Part shown: one piece after another, positions 1 through 41,443 of the stretch
How the letters are laid out: the number at the start of each line of letters is the position of its first letter
Position numbering within the stretch: the first letter of the stretch is position 1
Assembly (NCBI GenBank): GCA_032718475.1
Contig: JAUCBJ010008674.1
Coordinates: 1-41,443, forward strand
Source: Nemertoderma westbladi
Taxonomy: Eukaryota > Animalia > Xenacoelomorpha
Reading direction: 5' to 3'
Length of the DNA: 41,443 nucleotides
The notes under the pieces: generated by a model
The model's database searches: none
What the model was told of the DNA's origin: nothing
The model's input: only the letters and a program-made list of their open reading frames with translations
Program-made: the position numbers and the translations under genes

Positions 1-504
1 AACCTATTACCATATACGTACGTGTATGTAAACCTATTATCATATACATATGCGTATGTAACTTAAACCTATTACCATATACGTACGCATATGTAAACCT
101 ATTACCATATACGTACGCATATGTAAACCTATTACCATATACGTACACGTATGTAACTTAAACCTATTACCATATACGTATGTGTATGTAAACCTATTAC
201 CATATACATACGCGTATGTAAACCTATTACCATATACGTATGCATATGTAAACCTATTACCATATAGGTACGCGTATGTAAACCTATTACCATATACGTA
301 CTCGTACGTAAACCTATTACCATATATGAACGCATATGTAAACCTATTACCATATATGTATGTGTATGTAACTTAAACCTATTACCATATACGTACACGT
401 ATGTAACTTAGACCTATTACCATATACGTACGCATAGCGTATGTAACTTAAACCTATTACCATATACGTACACATATGTAAATTAAACCTATTACCATAT
501 AAGT
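1..504. repeat. Tandem satellite/minisatellite with 30- and 36-bp units, AACCTATTACCATATACGTACGCGTATGTA(ACTTA); left part, runs off the window edge
   Basis: Unit visibly repeated about 15 times. The ORFs 132-398 and 182-376 are translations of the repeat. Confidence 0.97.
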
Positions 505-2728
505 CCGCGTCCTCGTTTGTGTCTGCCCGATTACTTGCTCTGGATAAAAACCCTGGCGTCCATCCCATAGGAATAGGCGAGGTCCTCCGCAGGGTAGTCG
601 GGAAAGCTGCGATGACTTGCATCTGAGAAGATCTGCAGGAGGTGGGCGGCTCGGTTCAGATGTGTTTGGGGCAGAAATCCGGTATTGAATCCGCCATCCA
701 CACCCTAAACGATGCCTTCACCACCGCTGACTGTGATGCAGTTCTACAGATCGATGCTACCAATGCTTTCCATTCGCTGAACCGGCAGGCGGCGCTGCAT
801 AACATCCGGCAGGTCTGCCCGGCACTCTATACAATCGTGGCGAATTGATATGACCAGCCATCGTGTTTATTCGTCGGTGGAGAGTCTCTTTTCTCCGAGG
901 AAGGGTCGACTCAGGGTGATCCGGTAGCGATGCCGATGTTTGGCTGCGGGCTGATCCCTTTACTATTGGAACTGAGTCATGGCTGTAGCTTCGTACAGAA
1001 ATGGTACGCAGATGACGGCAATGCAGCAGGCAAACTTGTCGAACTCCGGAAGTTCTTGGACATTGTTTCCGCTAGGGGGCCTCTCTACGGTTACTACCCG
1101 ACAAAATGCTCCCTTGTTGTAAAACCAGAAAAACTCCAGGAAGCAAAGGTAATGTTCGCGGACACCAATTTTACAGTCGACTCGGTTGGTAACAAACTCC
1201 TGGGAGGTGTTATCGGCACCGAGGAGTTCCATAACAACTTCATCGAACAAAAAGTCGAGGAGTTTGTCGCAGACGTGGAACGACTCACTACCATCGCCGC
1301 TGTTGATCCACATTGCGCATACGCCGGACTGGCATTCGGTCTGTCCTGTCGGTGGCGGTTTCTGGCGCGCGTTGTCCCTGGAGCCACGGACAGATTTGGT
1401 GGTCTGGAGGAGTCCGTAGGGAGGTGTCTGTGCTGGATATTTGACCGCCCAGCAATAACACCGGTAGAACGGCAACTGATGTCGCTCTCGGTTCGCGATG
1501 GTGGGCTAGGGATTCCTGTACCAGCTGATCTACAGCCCCAGTACGAATATTCCCGGAGGATTTGCGAACCGTTTGCCTCCTTGGAAGGTGAGTCTATGGC
1601 AGTGGTGAGAGAGGAGCAGACACACATAGCCAAGTTAGTAGCCACCTCTTCATCAGTTGTAGCGAAAGCTAAAAAGGAGGAGGTTTACGACCAATTAAGT
1701 TCTGACCAATCATAATTTGGTTATACTAACTACCGAAAAAGGTGCGTCTGCGTGGTTAAACACCAAACCACTCACCCTGCACGACACTCACCTGTCCAAA
1801 GGAGAGTTTAGGGATGCTGTTTGTCTCCGCTACGGTTGGTCGCCGAAGAACCTGCCATCTCATTGTGTTTGTGGGTCCCGATTTTCTGCAACCTACGTTC
1901 TGTCGTGTCCCACTGGAGGTTTCCCCTCCATCAGACACAACGAGATCCGCGATTTCGTCGCCGACACCCTAACCGAGGTGGCCCACAATGTGGCAGTCGA
2001 ACCGATGCTCCAGCCACTAACGGGGGAGTCCTTCTCCCTCCGCTCCACCTCGACGGACCAGCTGGCGCGGCTCGACGTGTCGGTGAGCGGATTCTGGGGC
2101 AATCGCCACCAGAAAATGTTTATCGACGTGTCGGTGTTCAACCCGCTGGCGGACACCAACACGGCGATGTCGATTGACGCCTCCCATCTCCACCACAAGG
2201 TGAGGAAGTGCCGGAAATATGAGGAGAGATTACGCGAGGTGGAACACTCCACCTTCACTCCCTTAATTTTCTCTGCTTTCGGCGGAATGGCACCATCTGC
2301 CCATCAGTTTGTCAAACGACTGGCGGTGAAGTTGTCCGACAAATGGCAGGTTCCCTATCCGGAGTGCGTATCATGGGTATGTCGGCGAATCAGTTTCTCC
2401 CTCCTCAGGTCGTCCTTAATGTGTTTACGCGGGTACCGTTCGGCTGCTAGGCAACCGGTGCGGGAGGCAGTCACCGACTCATCGATCCAGTTGGCTAACG
2501 CGGACTCAGACCCTGGGGTGTTGGCGCAGTTCGGTAGGGTGGGGTAAATACAGTAGTGTGCTCCATACACCGTAGAGACTGTTTCTGTGTTGGGGGCAGG
2601 TAAAGGATTTCATTTTAAATTTCCCTCTTACATTGGTTGCCTAGTAACGTTGGCTGGTGGTGGGTATTGTTTAACATTAACGTTTTATTATCTATGTGAA
2701 TAAATGAGACTTAAGAGTTAAAAAAAAA
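505..2728 (+). mobile_element. 5'-truncated CRE-clade-like non-LTR retrotransposon (RT plus C-terminal restriction-like endonuclease) inserted in the satellite
   Basis: Coding motifs as in the next entry. AATAAA at 2699-2704 and an A9 tail at 2720-2728. TSD ATTACCATATAAGT at 491-504 and 2728-2741. Confidence 0.9.
507..2547 (+). pseudogene. Disrupted RT-zinc knuckle-RLE endonuclease ORF of the CRE-like element
   Basis: RT motifs ARLLALDKNPGVHPIGIGEVLRRVVGKA, LQIDATNAFHSLNR, GSTQGDPVAM and KWYADDG. C-terminal CVCG..YVLSCPTGG, RHNEIRD and RLDVSVSGFWG..FIDVSVFNP. In-frame stops near 624 and 846, and a stop/frameshift near 1713-1717. Confidence 0.9.
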
Positions 2729-3141
2729 TTACCATATAAGTACGCGTATGTAACTTAAACCTATTACCATATATGTACGCGTATGTAACTTAAACCTATT
2801 ACCATATACGTATGCGTATGTAACTTAAACCTATTACCATATACGTGTACACGTATGTAACTTAAACATATTACCATATACGTACGCATATGTAACTTAA
2901 ACCTATTACCATATACGTACGTGTATGTAAACATATTCCTATTACCATATACCTATGAGTAACTTAAACCTATTACCATATACGTACACGTATGTAACTT
3001 AAACCTATTACCATATACGTACGCGTATGTAACTTAAACCTATTACCATATATGTACACATATGTAACTTAAACCTATTACCATACACATACGCGTATGT
3101 AACTTAAACCTATTAGCATATACGTACGCGTATATAACTTA
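2729..3141. repeat. Right part of the same satellite, mostly 36-bp units
   Basis: The same unit resumes immediately after the poly(A) tail. Confidence 0.97.
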
Positions 3142-3520
3142 AGGTCGCTCAACATTAATTTTTTTAAAAGTTCATTTTAAATCAGATTTTAATAGAGATT
3201 CCGAATCTGTAAGTTATATTTAATTAATGTCGTTCATTCAACATTAGTTCAACATTCGTTCATTCGTCTTTTGCGAAAGGTGGTCGTTTTGGCTCTACCG
3301 ACAAAGATCCAACCCACCAGTTATGTTCTGACCGTGTAGTGCAGATGAATGTGTAGTGCAAGTATAAACAGGCATAGAAAGAAGCTAAAGTGTATGTATA
3401 TATAAATACACTGATACGTGTAGTAACTTATGCCATTTAAGTATATCTCGCACTGATCTGCCGCCCCAGAGGCAATAACCTCATACCCGGTTGTAGCTCA
3501 GCTGTAGTGTAAGCTGGATC

Positions 3521-4740
3521 TCACACTTGGCTGTTGCAATAGAGAGGACCAGTCATGCAGCGGCAAGGCAGATTTTGTTGTTCTGCTAGCACGCAGACTA
3601 AGTTTGCCTTGGCCACAATAAGGCAGTGATCACTGGAGAAGGGTCGAAGTGCAAATGCGTTACAGTCTTGTATAGAGCTCCTGTATTTCCTACGAAATAA
3701 AATATGGTCTATCTGGGATTTGTAACCACTGGGTCCACTATGATTCCATAGCTTTCCAGTTCGCTTCTTGAACTGGGTTCCAGCCGAAAATAATCCATTT
3801 GCAGAGATGAAATCCTGAAGATTGATGGAATTTCGGTTAACACTATCGCTATAGACCCAGGGCGATGTAGGTGATTGATGCAGACTTGCATTAAAGTCTT
3901 CCAGGAATGTTAAGAATGCATGCTGATCCACTCCATCAGTACCTGCTTGTAGATTTTGGTAGAAATTTTCTACCTCCTCTACTGGGGCAACACTAGTTGG
4001 AGAGTAGCACACAATCAGAACCACTTTAGGAAACTTCTTAGCCAGTCTTCCAGAACATAAGAAATGGCAACGGATGATGAGGTTAGAAATTTGGTCTATT
4101 TTGTCCAATACTGCATGTGCAGTTGGATTTATCAATGGACCAATTCCACAATTGCAACTATCATCTGCTGATTCGAGGGGAGTCGCCAACCGCCCCCCAT
4201 GTCCTTAATCAGAACCTCATCACCATCAGTCTGTCTAGTCTGCACTCTTCAGTCAGCTCTTGAATACCCACTGCGGTGAGAGAAAGCTCATTTGCCAAGT
4301 CAGTCAGCTCACCATGTCGCATTGGGGACCTGAGTGTTAGGGTGTTAACTGAGGCTAGTTTAGTGACTTGCCTCAGATTCACCAATGGCTGGCTTGGTTG
4401 GTCGGGGTGGAACATGAGAGTAGCCTCCAACTCCAGAATCCCTCTCCCCCTGACAATCTGGCCTCCCTGGTGATCAGGGTTTGGGCCAGAAAGGTCATCA
4501 GGAAAGGGACTCACAGAATTGTTAGCCGCTCTCTCTCCAGTAGGGGATAACTGACGCCTGTAAGGCCAATTGTGTCCGGTAGTCCCACTGGCCTCTAGTG
4601 GCCGGACCTCCGCATTACTAATGTAATCCATAGTGGGGGTTGGGGGGTGCTTTTTTGCTAAGTCAGCTCTCGGGGCAAATCTCGGAAATGTTTGAAAGAG
4701 TATCAAACATGAGGCAGTCATAACCACTGGTTGAATCACA
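3521..4740 (-). mobile_element. Degenerate 5' part of an RTE-like LINE (APE endonuclease and upstream region)
   Basis: APE motifs ASVNTLTL, VGIQE, VCYSPT, EDFNA, SQIDHILF and FSSDHCL in ORFs 4209-4739 and 3521-4189. A related copy lies near 40500-40900. Confidence 0.8.
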
Positions 4741-5959
4741 AAGAAGTTTAATTTGAAATAAGTAAAGGAATTAGAATGAAGATAGTCAAATAATAGTAGG
4801 GCAGATTTTATAAAATTACTATAAATTTAATATGACGATAATGGAAAGAATATGTCAATGAACTACAATTCACTGTAAAAAGGAAGTAATTATTTTACAT
4901 TAATACAAATATAATTTTTGGTATGTTGTATTAATCTTTTGACAGCTATGCTGTGGCCATTTGTAATTTATTTCTACATCCTATAATTGATTTGGTGTCC
5001 ATTCAAACTAAAAACCTCATTAGTGCTTCTCCCTATGTGGCTGATGTACAATAGTATTGAGATACAATAATGTATCTCAATACAGGGGGTCTCTTGGTGA
5101 AGAAAAGTGAAAATGTCCATCTTATTATAATGTGGCCGTTACTGCGAACTTGTATCTGAATAATATTAAAGGTAACAGAATCTTTAAATAAAAAAAAATT
5201 TTCAAATTTTAGTGTGATATAAATGTTATGATAATAAATAATAATCTATTTTAATTAAGGTCGATTCACATTATCTGTAGGCCTGGTTCACTAGTCAAGT
5301 TTAGTATCAATAATATTTCTGGTAGACATAATATCATTTCTCCAGGCATGCTTAAATAGATAGTGTGAATCGATCATATCCATAACATAAGATTATACTG
5401 TGTAATCTGCTGAGCTCTGCCTTGAAAGTGTTAGTCACACATTTATTATCTTCTACAGCAATAAAAACGTTAACACCAATACAGTTCCTCAATACTACAT
5501 TCAGGACTACATGCCTTCCTTGGCCTATGACAATAGCATTTAGTCCATATGAAATAGTGCTATGCACTGCACGCCATTTTATGGTTGTATAGCTTAAATG
5601 TAAAGCTAATCAGCGAAAAATGTAGAACAGGAAGCTTGTTCAACCTGCTAGCTATCGATTATTATCCCCAAGTGGTAAATCGAATTCCCTGTTTCTTGGT
5701 TAAAGTGGCCTGGGATTTTAATAAGATCAAACATAGGTGGGCACCAACATGAAGGCAAAGTTCGAAAGAGGCACATGCTAGTACATTTATGGTATATTAA
5801 TCAAATAACCTGTTCCTTACATCTAGGTTAGTGTTCAGTGAGTAATAAAGTCCATTGGAACCACTACTTTTTCTGAAGAGTACATATTAATTTATGTATG
5901 GTGCGTAGGTGGCGTTAATGATGTCATTGATAAAGTGACCCATACCCAGTAACCATGTG

Positions 5960-6721
5960 AGCTCGGACAGTGGAAATGAGATCCTCCCAGGCTTCCCAAT
6001 TCTCCACTGTTGTTGTCGAATGTTCAAGTCTAGTTTTCATATCAAGGTGGTCTGTATATGTCATAGAGCCGGTAATCCATGGCTACGCTTTCCATGTGTT
6101 GGTTGCCAGAAAAGTAGACCTGGAATGACCCCATGTTTACTTACCCATCAGTTCCCACTGAAACTTAATGAATCTTAATCTTTGTAGAGAGTGGTTGATA
6201 CATTGTATCCTTAAGCTCGGCATTTGTCATGTGTTGTGTCCAGCTGATATTAAGGTATTATTATGGTAGCAACCATCAATTCGTTGTTCAAGTGATTTAG
6301 TCAGTGTCCAGGTCTCACCCCCGTATAAAAATACACTTTCCACTGTGGCTCCAAAGAACTTAGTCTTCAGGTGCCTTGAGAGATCTGATTTCCAGATGAT
6401 CTCAATTTTTGATAGAGCTACCCATGCCTTTGATTTCCTAACTTCTACCTCTTTTTTGCTGCTCTCTATCTATGACCCCCAAGATACTGGAAGTCGTAAG
6501 TCTTCCTGAGTTGATTACCAATTATCAATTGCGGTCAAGATTCAATCAAGCCTTTATATTCAATCCAACCTCTTTAGCAGCCCTCTCCATATTATTCAGT
6601 AAAGTTGGGCATCTGATGGTGTGTTATAGTGCAGGATGATGTCATCCGCAAAGTCAGTGTCCGTGATTGTAGTTGCTGGATATCTGCTACTTCTGAATTC
6701 TTGTAGTGTGACTCCCAGAAT
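5960..6721 (-). mobile_element. Degenerate 3' part of an RTE LINE, same family as 31819-35079
   Basis: Clear nucleotide similarity to 31840-32610 (e.g. CTCGGACAGTGGAAATGAGATCCT and CAAGTGATTTAGTCAGTGTCCAGGTCT). DFADD motif near 6640-6655. Confidence 0.88.
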
Positions 6722-7233
6722 CCGTAAGTCGATCCGTGGATCCGGAAGTCAGGTGAGGACCTTCGAATACGTAAGAGAAAGGCATGGGCAGCCTTGAATA
6801 GGCTTTCCAGGATTTGGAAGTCACAGAGAATTAATCGGAAACTTAACGTCCGATTATTTAGAGCAGCAGTAGTTCCAGTACTCCTCTATGGGAGTCCTTG
6901 CTGGGCTCTAACTGCTGAGGACACCAAATCTTTGTATGGCACATTCACAAGAATGCTACGCCGGGTTCATTGTGTCTAATACAATGCACACATCTCCAAC
7001 CAGACACTATATAACATTGGAAGTGTCTCATTGGTTCCCCCAAGCTTGACACTAGAACAAAGTCGCCTCCGCTTTGTAGGTCATTGCTTTCGCCAAACAC
7101 TGGCCTCGAAGATGCGGATGATCTAGCAAATTTCATGGGTGATAAGGAGTTGTGCCGGCGAAATTTTGTCGACAAGCCGGCACAGCATTCTTAAAAATGC
7201 AGCTGCAATGGAGCATGCCGATCCTAGTAGTAG
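6722..7233 (+). mobile_element. 3' fragment of a second RTE-type LINE family with a (TAG)n tail, nested in the minus-strand RTE
   Basis: Encodes KAWAALNRLSRIWKS..RLFRAAVVPVLLYGSPCW..FTRMLRR, the RTE C-terminus. Ends in TAGTAGTAG. The 3' end matches 29940-30060. Imperfect TSD GTGACTCC(C/T)AGA. Confidence 0.8.
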
Positions 7234-7409
7234 TGACTCCTAGATATTCTCCCTTCATCCATCCTTGCATAATCCAGTAAACATATGAATAGTTATGTAG
7301 GTTTGTTTTTGTAGTGTGAACCCCAGATCTTCTAGGTAGCAGTGTTTTGATCGATATGGATTTAACTTAGGATTATAATTTTGATAATTATAATTATTAT
7401 GTGTGTGTC

Positions 7410-7545
7410 TCGGTAGCGCAAGTATCTGAGCTATTGTTGATCTATTTGTTCGAAATCCATTTTGGCTCTTACGCAGCAGTTTCTGTATGTGAGGTCTAAT
7501 TCTATATAAAATATTTTCCTCCTTCTGCATCAGGTTGCAAATATC
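7410..7545 (-). mobile_element. RTE RT fragment
   Basis: ILYRIRPHIQKLLRKSQNGFRTNRSTIAQILAL, matching 32920-33020. Confidence 0.82.
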
Positions 7546-8972
7546 CATAATGGGAAGAGTTCATCATTTCAAAGTGTTTACACATTATCCTTCCAACCAG
7601 CCAGGCGATCAGCTGGATATTCCACAGTTCCCTTGAAAAGTTGGTTTGCTCTTTCTTCCAGGGAGATGGTTTATATCTTACATGTCGCGACAGGTTTGCT
7701 TACTTCTTTTATCAGCGGCATTGGAGGCATCAATCCACTCTCTGACTAGCTCAGACTATTGCTCACTCAGTACTGCCGATTCAGTGCTGCTGATGTCTTG
7801 ACTGCATCTTTAGCAGCTGTTAATTACTTCAACGTTTAATATGAAGAAGTCATTCTAGGATAGGATATAAAGTCCATGTGAAAGAGAGCTTACTATTATT
7901 TATCTGGTCTGCCAGTCTGTCAATATTTCTAGCCACACCACCAGATATATTCTTAATCTCTTAGTAGTACAGTGTAGGATCTTGCTCTTTCATGTACACG
8001 CAGGTTTATTGGTTTAATATTGTTATTATATTATCTTGGTATACCTTAGTGATAAATAGAGATGAATTAAATTTCAAATCCAGAGATATTATACATAGTG
8101 AATTACATTCGGATTAATAGCGTGATTATTTTATTTATATTAAACAGTCGAGAGTTGAACTTCCTTTCCTTGTTATCACTAAGTTACTCATGGTACCGGT
8201 ACTTATGCTGGCAACGCGAATTCCACACAAAATTTATTTCCGAAATCGTTTATAAAATGGAATATAGCAGCATGTTGCTCCACATAAAAGGCGAATTACT
8301 CCATATTACCTTTAAAAATTGTCAATTAAGTTACCTGTTTTCGCACTCAATTATGGACAACCCTGCTGACACATATTTCCTTTGTTTAGTTACTTTTCTG
8401 GATATTTATATAGCTAAATACGCTACAGAGAAAGGCAACAACGAAATGTAATAATAAATTTATCTCTATAGCCTCTAACCCTAAACTAGACCGGGGGTGC
8501 CCTAGGGGGTGCCTGCTAGAAATTAGTCTCAAAGCAAATGTATCCAAATAAATAATATGTTACAGTAATTACATTGAAATCCTTCATATATATTAGTTGT
8601 GATGTATCATATCACATTTCTTATCATAAAATGTAATACATCTGATCCTATTAAACTTGATTAACGTGATTAGTATTCAAAATGACTATATCGAAAGAAG
8701 GAGAGAGGGTAAAAGAGAGCAAAAGCAAAAGGTAGGAGATACAGTAAAAGTGGCTTCAGACAGATCAGGCAGACAGGCAAATATAACACAGTGCGATGTC
8801 GTCATGGTCTCCGCATGAAGTCGTATCGGCTTGAGGATCAGAGTAGGGATCCGTAGGATTATTTTGAAATCTATCTATTTCTAGTCAATATTTAAAGTAG
8901 AAATTGAGCATTGAGAAATGTAGTGGGAATGAATAAGATTATGCGGATACAGTGGACATTGAATAGTTAATA

Positions 8973-9546
8973 CAGTGGCGAATCCAGGGGGGGGGGGGGG
9001 GGGGGGGGGGGGTACGAGGCGACCGCCTGTTAAAAAGTAAAAGTTAAGTTATTAAAAAGTAAATAACGTTTTGGGTTATATTGTAAGTAGAGATAAATAA
9101 ATTGTCTAATTATATTATTTCTCTTTTTTCCAAAATAAGGCGACAACTAGGTGTATCTATTTATAAGAAAATAAGTTATGTATGTTTATTTTAAACAGAC
9201 ATCCTCAAAACAGCTTATAAATTACCAATCCCCCCCCCCCCCCCCCCCCCCCCTCCATTAAAAAGTATACAAAGTTATGTCTGGACATTATTGGAACAAA
9301 AGTAGAGGTAAATAGGCTGCTTATAATTTATCCCAAATAAGGAGATAACTAATAAAATAAGTTTTCCATGTTTAAATTTTGCGGTCCGACTTTTCAAATT
9401 CCCCAAACAGCTAGTCGTAATCCCTTCGCTTCTTCGCATTCAAATTGGACGATTCGAAATGGACAAGCCATCAACTCGTGATGGAAGTTGAGCCATGGAA
9501 GATAGATCTCGCATATGATTTCATGTTCTTTCCGCACTAGCCACTG
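8973..9546. mobile_element. Possible degenerate MITE-like non-autonomous DNA element
   Basis: Starts CAGTGGCGAATCCA followed by poly-G, has internal poly-C (about 9229-9252), and ends TCCGC(ACTAG)CCACTG, an imperfect inverted terminus. No TSD seen. Confidence 0.4.
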
Positions 9547-11245
9547 TCACTGGAATGGCAGTCAATTGCCTGAAGATGCCGTGGCCCTAAATTGATTTTT
9601 AATATTAGATATGCCTAATGATTGAACTGGAATCATTCTTATTGTAATATACTATATTTTTATTTCAAACTCCTTAAACTCTTTTAACCTTTACTCCTAA
9701 ACTCCCTTAAACTAAAATTCCTTGACATAATAAACTTATAAATACATGAGGTATAATACCATACCATGCGCGAGGTATACCATATCGCATATAATAGAGT
9801 TGGACTTGCAATGATATTATTTTAAATATAAATAATAATTAGTAGTAGACGTTAATTTATTTAATGTGAAATAAAAATTTTCAATCACATTCTATCATTT
9901 GGAAAATAAAATTATAATTAGCTACAAAATGCTTAATTCTTTCAACATATTTTAATTAAAAAATGTACCGGTTTTTTATGATTAAAAAGTATTGTTATTT
10001 CACATTTAAAAAAGTAAATTTTTAACTTTTACTATTATTGTTTATTATTATTATTATTATGAGTAGATTTTTATTAAGAACCTGGATGTGGAATAATACC
10101 TTGAGAACTATTAGTTCAAAGATCCATAAATTAGTACTACCCGCAAGTAGCCTCACTAATTATGTTGCGTCTTTTTAGCCTCGTATAGCAGTAAAGGTTA
10201 AGTGAAGAAGATACTGTACAAAAAAAAACCATGTAACTCACAAGTATGCGAAAAACTAATGCAACAAATCAATAGCTCATGTTATTCTGCCATACTATTT
10301 ATTATCTTTTTGATGCTAAACATACCCCTCGATATATTTACCTTAAAAACTGGTCTGCAGATGTTCTGATGTTGCTTGAAGATTCGTCAATTTTACTCAA
10401 AACTACGTTTTTTCAGTTTCATGGTTTTGACTTAAGAGCAGCATACAGAGCAGTATACATATAAAAACTGTAAATATTAATAGCATTGCTACTTCTCTCT
10501 TCGGTGCAGAACATGAAGATGAAAGAAAATAATTATTGAAACAGAAGGTGTAGGGAACACAGTCACACCCCAACACCCATTTTACAAAACAGAATATGCA
10601 TAGCCTTTGCCTTGGTTGCCAAACCAATTTCACACAACACCAATGAACCATAAAAAAAGTTATTCAAAAAGAAGAAAACAATAGAGAATTGTCATTTCAG
10701 AATAATTAACACTTTGCTTCACCTAGATTTAACAAATATAATTATCGACTTATAATTGCTTTACAACACCCAGTCCTTGAACTGGAACCGTTATGGTTGC
10801 TCCTTGGAACTTCGATGTCATCTAATTATCCATATGGTATCATTTTGCCAGTATACATACAATGTAACATTTGCTATAATAAGTATGATCAATACCATTA
10901 AGTCATTCACAAATTAAAGAATATCTACTTTATGATAGTAACGGTTTCTGAATCTTAGATTGTATCGAATTGTAGAATATTATAGATACCAATTGAATTC
11001 ATGGTTAATTGTGGCAATGGGTTATTTGGAGGGTGCTAATAGCTATTCATTTTAGTGTATGTTGACCAGATCTATGGCACATACATGCTAACGTTGATTC
11101 CGGCCCTGATGTAAATCAGTTGCTCAAGCAATGTATTGTAGGTAGTTTTGCAGTAAAATAAATATGCACTTTCTTTGTTGACAAAATAACTTTTATTAAT
11201 TGCCCAATTATGACCCATTAATTTGTCCCCAAAACAATCATTGAT

Positions 11246-11287
11246 ATATAAAATATGGGGTAAAATATGACATTAAATTTAAAATGA
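11246..11287 (+). repeat. Left arm of a perfect 42-bp inverted repeat
   Basis: Exact reverse complement of 12566-12607. Confidence 0.9.
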
Positions 11288-12565
11288 ATCCAATACTCTA
11301 ATGACATGCCAAAATGCAAAGGAATTTAGAACATGTTAAAGAAATTCGAGATCAACATAGGGGATATCTCTAGTCACGTGTTTTTACAAAAAACACACCC
11401 CACCACTCGATTCAGGGCACCTTGTTACCCCTCACTCCATTGTTTCTAGCCCATCTATTTTTTCGCTCACCAACCCTATATTGTTCCAATCGGTGTCGAG
11501 CTCTGTTCTCTTTATCAGGACAAATTTCGTTACTTAAGATATTACATAGGCCTAAGTAAGTCTACCTACGTAATTTAGTTTCCGGTGTATTATTACATAT
11601 TAGTCCTAAGAAAAAAGCCAAGATAATAAATAAATTCATCCATTCGCCGCGAACGACATCTTTCAAACTCGCTTCATATTTAAATTCAACCATGACCTAC
11701 TAAATATGTAGTAGGTCATGATTCAGCAAATCTATACATAATACAGGCCTGCACAGAATTATTAACTTTTATTACTTATTTATTAATTAATTAGTTTTAT
11801 TTAGCTATAAGAGGCGTCCCGACATTGATGAATTCGAAATTATGTATGTATCCAATCCACAACAGCTTGTTGCATCAACTTGTTATTTGCCCATTATACG
11901 TTGTGGTACTGTAATTCTCGAAAACCGAACTTCTTTAATATTCAACCCCACCTCAACTCAGAAATGCCATTAACTGTTGTTACACTACAATCTCGCCTCT
12001 TCCAGCCAGCCAGACACTACTATTGTATTAACGGAAGGGTCGTCCTGTTCACGATTTTCTACCAGGGATGGGTACCTCCTGGCCGAACTGACATGTTGGC
12101 CTACCAATAAAATTATTTCGCTGACGGTTCAAGAACAATGGTGTCTCTGCGCATATCCGCTAGGTCGGAGAGGTTCTGATTGACACATGAGGCAACGTTG
12201 TTCCTGAATCTACCGGTATTGCGGCCGATCTCTTTACTAGTTTACTAGAAATTCAACGTATTCTTGCCGATCAATGTAACAGAGAAATCCATGGTTTAGG
12301 AGGCAGCAGCAGCAGGTACTACCCGGGGTAAGGTAATAAGTACTTTTGTAATATATGCCTATAATTAAGGATTTCTAGTTCTAGAACATATTATTTATTC
12401 AGGATGTGAAGCTCGCATACAGTTTAATTTTTTTAGAAACCGGATATTATTTTCTATTAAGTGTTATTGATTTTAAATCTTACATTGTTATTAGTACGAG
12501 GCGGTATTATGTGTTTCTAACAACCAAGTATTTCAATGAAAATTTTATATATGAAAGATTTTACC

Positions 12566-12607
12566 TCATTTTAAATTTAATGTCATATTTTACCCCATAT
12601 TTTATAT
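12566..12607 (-). repeat. Right arm of a perfect 42-bp inverted repeat
   Basis: Exact reverse complement of 11246-11287. Confidence 0.9.
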
Positions 12608-12844
12608 TTTACCTCTTAAATTATCTCATACTGAATTCCAAATCCACTCTACAACGCTCAAAACTTCGTTTCCAAACATTTAGGCCCATTACCTCTACTT
12701 AGGCTTTTTTTATAACTTTCCAAAAAATAGGCAAAGTTAGGCTTGTCTTATTTCGTATAATTGACAGTCGACTGACAATCAAAATATTTTCTTTAATGAC
12801 ATTGAGACATCTTGTAATATCTTATTGTTCATGGTTGATAACAA

Positions 12845-12957
12845 AGTTCCACCTTGGTATAGTGTTGTATTGAATTCACATCTCTCTGGTTCGATCCTTG
12901 CATTTTTCGTTTCGACACGAATGCTTAAAAGGGACAAGCCAGGACGCAAATCTACCC
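12845..12957 (+). mobile_element. Old, truncated copy of the tRNA-derived SINE found at 31500 and 33410
   Basis: GTTCCACCTTGGT..ATTGAATTCACATCTC..GGTTCGATCC..TTTTCGTTTCG(A)CACGAATGCTT aligns by eye with the SINE 5' half. Confidence 0.85.
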
Positions 12958-13645
12958 AAATTATAAACATATATTAAAATATTACTATACCTATTTTAAA
13001 GTGACGATTTTTAGAGGTGGGCGCGGCGGAGTGTAGAATTCCATTACATGTTACCTGCAAATAAAATGAAGTGAAATTTGATACTTTTTGTATAGCTCTA
13101 TTAATAATTATTAATATTTATTCATTTGTGACAGGCACCACATATTCTTATATATGATTGTTTGTGAAGTGTGATTAGCACCTTATTAAATTGCGTTAAG
13201 TTGTTCCCTGGCACCATCCAATAATACAGTGTTCTGCTTTACAAAGTGGAAATAGCTGCAAAGGCTCTACCAAAACCATTCATGATTTAATGAATTCGTG
13301 ACTTTTAATGTCAATGGAAGCCTGACCGCCATCATCAGTGATAATGAACTAAACAACGTTGACCCCTTCCCTTCCAGTACCTTGGATCATTGATAAAGAA
13401 ACAGCAGAAAAAAACATAGAACTTAGGGCATGGATATGGATAGCTCTATCAAAAAGGTTCTCATGAACTTGTAGAGAGCCTTGTGCTGTCATCGTTTGAT
13501 TGGATAATATTTCACATATTGAATTGAACTAGCCTTTATGAATAATTGTAGAAAAATTCTCACCTTGCTCTGGGCTGGTGCTAGAGGTGACTGAGTAATG
13601 GTCTGGTTTCGGTATTATTAATAGCAGTATTTTTATTTTTCAAAA

Positions 13646-13748
13646 CTGGGGCATTTGTACCATAAATCTGGAGCATTTTTACCATAAAGTTGGAACATTT
13701 GTACCATAAAGTTGGAGCATTTGTACCATAAAGCTGGTGCAATTGTCA
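13646..13748. repeat. 22-bp tandem repeat (YTGGAGCATTTGTACCATAAAG), about 4.5 copies
   Basis: Directly visible. Confidence 0.92.
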
Positions 13749-13947
13749 TGTCCAGGATCCAGCTGATGTTTGAGTACTGCCCAAACAGTATTCAAATATC
13801 AACTTTTTTATCAATAGTAGTAATAATATTTTGTACTTTTCCTTCCAGTTTTCAAGATACGATAATGAGGATCCAATTTATAATCGACCCAAAAACAACG
13901 GCTTCATTCCTAAGCCGAGTAGCCGACCGTCGCCTGCTGGTCTCTTT

Positions 13948-14035
13948 AGAGGGGGGAACGCCGGGAGATACAAAGTTCCAGAAGGTCGATAGGAGGGGGG
14001 AACGCCGGGAGATACAAGTTCCAGAAGGTCGATAG
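13948..14035. repeat. Tandem duplication of about 44 bp (GGGGGGAACGCCGGGAGATACAAAGTTCCAGAAGGTCGATAG x2)
   Basis: Directly visible. Confidence 0.92.
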
Positions 14036-15774
14036 AATTATGTGCACCACCTGTTCCGATGACTACCGAAATGTGAATAGTTTAAACAAAAAATAAAATA
14101 TGTTTTATATGTTGGTTATGGTCATTCTGTTCACTGATTAACAATCATTAACATTTATCAAAATAGTTATGATTAGGCCTACTATTGACCAGACAACTGA
14201 GCTTCATCTAAAATTAATGGAAATAAACCTTTAAATCGTATTTATTTGGACACTATATTATCAGTGACTGTATCATTTTGCTCACCTTAACTTTAATTTA
14301 ATCTAAAATATTGTTAATTTAAATGTAACCTATGCTTTCATCGAATATGGTTATTAGTGTATGTTTAACATTATTGATTTGGTTAAAATATATTGTAATA
14401 TTTGTAATACATTATTTTTGAGAGTCAAATATTGTATAAACAATTATTGAATGTGGAGCAAATGATTATTTCATCGACGATCCAGGTTCCTCGAGTTATA
14501 CCAACTCAACTTGAACTCCTCTCCTGTCTGCAATTTGGCCTGTACTGCAATGTACTGGATTTTCTTCCATATTTCTGGTATGTCAATTGGGTATGTCATC
14601 GTACAATAATTAGGTAGCCATTGTTCCTGGATTCATGTGTAGTTGTTAGTAACTGAATCCGGCCACTGGGTTTCTGGGGTTAGTCTTGGTTACCGACTTT
14701 TGGTTTGTATAAGTGCTATGGGACGACGGACTTCCGCCCTAACACCAAGGTTGAACAAGGTTGAAAGGAGGTTTGAAACTCAGATCTGCCACAGTTCTCA
14801 CTAACTCCAAATATCAGTATAATTGAGGTTGCAGACAGCACAGTATAGCCCGGAGTCTGCTCGAGCAAATATCGAATGTGAGCAAAAACATACAAATCTG
14901 ACTAGGCTCCTATTGTTAAACACCTAAGACACTAAAATAAGTAACTGAAAGTTAACAAGAGTAAATTAATGATAATTATAATATATGATAAAAGTGAAGG
15001 TGAGGCCAAATAACATACTGAATATCTACAAATGGCAGTTCCCTGTTACGGGATTAACCCTATAATATGCACTTCAACACCTCAGAAGCCAATATGCCAT
15101 CTTATTGGCCATCAGCCATTTTACGGCAGTTATTATCACCCACCAATAAGGGGATTGCAACCTAATAAGTCAAGGTAGCAATTAAGGCCTTCCTGCCAAA
15201 CAGTCACAATCACATGTTGCTCCAGCTAGGCCAATGTCATACAATAACTGTGTAATATTGTTTATACATTGTGCATAGAGTTGTACAGGGATTAGTCACA
15301 GGGATAGACGAACCTCTAATATATTTTTGCTAATAATCTAGAGGGAATGCTGGAGATTAGATTACCCAAACATTGATTAATCATATTTATTGTCACTGCT
15401 ACTCAACCAATTTGTAGCTAGTGATAGCATCCAATCAGAGCCTATAAGGTTTGACATACATTGCCTAAACCAGCGGTCCCGAATGAACACCTATATAGTA
15501 TTGCACATTAGACATTGTACCTAACTTCTTCAGCTATAGTTCCTGCAGCGAAATCCATAGTTGTTATTACGAACAAAGACTGACTTATAGTTTTCAACGT
15601 GTACCACTGTCCCGCACAAGCCCAGACTGGGGCATTAGCTAGTTATCTATCTGCATTATATTTACTGTTATACTGTTTATTAACGATTATTATATTATAA
15701 TTATATGTTATACGATTACGATTACGATTATACGATTAATTATATGTTTATATATATTTATTAACAATATATGT

Positions 15775-16301
15775 GGAAGTTAAAGACGAAACTAGCTGAA
15801 TTTTCACCAAGATCCAGAACTATTGTTGTTGTTAACATATTAATGTTAATATTCAATCCACATATGAACCCCGATCAAAAAATAACTCGGCATATTATAA
15901 AAACAAGCCATTCCTGGAAATACTGACGACACAACTTACAAATCCTAAATACCGAGCACCCCACTAGATATAAAGCAAAAACAAGCTATCTTATAGACAT
16001 TTCCATAACCACCTCAAATAAAACAGATAACTACTATATTGAATGCAATACATTTCCGGCTGACTCTTCCGATCACGAATTTATAGTACTGAAATCCAAA
16101 CACGAAACCAGTATATACACAGTTAAATTCCGCGATCTTTCACATTTTAATGAATCTGATTTTCTTAATGAAATTAGTAAAATTGACTGGACGAATAATT
16201 ATTTTACAAGCAATGTAGATTATGTTTATGACAACTTCGAAAATAAATTAAATGAAATATATGATAACCATGCACCAATTAAAACTAAACGCATACGAGC
16301 C
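15775..16301 (+). mobile_element. CR1/L2-group LINE ORF2, 5' portion (end of APE), interrupted by the LTR element
   Basis: HPTRYKAKTSYLIDI..SSDHEFI..FRDLSHFNESDFLNEISKIDW..DNHAPIKTKRIRA. The frame continues after the LTR element once one TSD copy is removed. Confidence 0.82.
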
Positions 16302-17558
16302 TGTAAAAGCTTCTGTGGGATATAACTGGCCCTTTTGCTTCGCAATCCAGTTTCCCCCCAGGCGCTGGAATACTCTAAAAAGGTTCTCTAACTGTACATA
16401 TATTCCCCTCGCCCGCAAGGTACCGTTACAGGTGTTTTAACGGACATAAAAGTCATTCTGCTATATACGTGTTTTAGCGGACATGGTAAGGCAAAAAACC
16501 CGCAATATGGCAAATACTTTTACACAGCTTAGCCGTGATGATTCAGATTACGACATCTAGCAGCTGGTTGCTGACATGGAAACAGCCATTGGACGCGTGG
16601 TTCTTTGTTTGGCTTGAGCCAATCAGGGCGATTTTTCCTGTCGACGTGTAGCTTTTCGGCCGATCATAAAGAGAGTGTTCAGTCTTACAGTTTTTACTGA
16701 TACTTTGTTGTTATTGCTGTCTAAGCCAGAAACACCGGCTCTAGAGTTAATTCTTTTCATACTTTAAGAAGAAACATTAGTAGGCTTAAATTATAGAGCG
16801 TATGACTGTTATCAGTCAAATCCATTCACAATTCAATACTTTGTTGTTATTACTGTTCAACATACATTATTATACTGCTATTTACTGTTGTGTTTGGTTG
16901 AATATTATTTGGAGAACATATATAAAGAACCCAAATTTCCCAATTTTCTTGATACACTACAGGTTAGAGAGACGGGTTATATATATAGCGATTGCGACTT
17001 ATATTGTTGTGGTTTGTAGTGAATTTAATGCTATTTGATAAGCACTACATTGGTCCGTTGCTATTCCCTTTATATATGATAAAATACATTGACGGGCGGC
17101 AAATTAATGAGCAGTATTGTGTGTTACCGGTAGTGTGCATGATTGTGACCGATAACTAAGCATTTCCTAAAGAATGCGACTCATACGTGAATCATAAGCC
17201 TTACCGACTTACCGTTGTGATTGGTATAAGTCATATCTCTGTTTACTTAGATAGAGCGCCACGTCCTAAAAGGAACTGTTAATATTTCCCGAAAGTGAAT
17301 AATATTAGTCAGAAATTAATTATTAATGATCAATCGAATAATACAATACCGTAAGCTTCACTGCAATAATAATCTAAGCCCTCAGAATCCAGTCTCCCGG
17401 GATTATCCAGCGGGTGAATGGACGCGCACTAGGCTGGCTTCTGCTAATGTTGTGTTTATTGGTATTAAATATTGTCATTTTCTAGAGTCGATTTATAAAC
17501 CAAAAGACATATAAATTTTGGCAGGTTAAACTGCTAAAGGTCTTCAAAAGCGCGTACA
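16302..17558 (+). repeat. 5' LTR
   Basis: TGTAAAAGC...GCGCGTACA. About 4 substitutions relative to the 3' LTR, found by eye. Confidence 0.97.
16587..16685 (+). promoter_or_regulatory. Candidate LTR core promoter (CCAAT boxes and an Inr-like TCAGT)
   Basis: Reverse CCAAT (ATTGG) near 16588, AGCCAATCAG near 16617-16626, TCAGT near 16679. Motif match only. Confidence 0.4.
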
Positions 17559-17569
17559 ATAACAGTCAT
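17559..17569 (+). other. Non-tRNA primer-binding site, ATAACAGTCAT (putative self-priming)
   Basis: Abuts the LTR end, lacks TGG, and is the exact reverse complement of ATGACTGTTAT at 16802-16812 (27067-27077 in the 3' LTR). Confidence 0.75.
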
Positions 17570-19054
17570 TGACTTTATTGCAGTAAGCAATAAAGTTGAA
17601 AGTACCGATCGACCGGTAAACCTGAACCGGCACTTCTGTAGGTCCGTAGGCCCAACTGTCCTAACCGGTACTTCCAGTATAAGTACATTAGTATTATTCG
17701 ATTTTGATTATTGTATACCGGTAGGTCTTAGTATTTAATCAGGGACTGCAGCCCTGGTTTTTTATTGAGATTTTACTCATTTCTGTCGGTTTTATTTACA
17801 TGTAAGTTAATATTGAGCTGAAGACGTGTAAGTCTGCTCAGATTGTTCAGATAATTGTAGGCTGAGCTGCTGTCTGACTGTTGTTGGGTTTGGAGAGATT
17901 ACGGCGTGTGTAGAGTTTGTCTGATAAAGTGCAGTTAGTAAGTTGGGGCAGCCATATGCTGCAAGGTCAATCCCCTCTTAAAGAATAAGTCGTACTACCG
18001 TGTTAGAACGCATACTAACTAACTATTTCAGAATCTACACGTACGGTAGTTTATTTAGGCTTGGTGGTAGTCTGCCAGCGTTTTGGTTTGTATTTGTTTG
18101 AGTATTCTGTACGGGTAGTGTAATATTTATTATTCAGAGTTTATGCGATTATTCGCAACATTCATGTCCCCAAGTTTATTCCTACAGTAATTGTGTTTGT
18201 TATACATACCGTTATAGTTAAATTAACCTCGGTACTACACGGGCTGCTTGGCGTAGGACAAGACTGGTGACTTTGTGCCCTGGTCACTCCAGCAGATGCC
18301 GTGGTTCTTTTAACTGTTCAAGTATATTTAACTACTGATTATTTGTTATACCGGTACTTGTACCTAATTTAGGGTTTAGTGTACAGTGCTTTCCGAAGTA
18401 ATTAGTGTAGGTAGTATATTTGTGTTGTAAAGTGGTTGATAGGCACATTCGTTAGCTCTATTAGCTTCTGGGTAGGAACAATCCGTGATACATAACGTAG
18501 TACCTATAGCGATACGGTTATAGGTCGTCAGGCGGTGGTATTTTCCTATCTGGACAGTACAATATATTTACTACTTATTATTTCAAATACCGTAGTACCC
18601 TGTTCGTTGTAAGAAGCCGATCTAACCCTTTGTTAGGCTGGTTTGTAGATTTCCTGTAAAATTACCCTAAAAATTTCGTACGTAATATTTTTGTTGTGTT
18701 TAATTAGAGAATTAATCTCACCCGTATCGTAAGTAATTTGTAGTATTAAGTAACTTAGGTAAATTAGAATTATCAGTTTTAGTGTCAAATAAATAGCACT
18801 TCACTGAGAGCGCACAGCTTCTGTGTAGTGACCCCCAGAAATAATAACATTTATTTCAAATATTGACAAAAAACCCATTTAAACGGGTATATAAATATTA
18901 TAAATCAAATCAAACGATTTATAAATAGTAGGCCTGCCATACGACAACTAGGTCTCACTATCAGTTGGACTACTGCTTAAATAACGGTAATAAAGTAAGT
19001 TAAAGTAACTAAGTAACCCTAAAATATTCAGGAATTCAATTATTCTAAAAAATA

Positions 19055-19355
19055 ATTGACATACCGGTACTTACCATAGGCTTATTATATTTATCTCTAT
19101 AAATTTGAGCTGAAATCATACCGGTACTCTGTCATTAATTCTAGTTCATAATTATACTTACATGCTGTAAGTGTAAGCTGTATACCGGTATTCATTATAG
19201 GCCTACTATATATATATATATTTGTGCTAAAATTATATACCGGTACTCTGTGACAAATCTAGTCTGTAATAATACTTATATATATATTATAAGCATACCG
19301 GTATTCTAATATATTATATATATATCACGCTACACTGAGTAGCAGTATCGGTAAT
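19055..19355. repeat. Degenerate tandem repeat (about 119-bp dimer of about 59-bp units) centred on palindromic TACCGGTA
   Basis: TACCGGTA at 19062, 19119, 19183, 19238 and 19296, with a degenerate copy at 19346. Confidence 0.8.
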
Positions 19356-19440
19356 TAATTATTAGGCTAACAGTGATACTGAATTACTAGACTTGCTTTA
19401 ACTGTAATATAGCAGTAGGCATTCGACTGTACAATCAAAC

Positions 19441-22400
19441 ATGGCTGACACAAGGCAAACTCTGTCAGATAGTCTCCTAGAAACAACAGCCTGTTTCTCA
19501 GATCAAAGTGTAGAGAATCCCAGACCGAGGTCTGAAACCCCTCATACTGTAAGAAGGGCAACCCCTGCAGTGGTTGTGACAGAACCTAGGTTGGTAGAAA
19601 AGATTTCGCAATTTGCGAAGTTAGTGAAGCGCCGTTGGTCTGCCATAGGCACTCGGGCCCAAGTCAAGCGGGATCAAGAAGAAGCTATAAAACAGCAGCA
19701 ACCTCCTAGCCAAGAACCTGGTCCTCAGCGGTCCGATAGCTCCAGTAGTTCGGATACTGTTGAGCGGACGCCAGAATGCGGAGCGAAGATGGCGGATACG
19801 GTTTATGATGGGCAGCCAGCCTGTGGGGAATCAACCGACGCCACTTCTTCTCAAGTGGAAAGTGAGGTGGAAAGCGAAGTGGAAAGTGAGGTGGAAAGCG
19901 AAGTGGAAAGCGAGGTGGAAAGCGAAGTGGAAAGCGAATTAACATCAGCAGAGAAGCCGCGAACTAGAGATGCTATCGACATTTATTTGTCCGACTATCA
20001 GCGATTCCTAGGAGACGAAGAGTTGAGGAGACGGCTGTCTGGACTTTCCCCTAATAGTGAAGGAACCAAGCTTGTGTTGGACTCAATCGATGCCGAAATG
20101 TTAGCTGCAAACCAAGCTGAATGTGATGAAAAACTCCGCCTCACTAGAGTCCGAGAAGAGCAAGTAAAGAAAGAACTGATAGAGAGAAGAAGGGTAGCAG
20201 CAGCAAAAGCGGCAGAAGCAGAAGCAGAAAGAAAAACGGCGGAAGCCGAAAGAAAGGCAACAGTGGCAGAAGCAGAACGGAGAGCGTCTGAGGAGACTAC
20301 CCAACTGGAGTTGGAAAATCTGCAAGAGACACAAGACAGTATAAATAAACAGTTTACTGCTAATCAAATGCAGATGATGAGAAAATCTACTCCCAGGCGC
20401 CAGGGATACACATCCTCGGAGGAAGGCGATACTACCGATCCTGAAGGCGGAGGAAATAGATCTCGTCTAAGCAGGCGTAGAAAAACATCTCACCGTCATA
20501 AACTGCCTGATTTGCCCCCAGCTGTCAGAAGACAACTAGCTAGCACAGACTTAGGTAGTACAGAACCCACAGAACAAATTATTCAGGTCACAAGACTCCC
20601 TACAATAGTTGATGAGCCTGAAATAATTAGGCCTGTCGTTCCCAAAGTCACTTCTGTGTTAGAGACCCCTGTACTTCCAGAGCTTAACTCTAAATTCCCT
20701 TTACATAGTACTACACTGCCTGTACCCGGTGGAACAGTCCATGCAAATACCCCTGTCCAGATAGCAGAGAGAGAAATCAATAATTTGTCTCCCGTCGTCC
20801 CGCGTCAGCCCGCTACTATGTTGGCGACTCCCGCTTCGGCGGTTGAGTGGGTAGAGGAGGGACGGCGGGGGATGAATCTCCTGCTAGGACAGATGCAGGA
20901 GACTGTCCACCAACTTAAGGGAACAGTGAGGGAAGGTAGAGCAGAGTTGCAAGAAGTGCAGCAAAGTATCGCACTAGAACGCGACAAATTAGTCAATATC
21001 CAAAAGGGCATACCAATACCCCCTGTAACATTGTGTCAACCTGTTAGGTCTGAAGTATTACATGCGCAAGGTGTGGAGCCTACACGCATCTATACTGCTA
21101 GTGAAGTAGAAACTCCTATAGCAAACCCTATTAAGGGTGATTATAGACCTGTTATTAATGATATTCCCTATAGACCTGATAATGATCCGAGAAATTTATA
21201 TACCGATAATTCGATATTAAATAACACGATGGCCCAAGAAAGCTTTACGCGTCAGATGGCTAGAACAGAAGCCCGCCAAGCGGTCAAAGTGGGAGAGATC
21301 GTCAAATTCAATGGAGATGAGATGAAATGGTTACCTTTCAACGAATATTACAAAGATAGCATACAGAACTCTGTACTATCTAACGGAGAGAAACTTAGAT
21401 TCCTCATCAAGTGCTTGGAAGGACCTCCCAAGTTAATGGCGTTAAAGTTTATTGGACATCCAGATGGATTAAGACAAGTTTGGGATACATTAAACATCAG
21501 GTATGGTAACAAGGATAACATAGCTAAGTATTTGTATGCAAAATTAGTAGCCCCCCGACACTTCCTTAGTAGCGGGATTATAGAGTTTTCCGATGAAATT
21601 CAAGAGATCTGTAGACAACTGGACTGGTTAGGTAAGTCGCATGAATATCAGAGTTCCATGGTCATTGGAGCCGTAGTCTCTACTTTACCAAAGGGTGGAG
21701 TATGTACGCGCTGGGACAAGAAAGTGTTGTACATGAATGAACAACAACGCCGAAGCCCTACCATGGCTGATCTCATGTCCTTCTTAGATAGTGAAGTAAA
21801 ATTACAACTCATAAGGCAGTCCAGAGAGAAAACATCGGAAAATAAGGTAAGTGAGAAACCCGTTTCTAGGAGAAGGATAATACCAGTGTGTTATACTGAC
21901 GACGGCGAAAGCCAAGCTTCTCAAGAAGAGGACAGCGGGAAAGACACCGAACGATCTTACTATGACAACAAGACCTATAAAGACGTAAGTAAATACAAGT
22001 CTCGAACCAGTGACAGGAGAGAACAGGTAACAACAACTCCTCCTACGTCTCCTAAGAGAATTCACGGAAGAAAGCCCGAAGAAAGAACGAGAGTGCAGAA
22101 CGTTAACCAAGTTAAGGTGAGTAACATCAAACCAAAATGTGCGCTGTGCGACGGGCCCCACCGTTTGAGTGCGTGTGCAGAATTCCTAAAGAAATCCATG
22201 GCAGATAGACGTGGAGTCCTGTGGGATAAGCGGTTATGTTATAACTGTCTCAGACGCGGACACCAGCGGCGAACCTGTTACTCTGACGCAAGGTGTGCTA
22301 AGTGCGGCGCGAAACATCATAGCCTGTTGCACACGGAATTCGAACGAAACAGCCCGAGTCAGGTAAGTGAGCCCAAATCACATGTCCAATTCAGTGATGT

Positions 22401-23571
22401 GAACGACACTGACCAAAGTTCAGAGTGGGAAGGATTCTATACGGACGAATTCTCCGATGCCAACGAATCCTGTTATCTAATAAATACCGCAGTGTATCGA
22501 GCACTTACTTACGAAAAGGACATCAACGATGAGTTTCCCCCAACCACCTTTGACAAACAACCATCTTGGAAAGCTCCAGCTTCCAACGTAGGAATCAGAG
22601 AATTTCCTGTAGTTCAAGTAAGAGTTCACGGTCTTAACAAAAGCTACATAGTGAACGCCCTCCTTGACTCCGGCAGCACAGGAACATTCATCGATCAAGA
22701 ACTAGCCGAAGATATCTTTGCTGGACAACCCAAGTTCCGGACTAAATTAAATATGTCAGGAATTATGCAGGTTTGGAAATCTACCCTAACGGCAGATTAC
22801 TATGTAGGTGTGTTGTCCACCCCCCAGGATAAGTTAGGAACACAAGCGATAAGGTCAGTAAAAATGGTGGCTATAAAGAACTTTGCTACTACTCAAGCAG
22901 AACCTTATAACTGGGACGAGGACGAGTGCATCCAACATCTTGAGATACCTCGATTCCAAACCGATTATCCTGGAGTGCAAATCCTCATCGGCCAAAACGC
23001 GCATGAGGCGCTCGAGACATTGGAGAAACGGCCTGCTCAACCGCAGCCATTACAAACTTATGCGGTAAGAACTAGAGTAGGTTGGTACTTCACTGGCCCT
23101 TCCCGTAGAACTCTCAAAGAGAGATTACCTCAACAACAGGTATACCAAGTAAAGGAATGGGAAGTGGAGAGCAGTGATGTGGACGATCCAACTGAGGGAA
23201 CACCATACTCCTCAGATAATGACGATATTAACTCCAATGTAGATCAATGGAGACATTGCCTTGGGACGATTAATCCAGCCGACATTGCTTCCAGAGGAGC
23301 AACTCCTCAAGAACTGATAGATAATCCAGGCTGGTTAGGTGGATCCGACTTCTTAAGTAAAGAAGAAGAAGAATGGCCTCCTCATCTTACCACGGCGGAG
23401 GTTAGACAGGCCAAGGGAGCGGAGAAAGTAACACAACAACTCAATCGCCCAGCTAGTCGTTTATGTTTACTGGAAAGAGACCAAAAACTGTCCGGAAACT
23501 ATGGAAGGCAAGATACTCTTCCTACGACCACTTCCCTAATCCGACAAATATCTAGGGACTCTATAACGTAA
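19441..23571 (+). CDS. gag: BEL/Pao Gag-aspartic protease polyprotein with an RNase H C-terminal remnant; RT and integrase absent
   Basis: Capsid-like KFNGDEMKWLPF..EKLRFLIKCLEG..LNIRYGN. BEL triple knuckle CALCDGPHRLSAC, CYNCLRRGHQRRTC and CAKCGAKHHSLLH. Protease ALLDSGSTGTFI..ILIG..RTRVGW. QWRHCLGTINPADIASRG..WLGGSDFL..EEWP. No YxDD or integrase core. Confidence 0.93.
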   Translation: MADTRQTLSDSLLETTACFSDQSVENPRPRSETPHTVRRATPAVVVTEPRLVEKISQFAKLVKRRWSAIGTRAQVKRDQEEAIKQQQPPSQEPGPQRSDSSSSSDTVERTPECGAKMADTVYDGQPACGESTDATSSQVESEVESEVESEVESEVESEVESEVESELTSAEKPRTRDAIDIYLSDYQRFLGDEELRRRLSGLSPNSEGTKLVLDSIDAEMLAANQAECDEKLRLTRVREEQVKKELIERRRVAAAKAAEAEAERKTAEAERKATVAEAERRASEETTQLELENLQETQDSINKQFTANQMQMMRKSTPRRQGYTSSEEGDTTDPEGGGNRSRLSRRRKTSHRHKLPDLPPAVRRQLASTDLGSTEPTEQIIQVTRLPTIVDEPEIIRPVVPKVTSVLETPVLPELNSKFPLHSTTLPVPGGTVHANTPVQIAEREINNLSPVVPRQPATMLATPASAVEWVEEGRRGMNLLLGQMQETVHQLKGTVREGRAELQEVQQSIALERDKLVNIQKGIPIPPVTLCQPVRSEVLHAQGVEPTRIYTASEVETPIANPIKGDYRPVINDIPYRPDNDPRNLYTDNSILNNTMAQESFTRQMARTEARQAVKVGEIVKFNGDEMKWLPFNEYYKDSIQNSVLSNGEKLRFLIKCLEGPPKLMALKFIGHPDGLRQVWDTLNIRYGNKDNIAKYLYAKLVAPRHFLSSGIIEFSDEIQEICRQLDWLGKSHEYQSSMVIGAVVSTLPKGGVCTRWDKKVLYMNEQQRRSPTMADLMSFLDSEVKLQLIRQSREKTSENKVSEKPVSRRRIIPVCYTDDGESQASQEEDSGKDTERSYYDNKTYKDVSKYKSRTSDRREQVTTTPPTSPKRIHGRKPEERTRVQNVNQVKVSNIKPKCALCDGPHRLSACAEFLKKSMADRRGVLWDKRLCYNCLRRGHQRRTCYSDARCAKCGAKHHSLLHTEFERNSPSQVSEPKSHVQFSDVNDTDQSSEWEGFYTDEFSDANESCYLINTAVYRALTYEKDINDEFPPTTFDKQPSWKAPASNVGIREFPVVQVRVHGLNKSYIVNALLDSGSTGTFIDQELAEDIFAGQPKFRTKLNMSGIMQVWKSTLTADYYVGVLSTPQDKLGTQAIRSVKMVAIKNFATTQAEPYNWDEDECIQHLEIPRFQTDYPGVQILIGQNAHEALETLEKRPAQPQPLQTYAVRTRVGWYFTGPSRRTLKERLPQQQVYQVKEWEVESSDVDDPTEGTPYSSDNDDINSNVDQWRHCLGTINPADIASRGATPQELIDNPGWLGGSDFLSKEEEEWPPHLTTAEVRQAKGAEKVTQQLNRPASRLCLLERDQKLSGNYGRQDTLPTTTSLIRQISRDSIT
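19855..19938 (+). repeat. Coding 12-bp tandem repeat (GTGGAAAGYGAR)x7, encoding (VESE)7
   Basis: Directly visible, in frame within gag. Confidence 0.95.
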
Positions 23572-24107
23572 TAACATATGGAGTGGGCGTGTGACTATAT
23601 CATTTTATATTTGTTTTTATTTTATATTTATGTATGTATTATTATGTAATTTTATTATAATCGTTTTCTTTAATTTTATTTAGTAGAATGTTATTTTAGT
23701 GATTATTTAGTAGATTAGTGCAATATATTAGTGTTTATTACGTATGTAATTACTTATAATATATATTTAGTGCGACGGCGAGAAATAATTATTTTTCTCT
23801 TTCCTTACTGTCCGTATCATATTATAAATACGTGACTACAGTAAGATGAAATGTCCGTACTTATTAAAGTACAATAAAGCCACTACTATATTCAAGTATT
23901 ATTGGTAGGCAGAGTATTAGGAATGCAAAGTTCAGATCCTCGTGTCTCGGCTAAACCAAGCTCTGGGTAGACCTTGGAAACGACTTGCCTCTTCACACTG
24001 ACATTGCTTCGTGCGATATTGCTCTTCTACCTTATATTAAATAATACATATAGTAGCGTGATGTCCATATAACAGTAGCGTAAAACGCAAATAAATCTGT
24101 TAAACTT

Positions 24108-24390
24108 TTGACCATCTGTAATTCTAGTCGATTAAGATATCGCGGCACCCACCGATATACTTGAAAGACAAATTCTAGAATCAGTGGTTAACGTCCCCAG
24201 ACAAGTTCTGGAATAAATCGGTGCCCATCTTAAATATTAATTTAATATTTATTAAAATCTGTAAAATTCAGATCCTTTAACAATTCTAGTCGATTAAGAT
24301 ATCGTAGCACTTACCGATATTCTTAAAAGACAAATTTCATAGAATTAAGGATCCTATGTTCCCAGACCCGCTCTGGAATCAAATTGTGTC
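24108..24390 (+). ncRNA. Two tandem copies (162-bp period) of a putative structured cis-RNA module: long stem-loop, short hairpin and possible pseudoknot
   Basis: Pairings read by eye. The outer stems differ in sequence between copies but still pair. Confidence 0.6.
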
Positions 24391-24761
24391 AATTTTAACA
24401 TCAAATAATAAAATTCACGGGAATAAATTTAAATTCATACATTAAATGAATTTCATAAATTGTCATTTTGTACAATTTATAACATTCCCAAAATTCCATT
24501 AATTAATAGATCATGGGAGCGGAGATTCATCCTATTGAGTGTATTAGAGTGCGAGAATCTCCAACATATAGTCAATAGCCGATAAAATTAATAAAATCAT
24601 GCATAAAGAGGATATTGACAATTAAAGAATTATTATTAAATAGCATCCCAGATCTGTATGCATGAGAATTACCCTAATTCTACCGCTAGCATTCCATAAT
24701 GTCACCATAACAACACCCACGCTAGAATTAGAAGCAAGTTAAGAAAACAATAGAAAGCTTG

Positions 24762-25158
24762 TCACATTGCATAGCATAGAGAATACATAGCACGCTGTTA
24801 GTATCCAAGGATACACAGTAATAACGTGACATTCTGGAAGGCACTGACTAACGGACAAATGGCCTGTATGTGTACAATTGGTGACAGTTGTGTGGAATTT
24901 GTGCGTTTGTAGGTGAATGTTACTGCTAAGGTGTGTTTACAGTAGCTAGTCGCAATTGTGAAAGTAACCCAACTCTCCTATAGAAAGAACCTAAAGTGGA
25001 TTCAAGCCTTTGGGACGGACAGTGGAGTGACTTGTGCCGGTTATCGTTGTCGTACTGTTGCTACATGTTGGCGTAAATACCGCGACAACGGTACATCGGC
25101 GCTGAGGATCCCACTGTCCGGGGGCAAAGAGAAGTAGGCAGCGACGCCCGCTCGCCTA
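24762..25158 (+). ncRNA. Putative multi-domain structured RNA (IRES-like) upstream of the accessory ORF
   Basis: Nested helices with many G-U pairs, a GUGA tetraloop hairpin (24873-24892), a 105-nt hairpin (25016-25120) and a hairpin at 25135-25158. Confidence 0.5.
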
Positions 25159-25199
25159 AATATAAACTTATTTGATATTAATAAACTCAGATAGCAGAT

Positions 25200-26488
25200 A
25201 TGACGGAGTTGATAGAAGATGATCTTGGTATCAGGGAGCGATATACTCTACCTTTACAAGCATTTGTGGATAGCTTGATACGCGGTGAAACCGATCCAAC
25301 CATTACGGAGGACGATGGTCGTTATATCGAACCGCCGATGTCCCAAGAGCAACTTACGCGTGAATTGGACTATCGAAAATTCACCGCTCGCTATACGCAT
25401 CGTAATGGTACGTATATGGACTTCCTAACTACCAGCCATCCTATCGGTTTACATGATACGGACGATGAAGACACCGAAAGGGAAATGGTTCTATTTAAAT
25501 ATCATACCCAGCGGAGTCGGAACGATAAACCGAGAATAGATCACGAAAATTCTATTCGTAACAGACTGGGAGGACGAACCAGTATGCCTAGAATCTGAGG
25601 AGATTCAGCCTGTCGCGCCCGGAGCAGCGACAACGATTGCATCCTAGAATGGTATCAAGGTCCACAGTGTCTCACTGCGTACGATTATCGACATGCCAAC
25701 TATGTTTCTAGGCAACGTTGTCGGTTATGCGCATCGAGAGACCACGATACGCCAATGGACACCAACGTCCGCTGTTCCTATTTCAAAGAACAACCGACTA
25801 TGGAAATTTATTGCGCATATTGCAGACTCAATAACCTGCATATCTTTGCGGTTTGCCCTCAATTTATGACTCGATGTCACCATTGTCAACTAAAGGGACA
25901 CGCCAGTTTCGATTGCCCTTTTAATCGCGATTTGGAAAGCGTGGATGAAATGATCACACTACGTTACATTAGAGCTTGGGAAGCGAAGGCTGATTTACAT
26001 CGTGATTCGCGCCATCGCTATTATCCTGGACGCGCTTACGAAGGAATTTATGCGTTCCATCCTTATCTATTCGCTTCTGTCGAACAGAAATCACGCATAT
26101 CGAGTTACAGGAAGTATATCGACGGCCTTACGAACACCGAGCCCGTGAACGCGAGTTGGAAAGGACCATTAAACCCCGGAGGTTTCTAGCTGCCTATGGT
26201 CCACCCACGGCCCTCGTTCGGACCACTCGTAAGGGACCCGTAAGAGCGGCTGTCTTAAAACGCGCTCTCAAAGCCGTTAGACCCCTCTCCCCCGACGTTG
26301 ATGTCAATCAACCCGGCACTTCGACTGGCGGATACACCGACCATAATCCTACACCCTCTGATGCAATCATATTGCACCCTTCACCCAGGAGTTATAGCCC
26401 TCCTTGTAAAGTGGCTCGCCCCAAAGAGAAAAGGACTCTGGCTAGCTTTAAAAAACTGCGTAAACGCCGTCCGCGCAAGAAAGACTAA
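25200..26488 (+). CDS. Accessory ORF of the LTR element: protein with three zinc-knuckle-like motifs and a basic tail, interrupted by one TGA and one -1 frameshift
   Basis: ORFs 25200-25598 and 25755-26189 share a frame separated only by TGA at 25596-25598. Motifs CRLCASRDH..C, CAYCRLNNLHIFAVC and CHHCQLKGHASFDC. The overlapping -1 frame ORF 26156-26488 ends in KKLRKRRPRKKD. Confidence 0.65.
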
Positions 26489-26558
26489 CTGTTTAGAGTA
26501 TTTACGTATATTAGAAACTGTGATTTTGTATATTTCATAGACTCAAATCCCATTTTCT

Positions 26559-26566
26559 GGGAGCGG
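26559..26566 (+). other. Short polypurine tract (GGGAGCGG)
   Basis: Purine-rich run directly abutting the TG of the 3' LTR. Confidence 0.75.
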
Positions 26567-27823
26567 TGTAAAAGCTTCTGTGGGATATAACTGGCCCTTT
26601 TGCTTCGCAATCCAGTTTCCCCCCAGGCGCTGGAATACTCTAAAAAGGTTCTCTAACTGTACATATATTCCCCTCGCCCGCAAGGTACCGTTACAGGTGT
26701 TTTAACGGACATAAAAGTCATTCTGCTATATACGTGTTTTAGCGGACATGGTAAGGCAAAAAACCCGCAATATGGCAAATACTTTTACACAGCTTAGCCG
26801 TGATGATTCAGATTACGACATCTAGCAGCTGGTTGCTGACATGGAAACAGCCATTGGACGCGTGGTTCTTTGTTTGGCTTGAGCCAATCAGGGCGATTTT
26901 TCCTGTCAACGTGTAGCTTTTCGGCCGATCATAAAGAGAGTGTTCAGTCTTACAGTTTTTACTGATACTTTGTTGTTATTGCTGTCTAAGCCAGAAACAC
27001 CGGCTCTAGAGTTAATTATTTTCATACTTTAAGAAGAAACATTAGTAGGCTTAAATTATAGAGCGTATGACTGTTATCAGTCAAATCCATTCACAATTCA
27101 ATACTTTGTTGTTATTACTGTTCAACATACATTATTATACTGCTATTTACTGTTGTGTTTGGTTGAATATTATTTGGAGAACATATATAAAGAACCCAAA
27201 TTTCCCAATTTTCTTGATACACTACAGGTTAGAGAGACGGGTTATATATATAGCGATTGCGACTTATATTGTTGTGGTTTGTAGTGAATTTAATGCTATT
27301 TGATAAGCACTACATTGGTCCGTTGCTATTCCCTTTATATATGATAAAATACATTGACAGGCGGCAAATTAATGAGCAGTATTGTGTGTTACCGGTAGTG
27401 TGCATGATTGTGACCGATAACTAAGCATTTCCTAAAGAATGCGACTCATACGTGAATCATAAGCCTTACCGACTTACCGTTGTGATTGGTATAAGTCATA
27501 TCTCTGTTTACTTAGATAGAGCGCCACGTCCTAAAAGGAACTGTTAATATTTCCCGAAAGTGAATAATATTAGTCAGAAATTAATTATTAACGATCAATC
27601 GAATAATACAATACCGTAAGCTTCACTGCAATAATAATCTAAGCCCTCAGAATCCAGTCTCCCGGGATTATCCAGCGGGTGAATGGACGCGCACTAGGCT
27701 GGCTTCTGCTAATGTTGTGTTTATTGGTATTAAATATTGTCATTTTCTAGAGTCGATTTATAAACCAAAAGACATATAAATTTTGGCAGGTTAAACTGCT
27801 AAAGGTCTTCAAAAGCGCGTACA
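26567..27823 (+). repeat. 3' LTR
   Basis: Near-identical direct repeat of 16302-17558, followed by TSD GAGCC. Confidence 0.97.
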
Positions 27824-29750
27824 GAGCCAGCAATAATATCAAAAGCAACTCGTACAACATATCACCATGGTGGAACTCAGAACTATCATCCCTAAATATT
27901 GAAAAACAGCAAAAACTAATCAGGTGGACACATTCAAAAAGTGAAGGTGACTTTGCAGACAATAAAACAATTACAAATAAATTTAACTCACTAAATAAAA
28001 ATCTAAAGAATAAATATATAAAATCAAAACTAAATGATGCAACTGCAATAAAAGACAAATGGGCAATATTAAATAAAATCACTAATAATAATAAAAAAAA
28101 CCGAGCAAACTATTTCGTCCAACTATTTCGTCCTTAATTAATCACGCAACAGGCTCTATTATTTATAACATATTACCAATGGCGAACCTACTTAATGACG
28201 CATATCTAAATATATGGGTAACTTTCAAAGCACTGGCTATATAAAAAGACATAGTACCGTACTGTTAACTCTAGTTTCAGCTTTAAGAATGTAACCGAAT
28301 TAGAAATATTTGAAATAATATATAAATTAAATACAAATAAACCAACTGGTCCGTCAATATTAAGTCAAAAATTAATAAAACTAATTGAACCGCATATTAC
28401 CCTACTACTAACTCACATCACAAACTTACTTTCCTTCTCGGCTAAAATCATCCTTTATTACTTACGCCTGTATTCAAAAAAGGGTCTCGAGATGAACCAA
28501 CTAATTATATATTCTAATAAATAATCTATTTCTGTCAACATTCGAAAAAATAATTGAAACAGTCATATATCATCAAATTACAAAATATCTACACAACAAT
28601 AAAATACTACAAAATAAGCAATTTGGTTTCAGAAAAGGGTATTCTACAGCAGACGCCGTTTTATTTGCAACTGAGTCTTGGAAATGTGAACTTAACAAAA
28701 AAAAAAATTGCAATTGGAGTCCTAGATCTCTCTAAAGCTTTCAACTCTCTCCAGCACGACATTCTTCTAGATAAATTAACAGAAATTGGATTCCAATCGA
28801 ATGCTGTTGCACTTATTAAAAGTTATCTTTTCGACCGCCCGCAAGGTGTAAAATTAAGTAAAATATTCTCACACTGGAAAATTTGCAATAGGGGTATACC
28901 ACAGGGCACCAAACTTGGACCATTATTGCTTTTAATATAATATGTCAATGACTTTGCAAATCAAATAAATTTGGAAACTATTCAATATGCTGATGACAGA
29001 CACTCTTATATATTGCTCGCACCCAAATCCACATACTGCAGTAAAACAACACTAAACACTAAACAAAAAAAACAACATATATTGCGTCAGCTATTCGCAA
29101 CACTACTGTAGGTATGAAATTAAACTCAAATAAAACAGAACTTATTGTTATATCCCCATTAAAGAGAACAGACGAATTAAATAATCTACATCTTGTGATT
29201 AATAATGACATAATTCAACAATCAACTACAATTAAATATTTAGGCATCATCATAGATAACAGATTATCATGGAAGGACCAAATAAAAACTACTACATTTA
29301 AAAATGGCAGCGGCTGCATCCACAATACGCCAAATAAAAGGACAATTGCCAATCTCTACGAAATTAATATTATACAAATCTCTAGTCACGCCGTACCATA
29401 ACTACTGTAGTATCTTAACAGCGACATATAAAATACTCACGGATATAAGGAACTACTGTACAAAATGGATAAGATTCAAAATTACGCACTTAGGCTAATC
29501 TATAACAAAAAAATACGAGAAACTTCAAGAACAGAACTAAGACAATTAGCTAGGATCCCGCAATAAAAGTTCCAAAATCAACGAACAGATTTGGTCACAA
29601 CTCTTTTATTATCACATGCATAAAATCATGGAACAATTTACCTAATAACATTCGTAAATTTGCACTCCATAATAATTTTTTATCACTATTGGAAAATTAC
29701 TACATAACGCAATATGAAAGAAAAGCAGTAACATAATTACTTAACTAAAC
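27824..29750 (+). mobile_element. CR1/L2-group LINE ORF2, 3' portion (RT), heavily frameshifted
   Basis: SPWWNSEL, VLDLSKAFNSLQHDILLDKL, GIPQGTKLGPLL, QYADD, IKYLGIIIDNRLSW and IKSWNNLPNNIR. Confidence 0.88.
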
Positions 29751-29828
29751 ATTATAAAAGTTAGGCTATAAAAGTAGGGAATGGGGGTGGGGGAGGGGGG
29801 TGGTTTTGGGTTGCTAGTATGTTGCAGG

Positions 29829-30060
29829 ACATTGCTTTCGCCGTGAGGACCAGCCAGTGCATAATCTTGTACTTTGGCAGCCTCATGGAATGAATAAGCA
29901 TGGTGGACAGCCCATGACTTTCTTGAGACGCATCTTAAAGGACACTGGCCTTGAAGATGCGGATGATCTAGCAAACGTCATGGGTGATAGGGAGTTGTGG
30001 CGGCGCAATTTTGTCGACAAGCCGGCACAGTATTCTTAAAATGCCGATACTAGTAGTAGT
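29829..30060 (+). mobile_element. Short 3' end of an RTE-type LINE with a (TAG)n tail
   Basis: GHCFRREDQPVHNLVLWQP..MGDRELWR. Matches 7080-7233. TAGTATGT occurs on both sides, a possible TSD. Confidence 0.8.
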
Positions 30061-30442
30061 ATGTAAGGTGCTTGTAAGGTGTGTTCGTGTTATTTATGTA
30101 TACTGTGTATTAATATTTAAGTATGGTGTACGTGAATATATTGGTTTTATTTATGCCTGGTGTGGGTGGGCTGTGCGGCAGTGCATGTTTATATGCATGG
30201 GATGAGTTTGATAATACGGGTTGATAATACGATAGTACGTTAATAGTTTATGTATGGCTGAGCCGCTATGCCGCAAGCCGCCAACGAGTCACAACAAGTC
30301 TACCATCCTAGATCCCGACGGCCAAGTACGATAGGGTTGAGCAGTGGCAGCATATGGTGGTATTGACAGTTGGGAGGCCATGAGGAGGTAAATTGCGGAG
30401 ATACAAGGTATCAGATAGTATTTCCAGGTCTATCTATTACCT

Positions 30443-30516
30443 GAGCCGTTAGCTGAATGGTTAGAGCGTCAGACTTCCAACTCGGAGGTCACCAGTTCGA
30501 TCCCACCTGGACGTCA
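30443..30516 (+). pseudogene. tRNA-like sequence (tRNA pseudogene or SINE head; CCA at the anticodon position)
   Basis: A-box TAGCTGAATGG and B-box AGTTCGATCC at tRNA-like spacing. Acceptor and anticodon stems are imperfect. Confidence 0.6.
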
Positions 30517-31271
30517 TTGCCGACTTTGCAAAAGCTGTGCCCAACAAAAAGTTATAATCCTAGATCCCATCACATACCCTATTGGCTAGTCAGTGTGGTG
30601 ATAATTGGGTGGATGATTAGGTTGCTTCTCTCTTGGAGAGCAATAATCGGATAATAGATTGCGCCAATAATGGGTAATTAGTTTTCGCCAATGGGTTTTG
30701 GAAATGAGTAGCAGAATTATGCCTCTACTTAGGATTATTATCCACTAACAGTCATTTTGCATGAAAATTGTGTACTGGTATTCAAAATGGATTAATTGCT
30801 GTAACTCTCGTTTAATCCATTCAAATAACCGAATTCATCACAACGTTGTTGTAGATTTACTTCATTTAGTTCACTTTTGTCTAGTGTGATAGAAAGTGTT
30901 CAAATGTACTTAGAAGTTACATTTTGTTGAATATTATTGATCTACATTTAATTTGCATCACCTATAAATTAGAAATTTAAAATTTACATCGCAGTTTGGT
31001 TTACTATCCAAATCCATTATTCTTAGTTCCTTACAAGGCTAGATCCTAGGATGATCTCTACACTCCTAGGAAGCCTTGGTTTTACTCATTATTTCGTCAC
31101 GAAAACATTAATCTATAAATAATGAATCTCTTGAAATGAAAAATTCACATCACAGCTTGCAGTAGGAACAGTTGATATCGCGTTCATAATATTGTTTGAC
31201 AGAATCGAGATATAGCAGTAGGCCTACTAATTTAATCTGAATAACCCACTGCGCATTTGCAAATACAATGA

Positions 31272-31370
31272 CAACAAGTTCGTGGGGCCTTCGCGCAGCA
31301 CGAGGCTCAGTTATGAGATACAGATTAATTGTGTCACAAACTCGGTATCTAAGAAATTTAACCAAACACC
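31272..31370. repeat. Dispersed repeat, copy 1 (hairpin-containing terminus of an unclassified element)
   Basis: GTTCGTGGGGCC..ACGAGGCTCAGTTAT.AGATACAGATTAA is shared with about 35854-35905. Confidence 0.75.
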
Positions 31371-31499
31371 AGTAAATCAAAGAGAGGGAAAAGCCCACCC
31401 CACCCCCAACCCCCCCCCCCCCCCCCCCACCCCTTCTTAACCTCCCACTTTATCTGCCCCACCCCAACCCAAAGGAGCACACAGGATTGATGAAAGGCA

Positions 31500-31783
31500 G
31501 GTTCCACCTTGGTGTAGTGGTTGCATTGAATTCACATCTCCTGTAGGTCGTGGTTTCGATCCTCACATGGGCCAGGGCAGTTTTCGTTTCGGCACGAATG
31601 CTTTAAAGGGACCAGCCAGGGCTCATCTCTGCCTTGCATCCTTAAGTGGTAGCTAAATGAGTACTAGAGTTTCCTCTGGGGAGTAAAGTTCTGGGGGGAC
31701 CGCACTGGAAATAAGTCGTCAGACTTTGTGCGTAATCCCTGGCCAAGCGGCCGAAGAAAATTTACTTTACTTTACTTTACTTA
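31500..31783 (+). mobile_element. Full-length tRNA-derived SINE with a (TTTAC)n tail
   Basis: A-box TGGTGTAGTGG, B-box G(T)TTCGATCC and a central GCCTTGCATCCTT..TAAATGAGTAC motif resembling conserved SINE core domains (from recall, unverified). Near-identical copy at 33410. Confidence 0.9.
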
Positions 31784-31818
31784 GGTATTATCAGGAAATT
31801 TGTGTTTTAAAAGTAATA

Positions 31819-34800
31819 CTACTACTAAGTCGAGCGAACTCGGACAGTGGAAATGAGATCCTTGAGATCCAGGCTTCCCGATTCTTCATAGTTGTCGCAA
31901 ATTCGTTTCTCCCAAGTTCAGTATCCCTTTCAAGTTGATCTATATATGTTATGGCCGATCGTCCACGACTACGCTTTCCATGAGTTGGTTACCAGAAAAG
32001 TAGATCTGGTATGACCTCGTCTTTACTTCGCCAGCAGTGCCCACTGAATCTTAATCTGTGTTCACGGAGGGTGGTTGATACAGGTGGTATTGTACCATAA
32101 AGCTCGGCATTTGTCATGTGTTGTCTCCAGCTGATGTTTAGGGCTGCCCTTAGTAGTCTTGTGTAACAACCATCAATTTGTTGTTCAAGTGATTTAGTCA
32201 GTGTCCAGGTCTAACCCCCGTATAAAAATACACTTTCCACTGTGGCTCGAAAGAACTTAGTCTTCAGGTGCCTGGGGAGATCTGATTTCCAGATGGTATC
32301 CATTTTTGATAGAGCTACCCAAGCCTTTGCTTTCCTAACTTCTATATCTTTTTTGCTACTCACCTTCCTTAGTTGATTATTATCAATGGTTGTCAAGTTT
32401 CCATTAACAGTAAAAGTCATGAATTCGGTCTTGGTAGCATTTATATGCAATCCAACCTCCTTATAGCAGCCCTCTCCACTTTATTTAGTAGAAGCTGTGA
32501 ATCTGCTAGGGTATTAGAGAGCAGGGCGATGTCATCCGTAAAGTCGGTGTCTGTGACTGTAGTTGCCGGATATCTATTACTTCTGCGTTCTTGAAGTGTG
32601 AATCCCAGAACTTCACCATTTGTGGCCGTCCTCATTGCGTAATCCAGTATAATTACAAATAGTAATGGCGCCAATGTGTCACATTGCAGTACGCCAGTCA
32701 GGATTGAGAAAAACTCAGTTTCACCATCTGGTGAGAGTACCTGTGCTTCTGTGTCACAATATAACAATCCAATGCCAGCAACGGTTACTTCTGGTATTCC
32801 ATAAGCTCTTAGGATTTCAAGCATTTTACCTCTATGGATGGAGTCGAATGCCTTCTTGAAGTCCACAAAAGTCATGACTGCGGGGAGATTCTTTGACTTG
32901 ATTCCTTCAATCAGTCTCCGCAGTGCAAGTATCTGAGCTATTGTTGATCTACTTTGTCAAAATCCGTTTTGGCTCTTACGCAGTAGTTTCTCTATGTGAG
33001 GCCTAATCCTATATAGAATCATTTTATTGTATATTTTGGCAGCTACCACAAGCAGACAGATCCCACGATAGTTTGTTGGTATACCGAGGTCTCCTTTCTT
33101 GGGGAGAGGCTTTAGTTGACCTTTAGTCCAAATTGGAGGAGGCTTTTCCCCTTTTAACATCCAGTTGCAAACATTCAATAATGGTCTGTTTAGCACTGGA
33201 AATAAGTCGTCAGACTTTGTGCCTAATCCCTGGCCAAGCGGCCGAAGAAAATTTACTTTACTTTACTTTACTTAGGTATTATCAGGAAATTTGTGTTTTA
33301 AAAGTAATACTACTACTAAGTCGAGCGAACTCGGACAGTGGAAATGAGATCCTTGAGATCCAGGCTTCCCGATTCTTCATAAAAAAAAGTAAAGTAAAAA
33401 AACAAAAAAGGTTCCACCTTGGTGTAGTGGTTGCATTGAATTCACATCTCCCGTAGGTCGTGGGTTCGATCCTCACATGGGCCAGGGCAGTTTTCGTTTC
33501 GGCACGAATGCTTTAAAGGGACCAGCCAGGGCGCATCTCTGCCTTGCATCCTTAAGTGGTAGCTAAATGAGTACTGGAGTTTCCTCTGGGGAGTAAAGTT
33601 CTGGGGGGACCGCACTGGAAATAAGTCGTCAGACTTTGTGCGTAATCCCTGGCCTAGTGGCCAAAGAAAATTTACTTTACTTAGCACTCCTGTTTTCCAT
33701 ACCTCCGCTGGAATTTCATCTAATCCACTCGCTTTATTATTGGACATGCTTTTAATGCTTCTTTGGAGTTCGGCAGGTGTAAAGTCCCCTGTTTCTATAG
33801 GTAGTGTCTTGTCATATATTTTCCTTGTAGGGCTGACCTCGATGTTTGGTGGCTGCCCAAGCAAGTTGCTGAAGTGATTTTTCCACTTCCCCACACGTTC
33901 TTCGGGACTATCGGCTTTGAGGCGCCCCTTTGCACAACTTTTCCGGCCAGATTCCTCAATCACAGTTTGCCAGGTAAGTCTTAATTATTGCTGTATGTGA
34001 GCAGTTGTAATTGCTTCAATTTTATCCTGTATGTACTTTTCCTGGCTGATGTTGTAGGCCAATTTAAGATCATCCTTAGCTCTCTCAACCTTGTTAATGT
34101 TTTCGGTTGTTGGTTGTTCGGTTTTTACTTTGTAGGCTATCTTTAAGATCTTCTCTCTTACAAGTAACCTCAGAGTTTTGCCATGGCACATACTGTTTTC
34201 GTTTGGGTTTCTGGGGGATATGCCTCTTAGCTGATTCCTTTGTGGACTGGTCTTCATCCATTGACTGAAGTGCTTCAAAGCGGTTTTGAACTTCTACTGT
34301 GTAAGCATCCTTTACTGCATTGTCAGTTCTGAGTTTCTCCCAGTCATAGTTGATTTGCTTGCTTGTCCTGGGTTTGCTGGCTCTCAAACTGAGTCTGATC
34401 TCTGCAGTCACAATTATGTGGTCCGAACCAATTAGGTTGAACGAGCTGTATGCCTCGCAGTTGATGATGCTGTTTCTCCACTTTTTGTTTATAAGGATGT
34501 AATCCAGTTGTGCTTTGGTTCCATTACGGTATTGAAAGGTCTATAGCTTCCCCTTACTCTTTTCGAATGTGGTGTTTGTTGGTATCAATTCACATTCTTC
34601 CATTAGGTCTAAAAGTAAGTACCCATTTCTATTAGAACTGGTGTTATAAGTGTAACCCTTGATGTCTTCTGGGCCAATTTGAGCATTCAGGTCATTGCAT
34701 TGCAATGACATTGTGTTTCGGAATGTCCTTTATAAGTCCAGTCAGATCTTCATAAAACTTGACTGCTTGTTCTGGCTCTGAGGCATTGGTTGGACTGTAG

Positions 34801-35079
34801 CGACAAATTACTGTTGTCTTGGGATTCCCCTCAAATATTGCTATCATAGCCCTGGAATTTATAGATTCGATGTTGTTTATGGTCTTAAGTGCAAATGGGC
34901 TTAGCAGAATCCCTACTCCACCAATTGATGCATTGGCTGAGTTTCTTACTGCTGAGCTTGTTACTAACGTCCATCCATTTCCAATGTCATTGTACTTCAT
35001 GGCAGTGTCTTCATGACAAATCCGATGTTCTTGGATGCAGATGATGTGGATGTTAAATTTCATTGCTAGAGCGACTAAA
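31819..35079 (-). mobile_element. Near-full-length RTE LINE (APE plus RT), with multiple stops and frameshifts
   Basis: APE ICIQEHR, GGVGILL, YSPTN and QLDYIL. RT PKKGDL..NYRGI, FVDFKKAFDSIHR, GVLQ.D.LAPLLF and DFTDD. (TAG)n tail. 12-bp TSD TTAAAAGTAATA at 31807-31818 and 35080-35091. Confidence 0.93.
33410..33683 (+). mobile_element. Full-length tRNA-derived SINE inserted in the RTE, part of composite insertion 33198-33680
   Basis: Near-identical to 31500-31783. TTAGCACT is duplicated at 33190-33197 and 33681-33688. Confidence 0.92.
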
Positions 35080-35849
35080 TTAAAAGTAATATGTTATATT
35101 TATTTTTAATATAACACAAAATACAACTGGAAGCGATTCACAAATATACAAACAGCACATATTTCTAGCAAAAATAATTAAAGATCACATATTATTTAAT
35201 TTACTTAACCAACAAAGAAATCAATAAACTCATGTTATTGGTAACATGTTAAACTCATAAAGTAATATATTAAATATTTTAAGCGTGGAGGCAACCCAAT
35301 TTGTAAGAAATATAAAACTTACCTTATGCCGATAGTATTGATACTGAGATATTAATTTATTAGGTGAAATCCTCAACGAAATTATTTAGCTAATTATTCT
35401 AATCAAATGAATCATGATCTATGTACTCGGCCAATCATTTTGTAAGCTAAACACAATAACCAAGCTGGCTTATTAGTCTGGCTCATTACAATGCTGCCTT
35501 TGAGTAGAGGTGAGGTGTGTGGTTGGACTGGTTCCCCTTCCAAGCTAGGCTAGGCATGCCAAGGAAGGAGGGAGCTATAGCTGGAGACGGGGCATTTTAA
35601 TAAGTTAATTACGTTTAGATCAAATTAAAAACACATTTCTTAAGGCAAATCTCACGAACTAATTAAATACTATAATGTAATGGGGTATGGGGAATACAGC
35701 TGTATAAATGTCAAGTATAATTATTTAAATCTTATATTTGAAAATAATTAATATCCTTTAATTAATATCCTATAGATTTCATTGATATTTGACGAAGTTA
35801 TTAAAATTTACAATTGAACATGACAGAACGACAGAACATTGATATGGTA

Positions 35850-35975
35850 ACACGTTCGTGGGGCCATCGCGCTGGACGAGGCTCAGTTATTAGATACAGA
35901 TTAAAATTGAGCAATTCTATCCCAAAATCAGTACTTAAAGAAATTTAAATAAATAATTAAGAAAATTTAACCAAA
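35850..35975. repeat. Dispersed repeat, copy 2
   Basis: Similar to 31272-31370. Confidence 0.7.
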
Positions 35976-36761
35976 CTTTCACTTAAAAAAAACTTTCGCA
36001 TTGGCAGCTTGGCATCAATGTCATAGAAGTCCACAGTCAAACTACTCAAAAAATTCAATGCATTATTCAGTCCTTGGGTCTCGCTCACTGGTTAGTCCAG
36101 TTTGCTCGTAGCACTAGGCAGTAGCGAAATTAAAAGTCGAGGTCGCCAATGACACTATGACAGACAGAGGTGGTGGCCTTGATGGCGAGTTGTTTGAGTA
36201 CCGGTACAATTCCAAAACGTTGCTGGGTATTGCAGTATTGGGCTGTTGGGGTACCTGGCGCAGTAGTGGATACCGGAACATGGAATAGAGGTCAGCTGGT
36301 ACAACCTGACAATATTTCAGTCAGGCTTAAGTTTGCATAATTTCAAAACTTCCATGGCTGCATGGTTGCCTTTGCCGAGCCAATTGGTTGGTGACACCAA
36401 CAACCTGAAGATGGTACCGGTAACTCTGTACCAGTACCACTGTAACAGTACTGGTACCGTACTGTAAAACATATGTTTAATAAGATTAAGGTACCGTACT
36501 GGTACATGATATGGCTGAATAGTCGCGAATAACTGAATACTCTGAACTCTGCAATCTGGAAATGCTGGAATGTCTGAAGAAAGTGAAATAGGTGTTCCAC
36601 ACTTCCCAAGCAGCCAAGGCCACATTATTGCTGCATTGTACAGGTATTGATGAATTTCAAACCCTCCTGATATATCCTGCAGTCTCCTAGCAAACAGCTG
36701 ATGCCAAGCCTAATAATTTTTGGGTAAATAAATGTAATATAACTGCAAGACAGTTACACAG

Positions 36762-37483
36762 ATGCTGCACGAAGACCCCACGCAAATTCAACTTGGAAAC
36801 TTTCTAAACTTTTGCCAGACTACATATGTACCAACTTTGGATATATTTTATCAAGATTTGGCTGAGTTATTAACGTTTAAAATTGAACACAACAGATCAA
36901 CAGAGCTAATGGTACACTCAACCAACAAACACCTCACCGACGCTTCCCTACTGTGCATCACCGATTACTGCATGCAACTCCTAGAACTTACTTTCGTCAA
37001 CAGTAAATTACTTACCAGCATCGGTCTCTGCATAATGCCTCTTAAGGTCCCCCATCTGGCATACAGACCTACGGGGCTGCCACAACATATAGGACAGGGG
37101 TCTCATACATCTACGGGTCTATGGAAACTCAAAGTACTTATGTTCGCAGCCTTTAGGATCTATAGGAAAGGAACTCTTTGTTCGTTGTTTAGTGGTGAAG
37201 GACTGTGGCAGCTGGAGGTTCTAGAGATAGCCGGGGGTTACCTAAGGTAACCAACCAGGTGATGCAGGCTATCAGTGATAGTTGCGGTGCTACACTGTGG
37301 GATTTACATCTCAGTAGTCTAAAGTTCTTTTCCAATAAAGGCGTGGTTATATTGACGAACTCGTGTAAGCAGCTAGAGTCACTGTTTCTCTGCCAGTGGG
37401 ATTATATAAAACAAGGGGCCAATCTATTGAAACTTCCTGATTTGTTGCCAAAACTTAAGAAGTTGACACTAAGACATATATGA
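36762..37483 (+). pseudogene. Cysteine-containing LRR (F-box/LRR-like) gene remnant with a frameshift near 37245
   Basis: LRR-CC-type repeats LTDASLLCITDYCMQLLELTF, VTNQVMQAISDSCGATLWDLHL and FSNKGVVILTNSCKQLESLFL split over two frames. No F-box recognised. Confidence 0.65.
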
Positions 37484-37605
37484 TCGTTGGAGAACCATAG
37501 GGACTCATTAGTTACTAAGTGCGAGGCGCAGAGACCTTCACAAATTCTTAAATCATAACGTTTGTATATAATATTAATTGTTTCGCTTATAATTTTATAA
37601 TGTAT

Positions 37606-37644
37606 TCCTTACCGTGCCTTGCATAACGCAAGGCACGGTAAGGA
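37606..37644. repeat. Perfect 17-bp-arm hairpin, TCCTTACCGTGCCTTGC-ATAAC-GCAAGGCACGGTAAGGA
   Basis: Directly visible. Confidence 0.92.
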
Positions 37645-40059
37645 TTATGGTAACTAAGTAGTTAAGACAAAACAGTAGTTAGTCATATGTATTATATATT
37701 ACGTATGATATAGTTTCTTTATGAATTCTGGTACTTAATACGACAATATACAATGGGATTTATTTAAAAAAATGCATAGTTTGTAAGGGGCAAATTAGAA
37801 CATGAACGTAAAATCTTTCAGGATTTAATGGTATACATTACGCTGTAGGTACAGAGATGTACATTTAACTTCCCCTACTCAAACTCTAAGGGTAACGGTG
37901 TGTAATGAAGCAGGATTGATTTGCAGGCATCAGTGCCATTAGCTAACAGTAATATTGAGCAAACACTACGAAGTCGTGGTGTGTATTAGAGTTAAAAATC
38001 CTTTGGGGATTCCCTAACTACTCAACAATAATGCCGTCATGTTACCGAGTTGATTGCACCAAGCGTAACACCATCGACTTCAAATTAACCCAACATCCAC
38101 TTTGTGGAGGCACTGGGGCTCCTACCACTAACCACGGCAGGCTTTCGTTTCAAAGTTTCTCACAATATATTGTACGTCACACATTAAGCATAGCATAATC
38201 GACTTTACAAATCGATATAGCATATAACCTATGTTGACACTGACAGACAAGACAAATTGTTCTGAATATGCAATGTAAGTTCATAATTAATAAAGTGGAG
38301 GTGAGCTTCTATCCTTTGTATCCCATGGCTATTTCATGAGATCAATGTTATTGAATATTAATCTACAACTATTTGGATTTACTACTGTATGCCTGTTGTT
38401 GTTCTGCTAAAATATGATGAAACTACTTTTCGATTTTTGATTCCTCCGAATAAATGGGTTTTTCTTGGCAGCTGTATAGAATGAATGTACTTGATACTTC
38501 TATAAAAGAATGAAAATATAATTTCATTTTTGCTGTACTAAATTTGGTATATAGCATATAAATGTTTCCAAGTATATATAAACCTTTAAATATATATCGA
38601 AATATATCTATACCAAATTGTATAGGATTTGATCCCTGATGATCCGCTTACAACCATAGCCCAGCATTTTCCCATTTCGAATAAATGGAAGCAACCAACT
38701 AACTTTAATCGCCTTTCAATACCACGATTACAAGCCAGGGCTTCCTCATCCACCACACAGTCACCACATCTCAACTCCAACTGCTATCTTTTTTTCCCCT
38801 CTTGAACTGGAATTTTCCTCCTCTAAAACCGGAATGTAACCCTTCCATGCCATCGCGTAGCTTTTTGGTCGTGTTATTCGTCAGCAGAAGGTCTTCCGTC
38901 ACCGTAAACTTGAAAACTTCAAGTATTTATATCAATTTTAGATCAACGTATAAGAATATCGGAAAATATGCAAATAATCATCTTCAGAACTGACTGATTA
39001 TTTCATATTTTAATAGACTTATTTTTTGTTTTTTTTTGGTTTGTTTTGGGTTATTTGTTGTTAAATTATCTTACAAAACTTATCGTACCCGTAAAAATTA
39101 CAAATTGCCACACTCTATCCTTGTCAGTTTTCATGAAAATTAACGACATTGAAATACAAAATTTTCTTAAGAGTATTTCTTTTTTTAAACCAAGTATTAT
39201 TCGTAAAGGTATATTATTATCAACATTATTGATGCAGATAGTAATGGGATTACTTTCAAAGGTATTGTCCTATTCATGGGTTACCGAAATTTACTGCAGC
39301 AAACTATTTAAGATAAGATAAGATGATATAAGCTTTTATTCTCATATAAACATGGAGCAATACAAATACATCATGGCAGTAAAATGCATATAGAGTACAT
39401 ATAACTGGTAGTTGATGAGAACAAGCAGCGTGGCAGATTCCCAATCTTTAGAAAATAATGGCTACATTAGACTAACTGCATGTTTATACAATATATTTAT
39501 TGTACCAATAAATACAAATTATAAAATCCAAAATCTATAGCATTTAGTTCAAACGGGATATTCTAGTACGAACTGTATACCATTTAGCACAACTCGTAAA
39601 GGCTGTTTTTGCATCTTCTTGGCTGTGATAGAAGTGTAGAGTGGTGGCAAAAATTGAGGACTTTTCGTAATTGAATATTTCGTATCGCGAAGGTGTTTAC
39701 TGAATGATTACATCATCGCCTCGCCACACCACTAGGATGCTTCTTCAGGAATATGTGCGGAATTGAACCGGTCGGCCTTTGAATTAATACATTAACAAAT
39801 TATATTCGATAATTATATTCGAAAATTTTATTCGCAGTATGTCGATAAAATTGTAAGAGTAGACCAATGGCGATGTAGAGTCGCAGTATATGTATAATGA
39901 GCTGACGCTGAATCTCACTTGTTAGACCTCTTACACATGATGGGCCACTGTAAAATTTGTAAACTGTTTCAAAACAGATTAAAACCTGAATATTTATGAG
40001 ATACATGCGTTTTGGACAACCAAAATGGACAATTTATTGGAAACTCCCAGTCCTCAAAC

Positions 40060-40255
40060 ATGGACCCACTTTCAACGAACCCCAACCAGCAGCGTAATAG
40101 TGGTCCCCATGGATCTCGACTTACCAGTACTAGTGCTGTACAGAGAAATACTTCTGGATCCACGGGAATTGATCTTCAGGCGAGTACTGGTAATCGTAAT
40201 CGTAGTGGCAGCCAGTCCGGTACAATTGCTTCAAATTCCGCATCACAGATCGGTC
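40060..40255 (+). other. Possible exon encoding an S/N/Q/G-rich low-complexity peptide
   Basis: GC-richer open stretch (MDPLSTNPNQQRNSG..) in an AT-rich context. No recognisable domain. Confidence 0.25.
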
Positions 40256-40499
40256 AAAGCTTATCTACTTATTTTGTTTCTACCTATTTACCACCCAGTT
40301 GCTTGTGGCTTTGATATTCTTTGATATTTATTGTTAATTCTTAACGGCAATAAACTGATAATAATAAATAGAGGCAGATCAATGGAAACTCATATTAACG
40401 TGCGTCATCCAGGAAGGATAAGATTGCATGCTGATCCACTCCCTGAGTGGCTGATTGTAGATTGAGGTCGAATGTTTCCACCTCAACTACTGGACAATA

Positions 40500-40900
40500 A
40501 TAGAGGGTGAATAGCACACAATCAGAACCACATTAGGAAACTTCTTAGCCAGTCTTTCAGAACATGACAAGAGCCCTTAGGATGATGCACTTGGTGATTT
40601 GGTCTATTTCTTTGAATCTGCATCTGCAATTATTGGATTCATCAATAGACCAATTCAACCATTTCCACTGACATCTGCTGAAGGGTGAGCATTGAACAAG
40701 GCAACCACACCTGCTCATGTCCTTCACCAAACGTCAGAACCTTGCCAATCTGCCCAGTCTGCATTCAGAGCTCTTTAATTCCCAAAGTTTATCTGCCAGT
40801 GCTATTAGGTTTAGTATCGTGACCTGTCTCATATACACCAATAGCTGGGTTGGTCAGTATGGAAAGAGAGAGTAGCCTCAAACTCAAGAAACCCTCACCT
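40500..40900 (-). mobile_element. Degenerate copy of the RTE-like APE region at about 4000-4450
   Basis: Shared TAGCACACAATCAGAACCAC.TTAGGAAACTTCTTAGCCAGTCTT.CAGAACAT and GAGAGTAGCCTC blocks. Confidence 0.8.
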
Positions 40901-41443
40901 ATCACCCCCCCCCCCCCCCCCCCCCCTCTCTCCTTGTGGTTATCCAGGTGACAGGCAGCCATCGGAAGATAATTGGAACCTGTGATGCCATTTGTGCCGT
41001 GTTTTTCCACTGAAAAAGAGTAACTGAACATTAACTTTACATATAATACAGAGTGGGGGTTGAGCGTGTTCAGCTATCTGTTCAGCTCAAATAACATAAC
41101 CTCGCTTTCTATTTCCTGACCAGCCATTATTGGTAGACTATCATCTGCTTGTAGACGATTTGTAGACCACTGTCTATATACCACTGAGTATGGGTCCTTA
41201 TTCCAGGACCCAGGGGGTCCTAATTACAAGACCAAGTGATGCCCTTTGTAAGAGAGCCTATGTATGTCGCCACATGTGCGACCACATTTATGTATGCTGC
41301 TTGGAGGTAATATCCCAGAGGGTGATGGAGGCCGTGGAATTTCTCGCTACCTAAATGCAAGCCATATTTGCATTGCATTGTTGACCAGCTACTTACTTAT
41401 GAGATAAACAAACAAAATGTTCCAGAATATGGTGTATTTATAA

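Follow-up and report, generated by a model that had tools for sequence, protein, structure and literature searches.

The window analyzed here, positions 1–41,443 of contig JAUCBJ010008674.1 of Nemertoderma westbladi (assembly GCA_032718475.1), carries an LTR retrotransposon at positions 16302–27823 (its parts all lie on the forward strand). Comparison of the window with itself revealed two 1257-bp LTRs, the 5' LTR (16302–17558) with TG..CA ends and the 3' LTR (26567–27823), which is adjoined by a purine-rich tract (PPT, 26559–26566). The two LTRs are 99.68% identical, and with only four substitutions between them the insertion is young. A 5-bp target-site duplication, GAGCC, borders the element on the left (16297–16301) and on the right (27824–27828), and the element splits a LINE reading frame that resumes beyond the insertion. 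Because the interrupted LINE frame and the GAGCC duplication fix both ends of the element, the end of the 5' LTR at 17558 is secure. The flanking LINE contributes an endonuclease-side frame on the left (15927–16301) and RVT_1 on the right (27824–28940). The middle of the LTR varies in length among the family copies of run X1, whose contigs on 16980–17503 include LTR variants omitting 152–232 nt with ends that are not GT-AG. Elsewhere in the window, two arrays of a 30/35-bp satellite (1–515 and 2693–3136) flank a GC-richer region, and the 280-aa open frames between them (849–2547) have no Pfam match; perfect 42-bp inverted repeats lying 1278 nt apart at 11246–12607 likely belong to a non-autonomous DNA transposon.

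The coding content places the element in BEL/Pao. A 1376-aa ORF (19441–23571) encodes Gag and protease, with a DUF1759 domain (E = 8e-12), Cys/His knuckles and an LLDSGS protease, and the protease is joined in frame to the end of a BEL/Pao RNase H, of which about 50 residues remain, up to 52% identical to homologues. A tblastn search with 70 homologous polyproteins found no trace of the reverse transcriptase (RT), of most of the RNase H or of the integrase in the element. Of the ORF's 70 protein matches, almost every one contains either Pao RNase H (PF05380) or DUF1759; the best homologous stretches are ~30% identical, and the top named matches are nemertean and sea-urchin elements. No close relative of the protein was found in our searches: metagenomes gave no match to the element's own protein, nor did viral contigs to that protein or to alignment A1. 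The Gag with DUF1759 and Cys/His knuckles, the DSG protease, the Pao-type RNase H tail, the polyprotein homology, the TG..CA LTRs, the 5-bp duplication and the PPT are all those of Belpaoviridae, while the order PR-RT-RH-IN is reduced to the PR-to-RH-tail fusion and an 18-nt tRNA-type primer-binding site (PBS) is missing. The element is classed here as a BEL/Pao derivative that is non-autonomous, a point the first-pass annotation had only implied, rather than as an autonomous member. It is also no Ty3/gypsy chromovirus of the Tf1/sushi group, since its protein matches are of BEL/Pao type.

Several features of the coding region have no assigned role. The N-terminal extension of Gag, ~600 aa long (19441–21240), contains 7–8 four-residue units (VESE) in tandem as well as a stretch predicted to be coiled. 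In the place of env, extra 3' reading frames of unassigned function with in-frame stops (25185–26488) comprise an acidic part, a stop at 25596–25598 and a Cys-rich, knuckle-like part, which matches zf-CCHC_3 below the cut-off (E = 0.003) and for which a search of proteins of 107–343 aa gave no homologue at E 1e-3. A spliced gag mRNA that would leave out the PBS together with the 1.9-kb leader is suggested by a donor-like CAG/GTTAG in the LTR (16960–16968) and by a tract resembling an acceptor (19400–19416), which has tandem AGs and lies ~25 nt ahead of the gag ATG; the joints listed for run X1, which may be DNA, do not include this one.

The 5' LTR is followed directly by the predicted PBS, ATAACAGTCAT (17559–17569), which is not of the tRNA-CCA type, the first TGG after the LTR lying at 17755, 196 nt beyond. 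ATAACAGTCAT is the exact reverse complement of 16802–16812, an 11-mer that occurs once per LTR (the second copy at 27067) and ends in AT; it is the predicted self-primer, with a predicted cut after 16812. The pairing has an offset of 0 from the LTR end and extends beyond the 11 nt on neither side; the primer/PBS duplex is worth −12.4 kcal/mol. The first-pass annotation had described the LTR end, the missing TGG and the 11-nt match in this way, and all three stand, the first being borne out by the LTR pair, the duplication and the split LINE frame. An ~11-nt PBS at the U5 boundary that is complementary to the element's own LTR is the arrangement of Tf1, Tf2 and Tj1 of the Tf1/sushi group, which, in the available text of PMC7175516 and PMC4600332, likewise have no tRNA site and, immediately behind the 5' LTR, a sequence to which 11 nt of the LTR are complementary. 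The window contains no tRNA gene, and 16000–28200 has no Rfam match. A longer, splice-built primer was sought in this element and discarded, the best candidate having 10 nt, fewer than the contiguous 11.

To judge how often such a match arises by chance, we compared it with shuffled and control sequences. Dinucleotide shuffles of the LTR reached it at offset 0 in 17 of 20,000 cases and at offsets 0–4 in 39 of 20,000, in agreement with the original estimate of order 1e-3, and control 11-mers matched the LTR in 6 of 8,900 cases within the element and in 11 of 29,832 outside it. A match at ~1e-3 is by itself insufficient in a large scan, and the case for self-priming therefore rests on the relatives. 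We consider it very unlikely that the match arose by chance in this element and that the true primer is a host tRNA half or another small RNA, or that the site has decayed. Such an explanation gains from the level of ~1e-3, which a large scan can reach, from shuffles in which splicing was allowed (2 of 150 did as well) and from the richness of the LTR in TGTTAT-like words. The ICTV profile of Belpaoviridae, which gives tRNA priming for the family, also speaks for it (PMC8742986), as do our trees (see below), which differ on the kinship of the element with the self-pairing group. However, the copy is young, and its pairing agrees in length, offset and primer end with that of relatives whose PBS letters follow their own LTRs.

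These relatives come from an alignment of 14 top-scoring full-length polyproteins, which led to 64 BEL/Pao loci in metagenome contigs, drawn from the best 80 of 516 confirmed stretches. A whole LTR is present in 25 of the 64 loci; the other 39 are without the needed LTR parts. For eight loci, the 3' end of the LTR is known independently, from its two copies. None of the eight has a TGG there, and every one of them pairs 11–15 nt with its own LTR, 0–3 nt past the LTR; the pairing is contiguous in two (L004, L061) and spans a GT..AG intron in the other six (L006, L021, L022, L048, L049 and L063). Their scores were reached in 0–3 of 400 per-element shuffles in which any splice was allowed, and their primers all end in AC or AT. 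Pairing across elements extended over 4–9 nt, except for 10–12 nt among L004, L006, L022, L048 and L049, whose sites are similar. Over all whole-LTR loci, at least 11 nt are paired in 22 of 25 and at least 10 nt in 24 of 25, against 3 of 500 shuffles, under a rule (a site starting with purine-T, an offset ≤ 6, acceptors of the AAG type and an intron that may span two LTR pieces) that was adjusted after inspection of the data. The only locus below 10 nt, L024, pairs 11 nt once a TATA-ending LTR is allowed.

Merging near-copies left 21 families, 19 with at least 11 paired nt and two with 10. In every one of the 21, the paired segment lies at a distance of 0–6 nt from where the LTR ends. For 13 of them, this end was derived from the pairing, which is weaker support than that of the eight fixed-end loci. 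No family has a TGG at the PBS (0/21). The primer is contiguous in five families and split by a GT-AG intron in 16, of which 12 have a GTAAGT donor; acceptors are pyrimidine-rich (that of L007 is mis-assigned in our intron table). Since the intron splits the primer in 16 of 21 families, the partner of the PBS would exist there only as spliced RNA. In each of the 16 split families, no more than 4–7 nt separate the acceptor from the predicted 3' end of the primer downstream of it. In one contig, L031 (1–13253), BEL/Pao copies are arrayed head to tail with a period of 6138 nt and apparently single shared LTRs, which may be an effect of assembly. A blind scan without knowledge of the LTR end recovered pairing in 16 of 51 loci and in 79 of 2,040 shuffles; such scans were weakened by coding sequence or by a 26-nt margin that cut off several true sites, and the top matches of L010 and L058 look like chance. 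In distant families, the pairing of the Tf1 type is kept while the letters are changed. Because these BEL/Pao relatives pair with their own LTRs using differing letters, self-priming in some form is, on sequence grounds, very probable.

How closely the element is related to this group was examined with trees built from the Gag, protease and RNase H-tail sequences. The relatives are at most 32% identical to the element over 422 columns. LG+G4 trees (63 and 40 rows, thinned) place it outside the group on a long branch near insect-type elements, a position that carries a long-branch warning, whereas a mixture-model tree (26 rows) joins it to the marine group (SH-aLRT 93). A clade of the element and 15 marine rows is not rejected (p-AU 0.63), which does not show a clade. 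The element possibly belongs to the marine Sinbad/Sparrow/Surcouf 'Sailor' lineage outlined in excerpts of PMC6238403; the trees were built from sampled rows, with no reference elements included. Element and group share their geometry, namely an offset of 0 (L061, L063), 11 nt and an A-pyrimidine primer end. In run X1, 730 contigs match the element's family, many of them diverged copies, and leave 16770–16909, which includes the primer, uncovered. The only PBS variant listed there, 17567 C>T in two contigs, keeps a G.U pair, and no strand-changing joint between PBS and primer was found in these contigs.

The first-pass annotation had also likened the priming of the element to that of Tf1. In Tf1, RNase H cuts 3' of an 11-nt primer that consists of the RNA's first 11 bases, according to the part of PMC7175516 at hand. 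Our promoter analysis does not favor this form for the element. The predicted core promoter (16619–16672) consists of a CCAAT box at 16619 and a TATA-like CATAAAGA at 16665, which precede the 11-mer by 183 and 137 nt; CATAAA is a variant TATA box, which counts against an internal primer. TATA-like boxes occur in five of the 21 families, at −124, −133, −135, −138/−144 and −167 from the primer, and the remaining 16 have no such motif (two of these have < 125 nt of upstream sequence), which likewise counts against an internal primer. Neither in the window nor in the 21 families is there one at −25 to −35. In addition, split primers have only 4–9 nt before the intron, and a whole first exon of this length is implausible. 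From the TATA spacing and these short segments, the start is predicted at ~16695, and the primer would lie at about +107 to +117; it probably sits within the RNA and is released by cutting. A start of the RNA at 16802 has points in its favor: the pairing ends at exactly 11 nt, 16801–16802 is a pyrimidine-purine step, and the Tf1 PBS likewise begins with ATAAC, probably by coincidence (excerpt of PMC11042837). But the boxes at −124 to −167, rather than near −30, and the 4–9 nt first exons that split primers would require make it quite unlikely. The claim that a BEL/Pao lineage primes itself is strongly supported by comparison, through the pairing in 8 of 8 and 22 of 25 loci and the missing TGG; its strict Tf1 form is not favored.

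Two further motifs bear on the ends of the RNA. A candidate polyadenylation signal, ATTAAA (17464–17469), lies 652 nt past the primer in the element, and poly(A)-like signals follow the primer end by 12–91 nt in most relatives examined, so that the primer would lie in R. The idea that the primer sits at the poly(A) site itself was not favored, as the signals are downstream of the primer end rather than upstream. Similar LTR units occur at 16676–16720 and 16807–16860 (TCAGTC ... ATACTTTGTTGTTATT). From the Inr-like TCAGTC at 16812, transcription could begin immediately beyond the primer, which would resemble the non-productive downstream start of fission-yeast Tf2 reported in the accessible portion of PMC5341516.

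RNA folding gave a mixed picture. The 13-bp hairpin directly 3' of the PBS (17569–17599) folds well (z = −2.6; 4 of 200 shuffles as good), as does the 6-bp hairpin TGACTG-TTAT-CAGTCA (16803–16818; −7.2 kcal/mol; 8 of 200 shuffles), which spans the predicted cut, overlaps the Inr-like TCAGTC (16812–16817) and repeats PBS letters 5–10 in its 3' arm. Both had been pointed out before, the second as a possible switch; their folding is supported, whereas no local structure common to the relatives was found, and a conserved switch was not seen. In the best fold of the window's element, the PBS is looped out, with a weak U5-leader stem (p 0.35) on one side and the 13-bp hairpin on the other, and a pair enclosing the PBS has p > 0.5 in 11 of 21 elements, a count that has no shuffle control. 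A conserved single-stranded PBS is unsupported (unpaired 0.51 against 0.47), and so is extra pairing 5' of the primer (p < 0.05 in 2 of 22 elements, Fisher p 0.07; window p 0.42), a result that fits an RNA starting at 16802. At equilibrium, the computed probability of the primer:PBS helix is ~1% for an RNA from 16695 and ~18% (at 37 °C), the highest value, for one from 16802; the low value counts against an internal primer. The competing hairpin raises the prospect that the pairing is selected for packaging, dimerization or a switch with the local hairpin, priming being achieved otherwise. We regard this as extremely improbable, since every family has its paired segment within 0–6 nt of the end of the LTR, the place from which minus-strand synthesis has to begin, no tRNA-type site takes the place of the PBS, and the relatives have no local structure in common.

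The main rival to priming in cis by an internal primer is priming in trans, which fits the same data: a separate LTR-derived RNA, either a co-packaged spliced RNA or a short within-LTR transcript trimmed to 16812, would anneal to the PBS. An unspliced template with a spliced donor RNA would also account for the primer-splitting intron in both LTRs, the poly(A)-like signals shortly after the primer end in most relatives could end a short transcript, and the cis helix is rare in equilibrium folds. In the element, however, the ATTAAA is so far past the primer that much trimming would be needed, and the Tf1 precedent employs the element's own 5' end. Overall, trans priming appears unlikely, and cis self-priming by an internal primer from the element's own RNA is the probable reading of the sequence data.

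For this cis reading, we infer the start site, the cut, its enzyme, the cis geometry and the supply of RT and integrase in trans as follows. Transcription would start near 16695, and the RNA would be packaged with the RT of a helper element, which would provide RT and integrase. Nucleocapsid would anneal 16802–16812 to the PBS across ~750 nt; we speculate that the hairpin loop TTAT nucleates on the PBS and displaces the stem (the duplex being at −12.4 and the hairpin at −7.2 kcal/mol). Cleavage after 16812, for which the RNase H of the helper's RT is the probable enzyme, would give a 3'-OH, and the freed ~115-nt 5' piece would prime minus-strand DNA from its 3' end. Minus strong-stop DNA would end at 16813 and jump to the 3' LTR, which would template everything upstream. 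Copying of the LTR upstream of the primer end from the 3' LTR would account for the primer intron that relatives retain in both LTRs.

The element works like Tf1 and is not a Tf1/sushi member. Tf1/sushi elements are Ty3/gypsy chromoviruses, whereas the element has a BEL/Pao Gag and RNase H tail; its primer is predicted about 105–120 nt inside the RNA, with a loop of ~750 nt, rather than as the first 11 nt, and in most of its relatives the primer is intron-split. Self-priming has been reported or predicted for Tf1/sushi, Tcn1 and the plant TAR/Houba/Osr-1 copia elements in the available parts of PMC4600332, PMC6317226, PMC6934838, PMC5443660 and PMC3601003. For the TAR lineage (Houba, Osr-1; plant Ty1/copia) and the Tcn1 chromoviruses, it was likewise predicted from PBS-LTR complementarity, but they belong to other superfamilies and hosts, and the passages of PMC6317226 at hand describe no intron-split primer. 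The ICTV profile of Belpaoviridae gives an 18-nt PBS for host tRNA-Arg or tRNA-Gly and calls BEL/Pao replication poorly understood (PMC8742986). Unlike this description, the element and all 21 sampled families have no TGG-type PBS, and a self-primed element departs from it. Term look-up in the searchable text of the surveys PMC3118150, PMC554778 and PMC6238403 found no PBS text for BEL/Pao, the available text of PMC8220671 and PMC13524379 does not address BEL/Pao self-priming, and the element's PBS motif is absent from seven supplements of PMC13524379. Our search, in which subscription journals were thinly covered, found no publication on BEL/Pao self-priming or a splice-built primer, which does not establish absence from print.

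Taken together, we lean towards the view that a widespread marine branch of BEL/Pao has swapped tRNA priming for a cut-released self-primer ~110 nt inside the RNA with a conserved A-pyrimidine end. Host splicing would build the primer in most families and so gate reverse transcription, and the element in the window would be an intron-less, long-LTR, non-autonomous member with a ready-made primer. From such a model follow a cut site in the RNA and a splice junction, both of which would be directly readable in RNA data. Because the primer would come from the element's own LTR and no tRNA-type site is present, tRNA-based PBS finders would fail on such elements. If true, LTR elements of a third superfamily would be self-priming, by means of a primer that is internal and in many cases built by splicing; this would be a further independent release from the need for a tRNA, and possibly also from silencing through tRNA fragments.

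Follow-up and report, generated by a model that had tools for sequence, protein, structure and literature searches.

Tandem RNA hairpins with variation-spared stems in an internally deleted BEL/Pao-type retrotransposon: a possible export-type cis-acting signal

Two long hairpins, each followed by a mini-hairpin and repeated in tandem, lie in the non-coding interior of an internally deleted BEL/Pao-type LTR retrotransposon in the window (the whole 41,443-nt stretch of Nemertoderma westbladi DNA that was analysed), and their stems are spared by the variation found among copies of the element. Our tentative reading, one that is possible without being strongly favoured, is that the pair acts as a cis-acting signal on the sense-strand RNA, of CTE/DR-like type, which recruits a host export factor. 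The occurrence of the hexamer AAGACA beside an internal loop in both hairpins points to a cis-acting RNA element, predicted to be most likely of the export or expression type, and the LTR-retrotransposon context makes the "export or packaging signal" named by an earlier sequence-only reading of this DNA the natural candidates. The coordinates of all features are collected in Table 1.

Table 1. Features of the retrotransposon and of its tandem hairpins, in window coordinates.
Feature	Position	Strand	Basis or remark
Target-site duplication GAGCC, left	16297..16301	.	Identical 5 bases directly flank both LTRs
5' LTR, 1257 nt, TG...CA ends	16302..17558	+	Direct repeat with 26567-27823, mismatches 4/1257
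ORF1, 1376 aa, gag-protease	19441..23571	+	Pfam, relatives, tblastn
Repeat unit 1 (module 1 + linker)	24093..24254	+	Unit alignment; repeat families D1, D2, D8
Long stem-loop 1, 31 bp, 10-nt apical loop	24108..24191	+	MFE -24.8 kcal/mol, pair probabilities
Helix TTGACCA/TGGTTAA, one G.U	24108-24114 / 24185-24191	+	Copy 1 sequence
Helix CTG/CAG	24116-18 / 24182-84	+	Copy 1 sequence
Helix ATTCTA/TAGAAT	24121-26 / 24176-81	+	Copy 1 sequence
Helix GTC/GAC	24127-29 / 24167-69	+	Copy 1 sequence
Helix TTAAG/CTTGA, one U.G	24132-36 / 24160-64	+	Copy 1 sequence
Helix ATATCG/CGATAT	24137-42 / 24153-58	+	Copy 1 sequence
10-nt apical loop 1	24143-52	+	Contains GGCACC
GGCACC in apical loop 1	24144..24149	+	Sole occurrence in 11.5-kb element
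AAGACA, 3' arm of hairpin 1 at internal loops	24165..24170	+	Sequence, pair probabilities
Mini-hairpin 1 CCAGA-CAAGT-TCTGG	24197..24211	+	Pair probabilities 0.87-0.96
GGTGCC, complement of apical loop 1 (possible pseudoknot/loop-tail contact)	24220..24225	+	Sole occurrence in element
Repeat unit 2 (module 2 + linker)	24255..24416	+	Unit alignment; repeat families D1, D2, D8
Long stem-loop 2	24271..24353	+	MFE -21.3; core as hairpin 1, outer helix different
Outer helix 2 GATCCTT/AAGGATC	24271-77 / 24347-53	+	Copy 2 sequence
AAGACA, 3' arm of hairpin 2	24327..24332	+	Sequence, pair probabilities
Mini-hairpin 2 CCAGA-CCCGC-TCTGG	24362..24376	+	Sequence and pair probabilities
ORF2	25200..26189	+	132 codons, in-frame TGA 25596-25598, then 196 codons
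Polypurine tract GGGAGCGG	26559..26566	+	Adjoins 3' LTR
3' LTR	26567..27823	+	Direct repeat of 16302-17558
Target-site duplication GAGCC, right	27824..27828	.	5-bp match to left flank

The hairpin duplication reported by the sequence-only reading is confirmed, but that reading had missed the 11.5-kb LTR retrotransposon that encloses it and that is present at very high copy number in the host. Two LTRs that start with TG and end with CA bound the element, a short target-site duplication flanks it and a polypurine tract lies 5' of the 3' LTR, and because this tract (GGGAGCGG) precedes the 3' LTR the sense strand of the element is the + strand. ORF1 is made up of a long N-terminal extension, a BEL/Pao gag (DUF1759, Pfam E 7.8e-12), zinc knuckles and a protease; the gag DUF1759 together with a Pao-type aspartic protease places the element in BEL/Pao, and all 12 relatives found for ORF1 are BEL/Pao polyproteins (PF05380 in 12 of 12, PF03564 in 11 of 12). 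By tblastn, the relatives' residues ~140-678 match 21295-23187 and the next block, residues ~1200-1250, falls at 23230-23379; residues ~680-1200 and all those past ~1250 find no match in any part of the window. Reverse transcriptase and RNase H have been removed from ORF1 in frame and integrase is absent, and the element is therefore a non-autonomous derivative. The 196-codon part of ORF2 bears a canonical C-X2-C-X4-H-X4-C zinc knuckle; ORF2 matches no Pfam family above the cut-off (zf-CCHC_3, at E 0.003, falls under it), has no protein relative at E<=0.01 among 163 candidates of near length, and reaches a best Atlas score of 0.85, which is below 0.9 and a lead only.

The tandem repeat occupies 24093-24416 and consists of two units with a period of 162-165, the spacing also of repeat families D1, D2 and D8, each unit containing an imperfect stem-loop of ~84 nt and a 5-bp mini-hairpin. 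It was detected by seed extension, Tandem Repeats Finder at a minimum score of 30 giving no report. When the units are aligned with each other 108 of 176 columns are invariant, a 55-nt core is 89% identical, and a 23-mer within the core occurs twice in the window against 0.00 expected. The modules sit in the non-coding stretch between the two ORFs, ~800 nt upstream of ORF2 and 2.2 kb upstream of the 3' LTR, so that with ORF2 between they are not LTR-adjacent, and no ORF of at least 40 aa crosses 24108-24390 on either strand. A third, degenerate module upstream or downstream was sought and rejected (best local alignment 27, shuffled-null maximum 30), and a 17-nt match at 23924-23940 is not significant. 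ARAGORN, run for a tRNA-like or Pol III cassette, reports 0 genes, and a degenerate 23-mer search of metagenome_contigs and of viral_contigs returns 0 loci from either. Joints that skip 166-171 nt (24217>24384, 24233>24403, 24234>24406) have depths of 45-178 against ~1e6; at such low depth, single-module forms are read as rare deletion derivatives and not as the ancestral state.

Every helix listed in the sequence-only reading is found in the sequence, with the reservation that G24127 had been used in two helices at once; it pairs with C24169 at a probability of 0.54 and with C24175 at 0.46. In hairpin 1, 30 of 31 pairs have probabilities of 0.71-1.0, and in hairpin 2, 26 of 28 reach 0.91-1.0, the exceptions being G24304-C24315 (0.62) and A24299, which is split 0.51/0.48 between T24321 and T24320. 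The second copy keeps the inner stems of the first and closes the same core with a different outer helix, whose register is shifted by +1 on the 5' side and by -4 on the 3' side. A MAFFT/RNAalifold alignment of the two modules shows a double-sided change in 0 of 20 consensus pairs, and given this count and the shifted register the "compensatory changes" that had been claimed hold only loosely, as the replacement of one closing helix by another and not as column-wise change.

This lack of column-wise covariation between the modules counts in favour of hairpins with no selected function, a view in which a palindrome was tandemly duplicated in the master copy of a successful element, its stems were formed and maintained through template switching during replication, and the variation reflects chance or a mutational bias toward bases left unpaired in RNA or cDNA. 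Module 2 is closed by a 7-bp inverted repeat without mismatches, built on the palindrome GGATCC, and LTR elements commonly carry tandem repeats in their non-coding regions. A single template-switching event can produce both a perfect stem and "compensatory" changes of several bases, as described in PMC8794818. Only 4 mismatches in 1257 positions separate the LTRs of this copy, and since all copies descend from few masters, the conservation seen between copies, and between three closely similar organisms, may simply reflect youth. An origin of this kind is nevertheless considered rather unlikely, for the flank pairs of the two modules are unlike in sequence, yet both close their hairpin (P about 0.01 each): with the core fixed and the flanks shuffled in 2000 trials, the stability given by the real flanks was reached in 1.25% for module 1 and 0.7% for module 2.

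The stability of hairpin 1 is a property of the sense strand. On the + strand its dG is -24.8 (z -4.9), with 0 of 500 shuffles as good, against -19.6 kcal/mol (z -1.7) and 32 of 500 on the - strand, a preference that is due to two G.U pairs; a sliding scan gives z -4.5 and -0.6, respectively. The need of hairpin 1 for G.U pairs, which a DNA-level palindrome mechanism would not favour, is a further point against an origin without selected function. Hairpin 2 is stable on both strands (z -5.4 on +, with 0 of 500 shuffles as good, and z -4.3 on -), and when 23500-25300 is scanned with a sliding window, those that cover the modules rank among the three most negative of the + strand. Folding about equally on both strands, hairpin 2 is also compatible with a precursor of small RNAs (a miRNA-like cluster or hairpin siRNA) or with paired DNA-level sites for a transcription or chromatin factor. 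Two hairpins of ~31 bp at a distance of 162 nt, their arms conserved and their loops variable, would suit either proposal. The internal loops, however, are large and asymmetric (6-8 nt, on one side only), and loops of that kind make poor Drosha/Dicer substrates. De novo miRNA hairpins can come from template switching, as reported in 10.1101/2023.04.19.537475. A purely DNA-level function is opposed by the sense-strand G.U dependence of hairpin 1, and the two proposals together are held to be improbable.

The loop-tail pairing differs between the modules. When the AT-rich 51 nt downstream are shuffled 5000 times, a 6-bp complement to apical loop 1 arises only once, whereas loop 2 can form at most 3 Watson-Crick bp with its own downstream tail (P 0.999); the pseudoknot earlier proposed for both copies is thus plausible in copy 1 only. 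Such a contact, intra- or intermolecular, between the GC-rich GGCACC loop and its complement is part of an alternative in which the hairpins are a packaging or dimerisation signal, offering a handle to the Gag or nucleocapsid of an autonomous BEL/Pao partner or to the element's own zinc-knuckle proteins. Neither GGCACC nor GGTGCC is found elsewhere in the element, and their match is unlikely by chance; an element that lacks reverse transcriptase and integrase and is yet enormously amplified must have its RNA recognised in trans, and the modules lie ~800 nt upstream of the zinc-knuckle ORF2; if a spliced mRNA served ORF2, unspliced RNA could be the only form that carries the modules. The evidence that structure has been kept (z-scores, flanks and spared stems) counts equally for packaging and for export. 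Against packaging, the apical loop is not self-complementary and module 2 is without a loop-tail pair. The known retroviral packaging and dimerisation signals, moreover, are located in the 5' leader/gag region and not 3' of an ORF. The signals of Ty1 are likewise placed in the 5' leader/gag region by PMC5454406. We therefore regard packaging as a rather unlikely role for the modules.

A tandem duplication of stem-loops with a downstream complement to the loop, located upstream of a 3' ORF and of the 3' LTR, could also be imagined as an xrRNA-like module, in which a stem-loop with its loop-tail pseudoknot stalls a 5'-3' exonuclease and leaves a 3' subgenomic RNA, in tandem as in flavivirus 3' UTRs. 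A scan of Rfam, which the sequence-only reading had called for and which includes a dr1 model, gave 0 matches at the gathering score. At E up to 10 over 23850-24650 on both strands it gave no xrRNA and no small self-cleaving ribozyme family (hammerhead, HDV, twister and others), the sole two rows being a snoRNA (E 1.9, minus strand) and RNAIII (E 6.9). The earlier statement that no hammerhead or HDV core is present agrees with this result, and the ribozyme and the nuclease-blocking element that had been put forward as candidates both go unsupported. A coremin xrRNA requires a 4-bp hp1 with a YGAD (or YGNNAD) loop, followed by a spacer and hp2 (PMC10520033), a rule that the nearest look-alike, GTC-CCCA-GAC at 24193-24202, fails at YGAD. 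Module 2 is without the pseudoknot, the literature matches listed include no report of a retrotransposon xrRNA, and an xrRNA-like function is accordingly judged highly improbable.

Variation within the family was taken from per-site variant tables for the 5863 contigs of run X1, a site being called common where at least 10% of the depth carries another letter. Common variant sites in the two modules are unpaired in 13 of 14 cases, while 55.6-60.5% of positions are paired (P 2e-4 to 5e-5); these 14 sites represent few events in related copies, and the structure is taken from this very copy. The P value is 0.002 when T24320 is counted as paired and 0.002-0.013 when neighbouring sites are merged to 11 events, and all 5 common variants within the shared 55-nt core are unpaired (P 0.006). 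Listed variants fall on 3 of 138 paired module sites against ~121 of 920 sites in the rest of a 1301-nt stretch (P 3e-5), in a comparison whose two variant tables differ by one run, and on 19 of 110 unpaired module sites, which matches the background. Paired sites are thus ~5-fold less variable than the surrounding non-coding DNA, and because unpaired sites are at background a pure excess of mutation at unpaired bases is no explanation; nor do the common variants, which are of mixed types, carry a single editing signature. Both observations weigh against hairpins without selected function, and we infer that paired positions are spared because pairing of the RNA is under selection in the lineages that amplify. 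No double change occurs among the family's common variants, and these per-site tables show no linked double changes; one common variant, 24276 T>G at 25%, disrupts a pair of the outer stem, and a change of its partner is not among the listed variants.

The two modules are not equally constrained. Module 2 has 12 common sites against 2 in module 1 (P 0.011) and is thus the more variable, and in its mini-hairpin the loop varies (24369 at 99%, 24368 at 9%) and the stem hardly does (24375 at 4%). Cross-mapping between modules was rejected as the source of the variants, given that the letters at 24292, 24310, 24320, 24334 and 24336 differ from those of module 1 and that 24143 C>T occurs without the other module-2 differences, which also speaks against it; variant letters at 24278, 24360 and 24368, outside the shared core, do equal those of module 1. 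In three other organisms module 1 shows hardly any change. A contig of X6 is identical over 24108-24230 and one of X5 differs there by one loop base, each having 6 events in the 68 nt upstream (P 0.002 and 0.009, respectively). In both, the inter-module linker has gained ~16 inserted bases and the module lengths are unchanged; X5 is only guessed to be RNA, and its contigs across the modules are no gauge of expression. The principal unit is probably module 1 together with its loop-tail complement, with module 2 as a duplicate that has partly relaxed. The earlier claim that structure is conserved over sequence, indicating a functional cis-RNA, thus stands in part: the spared stems (13 of 14), the closure of both hairpins by unlike flanks, the sense-strand bias and the conservation across organisms speak for it, and the count of 0 of 20 double changes speaks against it.

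The export reading draws its specificity from AAGACA, which is the NXF1-binding hexamer conserved in internal loops of retroviral CTEs, as described in PMC4330393 and PMC4174252. It occurs once per hairpin, at a matching position between two helices and flanked by unpaired A's. In the first copy A24165, A24166 and A24170 are unpaired. The GAC of the hexamer is predicted to pair with GTC at probabilities of 0.54-0.99, so that AAGACA is only partly "in a loop". No common variant of the family falls within the first copy of the hexamer, and variants in the second are rare (24328 at 1%, 24332 at 0.7%) compared with 24334, 24336 and 24338, at 16-30%. The hexamer was examined post hoc and is not enriched in the window (24 sites on both strands, 25.8 expected), a background frequency which gives a chance of ~2-3% for one 84-nt hairpin. 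Under the export reading, the hairpin pair is predicted to recruit a host export factor to the unspliced sense-strand RNA. More speculatively, AAGACA at the matching internal-loop position may bind NXF1-type export receptors as it does in retroviral CTEs, in which case the two hairpins would offer two candidate binding sites. The specific form of this proposal, that the BEL/Pao element carries a CTE of its own whose tandem AAGACA hairpins would recruit host NXF1 directly to unspliced RNA, is doubtful on present evidence.

We found almost no published work on the cis-acting RNA signals that BEL/Pao elements use, and none is described among the literature matches listed. Here a defective BEL/Pao member at very high copy number retains two hairpins with variation-spared stems, and the modules provide a concrete candidate of ~120 nt for a signal of export, packaging or stability. 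If the element does carry its own CTE, Belpaoviridae would gain their first described cis-acting export element; the hijacking of NXF1 through AAGACA loops would then have arisen outside retroviruses, by convergence or by ancient inheritance, and would help to explain how a defective element rose to tens of thousands of copies. Should the AAGACA lead hold, invertebrate retrotransposons would be tied to the NXF1/CTE pathway known from work on simian retroviruses. Should it fail, the modules would still be a clean case of tandem duplication and closing-helix replacement shaping the RNA structure of a mobile element.

Among known systems, the CERV-dependent export of Cer1 RNA in C. elegans shows that invertebrate LTR retrotransposons need a dedicated export route for their unspliced genomic RNA (PMC10309623). 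Export of Cer1 relies on an element-encoded protein made from a spliced mRNA, and the part of that account drawn on here describes no comparable cis RNA hairpins (PMC10309623). The direct repeats of RSV, which bind NXF1 and DDX5, are closer in form, being two direct copies in the 3' part of the genome whose ~100-nt structured units promote cytoplasmic unspliced RNA, as set out in PMC7551171. The RSV copies flank src, however, whereas the modules are adjacent to each other, and their likeness to the DR has been checked only by the blank Rfam scan. Like a retroviral CTE, the modules are structured stem-loops situated toward the 3' end of a retroelement's RNA and outside gag-pol coding sequence, here as hairpins of 84 and 83 nt in non-coding RNA downstream of ORF1; they also make up two copies of a unit with AAGACA, predicted to be only partly unpaired, at an internal loop (compare PMC4330393). 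In size and energy the modules resemble the gamma-CTE of MLV, given in PMC4174252 as 100 nt and -26.5 kcal/mol. That stem-loop of MLV pol, which has an AAGACA loop, increases Gag production only when 4-8 copies stand in tandem, and the effect is abolished by mutation of AAGACA, according to the same source (PMC4174252). A CTE, in contrast, is one hairpin with two loops in two-fold symmetry, and the modules are two tandem hairpins in the same orientation; the GAC of the hexamer is predicted to be paired, the likeness ends at the hexamer with no Rfam match, and the carrier is a BEL/Pao element and not a retrovirus, NXF1 binding being a prediction only.

Tandem stem-loops, a pseudoknot from loop to downstream sequence and a 3' non-coding position are features shared with the xrRNAs and dumbbells of flavivirus 3' UTRs and with plant-virus coremin elements. 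Unlike those xrRNAs, the modules have no Rfam hit, three-way junction or YGAD loop, and the pseudoknot is found in one module only. The element as a whole is comparable to the non-autonomous LARD elements, whose conserved non-coding internal domains are reported to have conserved RNA structure: it too is defective, amplified in trans and retains a long non-coding internal region. LARDs are plant Ty3/gypsy derivatives without an ORF, whereas the present element is an animal-type BEL/Pao derivative that retains gag-protease.

The hairpin modules lie within a tandem repeat inside an LTR retrotransposon, a context that the sequence-only reading did not have. All 12 database relatives of ORF1, the long reading frame upstream of the modules, are BEL/Pao polyproteins (~25% identity). 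By tblastn, the gag-protease part of these relatives aligns to 21295-23187, after which ~520 residues (reverse transcriptase/RNase H) are skipped before a short match at 23230-23379, and searches with BEL/Pao relatives gave no integrase match in the window. This jump and the lack of an integrase match indicate that the element is an internally deleted, non-autonomous derivative. Despite the in-frame removal of the reverse transcriptase/RNase H part and the missing integrase, copies of the family are extremely numerous. Ahead of gag, ORF1 has an acidic, coiled-coil-like N-terminal extension of ~620 aa with no Pfam match, in which a 12-nt tandem repeat (19853-19938) encodes ESEV repeats. The modules lie in an AT-rich (34% G+C), non-coding stretch of 1.6 kb 3' of ORF1, and no ORF of at least 40 aa crosses them (24108-24390) on either strand. 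ORF2, downstream, has no sequence relatives of near length and no Pfam family above cut-off, and may represent an accessory gene that is read through or has decayed.

Features of the retrotransposon enclosing the modules
Feature	Position	Strand	Description
LTRs	16302-17558, 26567-27823	+	1257-nt direct repeats, 4 differing positions, TG start, CA end
Target duplication	flanks both LTRs		same 5 bases, GAGCC
Purine run	abuts 3' LTR	+	GGGAGCGG
ORF1	19441-23571	+	one long ORF; BEL/Pao gag domain DUF1759
ORF2	25200-26189	+	132 codons, in-frame TGA at 25596-25598, 196 codons with canonical CCHC zinc knuckle

The window is made largely of mobile-element copies. Arrays of 30-35-nt tandem repeats (AACCTATTACCATATACGTACG...-type units; 23 copies in total) at 1-515 and 2693-3136, with ~2.2 kb of higher G+C between them, look satellite-like or like repeated ends of another element, and a perfect 42-nt inverted repeat (11246-11287 and 12566-12607, arms 1278 nt apart) resembles a small DNA transposon's terminal inverted repeats. 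Dispersed repeats of 80-99% identity pair 3896-4447 with 40404-40899, 6055-7517 with 31941-33024 and 31499-31890 with 33193-33682; they include a 274-nt pair (97%) and a 189-nt pair (99%), 1.5-1.9 kb apart, which may be the LTRs of a further small element. Homopolymer runs (C or G) of ~20-28 nt occur in four places (8990-9012, 9226-9250, 31400-31430, 40905-40927), some adjoining repeated element fragments, and a 22-nt tandem repeat (AAAxxTGGxGCATTTGTACCAT) has 5-6 copies at 13620-13751.

The modules' own repeat, 24093-24416, consists of two units sharing a 55-nt core (24120-24174 and 24282-24336; spacing 162, 89% identity) and a 41-nt block (24193-24233 and 24358-24398; spacing 165, 73% identity), with 108 of 176 columns invariant between units. 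A 23-nt core word, expected 0.00 times in the window, is present twice; local alignment against shuffles found no degenerate third module near the repeat. Plus-strand folding energies are -24.8 kcal/mol for hairpin 1 (24108-24191; z -4.9) and -21.3 kcal/mol for hairpin 2 (24271-24353; z -5.4), and 0 of 500 dinucleotide shuffles equalled either. Owing to two G.U pairs, hairpin 1 folds more weakly on the minus strand (-19.6 kcal/mol, z -1.7; 32 of 500 shuffles as good), whereas hairpin 2 folds equally well on both strands. When 23500-25300 was scanned with a sliding window on the plus strand, the modules scored z -4.5 and -3.7, and the sole comparable value came from a small hairpin near 24450. 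This hairpin (24448-24487), just 3' of the modules, has arms GAATTTCATAAATTGT and ACAATTTATAACATTC, 88% complementary; its window, 24400-24499, scores z -3.75 on the plus and -3.2 on the minus strand. With the core fixed and the flanks shuffled (2000 trials), an equally stable fold arose in 1.25% of trials for module 1 and 0.7% for module 2, and the flank pairs of the two modules are unlike each other in sequence.

Every helix listed by the sequence-only reading is found, except that it used G24127 twice; the pairing of this base is split 0.54/0.46 between C24169 and C24175. The loop-downstream pairing that this reading proposed is plausible for copy 1: GGCACC in the loop and GGTGCC, its complement, have no second occurrence anywhere in the element, and 1 in 5000 shuffles of the AT-rich downstream 51 nt produced a 6-bp match. 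It does not extend to copy 2, where the loop finds no such complement (no more than 3 Watson-Crick bp, P 0.999).

Of all the results, variation among the family's copies tells most. This stretch occurs in enormous numbers in public runs of one organism (run X1: 18,589 contigs over 23600-24900, 5,863 over 24040-24420; summed word depth ~1e6), with close relatives at low depth in three other organisms (runs X5, X6 and X7). Single-module forms are present but very rare (depths 45-178). Among the 248 nt of the modules, 55.6-60.5% of them paired in MFE models, 14 sites have a common variant (an alternative letter making up 10% or more of X1 depth), and 13 of these are unpaired (P 2e-4 to 5e-5), lying in apical loops, internal loops, a bulge, linkers and the mini-hairpin loop; the events are few and drawn from related copies, and the structure model derives from this very copy. 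The lone paired variant, 24276 T>G (25%), disrupts an outer-stem pair. P becomes 0.002 when T24320 is scored as paired, following the earlier model, and 0.002-0.013 when neighbouring sites are merged into 11 events; in the shared core none of the 5 common variants is paired (P 0.006). Listed variants fall at 3 of 138 paired sites versus roughly at least 121 of 920 sites elsewhere in the 1301-nt stretch (P 3e-5), an approximate comparison, as the two variant tables differ by one run; unpaired module sites, with 19 of 110, match the background (P 0.24). Thus the stems are spared and the loops are not hypermutated. Module 1 has 2 common variant sites versus 12 in module 2 (P 0.011). Its 123 nt show no difference in organism C and one in organism B, versus 6 events in the 68 nt upstream (P 0.002 and 0.009); the inter-module linker has ~16 extra bases in both organisms, with module lengths unchanged.

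Structure had been said to be conserved over sequence through compensatory changes. The sparing of paired sites lends the first part indirect support; the second holds only loosely, since the outer helix of copy 2 is in a different register from that of copy 1 and none of the 20 RNAalifold consensus pairs between the modules has both sides changed. Two pairs show a one-sided change (G-C/G-U or U-A/U-G), and the common family variants include no linked double change. Template switching during replication is reported to create and repair stems in a single step (PMC8794818), and such an event could account for module 2's perfect 7-bp outer helix, built around GGATCC. That the modules have no function is unlikely; they are probably a selected cis-acting RNA structure of the element.

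Rfam gave no match in the whole window at gathering score and, in 23850-24650 at E ≤10, only chance-level snR79 (E 1.9, minus strand) and RNAIII (E 6.9); thus no known xrRNA (the nuclease-blocking RNA previously suggested), ribozyme or other curated family fits. No tRNA-like gene was found. A coremin-type xrRNA is described as requiring a 4-bp hairpin and a YGAD (or YGNNAD) loop (PMC10520033), and the closest look-alike, GTC-CCCA-GAC, fails this loop rule.

Sense-strand structure retained in a retroelement's 3' non-coding region points to a cis-acting RNA signal as its probable role. Defective elements depend wholly on such signals, and the known examples at this position are the export/expression elements that act post-transcriptionally in simple retroviruses. 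AAGACA occupies the same 3'-arm place in both hairpins (24165-70 and 24327-32), between two helices with unpaired A's alongside; it has no common variant in the family, whereas loop bases just 3' (24334, 24336, 24338) vary at 16-30%. Every CTE unit is reported to have a conserved internal-loop AAGACA that receives one Tap-p15 (PMC4330393), a 100-nt MLV stem-loop with an AAGACA loop to be active only as tandem repeats and hexamer-dependent (PMC4174252), RSV direct repeats to bind NXF1 (PMC7551171), and unspliced RNA of invertebrate LTR retrotransposons to require a special export route (PMC10309623). Together with the kept sense-strand structure, the hexamer and the CTE, MLV and RSV parallels suggest that the modules may form a CTE/DR-like element. 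Confidence in this is low because AAGACA, sought after the fact, is no commoner in the window than background (24 observed, 25.8 expected), its GAC is predicted to be paired, and the modules lack the two-fold symmetric layout of the CTE. Within a selected cis-acting structure, export/expression is the leading, though tentative, assignment, packaging/dimerisation is less probable still, and stability or small-RNA roles account for the rest.

For the BEL/Pao group, no paper among those listed in literature searches describes a cis RNA element. The modules match no curated family and sit in a BEL/Pao derivative; a structured cis element in the 3' region of a retroelement is of an already known kind.
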